Origin: Octopus sinensis
Taxonomy: Eukaryota
Reading direction: 5' to 3'
Assembly: GCF_006345805.1 (NCBI RefSeq)
Contig: NC_042997.1
Span: 43,896,001-43,960,000, forward strand
DNA: 64,000 nucleotides
Numbering within the stretch: position 1 is the first letter of the stretch; every line of letters starts with the position of its first letter. Positions 1 to 64,000 of this stretch are shown here, piece by piece. The notes beneath the pieces are model-generated. The model did no database searches and was not told the DNA's origin. It worked only from the letters and a program-made list of their open reading frames with translations. A program made the position numbers and the translations under genes.

Positions 1-53
1 AAATTGTGTATGTATCTTGTTTTATGTATATATTTATATTTTGAATATACTTT

Positions 54-182
54 ATAATCTCTGACAAAGCCTATGTATATATATATAAGTACCTCATTTT
101 TAACTGCCTACCACCTCAATACAGTTGACATGAATAGGTACAAATTGCTTTTTTCCATAGGCTGAAACAGCTTTAAGTGATT
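54..182 (+). ncRNA. Decayed hammerhead ribozyme relic
   Basis: aatct-CTGACAA-AGCCTATG(68-75)...CATAGGCT(156-163)-GAAA-CAGCT-TTA-agtgatt. Stem II is a perfect 8 bp, but there are core substitutions at G8 and G16.2. Confidence 0.5.
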
Positions 183-404
183 TTAATCATTTATATTAAT
201 GTTTCTTTTAATAACTACTTGTATTCTTATCTTATATGCATTGAATTTTATACTGTATATATATATATATATATGTATGTTATTATGGTTGTCGTTTTGA
301 AAAATAAATAAGTGAACATTCTAATATCCTAAAGCTGATAAACCAACTAATGTGTTTCTCCATTTTCTTATTTGTAATATATATATATATATATATATCG
401 AAAT

Positions 405-743
405 CGAATTGAACCAGCCAGGATCCCTGGTCTGGTGGTACGTAAAAAGCACTATCCGACTCGTGGCCGATGCCAGCACCGCCTCGACTGGCTTCCGTGC
501 CGGTGGCACATAAAATACACCAATCTGACCGTGGCCGTTGCCAGCCCCGCCTGGCACCTGTGCAGGTGGCACGTAAAAAGCACCCACTACTCACGGAGTG
601 GTTGGCGTTAGGAAGGCATCCAGCTGTAGAAACATTGCCAATTAGACTGGAGCCTGGTGCAGCCTTCTGCTTCCCAGAACCCCGGTCGAACTCCAACCCA
701 TGCTAGCATGGAAACGATTAAACGACGATGATGACGATGATGA

Positions 744-745
<2 letters not shown>
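405..745 (+). mobile_element. RTE-LINE 3' UTR-derived short repeat
   Basis: ~52-bp internal units (gtggcacgtaaaaagcac...) and (GAT)n tail. Other copies lie at ~12853-13110, 19340-19680, 21700-21870, 47700-47910, 54660-54842, 58050-58300, 61565-61655 and 62700-62980. Confidence 0.8.
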
Positions 746-774
<29 letters not shown>

Positions 775-875
775 TTTAAATAGGATAAAATCTTTATAAG
801 AAATTATCAAGTAGTTAGCGTGAAAAACCTCGTAAGAGAAAAATTCTGTAAATTTTTCCAACTTTGAAAATACTT

Positions 876-1118
876 ATTTATATTATATAGAGGGTACTAT
901 TATTCATAGGTACCGCACGCTAGGAGGGACTTTGCAGTCAAAACTACTAAAATAAACAAATTGTACCGAATGCAAAACTTCAAAGCGAGTCATTTAAAAA
1001 CATGACTCGCTTTGAAGTTTTGCATTCGGTACAATTTATTTATTTTAGTAGTTTTGACTGCAAAAGTCCCTCCTAGCGTGCGGTACCTATGAATAATAGT
1101 ACCCTCTATATAATATAA

Positions 1119-1120
<2 letters not shown>
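876..1120. repeat. Long inverted repeat / fold-back hairpin
   Basis: Arms 876-993 and 1002-1120, loop ttaaaaac. One mismatch and one indel seen. Abuts (TA)n. Confidence 0.95.
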
Positions 1121-1157
<37 letters not shown>

Positions 1158-1221
1158 GGAGTAAACACATAAATGTGAAACAAGGTGGAAAAAAGAGTAC
1201 TCAAATACCAGTGGTAGAGTA

Positions 1222-1472
1222 ATATGCTTTATTTAAAGCAGCAGAAAATTCAACAAAATCTGTTACTCTGAGTTTCTTGTTGCCGTTCATCAGACAGTTT
1301 TTGCTAGAATGGAACCGATATATCAATTCAATCCAGACTCTCAATTCAATCCAGAGTCTGGATTGAATTGATATATCGGTTCCATTCTAGCAAAAACTGT
1401 CTGATGAACGGCAACGAGAAACTCAGAGTAACAGATTTTGTTGAATTTTCTGCTGCTTTAAATAAAGTATAT
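1222..1472. repeat. Long inverted repeat (Penelope-like terminal segment) containing two hammerhead copies
   Basis: Arms 1222-1341 and 1353-1472 (120 bp, 2 mismatches seen) with an 11-nt loop. The unit 1156-1472 is flanked by (TA)n on both sides. Confidence 0.95.
1393..1439 (+). ncRNA. Minimal type I hammerhead ribozyme motif (mirror copy on minus strand at 1255-1301)
   Basis: AAAACUGU-CUGAUGA-ACG(GCAA)CGA-GAAA-CUCAGAG-UA/ACAG-A-UUUU. It has a GNRA-capped short stem II, a tiny quasi-palindromic stem III and a GUA cleavage triplet. Confidence 0.7.
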
Positions 1473-1603
1473 ATATATATATATAATATTGATACAAAAC
1501 GTAAATTTTAAAATTTAATCATGTCAAGAAGAACAAATTAAAACAACAGGTGTTTACATGCAATATTCATATACCATAAAATGCTCAATATGCAAACCAT
1601 TAC

Positions 1604-1726
1604 CTTAAATCCAGCTTTAGCACCTGACTGCAAGTCTGATTCAATATTTCCTGGGTCCAGGTAAGCAATGCTCATCAAGAAGCCAGGGCCAGTGAAAGCC
1701 CATAATTTACGAAAACTGAATTTATA
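1604..1726 (-). CDS. SLC11A2: NRAMP/SLC11 divalent metal transporter (DMT1/Malvolio-like), internal coding exon with TM1 signature
   Basis: 123-bp phase 0-0 exon bounded by tttcag| and |GTAATG. It encodes [41 protein letters not shown], which contains the NRAMP DPGN motif. Downstream exons lie left of the window. The symbol means SLC11A2-like; the invertebrate gene may be co-orthologous to SLC11A1 and SLC11A2. Confidence 0.97.
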
Positions 1727-3469
1727 CTGAAACATAAAACATCAATAATATAACAATGAGAAAAAAGAATTACTTTTGATCTGTCATTTCAAAATGATGA
1801 ATATTCAGTACTAGTGGCCTGGGAAAACACCTGGAGATTAATGACTGATGCATGTAGTGAAAAAAAAACAACCTCACAGTCCAGCCCATGTTGACGTGTG
1901 GTGGTTTGTGTACCTTGATGACACTGAGAGCTATGAAAACAGGGAGCAAGTCCTTGGTAGGGCTTCCAATGCTAGACAGGTTAAAGGATAGTGGCAAGAC
2001 TAACATGGACCATGCTAATCAAGAAGCCAGGGCCAGTGAAAGACTAATATGGACCATGCCTTCCCAGAGGTAAAAATGGATTTGTGTAGGGCCAACACCC
2101 CTACCTAGAAAAAAGCAAATTTACAGAAGCACTGATGACAATTCAAAAGTAACAAGACCTGGAAGAATAAGGCCTTTCCTCAGGGAAACATATGGCCAGA
2201 AGGAGAGGTCCTAAAATACTAACAGAGAACTGAAAAAAGCAGGGATCTCTCTGGAGAGAAGCAGAACAAACAGCCCAGTGTTGAGAACAGTGGAGAAAAG
2301 TCATTGATATGACTTCAGTGCACAGAGAAAGTGAAGGCCTTAAGTAAGTGAAACAGTGTAAATGACCACAAGGTATATTATGTAAATGGATTGTTGTGAT
2401 CAGTGAAAAGATACCACTGCTGAGAGAAGAGCTTAACTATAGAAGAGGAAGAACATATGTGTGATGGGGGACGGTTGAGGCACAGATTTATCAGATGTGG
2501 TGACAAAAGGTTGACAGTGAATACAATATGTCATACTATAAGATTTGGCCAATTTACACCAGTATGGAAAAATGAAAGTTAAAATAAAGATCATGATAAT
2601 GATAATGATGGCAGTAACACCACCTCAGGCAGTTATGACTTACTGGTTCCCCTAACGATATTATATGCTTTTGTATATCAACCATTCAGTTCTATTCATA
2701 TACAACTCTTACTGTCTTCAAGTTCTCGTACAGGAAGGTGTACGTCTATGTATATATCTAATGTAATATCCAGTCTTCTGTAATAACTATGATACGTGAT
2801 AAATGATGAACAGCCGAAACAAGAAGCTCAACACATTGGTCTTCACTTATCTTCATAAAATTCCATGTAGCTATGTGGGTAAGAAGCTTCCTTATCAACA
2901 ATATGGTCTTGGGTTCAGTCACAGTGCATGGCAATTTGGGCTAGTGTCTTCTACAATATCCCCTATGTTATGTGAACGGAATTGGTAGACAGACACTGAA
3001 AGAAGCATGTTGTATGTATATGTATGCATATGGACAAAGTTTTGGGACTTCCAGCTTGTGAATATCCTACATATAATTGCCCATGAGAGAAGCAAGGTTA
3101 ATTCCAACAACGTTGAGAGATTGTGCTTGAGATTTGTTTATGGACATAGCAAAACTTCTGGAGCCGTTTAAATTCATAGGAGAGGTCAGATGGGATTATG
3201 GGATCCGTGGAATGAAGACATCGTCACCCTTATATTTCCCAAGAGAAATGAATTTTGGTGGTAAGGACTAAACTTTATGTTTCATTAACGCAATTAAAAA
3301 GCATTTATCTTTAAAAAAAAAGAGGTGGGGGTCATAGACGCATGACAGAATTATTCAATATCATGTTTGCTTCTATCAGAACTGTTTACCTTTAAAGTGA
3401 AAAAACAAAATCAACAGAAATGACAGGTACGTAAAATATATTTCTGTTTTTGAAAAAAAGTTTTAAAAT

Positions 3470-5131
3470 TAGTGACCCCTGCTAGAACTTTCCCTGAGTA
3501 ATGAAGAACCTACATGCCAAATTTGGTACAGATTGATCCAGCAGTTTAGCCTTGCATAGAGGAAACACACACACACACAGTGAATTTTATAGATGCCATG
3601 CTTATGCAGAGCAGGTAGAAAAAGAGGTATATCACTCTAACAATGGATAAATTAATGTGGGTCACTCATTATCTATTTCGACTTTTCATGGCATAGAAAA
3701 GATTAAGAGTGAAGTGGGGAACACATAGATCTGTGTTACTCCTTAACAGAACAATAGGTCATATGCCTAGGGGAAAATTGTAGATTCAATTTCGAATCTG
3801 AGGTAGGACCAATATCCAAGTAGAGATAGTCACATCAGATTTAAATATGAAATATCAAGTATACTCTAGCTAATGTGAAGGCACGTGGCTCAGTGGTTAG
3901 AGCGTCGAGCTTACGATCGTGAGGTTGTGAGCTCGAATCCCAGACCGGGTTGCGTGTTGTGTTCTTGGGCAAGACACTTTATTTCACGTTGCTCCAGTTC
4001 ACTCAGCTATAGAAATGAGTTGCGATGTCACAGGTGCCAAGCTGTATCGGCCCTTGCCTTTCTCTTGGACAACATCAGTGACGTGGAGAGGGGAGGCCGG
4101 TATGCATGGGCGACTGCTGGTCTTCCATAAAACAACCTTGCCCAGACTTGTACATCAGAGGGTAACTCTCTAGGTGCAAACCCATGGTCAGTGTCTGACT
4201 GAGGGGGGTTACCACCATGACTCTAGCTAATATTATTAGGTCCATTCCATGAACAATTATTTGAATAACTCATGTTGATAACTCATGTTTGGCTGTGCAC
4301 AGAGGAAACACACACACACAGAGTAAGAATAAAAGTGAAACAATTAGCAAAAGAATAAAAGCGAAACAAAATTATAGTCTTCCGAACAATTATTTGAGTA
4401 ACTCAAATCGATGTCTCAAACTTATGACATGGGAATATTGAACTTCAAAAGTTATAAAGTTTATCTTATAAATTAAAAGATATCTTACAGTGTATAAGTG
4501 TGTGTCTGTATGAAGACCTTTTGCTATTTAGAAACCTTACTGTTTCTTTTTGTTCAAACCTCGTTTCATTATCACAATTAAAAAGCATTTCAGAACCGTT
4601 TACCATTAAAGCGATAAAACAAAACTGACATAATTTCCAGACAGCCAAATTTGGTACAGATTGATGCTGCAGTCTGGCCGTGCATAGAGGAAACAAACAC
4701 ACACACAGTAAGAATAGAAGTGAAACAATTAGTGAAAGAAGAAAAATGAAATAATATTATAGTCTTATGAAAAGTGAAAGAATAAAAGTGAAACTATTAT
4801 ACCACTGTAAAAAAAAATCGGAAGGTTCATACAGGGTGAGCTACAGCCTCCTACATGGACAAGGGCTAAAATCTGAGCCCCCTGTAACCTTCCCTGAGTA
4901 ATGAAAAACCTTCATGCCAAATTTGGTATTGTACCACTGAAAAATAAAAAATGGAAGGGTCGTATAGAGGGGGGGCTACAGTCCCCTATATGGGAAAGGG
5001 CCAAAATTTGACCCCACTAGAACTTTTCCCGAGTAACGAAAAACTTTCATGCCAAATTTGGTACAGATTGAGCAGTTTGGCTGTGCATAGAGGAAACACA
5101 CACACACACACTGAATTTTATATATATAGAT
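3470..5131 (-). mobile_element. Cluster of fragments of a Helitron-like family with internal tandem units
   Basis: Recurring units (ccaaatttggtacagattga...gcatagaggaaacacacac) at ~3520, ~4300, ~4650 and ~5060. The minus-strand ATCTATATATATAAAA 5'-type end is near 5131. A SINE interrupts the cluster. Confidence 0.45.
3875..4219 (+). mobile_element. tRNA-derived SINE with 12-bp TSD
   Basis: A box TGGCTCAGTGG, B box GCTCGAATCC, central ttgggcaagacactt domain. TSD actctagctaat at 3863-3874 and 4220-4231. Confidence 0.85.
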
Positions 5132-6170
5132 ATATATCTTTTATCTTTCCCTTGTTTCAGTCATTAGACTGCAGCCATGCTGGGGCATCACCTTCAAGAA
5201 TTTTTTGTCGAATGAACCAACATCAGAACTTCTTTCGTTTTGTTTTTTTAAGCCTGTTACTTTATCAGTCACTTTACCGAACCGCTAAATTACAGGGAGG
5301 CAAGCAGTGGGGAGAGACAAATACACACACACACACACATATACAACGGGCTTCTTTCAGTTTCCATCTGCCAAATCCATTCACAAGGTTTTGGTTAGCC
5401 TGAAATCCTCATCATCATTTCAATATCCATTTTCCATGCTTTCTTGCATGGGTCACATGGTATACCTTAAATTTAACTGGAGGAATCTCAAAGTTATTAG
5501 CTTGAATTTTGCTTCAGAACTCTACCCACGTTTTTATATATAAAAATTCGATTCAGAGATTTGATCACTGACTATTTGGTGCTTCTAAGACAGATGAAAT
5601 CATATCGGTTGTAATACAGGACATATTATAAAGAAGAAACATATCATCAAAAGGATTTTGTATGATGGTCGAAATGATATGAATATTGATGTAAACTGCC
5701 CTAATATTAAGAAATAGATCCAAATGCATTGATTAGATAATCACTTAAGCTGCATAACTAGCAGGTGGAATAACAATTGTTATGTTAAATTTGCAGAGAA
5801 ATATCAAAGAGAAGAGTGTGTGGGTGGGTGAGAGATGGAACTGCAAAGATCAATTTCAAATCATACTGGTGGATTTTATAGTTAAAAAAAAAAAAGAGCT
5901 GGCTCACAGAAACCTTTCTTCCTGTTTCTCAATGCCAGCTGCAATAGTGGAGTTAACAGCATGGGATAAAGATCGCAATCTGCTCTCATGACTTGCTGAA
6001 AGTAGTTAAATTTTTTTTACCTAGCTGATATGATCAATACTGCGGCTGGTGCTAGATACAGCCTAATGGCTCAGGATTGGAAGTGAGTGGGAGAAGACCC
6101 AAGAAGCAATTTATTTCTCATGTGAAAGGCATATATGAGAAGTGTAATGTTCTCATCATCGCTATGGATA

Positions 6171-6554
6171 GGAAGCACTCCGTCGGTTACGACGACGAGG
6201 GTTCCGCTTGATCCGAATCAACGGAACAGCCTGCTCGTGAAATTAATGTGTAAGTGGCTGAGCACTCCACAGACACATGTACCCTTAACGTAGTTCTCGG
6301 GGATATTCAGCGTGACACAGAGAGTGACAAGGCCGGCCCTTTGAAATACAGGTACAACAGAAACAGGAAGTAAGAGTGAGAGAAAGTTGTGGTGAAAGAG
6401 TACAGTAGGGATCACCACCATCCCCTGCCGGAGCCTCGTGGAGCTTTTTAGGTGTTTTCGCTCAATAAACACTCACAACGCCCGGTCTGGGAATCGAAAC
6501 TGCAATCCTACGACCGCGAGTCCGCTGCCCTAACCACTGGGCCATTGTGCCTCC
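6171..6554 (-). mobile_element. tRNA-derived SINE (family B)
   Basis: Head GGAGGCACAATGGCCCAGTGGTTAGGG...TTCGATTCC; near-identical to 13738-14120. Confidence 0.85.
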
Positions 6555-6930
6555 CATCATTGCTATAAAAGCCTATTGTCTCTGAAGGTTGTAGATGCAG
6601 AGAATAAGGTGGAACATTCCAGATTCATCTTTCTAGTATATTTGAACTGAAATCCTACATGATGCTGCATCATCACGATGCATTCCAATTGGAAAATAAT
6701 CTGGTGATGCCAGTCCCTATTTCAGTTCTTTTATTTATTTATTTATTTTTACTGGTTTCAGTCATCTGACAGCACCCATGCTGGAGCACCACCTTAAGGG
6801 GTTTTTAGTCAAAGAAATCAACCTCAGGACTTATTCTATCAGTGTCTCATGCCAAACCGCTAAGTTACGGGGACATAAACACACCAAGATCAATTGTCAA
6901 GTGACGGTGTGGGGAGACAAACACAAACAC

Positions 6931-6967
<37 letters not shown>

Positions 6968-7105
6968 GATGAGTACAGCGAAAATTTAGATTTAGATGAA
7001 TATGGTACTTAAGTTGAGGCACCAAAATTTAGTACGGAATTATCCATACAATTTCAAAATGGGGTGATTAAAATCAAAATAAGCAACAAGGATATCCAGA
7101 GGTAA

Positions 7106-7192
7106 TGCAGTACGATCGTTTCATGCAACTCCATTTAATTGAACAATGCAATCATTACATCAATTGAAAATGCAGAGCCATCTTCAGCTGCA
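7106..7192 (-). ncRNA. Type I hammerhead ribozyme motif (Penelope-like-element minimal type)
   Basis: Minus strand reads UGCAG-CUGAAGA-[long imperfect stem II]-GAAA-CGAUCG-UA/CUGCA. Stem I is 5 bp, stem III is the palindrome ACGAUCGU, and the cleavage triplet is GUA. Confidence 0.7.
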
Positions 7193-7791
7193 CAAAGATA
7201 TAGAATTTAATTAAATCAGAACAGATGGACAGATTAGTATAATCATACCTAAAAATGGAGATTTTAGTATAGCAGTCAATTTCAGCCAACAGGATAACAT
7301 GGTATGATAAGCCTCATAACGGCTTAAAAAAGGAAGACGAATGTCAAGTGAGGCAGTGGGCATAAGGATTCTGAGTTGCTAAGAAACAAAACACTTAGCC
7401 CAGTAGTCATAATGACTGAGAAATTGAACAAGTAATCTTCAGATGCAGCTGACAGAATGAGAAGCTTGACAGGACATTGTTAATGGTTCAACATCTTCAC
7501 AGCAACCAGCGAATTAAAATTTGAAATAAAAATATTAAAAGAGAAAGTGAGAGACTTTGCAAATGAAAATGAAATACTCTGCAGTGAATGCAATGAATAT
7601 TTAAATTTGTGAGAAATTGGAGTTAAAAAATTCAATAGACTTGAGAAATCAAAAATCAAAGGAAATTTCTTAGAACATGAATTCATAAAAATATTTCCGG
7701 ACAGTCAACTCTTTGATAATTGCTTTCTTTTAGAACTTTTAGTAATTGGTACACACCTAATTAATAAGCAGCTTTCTCCATTATAGAATAG

Positions 7792-8245
7792 ATTCCCGGC
7801 TGAATTCGGACCCACAATCCTGAAATTTTAGATTCCCAAGTTTACATTACTGCGATTGTTGATCGTGATTTTTTGCAACAAATCTTTTTGTACAATAACA
7901 ATTTTTATAATCTAAAGGCTGACTCCCTGATTAAATTAAAAGCATTCCAAGCCGAATCTGGACTTGCAATCCTGAAGTTTTGGATTCCCAAGTTTTCAAT
8001 ACTGCGACTGTTCCCAGTGATTTTTTTTTTTACGTGACCTTTTGCGATGAATTTTTTTGTACAATAACAATTTTTATAATCTAAAGGCTGACTCTGTGAG
8101 TAAATTAAAAACATTCCTGGCCAAATCTGGACCTGCAATCCTGAAATTTTGGATTCCCAAGTTTTCATTACTCTGATTGTTTTTGGTGATTTTTTACGTG
8201 ATTTTTAGCAACAAACTTTTTTGTACGATAACAATTTTTATAACT
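7792..8245. repeat. Three diverged tandem units of ~150-170 bp
   Basis: Units start at 7792, 7944 and 8113 (attcc..caatcctgaa..ttggattcccaagtttt..tgtacaataacaatttttataa). Confidence 0.85.
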
Positions 8246-8332
8246 TGGAAATGAATTTTGGAAATAATTGAAATTAATTGCAAAATCCAGCAGGTAAAAA
8301 AGTAAAAGTTGAATCACTAAAAATGAACTTAC

Positions 8333-8430
8333 ATCCTCTGTTTCTGGTATTTGTATTTTCTGTTCAAAATATGTAGATCTCGTAGGAGTATTATTTCTCG
8401 TATCATCATGTGTATTTTCCTCGTCATTAT
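8333..8430 (-). CDS. SLC11A2: NRAMP N-terminal coding exon
   Basis: 98-bp phase 1-0 exon, ttcaag|ATAATG...GAGGAT|GTAAGT. It encodes (D)NDEENTHDDTRNNTPTRSTYFEQKIQIPETED. TYFEQKIQIPE resembles the TYFxEKIxIPE segment preceding FSFRKLW in NRAMP2, and the exon joins in frame to 1604-1726. Confidence 0.9.
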
Positions 8431-9506
8431 CTTGAAATAAAAAAAAAAATCAAGAAATTTCATTAAAAAAAAGTCAAATTTGGGATCCAGTTCAAAAACA
8501 AAGGTTTTACAGTTTATTTTGTAGTATTCAAATTTCTAAGACAAAGCACCAATTAGTGTATGTGCATGTATTTGCAGGTGGAATATGGTAACAATGCATG
8601 TGTGCAATTACCTCTGGCCACATGTAAATTGTCCAAATGTACAAAACAATAAAAAACACAAGTTCTACCCAGAGGATTTGAACTCTAGAGTTACAAATTA
8701 GTAGCTCAATGCTCTATAAACTCCATCACTTCATTTCTATATCAGTTCAGTGAAACCTGAGCTATTTACCAATTCATAAGTCCTCTTAGGAAAACATTTA
8801 CATTTTGAGAGTAGAGTTGTTAGTGATACAAACAGTATGAGGACAGAGTAAAGAAATTCTAGTGAAGTTGAATAAAATGACACAGAATTAAGGTGAGATG
8901 GATTGCAGAGAACCCAAACCCATACAAGAGCAAAAACTATTAAGTGTTAAAATGACGATGACACTCATCATCAGGAGTAGCAAAGAGACAAAAATAGTAA
9001 AACTCCAAAATCTTCCTAATTCTGGCACAAGGCCAACAATTTTGAGAGAAGGGGTTAATCGATTACATCATCCGCAGTGCACAACTAGTACTTATTTTAT
9101 CAACCCAAAATTATGAAAAGCCAAGCCTAACAGTGTCCATTTTCCTAAGAATACTTAGTTTCATTCCTTTACATTTTAAGTTCAAATCTATTCCCTTCAA
9201 CTCTATCTTTCATTCTTCTGGGATAAAATAGGTACAAGAATTGGGATTGTGTGGGTAAAATAAATGAAAAATAACAGGCAATGACAGTACAGTTCAATAG
9301 ATGCTACATATGTTTCAATAGCATTGCAGTTTATTCACAATCAGTGTATTACATAGTCCAAAATCACCAGCCATTTCTTCAGGCATTTTGAACCATCAGG
9401 AAAAGAAATCAGTTTCATTTTCCTCATGGCTTGCAAATGCTTGAAGAAATGGCTAATGATATTAGCTTATGTATTAAAGGTTGTGAATAAATTGCCATGT
9501 TATTCG

Positions 9507-9699
9507 TTTCTTTGTTTCAGTCATTTGACTGCGGCCATGCTGGAGCAACACTTTTAGTCAAGCAAATCGACCCCAGGACTTATTCTTTGTAAGCCTAGTA
9601 CTTATTCTATCAGTTTCTTTTGCCGAACTGTTAAGTTACAGGGATGTAAACACACCAGCATCGGTTGTCAAGCGATGTTGGAGGGACAAACACAGACGC

Positions 9700-9737
<38 letters not shown>

Positions 9738-9900
9738 TACATACACGACGGGCTTCTTTCAGTTTCCATCTACCAAATCCACTCCCAAGGCTTTGGTCGG
9801 CCCGAGGCTATAGTAGAAGACACTTGCCCAAGGTGCCATGCAGTGGGACTGAACCCGGAACCATGTGGTTGGCAAGCAAGCTACTTACCACAGCCACTCA
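9507..9900 (-). mobile_element. High-copy tRNA-derived SINE (family A) with internal CA/TA microsatellite
   Basis: Head GAGTGGCTGTGGTAAG...GGGTTCAGTCCC, then caccttgggcaagtgtcttct, tail gactgaaacaag. There are many copies in the window. Confidence 0.85.
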
Positions 9901-10276
9901 GCATTTTTTGAATTGCCATTGTCCATCATCATAAATCATATTTCTTCACCTGTGACATATGAAGCTGATGTTGCTACAGGGATTGGAATTGTGAACTACC
10001 TCATATCATTAAGCAATTGTAATTACCCTAATTAATCTTGTGATTGGACAATAAAACAGAACATTAATCTATTAGCATTCCAGCAGTGTACACCACCAGT
10101 AAACTGCATGCTAGACACTACCAAGCTGATAACCATGAGTAGTAAGATTCAAACCAAAGGATGGAAGACATGGGATGAAGTATCGAAAAACGACCTCAGG
10201 ACACTGAACTTTTCAGGCGAAATGACAAAGGATTGGGATGCCAGTCAGAGTTACAAAAATAAAAACTTATTTAGAA

Positions 10277-10672
10277 CTAGCAGTATCGCCCGGCGTTGCT
10301 CGGGTTTGTAAGGGAAATAACTATTTAAGCATTTTTAGAGATGTAAAGTATAATAGCCATCTCAATATGGCTAACCACAAAGGGGGGGTGTTACTGTAGC
10401 TTTTTACGTTCTGAGATTTAATAATAAATTTTTAGAGAGTTACTTCCCTTATATATGCCAAAAATGCATTAAAAATGGGAAAAATTGATGGTAATTTTTT
10501 TTTTTAATCGTAGACTCATCCTAGACGCGCGCTAATACCCAGAAGGGCTTGATATGAATCACGACTATAAGATACCCAGTTTTGGTTAAACTGCACCGCA
10601 AAATGTGGGAGTAGTCAGGAATCTAAATCAGAGGAGACAGACAGCACACAACCTCTCTTTTATATATAAAGA
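10277..10672 (-). mobile_element. Non-autonomous Helitron
   Basis: Minus strand starts A|TCTTTATATATAAAAG and ends with a CCCG...CCGGG hairpin followed by CTAG|T. Confidence 0.85.
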
Positions 10673-10689
10673 TAATAATGCAGTAAAAC

Positions 10690-11475
10690 TAGACTTCCAA
10701 ATGTTCCAAAAGAAAATTATGGAAGACATACCCAGAGTGAAAGGTAGACTGTATGATGCTTGTGTGCAAACAGCTATAACAGTAAAAAAAATGAGCTGTG
10801 ACTGCAGAGGACATACGTAGGCTTGAAAGAAATGAAGCTAGTATGCTTCGCTTGATATGCAATGTCAGTGTGTATGTGTACAACAGAGTGTAAACATCAT
10901 GAGAGAAAAGTTGAGCATAAAAGGCATCAACTGTGGTGTGCAAGAGAGACAACTGCACTGGTATGGTAATGTGATGCATATGGACAAGGACAGCCGTGTA
11001 AAGAAGCGTCGATCTCTAACTGTGAAGGGGACCTGTGGAAGAGATAGACCCAGGAAGACATGGGATGAGGTGGTGAAGCATGGGCCTCATGGAGGCAATG
11101 ACTAGTGACCAAGACCTTTGGGGATATGCTGTGCTTGAGAAGTCCCGTCAAGGCAAGTGAAATTGTAGGCAAGGAAGATACTAGTGGCATGTAATTGGCA
11201 CCTGTGCCAATAGCACGTAAGAAGCACCTTTCAAGCCTTGGGCCTCACAGAGGTAATGACAAATGACCAAGACCTTTGACAATATGCTGTGCTTGAGTAG
11301 AAGACCCATCAAACCAAGTGAAATCATAATCATGGCAGATACTGGTGTATACTCTCAGAGTGGTTAGTGTTAGGAAGGGCATCCAGCCAAATCAGACTGG
11401 GGTCAGGTGTAGTCCCTCAGCTTACCAGCCCTGGTCAAACCGTCCAACCCATGTCGGTATGGTCATGATGATGTG
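10690..11475 (+). mobile_element. RTE-clade LINE 3' fragment (RT C-terminus + 3' UTR + (GAT)n tail)
   Basis: Frameshifted REKLSIKGINCGVQERQLHWYGNVMHMD...GRDRPRKTWDEVV, followed by the window's recurrent 3' UTR. Confidence 0.85.
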
Positions 11476-13737
11476 CCAGAAAGTTGTAAAAAAACAAAAC
11501 TTCATATCCCCCTTGATTATGGTTCTCCCACATACATATTAACCCTTTTTGTTACCATATTTCTGATGAAATATACTGCTTTTGCCTCAATTAATTTAGA
11601 AATTAATGAAGAATTTAGTAAAATAAGATAATGTTTGGAATATAGATTAACATATTTTGATGGAAAATTTCAAATGAAGGAGCAGTCAGAGGTGAGATGA
11701 TACCAAAAGGGTCAATGTCTTTGGTAATAACTATTATCTCATTATCTTCTTTGTTCTTGTCTTCAAAAACCAAAGTTTTGAGTGTAACAATGGACATAAT
11801 AATTTTACAAAGTAAGTGTAAATTAAAAGATATTAAAGTTAGCATCCCTGGGGTAAGATTTAGATGGCATGGTTATATATTAAAAACAGATAAAAGATAA
11901 CTCGATTAATTCCAGTACTATGGGGTGGTAACCTAAATAAATAGGCTAAAGAGGTTTGATGTGAAAGTTCAGAGTTAACAAATGACAGCTGATTCTAAAG
12001 AAATTGCCACATGCAGAATAAACTATAGAGAGAAATACGCTTTATAATATTTCCCAAACCATTTTATAATGGAAAGAAGAAAAAAGTGAAATAACTGAAT
12101 ATCTTTTAATCATCACTTATACATCATTGTTTTTACACCCAACCTTTCATACTGGGTTGAGTCAGAGGGTATATTTTGATGCAGGGATTTATAGCAGGAT
12201 GCTGTTCCTGATACACCCACCTTTAGTTGTCTCTTATGACAAACATAGACAAAATGTATTTATCCTAAGAAACAGGATACAGACTGTTCACTGAAGACCA
12301 GAATATACGTAATGAAAACTGGAATACAGTTAATAAACAGGAATACATATGGATATCATATGAAGCAACTCTTAACTATATCTTTGAGGAATTTAAAAAG
12401 GACAAAAACTACCTGATATATGATAATCACATGTAGAGTTGGTTTCAAGGATCACATGTAGATATGCAATCAGTCTATTGGTTTAAAAGTCACAAAAAAA
12501 TCAACTTTTCAACTAAATAACATGTAAACAAAGCAACATCTTATCTCAAGGATTACAAAGCAGGTATCATGTTTACAGCCTCAGAATCACAAGTTTATAT
12601 CATATCTTAGGCTTAACACTGTGTCTTTGGTCAAAAGAAAACTGAATATTAGCAGGATGTAAAAGCTAGAGCTAAGACTGCCTTCATTTCCTTAACCTTT
12701 CAGTGTTTAAACTGGCCATATCTGGCTCAAATACTCCAGCTGCTGGCTAGATTCAACCTCTTACACCTACCCTACAATGTCATCCTAAAACTAAACAAAT
12801 ACACCACTGAAGTTGCAAAGCTACAAGATTATGTATGATTAATTCAAAACAATCATCATCATCATTTAGCATCCGTTTTCCATGCTAGCATGGGTTGGAC
12901 GGTTTAACTGGGGTCTGTGAAGCCGGAAGGCTTCATCAGGCCCAGTCAGATTTGGCAGTGTTTCTACGGCTGGATGCCCTTCCTAACGCCAACCACTCCG
13001 TGAGTGTAGTGGGTGCTTTTTACATGCCACCCGCACAGGTACCAGGCGAGGCTGGCAACGGACAAGAGCAGATGGTGCTTTTACATGCTACCGGCACGGT
13101 GGCCAGGCGAGAATAAAAAAGCATTACATTTGACAGAGTAATCTGAATATTTAAAACCATGTCAGTGGTTCTCATTCGTCTTTTGCCTATGGAACCCTTT
13201 GATTCCTATTTTACTTGGGTGAACCCTTATAACCATTTGATGCTTACAAGAATCTTACATTTTTATGATTGAATATTATTAGAAAGTGTATTTTTAGAAG
13301 CCTAAGCAATTATAGCACACAAATTTTGACACAAAATTTTATTATGGACCCCCTGAGGCATATGGACCTTCAGAGGCATATAGACCTTCAGAGGCATATA
13401 GACCTCAGGGGCTACATGGACTCCTATTCAGAGCCACTGTTTTACATTAACCCTTTAGCATTCAGAATACTTTCTCATATGTAATGCTTATTCATTCATA
13501 TTGTTTTTAATTAATTATGAATTATTTCATAGTTTTGAGATTTCAATGATAGGGTTGCTTATTTTTAGAGTGACATTGAAGGGTAGGTGTGATAAGTTAA
13601 AATCTGGATGGTTTGAACATAAAACAAGGTGTTATGGGTTAGGGTTAGTTTCAATGCTAAAGGGTTGAAGTACACTTGTCTCAAACATTCATAATTTGTT
13701 CCTATTCTTTGCCACTCCTCAGTGCTTTCCCATGGAT

Positions 13738-14120
13738 GGAAGCACTCCGTCGGTTACGACGACGAGGGTTCCGGTTGATCCGAATCAACGGAACAGCCTG
13801 CTCGTGAAATTAACGTGTAAGTGGCTGAGCACTCCACAGACACGTGTACCCTTAACGTAGTTCTCGGGGATATTCAGCATGACACAGAGCGTAACAAGGC
13901 TGGCCCTTTGAAATACAGGTACAACAGAAACAGGAAGTAAGAGTGAGAGAAAGTTGTGGTGAAAGAGTACAGCAGGGATCACCACCATCCCCTGCCGGAG
14001 CCTCGTGGAGCTTTTAGGTGTTTTCGCTCAATAAACACTCACAATGCCTGGTCTGGGAACCGAAACCGCGATCCTACGACCGCGAGTCCGCTGCCCTAAC
14101 CACTGGGCCATTGCGCCTCC
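13738..14120 (-). mobile_element. tRNA-derived SINE (family B)
   Basis: Second copy, with TSD-like gtgctttcccat on both flanks. A degenerate plus-strand relative lies at ~57474-57795. Confidence 0.85.
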
Positions 14121-14404
14121 ACTGTGCTTTCCCATATTACCCATGGATAGAGATTTTTTTTGTTTCTACTTTTTTTACATCTTTATTTTACTGGGGATAG
14201 TGAACTGGTAGAGTTGTTAGAGAATTGGACAGAATGCCTCACAGTATTTTTTATGACTCTCTATACACTGAGTTCAAATCCCACCAAGGCAGCTTTGTCT
14301 TTCGTCCTTTCAGGGTCAATAAAAATGTACCAATCTAGGTCAGTGGATTGATAGAACTATTAGAGGGTTAGCTAAGATGCCTTGCAATGTTTGTTCTAGT
14401 TCTA

Positions 14405-14970
14405 TTGGGTTGTCTGGAAAGTTTGTGCTGATTTATAGTAACTTATCTTTCGACTTATTTTAGAACATGGTTGAGTCCATAAAATAGGATTTGACTACAC
14501 CTCCATTTAGAGCACAGTTTAAGCTATCTTTTCATGGAATAAGGTTTATGTTCCTATAACCTGTGTTAATTCTGTAACCCTTTAAAATGGAAGATAACAA
14601 AGTTCATTTTCGGCACTTGACGCTTTAGGAACCAGACAAAAATTGCTGCAGCTCGGCTGGGATGTGTTACCCCACCCTCCATATCCACCAGATATTTCTC
14701 CTTTGGATTTCCACTTATTCAGGTCTCTGCAGAATAGTCTTAATGGTAAAAATTTCAATTCCTCGGATGACGTAAAAAAGATACCTTGATGAATTCTTTG
14801 CCATGAAACCACCTCAATTCTGGGAAGAGGGTATTTTCAAGTTAAAGGAAAGATGGAGATGCATTGTGCAACAAAATGGTTCATATTTGGTTGATTAAAA
14901 ATGTAATGGCAAGTATTTATTGACCTTTTTCTTTCCTTTAAAAATCGGCACAAACTTTCCGGACAGCAAC
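14405..14970 (+). mobile_element. Internally deleted mariner element
   Basis: TA|TTGGGTTGTCTGGAAAGTTTGTGCTGATT TIR with its mirror near 14943-14970. MEDNKVHFRHL is fused to LGWDVLPHPPYPPDISPLDFHLFRSLQNSL...QQNGSYLVD*, a YSPDLAP-type motif. Confidence 0.9.
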
Positions 14971-16763
14971 TCCTATCATGACACTGGTGCCCAACTGTAT
15001 CAATCCAAGTTGGCAGCCTTTCCATTGGATAAACATCAGTGATGTGGAGAGAAGACTTATATGCATGGGTAACAGCCAGTCTCTCTCAGTCTTCTGTTAC
15101 CACTCAATACCTTAGCAGAAGGAGATGAGCCCACGAACTTCAAAGGGTCCCTGAGACCAGTGAGCAATGTGGGTGACATTGTTTTTGAACAACTGCAAGC
15201 CAATGTCTAAAGACAAAACAGAGGCAATGAAAAGAGCATTCTGATGAGGAAGGTTAGGTCTAGTGGTTAGTGCAGGGCATTAGAATGCCGACAAAATATG
15301 TATAATGAGAGTGAATGGGCCTGAGTGGAGATGATATGAGACTAATTAGCTCTGAAGAGCGAATAGAAAAAGCAGTCTGAAGAGATTTCACATTTGTGAG
15401 CCAGAGGTTAGAGTGTGTAAGGTGAGTAGTGACTCAGTAGAGAAAACAATGTGTTGCTTCTCTACAGCAAGGCACCAGTTCCTGTCCCTCTATCATACTT
15501 TAATTTGTCAACAGCTGGTATAAAGCCACCTCCCTCTTTACTACATCCCCACCCAATTGAGAGATACGGCTGCTATCTCTAGCAAAATCACGCAAGCACA
15601 TAAGGGCCTCATTATCAGCATTTTTTTGCTCCAGGTGAGCCATCTATTGTATCATTCCCTACCACTCCTCCTCGTCAACTACTTCAACTGTAAGAGACTC
15701 CAAGTAAGGCGAAAAAGCCGTGTACATGTTTTAATATTACATATAATACACTTTTTTAAAAATTATATATCACAATTGGTATACAATAACATAGTTACAG
15801 GTTTTCAACAACTCAGGTGCATTTCTGGTGGCAAAAAGCGACAAGGGAGTGTCTGTAAATCCGATCAAGCAAATATCTCAAGGGATTTTGTTTGTAAAGC
15901 ACTTGTTTCTGGTTTTGCCGTCGCTACAGAAACATTTGAGTTCAGAACATAGATCAACAAAAATAAAAGATGTAAAGTACATTCGTCTGACACTCTATTT
16001 CCGTCACTCCATGCATAATTTCTTCAAATAAGTTTTAGACCCAATATGCAAGACCGTCATATTAACCTTACAGGCACCCGAGTAAATCACTACACCGGAC
16101 CCTATAGGATTTATTTACTGACAGCGAGCCGCAGCACACAGGTAAGATGTGGGGGCCCCTAGACAACTGCCTAGTGTACTCAAGGTTTAAGACAGCATTG
16201 CCAATATGTAAGGAATTTTTTGGTTATCTAACCGCAGTAGGGACGGGTGAATAGCAATTCATTTACTGGAGTTTGGACACAAGGTTAGACACGAAATCAT
16301 AGTGAACCATGCAAACACACATGAACACAAAATATTCATTTACATACGCAGAATATAGAGGAACTGAGAATGTGATATTCATAATCTTCTCACGAGCGTG
16401 AGATAAAAACAGAATCAATGAAGACTCAATTTTGCAGGGAGTGTTTTTTGGAGGGTTAAACGCGAGTTGCCAGTTTGTCACACACCGTTTCATTTCATTT
16501 GCGATTAATGAAATGATCTTGACAAGAAATAATTAAAACCTGGGTTGTGAACACACGTAATTGGAAGATGAAATTTAACTGTAAACATAATAGCATCAGA
16601 ATCTTCACACGCCAATGTAAAAAAAGAAAAATACTCAAGAAAAACACGCTTAATTGTTGTGTAATTATTGAAACAGAAAGTGTATAAAATACCAAAAGGA
16701 ATGAAAATTAAGGTAGAAAAAAAATCATTTGATAGGAGAGAAGCAGCGAGATGAAAGACTAAC

Positions 16764-16803
16764 CTTCTTCGTTGTTTAAAGCTTTTAAGCTCATGTAACT
16801 CAT
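16764..16803 (-). CDS. SLC11A2: Candidate proximal first coding exon of NRAMP (MSYMSLKALNNEE-D)
   Basis: ATG with A at -3, then 13 codons + 1 nt, then a strong AAG|GTTAGT donor. Phase 1 matches the 8430 acceptor (G+AT = Asp). It sits in a CpG-retaining region. Confidence 0.65.
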
Positions 16804-18629
16804 GATAAGACCATAAAAACGCCGAAAGGAATTAAAATGTAACAGTTTTCCACTTAAATTATTTTTTGTCGATGTTCTTTCATTTGAAAATGCTTGTTCG
16901 GGCGTTTGCAGGACTGAACCCACAACGTTGTCTCTCTCTTTCCCACAACCAACTTATAAGTTTATTTTGTGCTCAAAAAGTTTCCTTATTGTTATTATTT
17001 TACAACAAACAAAACTTTCGGAATAACTGTGATAGAGATACAACTTATTAACAGGTGTATTGATCCGAATTCGCTGTTTGACACCAGCTGTGGACATTTT
17101 CTCACCTCCGCAGCTGTTTAATTTAGATGTGAAACTTTCCGAAAAGTGAGACTTAAGTAATTAAGACCGAACTTTGGAAGAAACTACACGAAACCGAGAG
17201 TATTCTATACTTGTTTGTTTCTAAATTTACTGGTAGAAAAACAAGTGTATGGCTTGGTGCTAGCCGGAAGCCTCACTGGTCTTAAATTCACTTAAATGTT
17301 TTTAATTTACTTAGTTAAATGTTTCAGAGCACTTGCAATCAACTCTTCATCTAAAACTCGAAATGAATTTTGAATTCGCCTTAAATATACGTTTATTTAT
17401 TTAATCCAGCTACGAACCATTGAAATCTTTAGGTTGGATTAAAAGTACTCGATGATTATATTCCATATGTGGCTAAAAAAATAAAAGATTAATGTAGGAT
17501 AATACAGCAAGTAAAAAATAAAATCTTACTGAAACAACGAAGACCAGGACGAAATGAGGAGGTGAAGGGACACCCGACATTGTCGTTCGACCTGTTAGAA
17601 ATAGCAGCTAAATGCTATTTAACTCAAACTCTACTATCTGTATAAAAATATTCCAAGTGAATGGACATTGTTCTGCTCGTAAGAACTAACCACAATCGGA
17701 GAAGAAATTACGTTATTTGTTCAGCATCTAAAGTAAAGGAGGGGAATATTCAAGTGATTAAAACAGAATTTTCTATAGAGTATAAAAATATACCGAGCAC
17801 GCAGAAATACTTCAGAAAAAGCAACTGAAAGATTCATTTCGCAATAGTATCTCAGAAACTACCATTATGTGACAAATTTCATTCATGGTTACGTTTTTAT
17901 TATTCCAATTTTTATCCTCTTGAAGAATACAAAAAAATTACATAAACCAACAAACTTATTAGTCATGTCAAAACAACAACTGGATTTGACGAAACGAACG
18001 AGTCTGATGTCAAACTTTTTTTTTTTTTCTTTCTTGTAAACAAACTGTCCTGAAATCTTGTTAGCAATCATTCTTTTTTTAGAACTTTGAATCTCGAAGC
18101 AAATAAAGTCTAAATAATAGTGTGCAAATATTGGATAGAAAAAAATCGAAGATTGGAATCGAACCTACATCTCCTGTAGATAGATATGACATGTTCTACC
18201 ATTGGACCAAAACAAATTCTCCATCCCTTTAAGTAACTTTATTCCTACTAGCGAAAAGCAAATTTATTCATCTTTTAGTCAGGTCATGTTAGTGACCTCC
18301 AAACCTAGTGTGACAAGGTGGAGGAGGTTATCCTCAAAGCAAAAGACCCCTAGCTTGAATACTTGCAAGAGTGAGGCCCCCACTAAAGATATCCAAGGTG
18401 CCAGATGATGGTATGAAACTGGTTGAAGGATTAAGGGTATCACACTAATCGTTCTTTTCAGGATTTGAACTCAGAAGGTAAATGACCAGAACAACTACCA
18501 CAAGGCATCTAGAAACACTTTTCATATTTTTGTCAATCCAGCATCCCGGGCTGGTCACTTTTTATTGACCTTGAATGGCTGACAGGTAAAACTGATCTAG
18601 TTAGCATTTGAACTTATAATGACTAGCAT

Positions 18630-19042
18630 ACTCTCTTTTCTACTTGTTTCAGTCATTTGACTGTGGTCATGCTGGAGCACCACCTTTAGTCGAGCAACTC
18701 GACCCCGGGACTTATTCTTTGTAAGCCCAGTACTTATTCTATCGGTCTCTTTTGCCGAACCGCTATGTGACGGGGACGTAAACACACCAGCATCGGTTGT
18801 CAAGCAATGCTAGGGGGGGACAAACACAGACACAAACACACACACACACATATAAATATATATATATATACATACATATATACGACAGGCTTCTTTCAGT
18901 TTCCGTCTACCAAATCCACTCACAAGGCATTGGTCGGCCCGAGGCTGTAGCAGAAGACACTTGCCCAAGGTGCCACGCAGTGGGACTGAACCCGGAACCA
19001 TGTGGTTGGTTAGCAAGCTACTTACCACACAGCCACTCCTGC
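18630..19042 (-). mobile_element. SINE family A
   Basis: Full-length copy homologous to 9507-9900. Confidence 0.85.
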
Positions 19043-20014
19043 ATCATAACAGATTCCACAAAGCATTCTATCCAACTCCCTAAAGAGTGCCAAGTCACAG
19101 CCAAATGCAGAGAGAGGAGGAGGAAAACATTAGCTTAATGACGAACATTATTTTAATCTATTGATAGGATTGGGAATGGCTGTGTGGTTAAGAAGCTTTC
19201 TTTGCAACTATGTGGTTTTGGGTTCAGTCCCACTGTGTGGTACCTTGGGCAAGTGTCTTCTAATATAAACCTAGGCTGACCAGGGCTTGTGAGCAAATTT
19301 GGTTCATGGAAACTGTATGGAGGTCAGTCATATATATATATCATCATCATCATCGTTTAACGTCCGTTTTCCGTGCTAGCATGGGTTGGACGGTTCAACT
19401 GGGGTCTGGGAAGCCAGAAGGCTGCACCAGGCCCAGTCTGATCTGGCAGTGTTTCTACAGCTGGATGCTCTTCCTAACGCCAACCACTCCGAGTGTAGTG
19501 GGTGCTTTTTATGTGCCACCGACACAGGTGCCAGACGAGGCTGGCGAACAGCCACGATTGGATGGTGCTTTTTATGTGCCACCGGCACGGGGGCCAGACG
19601 AGGCTGGCGAACGGCCACGATCGGATGGTGCTTTTATGTGCCACCGGCACGGGGCCAGACGAGGCTGGCAACGGCCATGCAGCTATGAGGGTGTATCTTT
19701 GTGTCTGTCTTTATCATGCACCCCCACTTGACAACCAATATTGGTTTGTTTACATCCATGTAACTGAGCAGTTTGGCAAAATACACTGATAGTATAAGTA
19801 CCAGACTAAAAAAAAATACTGGGAGTGATTTGTTCTGACTAAAACCCTTCAAGGAAGTGGCCCTGCATGGCCAGTCCAATTACTGAAACAAGTAAAAGAT
19901 AATAAAAAAAAGTATGGAGAACAACTGGACATGTTTATATCTTCTCAGACTTCTTCAATGAAGCTCAGAGAAGAGAAAAGCCCTCGGCTATAGTACAAGA
20001 CACTTGCCCAAGGT

Positions 20015-20705
20015 CAGTGACAGCTCAAGTATAGGTACTGCAGAACTGCAGCACCTGCTATTTCTACTCGATGTTATCGATAACATCCAATATAATGAGT
20101 CTTTTTTCTTTATACTTGTACATTATATAATCCTTAAGCTTAATGTAAGTAGACATCCCCCAGTTTATGAGAAAATATAAAAGTCCTTGTATAGAACTGT
20201 TCGCTTCACAGCTCCAGTGACGTGGTGTTTGGCTGTTGTGTGCATGCTCACATGTCCAAGATAGGAAGCTGCATGCTAGGAAGAGAGAGCACTGTGGTTC
20301 ATGCAGTGCCAACCCTGGTGTGCTGGTAAAAGACAGTGTTTCTTTTTGACTCCACATGTGTTGTGCTTAAAAACACGTTTATATTCATGAATGTGATAAA
20401 GTGTAGAATTAGATTATTATCCTGCTTCCAGCTACAATGTTGCTGCCAAAATTTGAAAAATAAGGCTGATTTCCTCCCCTTATTTTGTGATTTAAGTGGG
20501 ACTTTTGAAAAACAAGGGGTAATTCATGGCAGTGTTCAGTAAACAAATTAAACTCACTACCCGGCAGTGGCTAAAACACGAACCAATCAAGTTTATGTAT
20601 AAATTTTCTTTTTATGTGTTTGTTTCCTTTTACACAATATTAAAACAATGGCTAAAGATTATCTGAAGCAGCAACCTCACCAATTTTATCTATGAATCGC
20701 CATTG
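20015..20705. mobile_element. Second copy of the same hAT element, inserted inside a SINE
   Basis: Colinear with 42573-43276. It splits a family A SINE at cacttgcccaaggt|. Confidence 0.85.
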
Positions 20706-21898
20706 CCAAAGTACCACACAGTGGGACTGAACCTGAAACCATATGATTGTGAAACAAATTTCTTATCACACAGCTACCTCAGTCTTCCTCCAAACATGTT
20801 GCACATACATGTGCAGACACATGACCAGGACTAGCCAATGGGGGCCCTAAAAAGTTATTCAGAGACACCATCTGCAATAAAATCAGCAGTTAAGAGGAGT
20901 GAACATATTTATGTAGGGAATCAAAAATCTAATTAGAAATACTTCTGGAATATTCTAGAGGAGAACATTATTGAGTTAAGTGAGTTAATAAAAATATATG
21001 TCTGTGAACAAATCTACACAGCCAAATAAACAAGAAATCTAACTCATAATCTGCCTGTACTGATAAATAACAATAAAATATATAGAGGCCATATTTTAAG
21101 TGTTAGTAATCAGTATGAGATTACAGGATTAGATTGCTAATCTATCTGAGTGTGCATATTTGTTTTTATCATCAAAAATTTAAAAACCCTTTAGCATCTA
21201 AACTGACCATATCTAGCTCAAATATGCCTCCTGTTTCAAGTTCAAACTGGTTGGGTCTAGCCTCTCACACATACCCTACAATATCATCCAAAAAATAGAC
21301 AATAACATCACCGAAATCTCACAGCTATGAGACCAATATTTGACTGGTACTCAGAGTTTTTTTGAAACAAAGAAGAGGCAAATTTGGCTCAGAACGAAAG
21401 GAGCTTAGAGCAAAAACTAAATTCTGTCAACCTAATAATAATACCTACAGGCATTGATTTCAAATTTTGGCATAAGGCCAGCAATTTCGGGGGAGGGGGG
21501 TAAGCTGACAACATCAGCCCCAGGGCTCAACCGGTTCTTATTTTATTTACCCTGAAAGGATGACTGGCAACATCAGCCTCGGAAGAATTTGAACTCAAAA
21601 CATAAAGACAGACAAAATGCTGCTAAGTATTTTAACTGGTATGCTAATGATTCTGCTAGTTCACCATCTTATGGTACCTATAGATATTAAAGTATTACTC
21701 ATCATCATCATCATCATCATTTAGCGTCCGTTCTCCATGCTAGCATGGGTTGGATGGTTCAACTGGGGTCTGTGAAGCTGGAAGGCTTCATCAGGCCCAG
21801 TCAGATCTGGCAGTGTTTCTACAGCTGGATGCCCTTCCTAACGCCAACCACTCCGTGAGTGTAGTGGTTGCTATTTCTAGCAGGTTAACTACATAGAG

Positions 21899-22447
21899 CA
21901 GTGGTTCTTAAACTTTTCAAAAGATTTTACATAGCAGTCCCTTACAGTTCTTTTTTTTTTTTTTGATTCATGGTCCCCTATAAAATGCCGGATAATTAAC
22001 ATGGAAAACATCACTTACATTCATGTACTGTAATTTCCGGACTATGGAACAGCACTGTCCATAGACCCACAATCCCAGAAACCACAACTTAATCCAGGCA
22101 ATGCCCCACTGGGATACAATAAATGCACATGAAAATATGGAGAATCCGTTGATCAATTGGTTACAAAATAAATGAGAAATAAAAAATACTGATAGAACAT
22201 GCATGATCAAACATTATACCCGTTATATTGGCCAATCACACTTGTACAACAAGTGTGATTAGCAAATGAGTGCGTAAGAATGGTGAGAGATTTTGAGGCC
22301 AATGACAAAAAAGGATGACAGCATGCTAAAAATTGAAAGTCTTGAAATTTTAAAACTTAACTGTCTCCAAGCCACCCTGTTGTCACAATACTTCAGTGTC
22401 CCTTTGTGGTCTCGTAGGGACCGTGGACCCCAGTTTGAGAACCACTG
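21899..22447. mobile_element. hAT (Buster-type) MITE
   Basis: CAGTGGTTCT...AGAACCACTG TIRs with a perfect 8-bp TSD ACATAGAG (nnnTAnnn). Confidence 0.92.
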
Positions 22448-22594
22448 ACATAGAGAGTCCCTTTCATTGGCTTTAGAGAACAGATTTGAATGCATCTCTA
22501 GATGACTAAAAATATCAGCAAAAAGTCATTTTATAGCTAGTATTTGGCCTGGTATCAGAATATATGAACCACTCAGCAGTTTATCAAAAGAAAT

Positions 22595-22744
22595 TTTATG
22601 TAGCTTGTTTACCAACCACATGGTTCCAGGTTCAGTCCCACTATGTGGCACCTTGGGCAAGTGTCTTCTACTATAGCCTCGGGTCGACCAAAGCCTTGTG
22701 AGTGGATTTGGTAGGCGGAAACTGAAAGAAGCCCATTGTATATA

Positions 22745-22789
<45 letters not shown>

Positions 22790-22997
22790 TTGTGTGTCTG
22801 TGGAAGTCCCCCCAACATCGCTTAACAACCGATGCTGGTGTGTTTACATCCCCATAACTTAGCGGTTCAGAAAAGAGACTGATAGAATAAGTACCAGGCT
22901 TACAAAGAATAAGTCCTGGGGTCGATTTGCTCAACTAAAGGCGGTGCTCCAGCATGGCCACAGTCGAATGACTGAAACAAGTAAAAGAGTAAAAGAG
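22595..22997 (+). mobile_element. SINE family A
   Basis: Full-length plus-strand copy. Confidence 0.85.
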
Positions 22998-23405
22998 AAT
23001 GGCAGGGGACTGGTCACTGTAAATGTTGTGTTGGGAAACTTCAGTCAATATTCTTCAAGTGAGGTCTTTTAATATGAAAGCTAGAACTGTTAAGGCGACA
23101 AGATGGCAGAGTCAGTAGCACGCTGGGCAAAATGCCTAACAGCATTTCATCCATCTTTACACTCTGAGTTCAAATGCTACCAAAGTCAGCTTTGCCTTTC
23201 ATCCATTCAGGGTCAATAAAATAAGTTTCAGGTGAGTATTGGGATCAATGTGGTCAACTTAACTCCTTCCTCAAACTTACTGGACCTGTGCCAAAATTTG
23301 AAATCAATATTAAAGCAAGAATTAACAGTAGTAGCAATATTACTTACAAGTCATCCATAAACCATAAATACAGCTTAAAATATTATCTCCTGCTTCTAAC
23401 ATTAA

Positions 23406-23848
23406 AGATTGACCGTTATGCAAACCTCCTCGAGGAATGTGAAGACGCAGGCTGGAAAGCAGAACATTTTCCAATCGAAGTCGGATGTAGAGGATTTGTT
23501 GGACACAGTGTGAGGCAACTGTTGTTATCGTTAGGCCTAACTCATCGTAAAGTCAATACCACCATGACCGATATCCAAACTACAGTGGAGAAGGCTAGCC
23601 TTTGGATTTGGTTAAAAAGAGACAATGAGCGATGGCTAGAAGAATATTGAGCTTTATTTATCAAATAAAGCTAATCTAGCAAGCAGGGTCTCATATCACT
23701 GAGGGGGGCTGGTGCGCATTGATGCCATCGAGAGGTAGGCCCTGAAACTGCGTGCATTCTCTCCTGATGACCCCATACACTTGCTGGCTTCCAGTATGCA
23801 GAGTTTTTGACTGGTAGCACTTGCATGTGCAAGTTGTTTGCAAGACAC
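23406..23848 (+). mobile_element. 3' end of an RLE-type non-LTR retrotransposon (Hero-like)
   Basis: KIDRYANLLEECEDAGWKAEHFPIEVGCRGF...EKASLWIWLKRD* is a restriction-like endonuclease C-terminus. It is flanked by a 60-bp direct repeat. Confidence 0.75.
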
Positions 23849-25244
23849 ACAAGTCATCCATAAACCATAAATACAGCTTAAAATATTATCTCCTGCTTCT
23901 AACATTAAGAGTAGTTTGGTTTATGACTATGCATTGACTGATGCATCAATACTCTTTTTCTTTTTTTTTTTGATTTCCAAGTACCTGTCCTGATGCTCCA
24001 ACCGCTACACAAAACATTCTTGATTAAATTACTTGTCTTCCAAGGCTATTTTGGTTGATTGGCAATTATTAATTAACCAATAATCAATTTATAACCACGA
24101 GCCCACCAATTTACTCTTCTACTTTGTAAAAATGATTTCAGTATTTCTAACCTAATCTACTCAATACAGCTACTTCTCATCACCCCAACCGTGTCTTAAT
24201 TCAACATCCATGCACTCCATTTCACCAGTTCATCCTTGCTAGAACTTGAATTCCCTCTTTCCTCCTATCGCATAAACTTCAACTGCATCAATTTTCCAGT
24301 TTGCAGGCCCTTCTGAACTAGAGAGATCAATGTTGTTGTTTTAACCCAAGTCAGGTTTGATCCAGCAGATCTACTATAAAAATTGTCCCAGCCTTGAGCA
24401 CTCTATGGCTTTGTAAACCCAAAGCAATATTATCTAATGAATCCATTTTAAAATTTTTTTATAATATGGCAGAGAGGTAAATCTGTGGAAGATTTAGTTG
24501 TTAATTCTAGCAGATCAAGAGGCTGTATAGAAGTTGAAGTTGAACTTGCAGCAATTTAAGTTTTTGAACTAGACTAAATTGTAGTTAGCACAAAGGTGTA
24601 GCCATGACAGATTTAAAATAAACAGGGTGTAAAATTAGGTCTTAAAAGTGTTCCAGAGGACATGGTCAAATGTGTGAAATTCAATATAGTGATTCATTAT
24701 TGTTTCAATGTCCACTTTTCCATACTTGCAATGGTCAGACCGAGTTTATGGAGGTTGATTTTCTATGGCTGGATGCCCTCCTTGTGGCTAAACTTCACCA
24801 GTTACCAAGCAAGATAATATTTCCTGTAGTCAGAGAAGTTGTGTAGAATATTGGAAATGAATGACACAGCTTGTTATTTGCATGACAGTGATATTTATTT
24901 TCATATTCCACACAATGTTAAGGTAAGGACACACACACACAAACATCATCATCATGATTTAGTGTCCGTTTTCCATGATGGTTTGCAGGAGCTGACAAGT
25001 CAAAGGTCTCAGCCAAGCTATGGTTTCTCCTTTGGTATGTTTTCTTTGGAAGGTTGTCCTTCCTCAAGCCTAACACTTCAGAGTTTACTGGGTCCTTTTT
25101 ATGTGATACCAGCACTGGCAGGCCACCAAGTAATTTGCAAGACAAAGACCCCTTGATTAGGCCAGGGGAGTAGTATTGAGAGAGGTGGCTTTGTACCAGT
25201 TGATGAGAAGTTAAATTATAATAAAGGGAGAGAGATAGGTATAC

Positions 25245-26110
25245 ATCATCATCATCATCGTTTAACGTCCGTTTTCCATGCTAGCATGGGTTGGACGGTT
25301 TGACCGGGCTCTGGGAAGCCAGGAGGCTGCACCAGGCTCCAGTCTGATCTGGCAGTGTTTCTACAGCTGGATGCCCTTCTTAATGCCAACCACTCCAAGA
25401 GTGTAGTGGGTGCGTTTTACATGCCACTGGCACAGGGGCCAGAGGAAGCTGGCAACAGCCATGATTGGTTGGTGCTTTTTACATGCCACCAGTGAAGGTG
25501 GCACTGGCATCGGCCACGTTTGGATGGTGCTTTTTACGTGCCACCGGCACGGATATCAGAACTACAATTTCCATTTGATTTTCATTTCGATGCTGATGTA
25601 CTCAATGTCTCCTCAAGCACAGCAGGTCACCGTACAGGATTGGGGCTGGTTATGCGAAACTGGTGTAGGATACAGCCATCAACTCACTTTATTTGTCGGG
25701 TCTTCACAGTCACAGCATATCTCCAGAGGTCTCAGTCTTTCATCATAGCCTCTGTGAGGCCCAATGTTCAAAGGTCATGCTTCACTATCTCATCCAATGT
25801 TTTCCTGGGTCTACCTCTACCCCAGATTCCTTCCACTGTTTGGGAGTGGCACTCTTCACACAGCTCTCCTCATCCATCCGTAGTACATGACCATACCAGC
25901 GCAAACGTCTCTCTTGCACACCACATCCGATGCTTCTTATGTCCAATATTCCTCTCAGGGCGCTTACACTTTGTCGTGTGTGCACACTGCCATTACACAT
26001 CCAGCAGATCATGCTAGCTTCTTTTCTTTCGAGCCTGCGCTTGTCCTCCGCAGTCGTAGCCCATGTTTCACTGCTATGAAGCATGGCAGTTCACACACAT
26101 GCATCATACA
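25245..26110 (-). mobile_element. RTE-clade LINE 3' fragment
   Basis: MLHSSETWATTAEDKRRLERKEASMICWMC...ERRLRWYGHVLRMDE, followed by the 3' UTR and (GAT)n tail. Confidence 0.88.
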
Positions 26111-26119
26111 ATCTACCTG

Positions 26120-26153
<34 letters not shown>

Positions 26154-26154
26154 T

Positions 26155-26340
26155 GCAGAATTTAGACTAGTAGAAATATGTTTTCGTCCCATATTTCAAC
26201 TGCTAAGAGGCAAATACACTGCAGTTACTGTGGAGAAAATAACCCAAGAGAGATTTTTTTTCTCCACAGTAACTGCAGTGTATTTGCCTCTTAGCAGTTG
26301 AAATACATGACAATCATATTTCAATAAACCTAAATTCTGC
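26155..26340. repeat. Interrupted fold-back hairpin
   Basis: Perfect 48-bp arms at 26192-26239 and 26258-26305, plus outer pairings 26173-26180/26315-26322 and 26155-26165/26330-26340. Confidence 0.9.
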
Positions 26341-26652
26341 TTATACCTAAACGCTGCTTTGTGCCAATATATATATATATATAACCGGTGTTGTTCAAAC
26401 GATGAATAGCTTTGCGTAAACCATTGGTTCGTTTTGGTCTCTTACTTTATTATCATCTTATAATCATCTCATAATAATGACTGTTTTGACTCGTATTACT
26501 ACCTCAGTCAATCTAAATGTATATATTTGTCACTACCTATCATAAATAGCCTTTTTCTATTTGCAATATGCATTTTCATTGATTTTTCATATTTTACCCT
26601 TACATTTCTACGTGTATTTTATATTCTATATTTTCTTTTCGTAACATATTTC

Positions 26653-26690
<38 letters not shown>

Positions 26691-26694
<4 letters not shown>

Positions 26695-26855
26695 TAGAAA
26701 AAAAAACCACCTTTTATCAATTCAAAATGAAAAATTAAATTACACCATCTAGAAAATTACATGTTATAGAAAGATTGAATATAAGATAAAAAATATAACG
26801 ATGATTAATTTAATTTTTCATTTTGAATTGATAAAAGGTGTTTTTTTTCTAATTT
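26691..26855. repeat. AT-rich inverted repeat between (TA)n arrays
   Basis: About 50-bp arms at 26691-26742 and 26806-26855 with a ~63-bp spacer. Confidence 0.85.
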
Positions 26856-26940
26856 ATATATATATATAATATTTTGTGAAATTTGATTTAGTATTTCTAA
26901 ATTGAATTTTTCCCTGTAAGTTTGGAATAATATTCCCTCA

Positions 26941-26982
<42 letters not shown>

Positions 26983-27627
26983 ATGTCAGTTGATCATATA
27001 TCCAAAAAAGAAGCACACTCTATATGTTAAAGTAGTAATGAATTTACAGGAATGGTCAGTCATAAAGTGACCAATGGTTTTGCATCCACAAAGTGCTTAG
27101 CCTTATAGATAACACATCAGACTCCAATAGCTACGGATGTTGGAGACCACTTTATACCATGCACACACACAGAGGCACAGGCATGACCATGTGGTAAGAA
27201 GTTTGCTTCCTAACCACATGGTTTTGGTTCAATCCCACTGCATGGCACCTTGGACAAATGTTTTCTACAATATCTCAGGCCAACCAAAGGCTTGTAAATG
27301 GATTTGGTAGACAGAAACTAAAAGAAACATGTTGTGTGTGTGTCTGTGTGCGTGTGCTACTGTCTCCGTGCCTTTATCCTGGTTGATAATTGTAAATGAG
27401 TGTCGTCATAATGCAAGTAGTATCTCTTTCCAGTATTATGTGAGAACATGCCTAACCATGGGGAAATATCAACTTCCTTGGTAACAGGTGAAGGCTGCTG
27501 ACAGGTAGGGCATTCCGCAGCAGAAAATCTACCTCAACAAATTCTATTTGACCCATGCAAACATGGGAAAAAGTAGATGTTAAAAAGTGATATATATATA
27601 GAGAGAGAGAGATGGGGAGGGAGGGGA

Positions 27628-27662
<35 letters not shown>

Positions 27663-27809
27663 CAACAGAAAAAATAATCATAGTTTTGTTTATATTAATA
27701 AATATTGATATTCTTATTAAATAAGAATGTTGGAATTTCATCATTTCTAGAGCCCCTAAAAACTGAAGATATATCTGTTTTATCAGACATAGCCGTTTTC
27801 TAGGTTGAA

Positions 27810-28290
27810 AAAGTGAAACTGTTTTGCCTCTGACAAAAAGAAAAAAAGTGAAACTGTTTTGCCTCTTCCAAAAAAAGTGAAATTATTTTTCCTCTGCCAA
27901 AAAATGTGAAACTATTATTCCTCTGCCAAAAAATGTGAAACTATTTTTCCTCTGCCAAAAAATGTGAAACTATTTTTCCTCTGCCAAAAATGTGAAACTC
28001 TTTTCCCTCTACCAAAAAAGTGAAACTGCTCTTCTTTTGCCTCAAAAATGAAACTGTTTTTTCCTCAGCCAAAAGAAGTGAAATCATTTTCTTTTACCAA
28101 AAAATTCAAAACCGTTTTTTCAGCAAAAAAACAGTAAAACTGTTTTTCTGTAGCTAAAGAATGTGAAACTGTTTTTCATAACTAAAAATAAGATAAAAAT
28201 AAGTTGTTTCTCTGGCAAAAAATGTAAAAGTGTTCTTCTTTCAGCAAAACAATGAAACTGTTTTCTCAGCCAAAAAACATGAAACTATAA
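27810..28290. repeat. Degenerate ~30-bp minisatellite
   Basis: Repeated aaaaatgtgaaactatttttcctctgcc-like unit, about 15 copies, most homogeneous at 27880-28010. Confidence 0.85.
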
Positions 28291-28656
28291 CTGTTTTCTC
28301 TTTACCGTTTGGAATTGCTATTTTTGCAGGGTCGTTTCGAAGTAATTAATTTAATTAGTCAGCCTGTTTGCCCACCTAGTCAGTTTGGTAGCATCATTCA
28401 AAAGCTACAACAATGCAACAATATGAGGAAACACATTGTAACTAGCAGTGAATGACTACATCCGACAGTCTGCTCAAATTAAGTAGTCAGGGGAGAAGAG
28501 TAGGGTCCAGAAGACCTTTGCAGGCTTTCCCAGACTGATGAGATTGTTTGAACCTCTGTAGGTTAAACTGGGAGAAGTGTTTCATTTTAACTTCAAGACT
28601 ATTCTCGCATACTTTGGATCACTAAACTCACACTTCTTTTAATGATTTTATTTCAA

Positions 28657-29030
28657 CTAGCAGTATCGCCCGGCGTTGCTTGGGTTTGTAAGGGAAATAA
28701 CTATATAAGCATTTTTAGAGAGTTATAGCCTAAAAATAGCAAAAAAATGGTAAATTTTTTTTTAAATCGTTGACTCATCGTAGACATTTTTAGAGAGTTA
28801 CTTCCCTTATATAATAGCGAAAAAAATGCATTAAAATGGAAAAAAATGATGGTAAATTATTTTTAAAATCATAGACTCATCGTAGACGCGCACTAATACC
28901 CAGAAGGGCTCGATATGAATCACGACTATAAGATACCCGGTTTTGGTTAAACTGCACCGCAAAATGTGGGAGTAGTTAGGAATCTAAATCGTAGGAGACA
29001 GACACACAACCTTACTTTTATATATAAAGA
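28657..29030 (-). mobile_element. Non-autonomous Helitron (same family)
   Basis: TC and CTAG termini, A|T insertion site, subterminal hairpin; homologous to 10277-10672. Confidence 0.85.
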
Positions 29031-29571
29031 TAAATTCTTTCAGTTTTATCAGTGCATTTTCAATAATTACCTAAAAGTATTTACAACCGTTCCTCAAGTA
29101 TCCTTCACTCAGTTTAGTAAACCTGAGTAAATGAACTGGAATATTTGAAGTCTACCAGAAAATAATGTAAATGTATTCCATGTTTTAAGGGTGAGACATG
29201 AGGGATAGTGTAAGGAAAAGAGACAGCTATATCTGAGGGATTTGGAGTGAACTGGGGATACAACTATATAGTGCAGAAGAATAGAAACTATTGTAGTTAT
29301 GGTAACACTGAAGAAATAAAATCTTGTAGTTATGGAAACACCGAAGAAATAAAATTTGAGTCTGAAGTTATAACGGACTGGTGAATCAGTGTTTCCATCA
29401 CAACCTCCTATCAACTTGAACTTCCTTTGAATGTTTATGTGTGCATGTGTGTAGAAGCAGCATTTCAGATCTTTGAGCAGTATTCTATGTGTTTTATACA
29501 ATCACATCATCAAAATCTGAAAGGTATGAGATAATTTCGGTTTTTAACAATGGGAATAAATAAGTATGACA

Positions 29572-29973
29572 TCTTTATATATGAAAGTAAGTTGTGTGTC
29601 TGTCTGTCTCCTACGATTTAGATTCCTAACTACTCCCACATTTTGCGGTGCAGTTTAACCAAAACCGGGTATCTTATAGTCGTGATTCATATCAAGCCCT
29701 TCTGGGTATTAGCGCGCGTCTACGATGAGTCTACGATTTAAAAAAAATTACCATCATTTTTTTCCATTTTAGTGCATTTTTTTCGCTATTATATAAGGGA
29801 AGTAACTCTCTAAAAATGTCTACGATGAGTCAACGACTTTTATAAAAATTTACCATCATTTTTTTTCCATTTTTAATGCATTTTTTTTTTGCTATTTTTT
29901 ACTATAACTCTCTAAAAATGCTTATATAGTTATTTCCCTTACAAACCCAAGCAACGCCGGGCGATACTACTAG
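29572..29973 (+). mobile_element. Non-autonomous Helitron (same family, opposite orientation)
   Basis: a|TCTTTATATATG at the 5' end and CAACGCCGGGCGATACTACTAG|t at the 3' end. Confidence 0.85.
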
Positions 29974-31523
29974 TATGACATAATAATCTAAATAGGAAAG
30001 AGTTAAGGTAAACCAGGTACAGAGAGAGGTGTGACGCCTCAGCTAACAAACAAAAAAGTTTCAAAATGGAAAATAAGTTCGTGGATTTCTTTACTCATGC
30101 AAAATTTGATATTAAAAACAAGTTACGAGGAAGTGAAGTTTCGCAGGTTAAGGTTAGGAGTTTAGGATTAACTTGTACTTATTTCATTCATTCATCTCTT
30201 GAATGCTGATCTATTTATTCAACTGTCTCATATATGTAGATACAATGTCCCAGGTTAATAAAAACGTATGAGAACTAATACTATTATTATTGGTGTAGTC
30301 CATGTGAACATAACGCCCAGCCCAGCAAATGTCGATTTTACAACCCGACTACAACACTAAAGTATAATTACAGTTTAGTGCTCCATACACCCGACTCTGC
30401 GAACTTGTTTCTTCGTAACTTTTCTTAAAGACAGCATATCTTTGCGTGCGCCAAGAATCAACCAACATATTTTCCGATTTGAAAATGTTCTGTTTAGGAG
30501 CTTCAACCCTTAGATATACGGATGGATTTGTAATTTAGCTTAAAAACTATGGGTCGAGAAAAAATATATCCTACAATGTCTGAGCTAAATAGCATTCAGA
30601 ACTATATCGTCCCAGCCTGGGATATTGTACACAACCAGAAATAAAACGACTGATAACGATCGAATATCGAACTGTAATGTAAATATTATTGAGTATAGCA
30701 AATATTCTGAAAACTATGATAGTAATTAATATCCTACAACTTATTACACCAAAACTACGGTCGATCATTAGATATCAATTAAGCTTGTACCCTGATATTA
30801 AAATCGGACACAAACAATTCCACCAACTTTCAAGTTTGTTTTATGTGATAGTGAATATAAGCAAAACATGTTAGGAAAAATAATATTTATAAATATCAAG
30901 ATATATATATATCTATAAAATTTGCGAATATAACAAATAATAACGATTTCTTCTAATATAGACACAAAGCTAGACATTTTGGTGTCGGGTATTAGGGGTA
31001 TTGTTGATTAAATCCCCTCAGTACTTGAATGATAATGAAATGAATGGGATTTTGAATATGTTTATAAATATTTGTAACATTGGTGCAAGACTCTTACAAG
31101 ATAAATTCGATTTAAACGATCTTAGTTTTTGCCAAGTACACACTTTATTGTATATAGAAATAATGACAGGTAAAGACATATGTACAATTAATAAAAATGA
31201 AAATACATTTCTTCATTCTCATTGACTGAGGATCATCGTACACGTTGTGTGTGTGTGTGTGTTTGGACAATTAAAAGTTTAGAATGTTCCACCTGTTCCA
31301 ATTCTGTAGCATCGAAAATATTACGTAAATAGTCTTTTTAACAGTCCTTTTTAGTATACAATACTAAATCTTGCACAATATTAAGTCATAACGAATTCCA
31401 TGGACATAAAAGACAAAAACAAATTCATCAAAACAAAACAAAAACAAGTTAAAATAAGAATGATGAAGCTATGAATGAAATCTCGGACGGGTGAAAGAAA
31501 AATAAAGGAGAGAATTGTTTTAC

Positions 31524-31608
31524 CAAATCTCGAAGAGGAGCCTTCAATTTCGCGACTGTTCATCTCAGAAGCCGTTGGTTCTTCGTTCGTGATAATTTCT
31601 TGATCCAT
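31524..31608 (-). CDS. SLC11A2: Candidate distal first coding exon of NRAMP (MDQEIITNEEPTASEMNSREIEGSSSRF-D)
   Basis: aggATGG Kozak context, then 28 codons + 1 nt, then TTG|GTAAAA donor. Phase 1 matches the 8430 acceptor. The acidic/Ser-rich peptide is typical of NRAMP N-tails. A possible upstream acceptor (ttccag|) lies at 31710. Confidence 0.5.
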
Positions 31609-31780
31609 CCTGTTCTTATCAAACAATAGTTCATTAATTAATTTTATCTTTCAATCATCGTTTTTGATAACTTTGTGTCAGTGAAAAAAAAAATTAGTTT
31701 CTAATACACCTGGAACAAACACCTCTAATTGTTTAAAGGTCGGTTAAATCTCATGTACTGTTCGCTTCTTTCTCTGTTTA

Positions 31781-31987
31781 TACGTGATGCGGGTCTAAAA
31801 TATGGTTCTTGGCGACAGACCAACGTCCGAAAGCCAATTCTCCTGTTTTGCCCTCGAAATATATTATTATATACTTTGTGCTCTTGTTTGTTGTTTGTAC
31901 ATGAGTGTGTATACGTGTGTGGATGAAAGCTAATTTGTGGGTGCGCGCACCGTGTGTCTATTGGTTAAAAGGTAGTTTGTGTATTGG
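31781..31987 (-). promoter_or_regulatory. Candidate regulatory motif cluster upstream of the distal NRAMP exon
   Basis: TACGTG at 31781 and 31912, palindrome GGTGCGCGCACC at 31940-31951 (TGCRCNC on both strands), and ATTGG/CCAAT at 31960 and 31983. Confidence 0.4.
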
Positions 31988-32446
31988 GACAGAGGATAGT
32001 TCAGTTAGATTTGAAACACTTTATTTTCTTGAAACTCACCCAACAAGTACTTATTTATTTCTGATGTGCTTGTCATTGAAAAATAATAACAATAAAAATA
32101 ATTTTCATTGTCAAAAACACAACACAAACCTATTTTTAGTTTACTAATTAGGCAGAGCAATTTTCAAAAGCTTATCTACGGATTCAGTTTAATCATGTAC
32201 AATTTTATTTGAAAATATATCTGAAGTTAATCCTAGATGTAATTAAATCCAGATAGGACAACAAACGAAAGCAATCCTTCCAAATGCAGTAGCACCTAAT
32301 TAAATATGTTTAATATCAACAAGTGATTTCAAAACTCAAGTCGAGTAAAACTGAACAAAATGTCATCGGACAGCAATTCTTTGTCAATTATTAACGCGGA
32401 GAAGGCAGTCGCTCCATGTGTTTCTTGCTTTTATGTTCTCACCCCT

Positions 32447-32485
<39 letters not shown>

Positions 32486-33090
32486 CAACTTTTTCTCTTG
32501 ATCCACAGAATTCCCGTCTTTGTACGGGGAAGTTTGTGTAAATGTAAAGTACTTTTCTCAAGACATCTTTTTGTTAAGTATTAATATCAGATGCATGTAA
32601 CTTTCTTCAATATTCAGACAAGTGACTGTCATTCATTGGCTGTGGAAGAAATGGATGCACTTGTCGTAGGCCTGGTGATTAATCACTGTTAGTTCTTGTC
32701 GAAAACGAATGTAAAAGGCCATACTTATTTGATCACCTGTAACTTAAGGACAGGTGATTAAAGAAAATATTACTCTGCAGCTAGATGACAGCTGCCTTTG
32801 GAAGGCATCCTATTGTTCAAGATACTTATCGTTATCAACGTGTGAATCAACCTGTTGCTGGCTGACAAAATATCATCCACCCTCCTCTGACTTATTCTCA
32901 ACGATGAAAATCATTTGGTTTGTTGTTATTTGGAATATTTTACACGGTTTAGATTCACACAGAAACTTCGTCGTTGAAATGAACACTCCTCAGCAATTCT
33001 AGGTAGGTTCACCGCGCATTTATACAGATGGCAAGTAGCAATTAAAATGAGAGGAAGAAAGGCATTATTAATTAGTTGAAATGGTTCTTT

Positions 33091-33322
33091 AGGCGGTGAG
33101 CTGGCAGAAACGGTAGCACGCCGGGCGAAATGCTTAGCGGTATTTCGTCAGCCGTTACGTTGTGAGTTCAAATTCCGCCGAGGTTGACTTTGCCTTTCAT
33201 CCTTTCGGGGTCGATAAATTAAGTACCAGTTCCGCACTGGGGTCGATGTAATCGACTTAATACCTATGTCTGTCCTTGTTTGTCCCCTCTAAGTTTAGCC
33301 CCTTGTGGGTAATAGAGAAATA
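33091..33322 (+). mobile_element. SINE family C (~230 bp)
   Basis: GGCGGTGAGCTGGCAGAA...GAGTTCAAATTCCGCC head. Homologs lie at ~21455-21670(-), ~23097-23310(+), ~50185-50427(-) and ~59808-60037(-). Confidence 0.8.
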
Positions 33323-34063
33323 GGTTCTTTATTTTCATCGTTACAATATAAGATGTAACTTTTTTCGAGTTGTTACACAATGATAATTTGCCCTTCTTTT
33401 ATTCGATCTGTAAGTAATTAAACTCATCTTTTGTTGACTGATGGGAAAAGGAGTGAAAGAAAGAGTTAGAGTCTACCTGTTTCGCCTGACAAGAAGATAA
33501 TCCATAAGTGAAAGGAGAGAAATAGATGCTCTTCAGCTACGCACCAAGTGATCAGAGAGAGAGTGATTTTGAGTTGTGTATTTATATTTTTCCTAAATTA
33601 GATCAGTCTACACAAAGGATTTTCCGTCTCTTATCTTCTTGACCCTATCTAACCTAAGAATGTTAACTTAAACGATAAAATCCTTACTGAATGTGACTGT
33701 TGACTTACGTTAATTTCTAAATGTAAAAGCCGAGAACAATAGGAAAAGAACTTGTAGAAAAATGTAGATTCGGCTTCGGTTCCTGGTTTAGAATGTAGGA
33801 AACTATTCGTTACACAACCATAAAAGAAAGATTCGGAGATCAACTGGGATGACAAGGTGGCTGAAAGTTTGTGTGATTATAAATTCCAGTGTGACAGAAT
33901 TACCACTTGCGGGGCATTTTCAGGATTTAGTGTCTTATTTTCAAGTTATTTTCCAAAAATCTAACGATGATAATGTTTTTGTACTGACAAGCATAACCTA
34001 TTGGAATGATTAGTGCAAAAACAATAAAGACAAATAGTATTTAAGTAGTAATCATTAATTGAA

Positions 34064-34486
34064 ATGGCGATCTTTCGTCTCTAGTAGACCTTTCCGTCGA
34101 TTTCCGTAAAAATTTTTTTTTTTTTTTTACATATGGGCTTGCGGGAACTTTTGAAGTAATATACATACATATACACAAACACCGAGTAAAAAATTTCAGT
34201 TATCTCTCTCTTTCACACATTACTCTGTCTCTTCACACACACTAACAGAAGCACTTCACTTACACAACATACTGTCTGTCTCCCACACCCCATCAAACAC
34301 ACACACACACACACATGTACATCAATGCTTCGGTAACTTCAAAAGAACTTCCCTCGTCATACAATCGCTTTCTCTTAGTCTCTTTCGCTCTCATTACTTC
34401 AAAAGTTCCCGCAAGCCCATATGTAAAAAAAAAAAATTTTTTACGGAAATCGATGGAAAGGTCTACTAGAGACGAAAGATTGCCAT
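34064..34486. repeat. Inverted repeat with spacer, probable Penelope-like remnant
   Basis: About 95-bp arms at 34064-34160 and 34393-34486. The 232-bp spacer contains CA/TACA microsatellites. Confidence 0.85.
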
Positions 34487-34959
34487 TGAAATTGCATGAC
34501 GAAATCACACAAGAAAGATAAGTTGCGTGAATGTATCTTTATTTATGAAAACTCCTTTCCGTCACTTTTAGGAAGCGCACGGAACGCTCTAGCTTTTGGC
34601 CTTATCGGTACTTGATTCGCATACATAAGAAGAATAGACGGTGACTTCCTCATTCGGGTAACACATGCGAACGTGTGCTTGAAGGTTTCGTTACTTTATA
34701 TGCTTCGTCAGAGACACGGCTGTTTTTCATCTACTTTCTATTCAGCTGTTTTTCATCCATGCTCTTCTACTGTTCAACTGCCGTTTTCTCCATGTTCAAT
34801 CTGAACAAAAAGTGGAGAAATGGTTGGAAATAAGTACACAATGAATGATAAACATGATTATTTAAATGTAATAATTCAGACGAGTCTAGCAGAATAGAAA
34901 AACCCTAGGGAGCAGGTATGCATGTTTCACATAGTTTCTATGAGTCACATAGAACTGTG

Positions 34960-35330
34960 AAATTCTGTCACGGCCTGTACATATGATCTGGAGACGGGAG
35001 TATCACTAAAACATTTTTTTTCTTAGCAAAAAGGGCGACGTAATTTAATCCAAAGGTTTTCGATATTTGCGGTAACGGAATCACAAAATTTGCAAACACG
35101 ATGAAGTTCTGTGGCCGAATTTGTCGGGACATAAGAGTCGTAGGAAAACTAATCTGAAGTAAATCTTCGATCCATGGAATGCTATGTCTTATGGTCTTTC
35201 CAACGATGTCATGCAGGTACATCTTACCTTGCGAATGATTTGTATCTGGATTTAATGTACTGCAGGCACTTTGAAAAGTACGCTTATAAAACGTTGCTGG
35301 TACGATCCAAATGTGTTGTCATCATAAAAT
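34960..35330 (-). mobile_element. Possible highly decayed DDE transposase relic
   Basis: A stop-riddled frame ends ...VTANIENLWIKLRR, reminiscent of Merlin or Tc1 IENLW motifs. The evidence is weak. Confidence 0.2.
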
Positions 35331-35481
35331 TCGTAACTAATGTAAGTTCAACCATTATCATTTAAAAACGTTAAAAACACAAAATTTGATGATGTTTTAC
35401 AGTAATGATAAATTAATTCTAAGTAAACGAAAATTATTTTTTGCAACGCTTGTTTGGTTTTACGTGAAATTCATGTGATGA

Positions 35482-36254
35482 TCTTATATATATATAAATA
35501 AGAGTGTCTGTGTGTGTGCACGCGCGTATGTTCCTTATGCATTTCAAAACCGAGTTGCCATTTTTGACGTATGGGGTATCAAGATTCAGTAAGCTTCTGG
35601 CTACCAACTAAACTACATTTTCATTCACTTATTTGCATTACAAAAATTTAAGATTATTTTTCTTTTAGTCACCTATCGTAAACGACATCTTTTACCACCA
35701 CCACAACGACGATGACATCACATTTTCTATGTGTTGGCGCGTTCGTTACGTGCGCTAGGCCGATGACTGACAAGTATATGTCAGTCATTTCAACCAAAAT
35801 TGCAGTGTTCCTTACGATACTGACGATGTGTGAATAATGAAAGTAATGTTTCTCCGAATTAGTCACATCTGTATTATAATAAAGAAAGTTGCTTAGGCGA
35901 TCTTTCGTTTTGACTTGCAGAGCTGTTATCTGCGTTCGTTAATTTCTGTAAAAAATTTTATTTACTTTTGTTTTAAAGTGAAAGAGAGGAGAACATGAAG
36001 GATGTATGTACGTGTATATGAAATGGATGTGTGTGTATGTGAGAGAGAGAGAGAGGGGGGTGAAGGTGGAAAGAGTGAGAGAGGAATGAAGAAAGAAAGA
36101 GAGTGAGTGAAGGGGTATGTTGTCATGTATACGCACATACCTCAATACATATGCATACATTTTTTTGAATGTACATGTGCGTGTGTGTGTGCGAGAGAGA
36201 GTGAACGTGTGTTCTCATGTATGTGTAAGTGGCACTCTCTCTTTCTTTCTTTCT

Positions 36255-36287
<33 letters not shown>

Positions 36288-36704
36288 GTCCATTTCATAT
36301 ATACGTTCGTACATTTTTCACTAACGAAACATAGCCGTTCCTTATTATCTATCTACCAAATAAACTGTTTTTCACTCAACAACTTTTTTTTACAACTAAA
36401 ATAACCCTGGCAACTACGCGGGTCGCACAATTTTAGGTCATTTTCGGGAAATATTTGAAAACATGATTTCTGGACAAAATCATATTAACCCACTTTTATA
36501 CGATGAAATAATACATAGTTTGTGATCCTTCTTAAGAACAGAAAGCACTTTCACGCAAACCCATTCACTTTTAAACAAACATTAAACTTCCATTATGCCA
36601 TTAACTATATGTCAGCGGTGCCGATTCTGCCCATAAGAAAGGAGCAAATAATACAATGTGCCTGTAAGTCACAATATCCGGGCAACGCCGGGATGCATTA
36701 CTAG
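35482..36704 (+). mobile_element. Probable ~1.2-kb non-autonomous Helitron
   Basis: 5' a|TCTTATATATATATAAATAAGAG and 3' CCGGGCAACGCCGGG hairpin...CTAG|t. Pairing these two ends is an inference. Confidence 0.6.
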
Positions 36705-36994
36705 TTAATATATAAATTATGGTTTAATATGAATAATGTAAATATGTCCCCATTCAAACACAGAGTAAATTAATGCTTTTTGGCTCCATGAAAATGAAAA
36801 CATCTATCTTGTCAGAAGCTAAAGGTTTTCAGACAAACTTCACAACTGGTGTTGGCTTTTTTTATGTCTCCGTAACTTAGCGGTTCGGCAAAAGACACTG
36901 ATAGAGTAAGTATCAAGCTTTAAAACTAAGTACTAGGGTCGATTTGTTCAACTAAATCCCTTCAAAGTGGTGCCCAAGTATGGCTGGTATGATG

Positions 36995-38398
36995 TTCTTG
37001 TCTGCTAGTTTGATTCCGAATAATATCTGTCAGCTGCTCGACCATCCCTTGGACACAAGAAACAACAGTATTTTCTGAAGCTTGACTGCATTCCCATTAA
37101 TATTCCAATGACTTTTAAATCTCCACATATTTTCCATGAGTATCTTTCATAGGCAATGGCATGAAGTAAAAGTTCCATATTCTTATATGATACATGAAGA
37201 TGAACGGAGTGTGCAATAGGAATGGAGGGCTTCAAATTACCATTATGGAGAAGTACAGCTTTTAAACTTCGCTTCGAAGTGTCAATAAACAAATGCCACT
37301 CTGCAGGATCATGATTTTGTGATAAACATTTGAAAAGTCCATCGATGTTACTGTAAAAGAAAAACACATTTGTAGAACCACATTTCTCTGCCAAAAATAA
37401 GTTATACGGGCACCGTGCTCTAGCAGATACTCCTCCTTCAGTCTTGGTGCCAACAGTTCTGTTTTATCTTTTGAGAGGGATAGGTCTCTGACAAGGTCAT
37501 TCAGTTCAGCTCGGGAAAATTTCTGAGGTTCAAAGCAATTGTGACAGTCAGTATCATCGTCTGATGTTTGAATACCATCATTTGGTGGAACTGAAATTGA
37601 CAGACTTCCATTGTAAGGCACACGTCTCGTTGTAGAATCCAATTTGGGATACACAATTTTGTGCTTATTCTTCATAGAAATTCTGTGACACTTACTTCGA
37701 AAAAATAAAATGGTCTTTCGGCTCCCTCCATATCATTGGAATGGCAAAAGACACGGACTTCTTATTATTGTTGAACCAGTCACATAAGCCATTTGAGCAA
37801 GCTGAGCAGATAAAATGTGGTGCCCATAACTTGTCCTGATCTCCAAGAGGACAGCCAAAGTGCAGCTTATAAATCTTCTTGATCTCTGGTGTCATTGTAC
37901 GTTTTGGAGCTTTCACAATAAATTGACCTCAGACATAACAAACACATCAAGACGATTTCTACACTGTCTTGACATCGTTAACACTGTAAAACAAGTAAGG
38001 AAATAGGTACAAACGGTTATACTTATATTGAATTTGAAATGATAAAATATTTCATCAGACCAATTTTGACTGGACAATTTGAGATGTTTGAAATACCTAT
38101 TTCATTAGGCAAAACTTGATTGGTTAATTTAAGATGACGAAATATTGCATCTGAACTATGCAGCAATGAATAATGTAGCTTATTTTAAAGGTGTGTTTCC
38201 ATGATGTAAATGAAATACATGCATACACGTCATTAATTGGAATTTCTATATAATGCATGCACTAAAACCAAAAAACTTTCTCATCTTGAAAACTGTACGT
38301 GATGTCAAAAACACTAATTGTATATTTGAAATCAGCATTAAAAACTACACTGGGTACACCTTGGCATATACTTGATGAAAATTACTTGTTCACCAGTG
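36995..38398 (-). mobile_element. Decayed Chapaev3-like (CMC) DNA transposon
   Basis: MSRQCRN...GCPLGDQDKLWAPHFICSAC...PMIWREPKDH, FSRAELNDLVRDLSLSK, and LFIDTSKRSLKAVLLHNGN...ICGDLKV...CCFLC. 5' terminus CACTGGTGAAC at 38398. The family assignment comes from recalled motifs. Confidence 0.7.
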
Positions 38399-38954
38399 TT
38401 AATAGGCGGGTTACACAACTAAAAAAAAACTGAAGTTAAATTTTCCTTAGGTGTGCCATTCAATTCGCCCATGACTGACGTAGAGACTTTCTGGTAGGTT
38501 GGTTGGCTGGCTGGCTGGTTGATTAGCATAACTGTATAGCCTTCCTTGTTTGGATTGAAAAACTTGTTTCCATGCTATTTATACTAGTGGCGAAGTCGAC
38601 GACACGAAAGATATAACTCATATCTAAAAACAAAGGTAAGAGAGATTTGGTGTGACAAATTACAGAAGGATGATAGTTTTTATTGAGGCAAGTTTGCAGA
38701 TCCTGTCGTTTCCACAGGAGAATTGATATATACCGGAGCCCATGCCACCAATGACAATCCAAGCTGAACTATCAAAACGATGAATGAACAACAACTGACA
38801 GAATTTGTAATGTTTCTTGCTTTTATCCATTGGACCACTAGACGAAATTTCTTTGCTTTTCTCCTTTTGATAATTTGCATATTAGGAAAGAGACTAAACG
38901 GTTTGGCAAGAATGTGAATGGTAGTTGTCATAAACTGTTTCATACGATGCCTTC

Positions 38955-39350
38955 TTACTCTTTTACTTGTTTCAGTCATTTGACTGCGGCCATGCTGGAG
39001 CACCACCTTTAGTCGAGCAAATTGACCCCAGGACTTATTCTTTGTAAGCCTACTACTTATTCTATCGGTCTCTTTTTGCCGAACTACTAAGTTACGGGGA
39101 CGTAAACACACCAGCATCGGTTGTCAAGCGATGTTGGGGGGACAAACACAGACACATAAACACACACATATATATATATATATACATATATATGACGGGC
39201 TTCTTTCAGTTTCCGTCTACCAAATCCACTCACAAGGCTTTCGTTGGCTCAAGGCTATAGTAGAAGACACTTGCCCAAAGTGGCATGCAGTGGGACTGAA
39301 CCTGGAACCATGTGGTTGGTAAGCAAGCTACTTACCACACAGCTATTCAT
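38955..39350 (-). mobile_element. SINE family A
   Basis: Full-length copy. Confidence 0.85.
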
Positions 39351-39842
39351 GTGCCTATATCAATTATTTACAAACAATAAATTATTTTTTTAACATGAAG
39401 CCTGCCCACTTCCTAACATTGAAAATCTTGTGTGTTCTATTTCTCTCAAAAATCTCAGCAAACCAGATTTCAAAGCTGGACACTCCCAGATTTTCACAAT
39501 GACAAAAGACACAATATATTGCAAGGTGACTGATGCTTATTCTAGTTTACAAAGGTAACCTTTAATGTGAAAAATATGATGGTATGGCGAGACATGAGGT
39601 AACTTCTTAATAAACATCAAGGTAATTATATTTGGTACTTAGTTACAAATCTAAAATATCCATTGAGTTGTGAAGTGAGGTAAAAATCCCATAGGTGTAT
39701 GAATGCTGTTTTCTGATCGGCATTAATTCAGCAACAATTTGTCATCTGGATGAACAACTGACGTGTTTACAAACATGAGAACATACTTTCCAAAGTGAAT
39801 GTAATAACTGATTAATTTCTCCTCTTGTTACAATGGCTTGTA

Positions 39843-40209
39843 CAGGGTCAGGCAAAATGATCTGACACATTTGTAGGTTAAATAAAAGGCAAATGAAGTA
39901 AAGAAACAAAAAAGTGTTTTTATTTTTGAAAAGTATATATAATGCCATTTTGTTTCATTATGTTTTAAAAATGAAATCAGTCAAATGGGATCCATTATTC
40001 TCCACACACTGTCGAAGGCGTTCACGAAAGTTGCCAATAACTCGGCGGGTCATTTCATGTGGAATGGCAGTAATTTCTTGACGAATTGCATCTTTAAGTT
40101 GTTCGATCTATTGAACAACTTTTCAAAAATAAAAACACTTTTTTGTTTCTTTACTTCATTTGCCTTTTATTTAACCTACAAATGTGTCAGATCATTTTGC
40201 CTGACCTTG
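39843..40209 (-). mobile_element. Tc1/mariner-superfamily deletion derivative with ~90-bp TIRs
   Basis: TA TSD on both sides and CAGGGTCAGG termini. The internal minus-strand frame IEQLKDAIRQEITAIPHEMTRRVIGNFRERLRQCVENNGSHL is a transposase C-terminus. Confidence 0.88.
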
Positions 40210-41894
40210 TATAATTACAGACACTTATTTCAACAATGCAATGAAGTTGACAAAGCTATCAAAGAGCACAATTTATTTTATTTTCTAAGAGTCTCGACAT
40301 TATATTGAACAGCGGTAAAATTTTTTGTATGCCAAATGTTCATTACAATACAAAATATAATTAGTTCTCTGCAGCCTGAGCTAGAAAGGTTGATTACCCA
40401 AGGCTTAGCAATCTCAGGAAAGAATTTAAGATCAAAGATTATTTATGATAAAAGTGACAAAACGTTTTAAATTGTTCTATCTGCAATTTTGTGCTTAAAT
40501 ATGACAGGAGTAGCTCTTTGATGTTTACCGATTACTCATCACAGCTGCCATAGGATTCTATTGGCTGAAATATATACCTATAGGCATCTACTTGTCTGAA
40601 TAGGCTGTTAGCACTGTAGCTATTTTATTTCCAAATATGGTATTGTTGGCCAATACAGCAACTTATTTATGCAGATGTGTTGTCAAGTTTAAGATGAACA
40701 ACAACATTTTCTATTGGTACATACAGTTATATCTCTTCACATTCAGTACACACCCAGCAAAGCTGCTGATATTCTTACCAGATGCCTCTCTATAACATCT
40801 GGAATCACAGACTTTTGTCATTTCAGTTATGGCATTGTCAAATTCAAGAACTTACTATTTTCTTTAGGAGGTGTTTAATGAAAATGTAATGAATGCATTG
40901 TATTTCAACTGAAGCCTCAATTCTACAATCTTTCTCATGCCAAACTTACCAAATTCACACATCCATTTGAGCATCTCACTCACAACTTCAAATGTCCTCT
41001 CCCATTGTGTAACCTTTACTTCTACTTGATTAGTGCCAAGATACCAACTTATCTCTCAAAATGTTTGCGTTTTATTGGACAACAACAAAATTGTTCAAAC
41101 CAGAGCAATTCCATAATCATCACAGTGGAAACAATTAAATAGAACATATAAACAGAATTCCATGAAGAACAATGGCACTTGGTCTTTGTTTAAGAAAATT
41201 GCCAGAAAACAATGGAATTATTTTTTAAGAGATTCACGCCCTGCGATTAGATTCCACCTTTTTATTGCAAATGAACTTGAGCCTCATGAAAGACAAATTA
41301 ACTTGGTTCCAGCATCGCTTGTCAAACAAATAATCTTTTCTGAGACAGCTTTCTAAATCTGAAGATATTTTGCTTAGACAGTAAATATCAGCCAAAAAAA
41401 TCGATCCTATTATACTGATTGGTGCTACTCATCACTGTTTGTTTGAAATATTCAGATGTTCAAATTGTCAACCTCGACTGAAAATACGGATCCATTGAGA
41501 AGACTGAGTTCTATAAGAAATCGGTCAAAGTTTGGTTCGTGAAAAGAATTCCATTGATGGTTATCACAATATCACTTATTGGATGAGTCCAACTCAAACA
41601 AGTTCTGAGTCCACTGACAGAGATGTTCCATTGAAGATTGCCACAGTGACATGCTGAGAACTCAGGCTCAGTGAACATGCTCATGGAAACGGTTAAGCAT
41701 GATCCAATTATTCAAAAGAAAATCATGACCATACCATTTGAATCTCCTTGTCATTCAACAAGGATTTGGAACATACTGGAAACATTAAATCTTTAAAACA
41801 GTGATGTTATGGAATATTTCTGGTCTTGTGCTTTATGCCCTACTTTGGTTGGAGGTTGGCAGCCGTCCATTCACAAGAGAAGCAGATATGTTTA

Positions 41895-42430
41895 TCATCA
41901 TCATCATTGTTCGACCGTGGTCGAGACAATAGAATTTACCATGCTACGCCAGACTTCACAGTCCATCATGGCATTACGGAGGTCCTGTTGCTGGATGCCT
42001 GTATCCCTGGAGATTACATCAGGGTAGGAGAGTGTGCGCCCTCTGGTATTGCGAGTAGATGGCTTCCAGAGGAGAAGAGTAGAAATTACCTCTTTTTCAG
42101 CTCTACAACGATGTCCAGCAAACTGGACTCTCTTACCTTTCACAAGAGATGACACAGGTGGTAGTTTCCCATATATTTGCATTTTGGTTGGATGGCACTT
42201 CCACGAGAGATTTTGAGCTCTCATAAGGAGGCGAGTGTAGGTTCCATCCAACCGCCTCTCAAGCTTCTTTGATGACGTCCAGGTTTCTGAGCCATATAGT
42301 AGAATTGGTTCGACTGTGGCTTTGAAGATTTCAAGTTTGAAGTCTGTGCTTCGATTGATAAAGTTGAATATTTCAGCTAGATGAAACGATTTGATTTTTG
42401 TTAAGAGTTTTTCATCACAATGCAAAGGAA
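41895..42430 (-). mobile_element. RTE-superfamily LINE 3' fragment, second family
   Basis: Open frame FKATVEPILLYGSETWT...VQFAGH...WRSMVNSIVSTTVEQ* followed by a (TGA)n tail. Confidence 0.85.
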
Positions 42431-42572
42431 CAGCTCAACCACATCCACTGTAACATCATACCTATCTGCAGGTGGATTGAAACGAAGTGGAAAGTGGAGC
42501 GAATGCAAAGCTGGGCAGATCAAAGCAAAACAGATCTATGGGCCGTGCCTTGTTGTTAAGTTGACTACCTAC

Positions 42573-43276
42573 CAGTGACAGCTCATGTATAGGCACTGCA
42601 GAACTGCAGCATCCCCTATTTCCATTCAATATTATCGATAACATTCAATATAATGAGTCCTTTTTTTCTTTATTTCTTTCTTTATACTTGTACATTATAT
42701 AATCCTTAAGCTTAATGTAAGTAGACATCCCCTAGTTTATGAGAAAATATAAAAGTCCTTGTATAGGACTGTTCGCTTCACAGCTCCAGTGACGTGGTGT
42801 TTGGCTGTTGTGCACATGCTCACATGTCCAAGATAGGAAGCTGCATGCTAGGAAGAGAGAGCACTGTGGTTCATGCAGTGCCAACCCTGGTGTGTCAGTG
42901 AAAGGTAGTGTTTCTTTTTGACTCTGTGTGTGTTGCACTTAAAAACGCGTTTATATTCTTGAATGTGATAAAGTGTAGAATTAGATTATTATCCTGCTTC
43001 CAACTACAGTGTTGTTGCCAGGATCTGAAAAATAAGGCAGATCCACCCCCTTATTTTGTGATTTAGGGGAGATTTTTGAAAAACAAGGGGGAGTTTGCAG
43101 CAGTGTTTGGTGAATAAATTAAACACATTACCCGGCAGTGGCTAAAACACGAACCAATCAAGTTTATGTATAAATTTTCTTTTTATGTGTTTGTTTCCTT
43201 TTACACAATATTAAAACAATGGCTAAAGATCGTCTGAAGCAGCAACCTCACCAATTTTATCTACGAGCTGCCACTG
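42573..43276. mobile_element. Non-autonomous hAT element (704 bp)
   Basis: TIR CAGTGACAGCTC/GAGCTGCCACTG with a perfect 8-bp TSD CTACCTAC. Confidence 0.9.
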
Positions 43277-43644
43277 CTACCTACACAACTAAATGTTTTT
43301 TTTAGTTTCCACTGAAAAAGGAAAATGTTACAACATAGGTGGAACTACAGAATTTCCTTTTTATTAAATGTTGGCTTTGTAATCGTTCATTTTTCTTCTC
43401 ACAGATGACATATTATACCTTCTCCAGAGAAAACTTTAAGAGATATGACTGAAAAGAAATGGCAACAGAGTAATTGTCCAGGTTCTTTGGGAGCTTATCT
43501 CTCTGCAACAAAAGATTGTGTCAAAGATGTGTTTTTTCCTTATCCACTTGTTCAGTGACATATCCTTACCCTACTTCTGATATCTATGTTTTTACATAAT
43601 AATGCATTATTCCAGAGTAAAAACAAAATTTCTGGTAGTATCAT

Positions 43645-44045
43645 ACTCTTTTACTTGTTTCAGTCATTTGACTGCGGCCATGCTGGAGCACCGCCTTTAG
43701 TCGAGCAATTCGACCCCAGGACTTATTCTTTGTAAGCCCAGTACTTATTCTATCGGTCTCTTTTGCTGAACCGCTAAGTAACGGGGACGTAAACACACCA
43801 GCATCGATTGTCAAGCAATGCTAGGGGGACAAACAGACACAGAAACACACACACACATATATATATATATATAGATATATACGACAGGCTTCTTTCAGTT
43901 TCCATCTACCAAATCCACTCACAAGGCATTGGTCGGCCCGGGGCTATAGCAGAAGACACTTGCCCAAGATGCCACGCAGTGGGACTGAACCTGCAACCAT
44001 GTGGTTGGTTAGCAAGCTACTTACCACACAGCCACTCCTGCGCCT
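43645..44045 (-). mobile_element. SINE family A
   Basis: Full-length copy. Confidence 0.85.
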
Positions 44046-44655
44046 ATAATATATATATTTTTGTCCATCAAATAAAACAATATTTACTTTCCATTTTATA
44101 TTTCTCTGTATTTTCTGCTTAATTGCCAATTCAATTTTCATCGAGGGATTGTAACATTAATTACGTAGAATATAAGCACATTTAATTCAAGAAAACCTTG
44201 GGTAGGATGAAAGTGATCTGTTGGTTGAACCTTGATCATTAGTCCTCTCTTATCAGTTGTTAATTAGATAAATGAAATTAATTATGCTTAGAGCAATGAT
44301 TATAAGTCAAGTAATGACACTAGATTATGTAATAGAGAAAATAAAACAGAAAAAAATGTCAATCATCCAGAATCCGCATGCTTTCTCTGTGACCATAAAA
44401 TGGTCACCAAGAAAGTGAAAGAATTAATAATTGGTCATAAAACAAAACAAGAAGGTCTCTTATTTTCGTTGATGTAATCTTTTTCAGTGAAATAATGCCA
44501 AGGAATCATAAGCCAAAAAACATGCCAGCTGTTCAGAGGAAATTGCTTAGAACAGTGGTTCTTAACCTTTTTACTACCGCACCTCCCTTAGGAATTTGTC
44601 CTTCTCTCCATGCTCCCCTTTGCATCCATGAATAATATTCCCTCCCAGCTTTTAA

Positions 44656-44908
44656 CCCTTTTGTTACTGTATTTATTTTGAGATGTTCTGTGTTTCTTTC
44701 AATTAATTTTAAATACAACAGAAAATTTAGTAAAATGACCATCAAGCTGGTTTTAGGAACATAAATTTAGTAAAATGACCATCTAGCTGGTTTTAGGAAC
44801 ATAAATTGTGACTAAGGTTTGGTGGAAGATTTTAATTCAAAACTTATGAAAACAAGACATTTGTCCTCAGAGCCAGAGGCAGTTTCAGCCGGGTTGGTAT
44901 CAAAAGGG
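44656..44908. mobile_element. piggyBac-like MITE
   Basis: TTAA|CCCTTTTG...CAAAAGGG|TTAA. A related element lies at 13451-13664, with partial copies near 11540, 21190, 51430 and 63690. Confidence 0.75.
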
Positions 44909-45049
44909 TTAAATAAAACATTGAACATTATACAAAATATAATTTTATCTATAATCACATTACACAAAATGTGAGAAACTTGACACTGCTTCTTAGCAAA
45001 AAACAGTTTTTTTTATTGAATATGAATTAATCACATTATTAGTAAAATA

Positions 45050-46194
45050 CTTGACACTGCTTCTTAGCTACAAGATCTTGAACGCGTGGTTGAATGCCAG
45101 AGAGTGCACAACGTAAGTCCCTTTCAACGGTCATCCTGTTTCTGTACTTGGTCTTGACAACACAAGCATGGAAAATGCAGCTTCACAAAGATACGTGGAT
45201 CCAAACATAGCTAAAATCCAAAGAGCCTGATGTGAGATCAAAGAGTAAACAGGAAGGTACTTGAACCAGAATGTTTCAAGATCCAGTTCTTTGAAGTTTT
45301 CCTTAGCTGGGAGTTGAACTTCAGCTCAAGAAACTTCTCTTGCACTTCATTCAAAACATCAGTTACTTCACACTGAAATGGGTTCCTGGTGAATTTTCAA
45401 GCTTCACGCTTTTTATCTATATCTGTGAAGTATCTGATGAATTCTGTTCTCAAATCAGTTAGATGAGTGATTATTTATTTCTTGAACTCAGAATCATGGT
45501 TACCATAAATGAGAGCAGAATCCAAGTAACAAAAACTGGCTATATTTCCATGCTGAATTCGACATTTCTAGAGGTTGAGTTTGGCCATGAAGGTTTGAAT
45601 GGTGTCGTGGTGCGAGAGAATGTTGATGTTTTCTCTTGTAGTTTAAGGTCAAGAGCATTCAACGCTTCATCACACTGGATGGCAAAATCAGGAGAATATC
45701 TTACTTGGTCGAGAATTTGATCATTGATATCTTGAGACAAGTTGTCGATCCTTCCCTTGACTGTATCGTTTGATAGTGAAATCTGGGAAAGCTTGTTTGC
45801 ACTATCTTTCCCCAGAACGAGTTCTGCTGCATGGAGTAGACTTGGTTTTATGAGGATCTCCGATGTTGTGGCTCTTCTTGCTCTTTGCCATCAACATGGC
45901 GATCTCATAGGAAGCCTCAACAGCCATTGAAGTTTGTTGCTGAAATGCCACACTACTGTTCAAATTAGCTTGCTTCAAGGAATAGCTTTTTGTTTCAAAG
46001 AATACTTTGGACTTGTCTGCAAGAGCAGGATGTGTTGCCCTTAAGTGCCGTTCCAAGCATGAGGGTCGTATTCCATCATTGCTCAAAGTTTTGTAACATA
46101 TCACTCACTTGGAGACTTCTGTATCACACTTTTTGAGGGTCACGAATCCAAATCGAATTTATTCGTCAAGGTACTTCCGTTTCTTTGCACCCAT
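45050..46194 (-). pseudogene. Decayed hAT (Buster/Charlie, ZBED5/FAM200-like) transposase
   Basis: MGAKKRKY...ICYKTLSNDGIRPSCLERHL...EASYEIAMLMAKSKKSHNIG, FAIQCDE, and C-terminal DLRCALSGIQPRV. It is frameshifted and internally deleted. A CAGTGGTTCTTAAC end lies near 44553. Confidence 0.85.
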
Positions 46195-46340
46195 TGCGAA
46201 GTATTTGATGCGCAGTGGACAACACAAATATGTGAACAAAAGATAAGGCACGTGTGAGGTAATGTCAAGGTTCAAGTTAGAACGCTAGCCCCAGTTAGAA
46301 CACTTAGAGTAAAAAGTTCTGAAAAAGATTGTAATAATAA

Positions 46341-46825
46341 CGAGCAGTATCGCCCGGCGTTGCTCGGGTTTGTAAGGGAAATAACTATATAAGCATTTTT
46401 AGAGAGTTACTTCCCTTATAGATGCCAATTCGGGCTTTCTTAGCCATTTCTGTTTTGGTGTCTTCAAGCCATGAAGTCGTTGTTCTAAAAGAACGCTGGT
46501 CTCCTTGACAACGCTTTACGACGTTGATTTCCTTACACTCCCTTCCCCACAGCTTCACGAGGGAGGGAAGAAGAGGGAGAAGCAATCAGGTGCAGGTGTT
46601 TGAGTGTGGACGTCAACTCCGCCGCCATCGACACACGAAAAATTATGCATTAAAATGGAATAAAAAATTATGTTAAATTATTTTTAATACTCAGACGGGC
46701 TCGATATGAATCACGACTATAAAATACCCGAATTTGGTTAAACTGCACCGCAAAATGTGGGAGTAGTTAGGAATCTAAATCGAAGGGGACAGACACTCAC
46801 ACAACTACAGTTTTATATATATAGA
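46341..46825 (-). mobile_element. Non-autonomous Helitron variant with a different internal segment
   Basis: Same termini as the family (3' end reads CTCG). About 220 bp of GC-richer sequence at ~46420-46640 is absent from the other copies. Confidence 0.75.
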
Positions 46826-48059
46826 TATTTGGAATAAAAGTTAAATTAAAAGAAAAGTTATAGGAAAAATTTGTACAATAAAATATTGTGTTTATTCATA
46901 TGAAAATATAAAAAAAGTTTCTTTAAAAAAGAAAAGATTTTGCATAGCTTTTAGTTTTACCTAGTACTTTCTGTAATAATCAAATCTGAATTTTAGTTTA
47001 ACATTTGGCTTTATATTATTTTTTTTTCTTATAAAAAATTTACTATCAGTCAATGAGCTGATAGTGACAGCATCCAAAGTTGGTAGATAGGATCATAGAA
47101 ACCACTTCACCAAATCGTTTATAGCCATGTTTAACCAGATATACTAGGACCATTTCATTCATTACAAAGTTAGATGATACTTGACAACCAAACCTTGACA
47201 CTCCAGGGCAGGCTCTCACAACAGAACAGCATCAGGGACCATAAAACAGAGGAAGTAGTTCTTTCCATGGCTGTAGAAGGATCTGAGTTTGTAGCTAAGA
47301 ATGCAGCTACACTCACCCAATTCCCATAGTTTTAAAGGAAATTATAGCCCTGGTATCATTGGGAATTTAGTAATCCTAGTGATCACTGTGTCAGCCCTTG
47401 TTCATATGCTACAGACATATCCTTGTCCAAATAAGGGAAGCAGTCCCGAAATTAGTGGGAACAACTCTATCCAAAGTTGTTTCAAATAATGCCTATTTTA
47501 TGCAAATGATAAGTTCCGCACACCAAATCAGAACTGTTCATCTTAGCGAACACTCGAAAGTTCGTCCATCTCAGGCTGTCAACCATATCTCCATAACTAC
47601 TTACGGCAAAAAGCCCCTTACATTCAACCTTGGACTCTGGTGGGTCTTCAGAGGGGTCTTAAATTCAACACTAGAGTTGATTTCTTTCGTCACCTCAGTC
47701 TCATCATCATCATCATCATCGTTTAACGTCCGCTTTCCATGCTAGCATAGGTTGGACGGTTCAACTGGGGTCTGGGAAGCCAGAAGGCTGCACCAGGCTC
47801 CAGTCAGATCTGGCAGTGTTTCTACGGCTGGATGCCCTTCCTAACGCCAACCACTCCGTGAGTGTAGTGGGTGCTTTTTATGTGCCACCGACACAGGTGC
47901 CAGACGAGGCCAGTCTGTTAATGGATATTAAGTATCATCACTATTTACTCAGCTACCAATTTTACTGTAAAACTCACATAACACTTCTGCTAGTCTAGGT
48001 ATAACACACTTCTTCACAATCGCTCAGATATTGCATGTCCAGCGTATAGCAGCAGCAAA

Positions 48060-48300
48060 GTATTTAACATGGCAAAATACCAAGATTACCAGTGTCAGCT
48101 AAACCATATCATCTTGTTCCAGATTGGATGAAGACTGCCAAGTCAGAATTTGATCATATGCTTAAACCAGGAATAATACCTTCCAAGAGGGATTTATTAC
48201 CATTATTATTATATTTAGTTAAAAAGCTGCCAGCTGACTATCATCCTAGTAACGATCGTTGTACACTGTCTTCAGTTTCCATTTCTGTTAAACACTCAAA
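48060..48300 (+). mobile_element. Gypsy-like LTR retrotransposon RT N-terminal relic
   Basis: PYHLVPDWMKTAKSEFDHMLKPGII...LVKK resembles the Gypsy K-AKAEFDHMLQLGIIRPS...MVPKK segment. Confidence 0.55.
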
Positions 48301-48949
48301 TGTGAAGTAAAATAATGTCTCTCAACAAAGCATAGTAATTCATCTTTCAGAACATACAATAAATAACTTGAGTCACTGTTGAATCCTTAATCATATAACT
48401 AAGTGTTGCAACCTTACAACTGCTGTATTTTGGGACGTTAACTAAGAATCTATACTCAAGCTGTATCCACATCATCATCTACGTATTATTCTATTAAATT
48501 AGCATCTTTTTACACAACAAGATGCTCTACATCCACTGCTATATATCACAACTCTTTGAGCCTAGTGAAGCATCTTCCTCCTGGTTAAAGAGGAGTCTGC
48601 AGTTAGCATTCATCCTCATGTTCTTTCTTTTCAGTTTCCATTGAAACAGAACAGGTGGGGGTATCTGTTGAGCATAATGTATCTGGGTATATCAGGAATG
48701 AGATACCCGGCATTAAATCTCTAACAGATATTCTCCAGTCTCTGGCCCAGGGGCTTGCTGTCTCCTCTCCCTCTTTTTTTCTGTTGCTACTTTAATGTCT
48801 GGTGTTCTTTGGAACTGGCTGGGCTCATACTTCCTCCACTCAAGCACTCCCTGATCCACCCCTCATCACCCTAACAACCATGCTCAGTCCTTTCTCCAGA
48901 ATTTCAGAGCTCTAGAATCTTCTCCCAGTAATAACCCTCCTATAATAAT

Positions 48950-49740
48950 AATATAATAATAATAAAACATTGTGTACAGTGCTCAGGTGCACTACAACTC
49001 ATCTAAAGTGTATGTATAGTACATAGGGTAATGTACAAGCGTCAGGAAAAGAACAGTGCAAGAGTCATGACATACACATATGTGTATGAGTATGGAAGGG
49101 GGACAATCAGGTGTAGTTCTGGCAGATTTCAGAAAGCATGCAGTGTCATGGCAGTCAACAACTGACGCAAGCAGTTTGTTCCATGCTTCAGCAACTCTGA
49201 GCGTGAAAAAATGTTTCCGAAAGTCATGGGAGCTGTGCTGTTTTCTGACTTTGTAGGCATGTCCACGTGTGTTGGACACATGGAGATCAAAAAGGTGTTC
49301 AGTGTTGTTGTTGGTGAGGTGGTTGATAACTTTGTGGGTGTTTAAAGGTGTTCAGTGTTGTTGTTGGTGAGGTGGTTGATAATTTTGTGGGTGTTTACCA
49401 AGTCCATTGCCAGACGCCAGAGCTTCAGTGAATCCATGCCCAGGGAAACAAGGCGCTCAGAGTATGGTAGGTGTCTGATGGAGGGTATGTGTTTGGTTGC
49501 ACGTCTCTGAACAGATTCCAGGAGGTCAATGTTCTGAGAAAGATAGGGGTTCCAAACTGATGATGCGAATTCCAAGTGTGGTCGTACCATAGTTGTATAC
49601 AGCTTTAAATAGATGGCTGGAGAGCGGCTAACAAAAGTCTTGCTGAGTGATGCCAAGACACCCTCGGCCTTCTTGACAATTTTAGAGATATGCTTTGTCC
49701 AACTCCTGCAGGAGTTGACTGGCAACTGTCTAAACAGAGC
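48950..49740 (-). mobile_element. CR1-clade LINE 3' fragment
   Basis: LYTTMVRPHLEFASSVWNPY...LESVQRRATK...YSERL and NTRGHAYKV...FFTLRVAEAWNKL, with an (ATT)n-like tail. It contains a 53-bp tandem duplication at 49291-49396. Confidence 0.88.
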
Positions 49741-51235
49741 TTCAATGGCATCAAGCTCAATGGTCTCAGGAGCCCTGCAAGATTTATGGTCAGAGTGCTT
49801 TCCTCCAGACTAAAAATACATAAACATGGCTGACTTATTTGAACTTGAGCTGAAAGTTTATACTGGATGTTAATGTCTTACTTTCTGAGCTATCAAAAGC
49901 AACATGCACGAGTAGTCAAAAATTTTGATTTGTCTCTTGTATTCTATCCAAATTTATATTCCACATATGCTCACTGTAAGCATTAATTATAGTCTTTTGG
50001 ATCAGATCATGGTTGTGTAATGATCATCATCATCATCATCATCAATTAACGTCCGCTTTCCATGCTAGCATGGGAGTCTACAAATGCTAAGATGGCTTTA
50101 GCCATTCACAAAATAGCTTGTCATAAAGTAATGTAATCTTGCTTATAAAAGTAAAGTAGTAAACAAGGAACTTTAACTGATTATTGAGAGTTATATATTT
50201 CTTTACTACCCACAAGGGGCTAAACACAGAGGAGACAAACAAGGACAGAAAAACGGATTAAGTCGATTATATCGACCCCAGTGCGTAACTGGTACTTATT
50301 TAATCAACCCCGAAAGGATGAAAGGCAAAGTCGACCTCGGTGGAATTTAAACTCAGAACGCAAAGACTGATGAAACACTACTAAGCATTTCATCCGGCGT
50401 ACTAATGATTCTGACAGCTCACCGCCTTATTATTGAGAATTATAGATTGGTTAGTATTTCAACTGCGTCTAATTAATGGAGTAGTTTCATCTTCCGAATG
50501 TTAATAGTGAAATCAAAGGGTTTTTGCTGGTTCCAGAAACAAAGTAATCTACAATATTCCGAGCATGATCTAAAATGCATACCCTGAGCTCACATTAATT
50601 ATCACCATTCTATTTCTGGACATTTGTGTTGAGTTTCTATGAAATGAAGTGAGACATCTATCATTGTCAGGGACATCATGTAACATTCGGGAGGCACTTG
50701 TGGTTGAGTGAGACTGAGAAATAAATGCAAAGAAGTAGAGAAGTCATACGTCATGAGATGATAATACAGCTGTCATAAGCAACCAGTGAACTGCAGGGAG
50801 TTCTGAATGGAATGCCTAATGAAAAATTACCTTCAGTTTTTTTTTATTAGTGCAGCCAGCCATGTTTCATAAGGTCGGCTTCTCATTACAGCTTGTCCAA
50901 GTCAGTGATACAGGCTGGATATACCAATTTTTGCCAACACAGAAAGAAACGACAGTTATATAATGTTTGGTCAGTGTAACTTCTATACCAATAAATTTTT
51001 ATGACTATTGTAAAAAGCCTCACAGTTTTGCATTGCAATAAAAATATTTCCCATATTTGTTTTAATAAATTTATTTATTTAATGATTCTATGAAAAGGAT
51101 GGTCATGGTTAAAAAAAATATAAAAACGTTTTTGGCAGATGTAAATCCATTGATAGAGTTTTCTTTAATGAATTGTAGCAATGTTAATGGGTATTTAGAG
51201 AAATGGGTTCATGAGTTGACCAAATGAATAAATTT

Positions 51236-51297
51236 TCAAATATCTGCATCATCAAACTGGCCAGATTCCATCGGTTGTTCTTCATTTTGATTTTCTT
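51236..51297 (-). CDS. CLNS1A: CLNS1A/pICln terminal coding exon
   Basis: ttctag|AAGAAAAT...ATTTGA encodes (E)ENQNEEQPMESGQFDDADI*, matching the pICln C-terminal GQFEDAD motif. AATAAA signals lie downstream on the minus strand (51070-51079, 50843-50848). Confidence 0.9.
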
Positions 51298-51689
51298 CTA
51301 GAAATAATGAAGAAAAGAAAATTAAATTAAGAAATATTCACAGATTAGCTTTCTTTCTGACTTGATTCAATGTTTGAGATTAATAAAAGAAGAAAGATAA
51401 TGTGGTAACATTCATGCATTCCTTAAACTTTTAGCATTTAAAATGGCCAAATCCAACCAAAGTATTCTACCTGCTCCATGTTCAAATTGGCCAGATCTGG
51501 CCTTTCATACCTATTCTACAATGTCATTCTAAAAATATGCAGTCACACCATTGAAATCTTGAAGCTATAAGATAACACATGATTAATTCAAAACAATCAT
51601 CATCATCATCATCATTTAGTGTCCGCTTTCCATGCTAGCATGGGTTGGACGGTTCAACTGGGGTCTGGGAAGCCAATAAATAAGTACTT

Positions 51690-52930
51690 ATTTATTCACA
51701 GGCCTTTAATGAGGACTTTACACGGTCCTTAAATTGCAGTCTTGACTTCTGCTGGGATTACCTTCCACTAAATTCCCCAAATAGCATCTGTTTAGGGATC
51801 CTGCTTTCATTCATTCAAACAAAGTATCCAATCCAATGTAACTGGTGTTTGTGCACCTTTGCCTCAATACTCAGGATACTGGCTTTCCTCAGGACCTGTG
51901 GATCTGGAGTTTTTAAGGTTCAGCCAACATTCAGAATGTGTCTCAGACATCTCTGATGGAAGCATTCAAGAACCATTACATGACATTTGTAAAGGGTCCA
52001 CATGAGTAAAGGAGCGATTTCAGTACACATGCACAGTAGACAGCAATTTTTGTTCGCCTTGTGATGCCATGTTGGGACCAGGCATAAGACTCAGGAGACC
52101 TGAAGGAATCAGTTGTTCTCTGCAGCTTGAAAGACATTTGGTTCCACAGATATGGGTTTTCTGGTGCAGTCTAGAACATTACACCAGTCTTGTCCAAGCT
52201 AATGCTGAGTTCAAATGCCTTGCAAGAAGCACAAATACGATTCACAAGTATTTGCATATCATCCAGTGTATGAGTAACTAAGTCACAGTCATTTGCATAA
52301 ATGTCATGAATAAGAGACAGGAAAACTTTTGAATTGATGCAGGTTAGAAAGATGGTCAGCAGATCGATACCTAACATATATCCCAGGGGAGCTGTCCACA
52401 GCAAAAGCATGAGTAAGAGTAGCAGCAAAGTACAGAGAAAAGAGAGTTGGGGCAAGAATGTCATCCTGCTTGACACCATTCTCTACAAGAATGGGTCTCA
52501 CCATACCACCACAAACATTGACCCAAGCCCCCATCCCATCATGAAATGATTTGATTATTGATACAAAGTGATCTGGACACCCAGGCTAACCAAGTATTTT
52601 CCATAGGGAGGCCTTATTCAGTATCAAAGGCCTTGGTTAAATCAATGAATACCTGGACAAGATCCATATTCTGCTCATAGCACTTCTCCTGCATTATGAA
52701 AATCATATCCATCATTCCTCTTCTAGATTGGAAACCACATTGAGATTCAGGTAGGACATAATTTACAAGACACCACCTATTCAGGTGGGTAAGAAGAATA
52801 CTTGCCAGAACCTTGCCAGCAGCTGATAGAAGAGCAATGCCTCTGTAGTTGCCACACTCTATTCTGGCTCCCTTTCTTTTATAGAGAGGAAGAATAATTG
52901 CATCCCTTGAGGACTTGCCACATTATATTA
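51690..52930 (-). mobile_element. Decayed RTE (BovB-like) reverse-transcriptase fragment
   Basis: Frameshifted NYRGIALLSAAGKVLA, ESQCGFQ, ENGVKQDDILAPTLFSLYF and YANDCDLVTH (degenerate YADD). Confidence 0.8.
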
Positions 52931-53158
52931 CTTCAGGTTGTGTAAAGTGACTGAAGTTGTGTTTTGCCTGTGAGCCAAATCTAATACCAGGGTTGTAGTT
53001 ACCCAAAACCAAAAGAAATGAAACAAAAGAAAATACAAGATACTTAAAAGGAAATATTTCATCAAAAATACTTCCAAAGTTTGTTTAGAAAAAAAGTACA
53101 ATAAAAGCGAATTATATAAAGTTAGATTCCTTTGAAAAGTAAGAATGGTAAGAAATAC

Positions 53159-53293
53159 CTGAAGTTAAAACGCCATTTGTAGAATGGCTGCTGTCTACAA
53201 AAATATTTTCTAGATGTTGTAGAGTTTCTTGGCCTCGGATAGACAGGTTCGAAAGACTGTTGGCGCTCTCCTCGTAGTCAACAATTTCATCAG
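53159..53293 (-). CDS. CLNS1A: CLNS1A/pICln internal coding exon
   Basis: 135-bp phase 1-1 exon (gttcag| ... CAG|GTATTT) encoding (T)DEIVDYEESANSLSNLSIRGQETLQHLENIFVDSSHSTNGVLTS. It resembles the pICln YEEGLSHLTAEGQATLERLEGML segment. Confidence 0.88.
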
Positions 53294-53891
53294 CTGAACA
53301 AAAGTTGAAACAGAAAATGACAAATAATGTTTAACATTATCAAATAATAAAATAAGCAATTACATTCTGGAAGAGCTATTTTGGGCTTTAACCCCTTACC
53401 CAACAATTATTTTGAAAATAAATGTATTTTTTCAGACATATTTTTTAATTGTTTTATTTTACTATGTTTTGAATGGTGATTTCGAGGTATATTTCAAACC
53501 TTATTTATTATGAATTTTAATTCAATAATATTGATTTTAAATTACCGCTTTGGGCAGAAACGAGTTAACCCATTTTTAGATGAAGGAACTCGTTTGCTGT
53601 CGATTTTGGCGAGTCTATCTTTTGACGAGTTAACTCGCGAGAGATGGAAAAAAACGATTTCGGTCAAAACACATATATTCCTTTCTGCTGGGTAAGGGCT
53701 TTAAAAAAACCAAACACAAAAGGACTAAATTCACTTTTGTTCATTTCTTAATCGTATTACATCAAACCCGTGTAACCTTCCGCCAGTCACAATTCCACAT
53801 CTCAAGAGCAAAGAAGATAAGCATCAGCTGTATCTATTAGCTTGGGGAGATGCAGGATGTGGAAGTCTGGGATGAGGCTAGAGTTTTTTTT

Positions 53892-54278
53892 ATTCTTTTA
53901 CTTGTTTCAGTCATTTGACTGTGGCCATGCTGGAGCACCACCTTGAAGAGTTTTAGTCAAACAAATCGACCCCAGGACTTATTTCTTAAGCCTAGCACTA
54001 ATACTATCGGTCTTTTTTGCTGAACTGCTATGTTATGGGGATGTAAACACACCAACACCAGTTGTCAAGCAGGGATGGATAACAAAGATAGACACAAAGA
54101 CAGACACACATGTATGACGGGCTTCTTTCAGTTTCTATCTACCTAATCCACTCACAAAACTTTGGTTGGGCCAAAGCTATAGTAGAAGACACTTGCCTCA
54201 GGTGCCATGCAGTGGGATTGAACCCAGATGCATATGGCTGAGAAGCAAGCTTCTAACAAAACAGCCACAATTGCGCCT
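53892..54278 (-). mobile_element. SINE family A (diverged)
   Basis: Full-length, more diverged copy. Confidence 0.8.
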
Positions 54279-54860
54279 ATATCTAACAAGCTGGAATTAC
54301 GATGATGATGATGATGATGATGATGGTCATCATTGTTTTCACATGCACTTTTCCATGTTGGCATGGGTTGGTTGGAATGTGAGGTAGATTTTCTACAGCC
54401 AGATGTCCTTCCTGTTGCCAATCTTCACTTGTTTCCAAGTAAGGGAATTCCCATGACCAAACATCTTTCCACAGAACACTGGAAACAAAGGACACTGCTT
54501 GCAGGATGGTAAACACTCATACACTATCAAGACAGTATTACACACACCCACACAGATATATATATATGTATATATATGTATTTATATATATAAGTATATG
54601 CATGTGTATATATGTGTATGTGTGTGTATATATGTATAATGTATGTATGTATATAAATAATCATCATCGTTTAACGTCCGTTTTCCGCGCTAGCACGGGT
54701 TGGACGGTTCGACCGGGGTCTGGGGAGCCAGGGGCTGCTCCAGGCTCCAATCTTTATCTGGCAGTGTTTCTACAACTGGATGCCCTTCCTAACGCCAACC
54801 ACTCCGCGAGTGTAGTGGGTGCTTTTTACGTGCCACCTGCACTATATATATATATATATA

Positions 54861-55046
54861 CCAATTAAGGACTGAACACGAAAAGTGGACTGTCAACATG
54901 CTAAATATAGACGTCAAATCGCCATTCTCCACAAAAGATTATGTTCTCAAATCAATTTGAGAACATAATCTTTTGTGGAGAATGGCGATTTGACGTCTAT
55001 ATCTAGCATGTTGACTGTCCACTTTTCGTGTTCAGTCCTTAATTGG
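54861..55046. repeat. Long fold-back hairpin in CLNS1A intron
   Basis: 92-bp arms at 54861-54952 and 54955-55046, 2 mismatches, essentially no loop, (TA)n on both sides. Confidence 0.95.
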
Positions 55047-55138
55047 TATATATAAATATTTTAATCTTCGGATTCTTTTTTAATATGCTAGACCACTGGT
55101 TTTAATTGATAAATATCAATTTCTACCCTTAATTAATT

Positions 55139-56037
<899 letters not shown>

Positions 56038-56074
56038 CCTGTTGAGTTAAGTGCATGTACACGAACATCGAAAC

Positions 56075-57060
56075 AAATATCAATAGAAATAGTAGTTGTG
56101 ATACCTGTGTCGGTGGCACATAAAAAGAACCATCCGAACGTGGCCGTTGCCAGTGCCGCCTCGACTGGCTTCTGTGCCAGTGGCACATAAAAAGCACCAT
56201 CCGAACGTGGCCGATGCCAGCGCCGCCTTGGCTGGCTTCCATGCCGGTGGCACGTTAAAAGCACCAACTGATCGTGGCCGATGTCAGACTCCCCCCCTGG
56301 CACCTGTGCAGGTGGCACGTAAAAAGCACCCACTACACCCGCGGAGTGGTTGGCGTTAGGAAGGGCATCCAGCTGTAGAAACACTGCCAGATCAGACTGG
56401 AGTCTGGTGCAGCCCCGGCTTCCAAGACTCCGGTCGAACCGTCCAACCCGTGCTAGCGTGGAAAACAGACGTTAAACGATGATGATGATGATGATGATAT
56501 ATTATATCTATATGCTGATGACCTTGCTCTAATAGCTGAGTCACTATCAAAACTAGTTTCAGGTGTGGAAGCAAGGTTGAATCGATGGGCCTTAGAGTCA
56601 ATCTAGCAAAAACCAGAGTTTTAATAAGTAGGAAGGGCAGACAAATCACAAATCTCTTCAGGTAGATGGCCCTGCTTGATCAGTAGAAAAGGCGTAGGTA
56701 GAAACTCCATAAGATGTACCTGGTGTAAGCTATGGACACATGAGAGGTGCGGCAATATCAAATGAAGGTTAACTGGGAAGATAGTTTTTGTGTCTGGCAA
56801 ATGCTCGGAGGCAATAAACACCGAAAATGCACAGAAAACAGCTTCCATCACATGCTAAGGGGCAAAACTAGAAGTAGTTGATAGCTTCTGTTACCTAGGT
56901 GACCAAGTCAGTAGTGGGGGTGGATCCTCTGAGAGTGTAGCTGCTAGAATAAAAATAGCCTGGCAAAGTTCAGAGAGCTTCTACTTCTGCTGGTGACAAA
57001 GGGCTTCTTGCTCAGAGTTATATGTATGATGCATGTGTGTGAACAGCCATGCTGCTCCTC
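56075..57060 (+). mobile_element. RTE 3' UTR copy followed by a decayed RTE RT fragment
   Basis: 3' UTR with ~52-bp internal repeats and (GAT)n to ~56495, then YADDLALIAES and SFCYLGDQVSSGGG remnants. Confidence 0.8.
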
Positions 57061-57885
57061 ATCTACATTGAATATTTCCCATCACCCATCCATATTTCTG
57101 AGAATGACAACTGGTCAAGTAAAGAATTGTTCTTGGTTTCTGGGTAAAAGGTTGGTGAATCAGGATCATCTGCTACTGTTGCTAAATTGTACCACTTGCT
57201 AAGAAACTAGACTCACAGTAGTCCGGTCAGACTAGCTGTACCTTGATACTATAGCAAGTAAATTTACCAATGTAAGCAATGGACTGACGATGAAGCACTA
57301 CAAGTATTTTATTAACTTGTAGTACTGGCCTTAAAGTCTACAATGGACTTGACAAAAGCAGTAAATCTCTCTGGTGAATCCTCTTTTGAATACTAACATA
57401 AATATGAAATCTTTAGAGATGCACAAATGCATCTTACAAGAATATACTTTGCATTATTTTGACAATACTGAGTGAAGGCACATGGTTTAGTGGTTACGGG
57501 TATTCAGCAACCAGTTGTAAGGTTTGTGAGTTCGATTTCCAGTGGTGCATTGCATCCTTGAGCAAGACACTTTATTTCACATTGCTCCAGTTCATTCAGC
57601 TGGTAGAAAATGAGTAGTACTCGTATTTCAAAGGGTCAGCCTTGATACATTGTGTCATGCCAAATCTCCCTGAGAACTATGTTAAGGGTACACATGTCTG
57701 TGAGGTGCTCAGCCAGTTGCGTGTTAATTTCACGAGCAAGTTGCTCTGTTGATTGGATCAACTGGAACCCTTGTCAGCATCCTGATGGAGTGCCAATCAC
57801 ATTGACAATATCAGGTTGAAATGATTTATGCTCACAAAAAGAATATTTTTAAAACAGTAAATATTAAAAACGAATGTCCTCTTAC

Positions 57886-57987
57886 TCTCATCTTCCTCGT
57901 CAACATCTTCAAATTCAGAATCTATCAGCTGGTTTTCATCTGGATGCAGAGCTGAACAAGTTGAAAGTGTTTGGAATATTAAATTTA
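57886..57987 (-). CDS. CLNS1A: CLNS1A/pICln internal coding exon (methylosome subunit)
   Basis: 102-bp phase 1-1 exon (ttgcag| ... |GTAAGA) encoding NLIFQTLSTCSALHPDENQLIDSEFEDVDEEDE. It matches the pICln MFTAMCECQALHPD + acidic tract. No upstream exons were found in the window. Confidence 0.9.
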
Positions 57988-59601
57988 CTGCAAGAGAGAA
58001 AAAACAATATTTAAATTCAATTGAAAGATCTTTTGTATTCAATCATTTAACATCCATTTTTCTATGCTAGCATGGATTATGGCCAGGTGTTCGTTTTGTT
58101 GCCAACCATACCTTGTTTTTCAAGTAAAGGTGTTTTCTTATCCCATAGAGTCAACACTGTAAAGCGTTTGGCGTTTGGAAGTGCATCCGACTGTAAAAAT
58201 CATGCCAAAACAAACACAGAAGTCTGGTGCAGGTTCCTGCCCAGCCAGCTCTGGTCAAACCGTCCAACCCATACCAGCATGGAAGGTGGACGTTAAACGA
58301 TGACAATCTTCCAAAGAGCAGAGTGATGCAGTTACGCTATGCAATGTTAAAATTGATGCAAGTATTCTCACATTCAGATAGAACACGTGCATATATGTAT
58401 ACAATGGGCTTCCATTCAGTTTCCACTTAGACTTGCTCATGGTGCTACAATGTGGGACTGTACCTGACATCATCTTGTTACAAAACAAACTACAAAGCTG
58501 TACCTTTGCCTATACGTAAACAACACTTAATTGATTTGATAGAAACGTTTAGCACTTACACGTGCCCGAGTCCTGAGGTACTAAATGTATCTCAGTCAAA
58601 TCATCATCATCATCATCTTCTGATTGGTTTTCATTGTTTGTGTCATCGTCTGAAAAGTAAAGAATAAAGTTTTGAATTAAAACATTAAAGACGTCATATG
58701 ACAAATCCTCATCACTTCAACTGTTCTTGTAGCCATTTCGACAAGTTCCAAACGAAGGGACATAACTTTGTTTTCTCAAACAATGTCGAAAACTTGAATC
58801 GAGATTATCCAAGTAAATGACAAGAACTCCTGAACGGGTTTTGAACCCGAAAACACCAAACAAGGGAGATAACTCTAATAAGGTCGGTTACTTAAAATTT
58901 TTCAATAATTAAGACATATACTGTCTTAAAAAAAATTTCAATGAAAACTTTTACTAAGGATTAATAAATAACGAGTACTTACCATCTAAAAGGCAGTTGA
59001 TGATCATATAAATACAAGGACGAGGAAAACTTGACTGGTCTTTAGAGACTCCATGCACAGATATTGCTGGATATTCTATGGAAAAACCTTTGTTATCTTC
59101 ATAGCCAACCCATGAAAGCCGACTAAAAAAAACAATACAAGAATAGGGGTTACTTAAATATTCGTCTAGAAAAAAGCTTTACTTGGTATCTTAGTATGAC
59201 TTCTGACATGTTGTTATCAATGAGATGCTGAGAAAAGCGAATGTAGCCCTATGTCTTGGAGAGAGAGAGAGAGAGAGAGAGGTAGAGACAATGAATATAA
59301 TGTTGTTTGGTTCCCTGGACAACCAGCTCATTGAATTAGCTTCCAAAGTGACCGAACAATCCACAAACCCATGTCATTCTCAACAAAGTGTGACAAAGTC
59401 GAATCTTTGAATTACAAACACAGTTCTTCAAACAAGATTCTATACAGTTTTTGCCTATCCAAATTCTCCCCCACAAAATGCTTGTATCAACCTGAGGCTG
59501 TGCAAATGCACTTGCCCAAGATGCCATGCAGTAGGATTGAACCCGTAACTACTTCTCAACAGCTCAGCCATGCTATTCATGTAGATTTTTAATGTTTAGA
59601 G

Positions 59602-60131
59602 CAGTGGTTCTCAACTGGGGTCCATGTAAGATTTTGTTGTGAAAATTTATCTGCTTTAAATTGGTTATGCTTCTGCAATACACAAAATATTAAAAAAATT
59701 TTCTAATACAATTCCTAATAAAATTTATTTAAGATTGATTGATTGATTCTAGTTTCAGTTCATGAGCTGTGGCCATGCTGGGGCACCGCCATCTTGATAT
59801 ATATGATTTTTAAAATATTTTTTCCTACTCTAGGCGTAAGGCCTGAAATTTTGGGAGAGGAGGCCAGACGATTAGATTGATGCCAGTACGCAACTGGTAC
59901 TTAATTTATTGACCCCGAAGGGATGAAAGGCAAAGTCAACCTCGGCGGAATTTGAACTCAGAATGTAAAGGCAGACAAAATATCACTAAGCATTTGACCC
60001 TAAGCTAGGCTAACATTTCTGCCAGCTCTCCGCCTTTATGATTTTTAAAAATATTGAATGGCTAGAAGGGTCTGTCTGAGTAAAATAGAAATCAAAGGGG
60101 TCCATAGGTGAAAACTAGTTGAAAAACACTG
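59602..60131. mobile_element. hAT MITE with nested SINE
   Basis: CAGTGGTTCTCAAC...GTTGAAAAACACTG, TSD GTTTAGAG/CTTTAGAG. A SINE family C copy lies inside. Confidence 0.85.
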
Positions 60132-60384
60132 CTTTAGAGGAAGAAGAGCAGCCCATTGTCTCTTTTCAGCACCTCAGACACTGGTGGGAGGAAGATATCC
60201 TCGGATGTGGAGACCTGCTGGCAACACTGTGGACTTGTCTAAAGCTGTCCAACAATGGATTAAGTCTAAAGCCGTCCAACAATGGATTAAGTCTATCATC
60301 TAAAATATGATGACATAGTTAATACTACTTAATTAGAGAAACTGCAGCAAGAGATCATCCTTGGTTCTTATACTGACATTCCTT

Positions 60385-61080
60385 CTCTTACATGTTTCAG
60401 TCATTTGACCATGGCCATGTTGGAGCACCACCTTAAAGGGTTTTAGTCGAAGAAATTGACCCAAAGACTTATAAACACACTATTATCAGTTGTCAAGCAA
60501 TGGTGGTGGGGAGAGGCAAATTCAGACACAAAGACACATAAATACACACACAACAAGCTTCTTTCAGTTTCCGTCTACCAAATCCACTTACAAGGCTTTG
60601 GTTGGCCCGAGGTTATAGTAGAAGACACTTGCCTAAGGTGCCATGCCGTGGGACTGAACCTGGAACCATGTGGTTGGGAAACAAGCTTCTTACCACACAG
60701 CCAGGCCAGCAAATAGAGCAACTTTCTACATACTCTTTTACTTGTTTCAGTCATTTTGACTGCGGCCATGCTGGAGCACCGCCTTCAGTCGAGCAAATCG
60801 ACCCCAGTACTTATTCTGTCGGTCGCTTTTGCCAAACCGCTAAGTGACGGGGACGTAAACACACCAGCATCGGTTGTCAAGCAATGCTAGGGGGACAAAC
60901 ACAGACATACATATATACGACAGGCTTCTTTCAGTTTCCGTCTACCAAATCCACTCACAAGGCTTTGGTCGGCCCGGGGCTATAGCAGAAGACACTTGCC
61001 CAAGATGCCACGCAGTGGGAATGAACCCAGAACCATGTGGTTGGTTAGCAAGCTACTTACCACACAGCCACTCCTGCGCC
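60385..61080 (-). mobile_element. Two tandem SINE family A copies (~60385-60705 and ~60731-61080)
   Basis: Head-to-tail copies. Partial copies also lie at ~19175-19330, ~27176-27340 and ~61772-62015. Confidence 0.8.
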
Positions 61081-64000
61081 TATTTATTTCAATTTTATTT
61101 AGTTTCAGCTCACAAGCTGTGGCCATGCTGGGGCACCACCATTTGGTGTTGCTACATGATTTTACTTCACGAATGCTTTTTAGCAATTGCCATTTGGTGC
61201 AGCTGCCCTCATCTGCACCTCCTGCCGTGAATACATATATTGATCCTGTATCAAACTTTTCAACAAGATCCAATGTGTCAAATACCTCAATGTTCTCATA
61301 TATGTCACAATACCCTTCGACAAAGATTTCTATTGTAGGTTTCCGTAGTGCTTTTTGTACTTATTCTAATAAAGCAGTGAGTTGGCAGCATTTGTCCATT
61401 CTTATGTTCTGGATTCAAATTCTGCCAAGATTAACTTGTCTTTCATCTTTTCAGGGTTGATAAAATAAGTACCAGTTATGCACTGGGGTTCGATGTAATC
61501 AACTGACACTCTCAGCCACAAATTTCAGGCCTTGTGCTGATAGTAGAAAGAATTATTATTATTGGGGCAGCCCCTGGCTCCCCAGACCCTGGTCGAACCG
61601 TCCAACCCGTGCTAGCGCGGAAAACGGACGTTAAACGATGATGATGATGATGAATAACACATTTAGAAGGGTTTCTAGTTATAATGGTTTGCAGAAGCAT
61701 GACATATTTGATGAAAAACTGAATATGTATTTAAAGTTAAGTGTTTCCGAGGATAAATTAAATTTTTAGGCACAAGCATGGCTGTGTGGTTAAGAGGTTT
61801 TTCAATCAAGTAGTCTTGGGTTCAGTTCAACTTCACATCACTTTCGGCAAATGTCTTCTACTATAGCTTTGGACTGACTAATGCCTTGTGAGAGAATTAG
61901 ATAGACAGAAACTATGGAAGCCCACACACACACATTTCTTCACCACTGGTGTTGGTTTGTTTGTTTCTGTAATGTAGCAGTTCAGCAAAAGTGAATGACA
62001 AAATAAGTACCAGGCTTTAAAAAGTAAGTAAAGGTAAATGGTAAAGACCCACTTTGGTCATGAATGACCATGGGATTGCACCTAGGGAAAGTTCCCCTCT
62101 GAAGCACAAGTCTGGGCAAGGTTGTTTATAGAAGACCAACAGTTGCCAATGTATACAAGCGTCCCCTTTTCGTGCCACTGATGTTATCCAAGGGAAAGGG
62201 GCCATTACAGCTTGGCACTAATGATGTCACAACACATTTCTACAACTGAGTGAACTGGAGCAACATGAAATAAAGTATCTTGCTCAAGAACACAACTCAC
62301 AGCTCAGTCTTGGAATCAAACTCACAACCTTATGAATGTAAGCTCAACCCTCTAACCACTGAGCCATGCACCTTCACAAAAAGTAAGGACTAGGATCAAG
62401 GTGGTGCCCCAGTAAAAGATGAAAATATGTAAAATAAAAAACGTTTTCCTGGAAAAGTTGAAAAGTAGGTTGGAGTTGAGTCCTGGAATTTGTATGTTAG
62501 TAAGTGATGGGTTGGTTTCCCCTTTGCGCAGCACCTACAACAAAAACACCAGCTTTTCCATATAAATCTTCTACAGCATCCACATGTATATAACACTGCA
62601 ACAAAAGGAAAACAGTGCACAAACATACATTTGATACTCACAGATGAAAATATTTGGCCAACACAGACCAAAATGCGAAGACCTGTTGAGGCAAGCAAAA
62701 TCGAAATCGATCAAAAAATCAATAGAAATTGTAGTTGTGATCCCAGTGCTGATGGCACATAAAAAGATCCATCCGAACATGGCTGTTGCCAGCGCCGCCT
62801 TGACTGGCACGTAAAAAGCACCCACTATACTCACTGAGTGGTTGGCGTTAGGAAGGGCATCCAGCTGTAGAAACACTGCCAGATCAGACTGGAGCCCAGT
62901 GCAGCCTCCTGGCTTCCCAGACCCCGGTCGAACCGTCCAACCCATGCTAGCATGGAGAACGGACGTTAAATGATGATGATAAGTGTGTTTGATGTATATG
63001 GGAAAATGATGTATTGTTGTGTTTTAATCTGAAAGGCCTGACTGAGCAGGCCTAAGAAAGAAAGTATTGCAACCATGACCACCTCATCTGTCACCCGGAG
63101 GTACATTATCAATTGTGTTCTGCCTTATTTTTAAGATGATTGGTTTTGATTTATCGGATGTTTTGGTTGATGTAACAGCTCAGGTGACCATGGACAGCAG
63201 TGATTCTCAACCATCTTTCTCTATGTTCACTATTCTACTCTGGTGAACCCCCATAACGATTTCATGTCTAAAAACTAGTTTTATAGATTCCTTTTTTGTT
63301 TCTTACACATTTATTTGTTTATAACAATACTGAGAGAACATTTTTCAGGGGCCAGAAACCTAGCTGTTTCTTGCAATAAATACATCTAAAGAATGAGCCC
63401 TTAAAATATCACTGTATACTCCCAAATTACTATTTTGCTTGTGTGGACCCCCAAAATCTTATAGGGTCCCCAATTGAGAACTACCAATGCAGAGCCCCCC
63501 TGCATTGCATTACTGGTTTTTAATGTTTATTTTTCCATGTCAGCATGAATAAGAAACACATTTTCCACTCATCTGAAACAAGGAAGTTGTCTGGGTGGGA
63601 AATTAAAAATGTCAACCCAGCCAAAATTAAATATTAATTATTAAATATAAAATATTTTCAGTTCATTATGAAAATAGTAATTAAAGACTTTAGCATTCAG
63701 ATTACTCATTCAAATGTAATGTTTGCTTATTCACACTGTTTTCAATTAATCATGCATTATCTTGTAGCTACACGATTTGTTGGTATAATTGTTTATTTTT
63801 AGAATGATATTGCAAAGTAGGTGTGAGAGGCTGGATCTGGCTGGCTTTAGCATAAAATAGAATATTTGAGCTAGATACAACCGGTTTGAATTCCAAAGAG
63901 TTAACGCAAGAATCTGTTAATGCAATTCAATAAAATGGTTATTTCGATGTTTGACAAGCACAATATCTGCTGCATTTCAAATGTAATGAGTAATGCTTTT

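Follow-up and report, generated by a model that had tools for sequence, protein, structure and literature searches.

In mammalian SLC11A2, the gene of the metal transporter DMT1, two alternative 5' exons are joined to a common exon 2. As described in PMC4458610, exon 1A is coding and adds 29-31 amino acids, while exon 1B carries no coding sequence and exon 2 then provides the AUG. The same account reports that tissue use differs between these 5' exons, one being restricted to duodenum and kidney and the other ubiquitous, and that the 1A and 1B proteins differ in their degradation (Hubert and Hentze, 2002, cited in PMC4458610). In the sea bass Dicentrarchus labrax, slc11a2-beta has two mutually exclusive 5' exons, each with an initiator methionine and encoding a distinct N-terminus. 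Each of these first exons contributes 34 bp of coding sequence to a gene of about 10.5 kb, and the isoforms have been confirmed by RT-PCR (PMC3103463). Alternative promoters and first exons are common in animal genes, including mammalian and fish SLC11A2.

The window is the whole 64,000-nucleotide stretch of Octopus sinensis DNA analyzed here. The first-pass annotation had proposed that it contains two ATG-initiated mini-exons about 15 kb apart, serving as alternative first coding exons for NRAMP in the manner of DMT1 1A and 1B. A literature search for cephalopod or octopus NRAMP found nothing relevant.

The locus and its exons

The window matches Octopus sinensis chromosome CM016859.1 with 0 mismatches across 41,608 nt. 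Its minus strand carries the 5' part of an NRAMP2/DMT1-type (SLC11A2-like) divalent-metal transporter gene, and the remaining gene body lies past window position 1. The coding exons are as follows.

31608..31524 (85 nt), minus strand: exon 1B (distal), coding part; N-terminus of isoform X1 (575 aa)
16803..16764 (40 nt), minus strand: exon 1A (proximal), coding part; N-terminus of isoform X2 (560 aa)
8430..8333 (98 nt), minus strand: common exon 2, following tttcaag and a long pyrimidine tract; phase-1 acceptor, first bases AT
1726..1604 (123 nt), minus strand: common exon 3; 41 residues of NRAMP TM1, including the DPGN metal-site motif

Besides the DPGN motif in exon 3, membership of the SLC11/NRAMP family is indicated by Pfam PF01566, which is recorded on both full-length products. 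A chimeric query made of the window's N-terminus and the cuttlefish remainder is 64-71% identical to NRAMP2-like proteins of other mollusks. A Pfam scan of ten long ORFs reveals no second gene in the window, the sole match being a reverse-transcriptase fragment. An Rfam scan of the window gives zero matches, and no other genes are called within 10 kb upstream.

The two mini-exons are on the minus strand, with 14,805 nt from ATG to ATG. The coding part of exon 1B starts with the ATG at 31608 (A at -3, G at +4), encodes MDQEIITNEEPTASEMNSREIEGSSSRF plus a G, and ends after 31524 in the phase-1 donor TTG/GTAAAA. Its 28-residue tail is acidic and Ser-rich. That of exon 1A starts with the ATG at 16803, also with A at -3, encodes the 13 residues of MSYMSLKALNNEE plus a G, and ends after 16764 in the phase-1 donor AAG/GTTAGT. 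The exon 1B donor is weak, scoring 2.5 versus 7.7 for exons 1A and 2. Exon 2 encodes (D)NDEENTHDDTRNNTPTRSTYFEQKIQIPETED, has zero in-frame Met codons, and matches the annotated full-length products. Since it opens with AT and both donors leave a G, the Asp codon is rebuilt after either junction. The first-pass reading of these signals (A at -3, phase-1 GT donor, Asp regenerated at 8430) is therefore correct for both exons.

Frame compatibility is easily found in this DNA. Upstream of exon 2, 55 kb of sequence contain 1,324 candidates running from an ATG to a phase-1 GT, 55 of which combine 8 or more codons with an acceptable donor. A third good-looking candidate, MTSTSEINKYLL (32076..32040, donor TGG/GTGAGT), is absent from the annotation. 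With so many candidates upstream, frame compatibility alone does not exceed chance, and what distinguishes exons 1A and 1B is external evidence rather than any pattern within the window. TATA-like hexamers 5' of each exon were also considered and dropped, as about one per kb is expected in AT-rich DNA.

Match to annotated isoforms

This external evidence comes from splicing in silico. Joining exon 1B to exon 2 and the rest reproduces XP_029636392.1 (isoform X1, 575 aa) residue for residue, and joining exon 1A in the same way reproduces XP_029636399.1 (isoform X2, 560 aa). Both matches were obtained by exact-sequence look-up of the constructed spliced proteins, the O. sinensis entries being computational model RefSeqs. 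Exact look-up was needed to find X1, as it shares a database cluster with an unrelated 56-aa metagenome protein. The annotated coding sequence of the longest product of the locus begins at the 31608 ATG. In annotation by NCBI's Gnomon pipeline, alternative variants appear only when they have transcript or RNA-seq alignment support.

Both junction products are therefore annotated isoforms sharing the exon 2 acceptor, which at the level of gene models is the general SLC11A2-type organization of alternative first exons. The two mini-exons are real alternative starts of the O. sinensis NRAMP2 gene; they are already in RefSeq, and hence not new. The proposal of alternative first coding exons for NRAMP thus holds, and it is further backed by orthologous isoforms in Octopus bimaculoides, in Octopus vulgaris (1A), and in Argonauta (1A).

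Conservation of the two exons

Both isoforms are known from O. bimaculoides (X1, XP_014767971.1; X2, XP_014767972.1), where exon order and spacing are the same: 1B is at 10001, 1A at 24809, and exon 2 at 32632, which corresponds to 14.8 kb plus 8 kb. Exon 1A lies within a conserved block.

16706..16926, minus strand: conserved block around exon 1A, comprising a putative core promoter/5'UTR, exon 1A itself, and ~25 nt at the 5' end of the intron

This block includes a run of ~85 nt without a single difference between O. sinensis and O. bimaculoides. It is also found in Argonauta (blastn E = 7e-21) and can be aligned across the three species, with conservation of the ~120 nt 5' of exon 1A reaching as far as Argonauta. 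O. bimaculoides (XP_014767972.1) and O. vulgaris (CAI9716795.1) have the same 1A peptide as O. sinensis. Annotation also places the start at exon 1A in O. vulgaris and in Argonauta hians, where GAB1598110.1 begins with the 1A form MSYMSLNHLNSDE. The 1A tail contains a conserved YMSL, in form a YxxPhi sorting motif. Judging from these alignments, exon 1A is a constrained, octopod-wide start.

Exon 1B behaves differently. O. bimaculoides keeps the exon 1B ATG context and donor, but the two species differ at 8 nucleotides (7 nonsynonymous, 1 synonymous), changing 6 of the 28 residues. Exon identity is 90.6%, versus 87-92% in the flanking non-coding DNA. As the divergence is close to that of its surroundings and nearly all changes are nonsynonymous, there is no signal of purifying selection on the peptide. 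By this comparison exon 1B evolves almost neutrally and is weakly constrained as a peptide. Peptide conservation in other cephalopods, which the first-pass annotation had put forward as a check, is observed for 1A from Octopus to Argonauta and is weak for 1B between the two Octopus species. The intact 1B reading frame in both Octopus species was dropped as evidence, because it is expected by chance at ~9% divergence over 28 codons.

CpG landscape and putative promoters

The mini-exons lie in two zones that retain CpG, as had been noted at first pass.

29500..36500, unstranded: CpG-retaining zone around and upstream of exon 1B, o/e 0.9-1.4 (given as 1.0-1.4 over 29.5-36.5 kb)
16000..18000, unstranded: CpG-retaining island at exon 1A, o/e 0.8-1.06 (about 1.0 over 16-18 kb), inside a CpG-depleted intron

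Over most other sequence of the window, CpG o/e is 0.1-0.5. Its maximum (1.4) is reached at 35-36 kb, which is 3.5-4.5 kb upstream of exon 1B. In O. bimaculoides a CpG zone is likewise found at 1B (about 4-11 kb, with 1B at 10001), and the o/e is 1.05 at 1A. In both Octopus species the DNA downstream of each of the two exons is CpG-depleted. In Argonauta, where 1A alone has been located, the transition from CpG-rich to CpG-poor sequence falls at exon 1A. CpG depletion is the expected footprint of gene-body methylation, and its onset just downstream of 1B suggests germline transcription from there. The distal zone is a candidate for an unmethylated promoter region of exon 1B, or for sequence upstream of it, and the proximal island for an internal alternative promoter of exon 1A. 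Each exon probably has its own promoter, and the conserved CpG islands at both fit two promoters. A scan for metal-response elements (TGCRCNC) gives 24 matches versus 29.6 expected, hence no enrichment, and a palindromic TGCGCGC that precedes the 1B ATG by 335 nt lacks significance.

A model for the two starts, and its alternatives

The reading that we favor, with a probability of roughly 85%, is that two start sites yield mutually exclusive ATG-bearing first exons, 1B and 1A, each of which is joined to exon 2 to give X1 and X2. Transcription would begin either at the distal exon 1B (31.6 kb) or at the proximal exon 1A (16.8 kb). Whichever first exon is used would bring its own AUG and phase-1 donor and be spliced to the acceptor at 8430, where Asp is rebuilt. 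The products would be 12-TM transporters that are identical except for the cytosolic N-terminal tail, 28 residues in X1 and 13 in X2. X1 and X2 presumably differ in the place and timing of their expression. They may also differ in trafficking or turnover, and the YMSL of the 1A tail could be relevant to trafficking.

Exon 1A could instead be the sole meaningful start, with 1B transcripts arising as low-level or tissue-restricted by-products of a CpG-rich region and encoding an unselected peptide. The rapid change of the 1B peptide between close Octopus species and the weak 1B donor both go in this direction. So does the distribution of 1B-type products outside these two species: the sequence constructed for O. 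vulgaris is absent from the protein collection (exact look-up), none was found for Argonauta, whose longest product on record is the 1A form, and tblastn, blastn, and mini-exon enumeration show nothing resembling 1B in the 10 kb that precede exon 1A in Argonauta. However, independent X1 models exist for two species, each with RNA data of its own, the 1B ATG, its A-3/G+4 context and its donor are conserved, and CpG depletion starts just downstream of 1B in both. Disordered N-terminal tails diverge quickly in any case, as that of exon 2 has also done in Argonauta, and the N-termini of cuttlefish and squid have about the length of 1B. We consider it unlikely that 1A is the only start that matters. 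That both mini-exons are chance ORFs without a biological role would be suggested by the 1,324 compatible candidates and by the good-looking but unannotated MTSTSEINKYLL, but is effectively refuted by the exact RefSeq matches, the syntenic orthologues, and the conservation of 1A to Argonauta.

A single promoter could also serve both exons, which would then be internal alternatives following a shared non-coding first exon, for instance at the 35-36 kb CpG peak, with the choice made by splicing. The position of that peak upstream of 1B is compatible with such a scheme, as is an AG found 1 nt before the 1B ATG. Yet this AG has no pyrimidine tract, and the 1A ATG lacks an AG immediately before it. 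Exon 1A moreover sits in a CpG island of its own amid a CpG-depleted intron, conserved in O. bimaculoides, and the Argonauta transition falls at 1A. The conserved ~120 nt upstream of 1A also look like a core promoter or 5'UTR. Taken with these points, splicing from one shared promoter is very improbable, and two start sites with mutually exclusive first exons remain the preferred explanation.

The octopus 1B N-terminus has 28 aa versus about 24-30 aa in cuttlefish and squid, and both the 1B peptide and the decapodiform N-terminus end in SSR.[FY]-like residues. In global alignments of octopus 1B or 1A with cuttlefish or squid N-termini, the observed score is reached by a fraction of 0.014-0.35 of shuffles, depending on the pair. 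A tentative scenario, to which we give somewhat less than even odds, is that octopods gained the internal promoter and exon 1A after the split from cuttlefish and squid, the distal 1B-type start being older. If so, mammals, teleosts, octopods, and perhaps chitons would each have evolved dual N-terminal isoforms of DMT1-type transporters on their own. This would imply a recurrent selective need to uncouple the tissue expression or the trafficking of a metal transporter via its N-terminus.

Comparison with known systems

Unaided reading of raw sequence was enough to identify, to the exact base, two alternative first exons that are real. The biological gain is small, since both isoforms were already in RefSeq for the O. 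sinensis locus and for its sister species. The contrast between a conserved 1A and a weakly constrained 1B, together with a design that seemingly recurs in distant lineages, is of modest value.

The proposed echo of DMT1 1A/1B is only a loose one, since exon 1B has no coding sequence in mammals. As in mammalian DMT1 as described in PMC4458610, two mutually exclusive 5' exons lead to a common exon 2, giving proteins that differ only at the N-terminus. Unlike that description, both octopus first exons bear an AUG, exon 2 has no Met, and the exons are 14.8 kb apart; the mammalian order of a coding 1A upstream, a non-coding 1B downstream, and an AUG in exon 2 is not found in octopus. Sea bass slc11a2-beta is, by analogy of gene organization, the closer parallel: in both animals each first exon supplies an initiator Met and a distinct N-terminus, a likeness of logic that does not imply homology. 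The octopus gene differs from it in the coding length of its first exons (40 and 85 nt), in its 83-kb size, and in having isoforms that are models only. Among mollusks, NRAMP2-like isoforms X2/X4 and X3 of the chiton Liolophura sinensis differ only in their first ~17-20 residues (MTMESVTEEPPRALVSLTAE... versus MMSDTDRLRLADNIDLE...), which suggests that alternative coding first exons also occur in a further class of mollusks. Octopus NRAMP2 offers a possible comparative case for the repeated evolution of N-terminal isoforms in DMT1-type transporters.

NRAMP2 first exons and annotated isoforms

The window contains the following exons of the octopus NRAMP2 gene, and those after exon 3 fall outside it.

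NRAMP2 exons in the window
ATG at 31608, donor TTG/GTAAAA after 31524, minus strand: exon 1B, encoding MDQEIITNEEPTASEMNSREIEGSSSRF plus one extra G
ATG at 16803, donor AAG/GTTAGT after 16764, minus strand: exon 1A, encoding MSYMSLKALNNEE plus one extra G
8430..8333, minus strand: exon 2 (98 nt), first bases AT, preceded by a long pyrimidine tract and "caag"
1726..1604, minus strand: exon 3, with NRAMP TM1 and its DPGN motif

Exon 2 has no Met and ends in phase 0, and the extra G of either first exon joins its AT to form GAT (Asp). The two ATG mini-exons with phase-1 donors, A at -3 of both ATGs, and the Asp at the exon 2 junction are all as the first-pass annotation described them. However, 1,324 ATG-initiated, stop-free candidates ending in a phase-1 GT occur in the 55 kb that precede exon 2, and 55 of these are 8 or more codons long with a donor score of at least 5. 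The 1A/1B pattern alone does not exceed chance, and independent evidence is therefore needed. How readily chance produces such mini-exons is illustrated by a third frame-compatible candidate, MTSTSEINKYLL + G (32076..32040, minus strand), which has a strong donor (TGG/GTGAGT) and lies 430 nt upstream of exon 1B within the same CpG-retaining zone; its N-terminus is absent from all retrieved proteins.

A homology search with a 102-aa query returned short fragments only. An exhaustive representative search led to P0121, a cuttlefish-type NRAMP, and the octopod proteins were then retrieved with a chimeric full-length query: O. bimaculoides X1 (575 aa), O. sinensis X2 (560 aa), Argonauta hians "X2" (560 aa), and truncated Octopus forms of 497 aa (O. 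vulgaris "X1", O. bimaculoides X3). The N-terminus of O. sinensis X2 (MSYMSLKALNNEEDNDEENTHDD...) equals window exons 1A, 2 and 3, while that of O. bimaculoides X1 (MDREIFTNEEPTASVMNSREIQGSISRYDNDEEN...) is the 1B orthologue. The expected spliced products were then constructed and looked up by exact sequence. Exon 1B with the O. sinensis remainder is XP_029636392.1 ("isoform X1"), and the exon 1A form of this species is XP_029636399.1 ("isoform X2"). Exon 1A with the O. bimaculoides remainder is XP_014767972.1, and with that of O. vulgaris, CAI9716795.1. The O. sinensis locus of X1 (L003; GCA_006345805.1, CM016859.1) overlaps the window by 41,608 bases without a single difference; adding 43,896,000 to a window coordinate gives the position in the record, whose CDS range begins at the exon 1B ATG. 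Given these exact matches and the identical locus, exons 1A and 1B are already annotated as alternative starts of this gene. Gnomon lists an alternative variant only where transcript or RNA-seq data back it. The homology search missed O. sinensis X1 (P0363) because of a clustering artefact, this protein sitting in a 90%-identity database cluster represented by an unrelated 56-aa metagenome protein (P0364).

RefSeq also lists 497-aa "X3" isoforms (P0248, P0249, P0361) that begin at a Met within TM1 (exon 3, 1673-1675, minus strand), two in O. sinensis (XP_036356492.1, XP_036356494.1) with equivalents in O. bimaculoides and O. vulgaris. Splicing either first exon straight to exon 3 gives an immediate stop (G + TA, TAA), and exon 2 skipping, once from 1A and once from 1B, would therefore explain the two X3 transcripts. 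Lacking half of TM1, the X3 protein is probably non-functional as a transporter.

Conservation across cephalopods

In O. bimaculoides (L001), exons 1B, 1A, and 2 lie at 10001, 24809, and 32632, with order and spacing as in O. sinensis (14.8 kb from 1B to 1A, 7.8 kb from 1A to exon 2). Nearly all non-coding DNA of these two genomes is alignable at 85-93% identity, so that only extreme conservation tells much about this pair. Exon 1A lies inside a stretch of ~85 nt that is 100% identical in both, and it can be aligned to Argonauta hians (L002; blastn E = 7e-21). In the three-species alignment, the ATG and GGTTAGT donor of 1A are invariant, and so are most of its codons, ~25 nt of the intron that follows, and several blocks upstream. 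A 4-codon upstream ORF (ATG GTC TTA TCA TGA; 16800-16814, minus strand), whose stop overlaps the 1A start codon (ATGA), is conserved in O. bimaculoides, and its ATG is missing in Argonauta.

Peptide conservation in other cephalopods was a check that the first-pass annotation had proposed; among octopods, 1A is strongly conserved and 1B only weakly constrained. Exon 1B differs from O. bimaculoides at 8 of its 85 nt, giving 6 amino-acid changes and only 1 synonymous change; its identity resembles that of flanking DNA, with ATG context and donor intact in the two Octopus species. Neither O. vulgaris nor Argonauta yielded a 1B-type product, and no 1B-like sequence was found in the 10 kb upstream of Argonauta exon 1A. 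The cuttlefish and squid proteins retrieved (among them Sepia pharaonis CAE1305227.1 and Logan proteins, the latter transcript-derived and on up to 38 contigs) share one kind of N-terminus, roughly as long as that of 1B, and when it is compared with 1B, 0.014 to 0.35 of shuffles reach the observed alignment score.

Probable promoters and isoform choice

Both mini-exons lie in CpG-retaining zones, as first noted: CpG o/e in the window is ~1.0 at 16-18 kb, 1.0-1.4 at 29.5-36.5 kb, and 0.1-0.5 elsewhere. O. bimaculoides has such zones at 1B and 1A, with depletion between and downstream, and Argonauta retains CpG as far as 1A and is depleted from just past it. In invertebrates, transcribed gene bodies are methylated and promoters unmethylated. 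Under this gene-body methylation model, the pattern fits a transcription start near 1B and a protected internal promoter at 1A. No convincing acceptor was found upstream of either ATG. On this reading, each first exon would probably have its own promoter.

CpG o/e is highest (1.4) at 35000-36000, 3.5-4.5 kb upstream of exon 1B; in the O. sinensis record, the 10 kb that precede 1B have no called gene. This peak could mark a non-coding exon or a transcription start further upstream, but also an enhancer or a divergent transcript missing from the annotation. Palindromic TGCGCGCA (31942-31949), with a metal-response-element-like core 335 nt upstream of the 1B ATG, is probably a chance occurrence, since the window shows no excess of MRE-like motifs (24, with 29.6 expected). 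The 14.8-kb 1B-1A interval looks like an intron filled with repeats, and the analysis found no second gene. The window is repeat-rich, with a reverse-transcriptase fragment (PF00078, E = 2.4e-8; 52617-52922, minus strand), many SINE-like copies (translation ...GWTVRPGSGKPGGCT.LQSDLAVFLQLDALPNANHSV...), and recurring stretches that look like ORFs (e.g., 286-702, 19264-19728, 55950-56471, 62574-63023).

We consider it likely (probability about 0.85) that two start regions lead to two mutually exclusive first exons, and these to X1 (575 aa) and X2 (560 aa), with the cytosolic N-tail as the sole difference between the proteins. By analogy with DMT1, their expression domains would likely differ, and trafficking or turnover might. 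The 1A tail carries YMSL, a motif of YxxPhi type that is conserved in four of four octopods and could hypothetically act in trafficking.

Exon 1B may instead be a weakly selected by-product. Its donor is weak (score 2.5, vs 7.7 for both exon 1A and exon 2) and its peptide has diverged; set beside its intact ATG context and its place as the start of annotated X1, this seems improbable. A single upstream promoter, with 1A and 1B as alternative internal 5' exons, might use a start in the CpG-retaining DNA beyond 1B; with no convincing acceptor before either ATG, we regard this as very unlikely. That both are chance ORFs, as the in-window counts alone would allow, is scarcely credible beside the exact isoform matches.

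Comparison with known systems

Vertebrate DMT1 has alternative 3' exons (+IRE/-IRE), of which two annotated Sepia pharaonis NRAMP2 isoforms with different C-termini are reminiscent (581 vs 544 aa; P0366 CAE1305227.1, P0367 CAE1305230.1; ...VLYLVPLQINGFPFSSKIAIF); the octopus 3' end is outside the window. A literature search found no paper on octopus NRAMP, so the annotated 1A/1B feature is undescribed in the literature, yet not undiscovered.

The first-pass annotation saw an echo of mammalian DMT1 exons 1A and 1B. In mammals, exon 1A is coding and adds 29-31 aa, and exon 1B does not code, the AUG lying in exon 2 (PMC4458610). This defining detail has no match in octopus, where both first exons carry the ATG. 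A closer analogue is sea bass slc11a2-beta, whose two first exons exclude one another, each supplying a Met and encoding a different N-terminus, as confirmed by RT-PCR (PMC3103463). Among annotated NRAMP2-like isoforms of the chiton Liolophura sinensis (P0269, P0277, P0268), the first ~17-20 residues are the sole difference, a sign that alternative coding first exons may occur in a further class of molluscs. From the mammalian, sea bass, and chiton cases, the alternative-N-terminus design therefore seems to recur, and the octopus 1A/1B feature is real, already in public annotation, and of a common kind of gene architecture.
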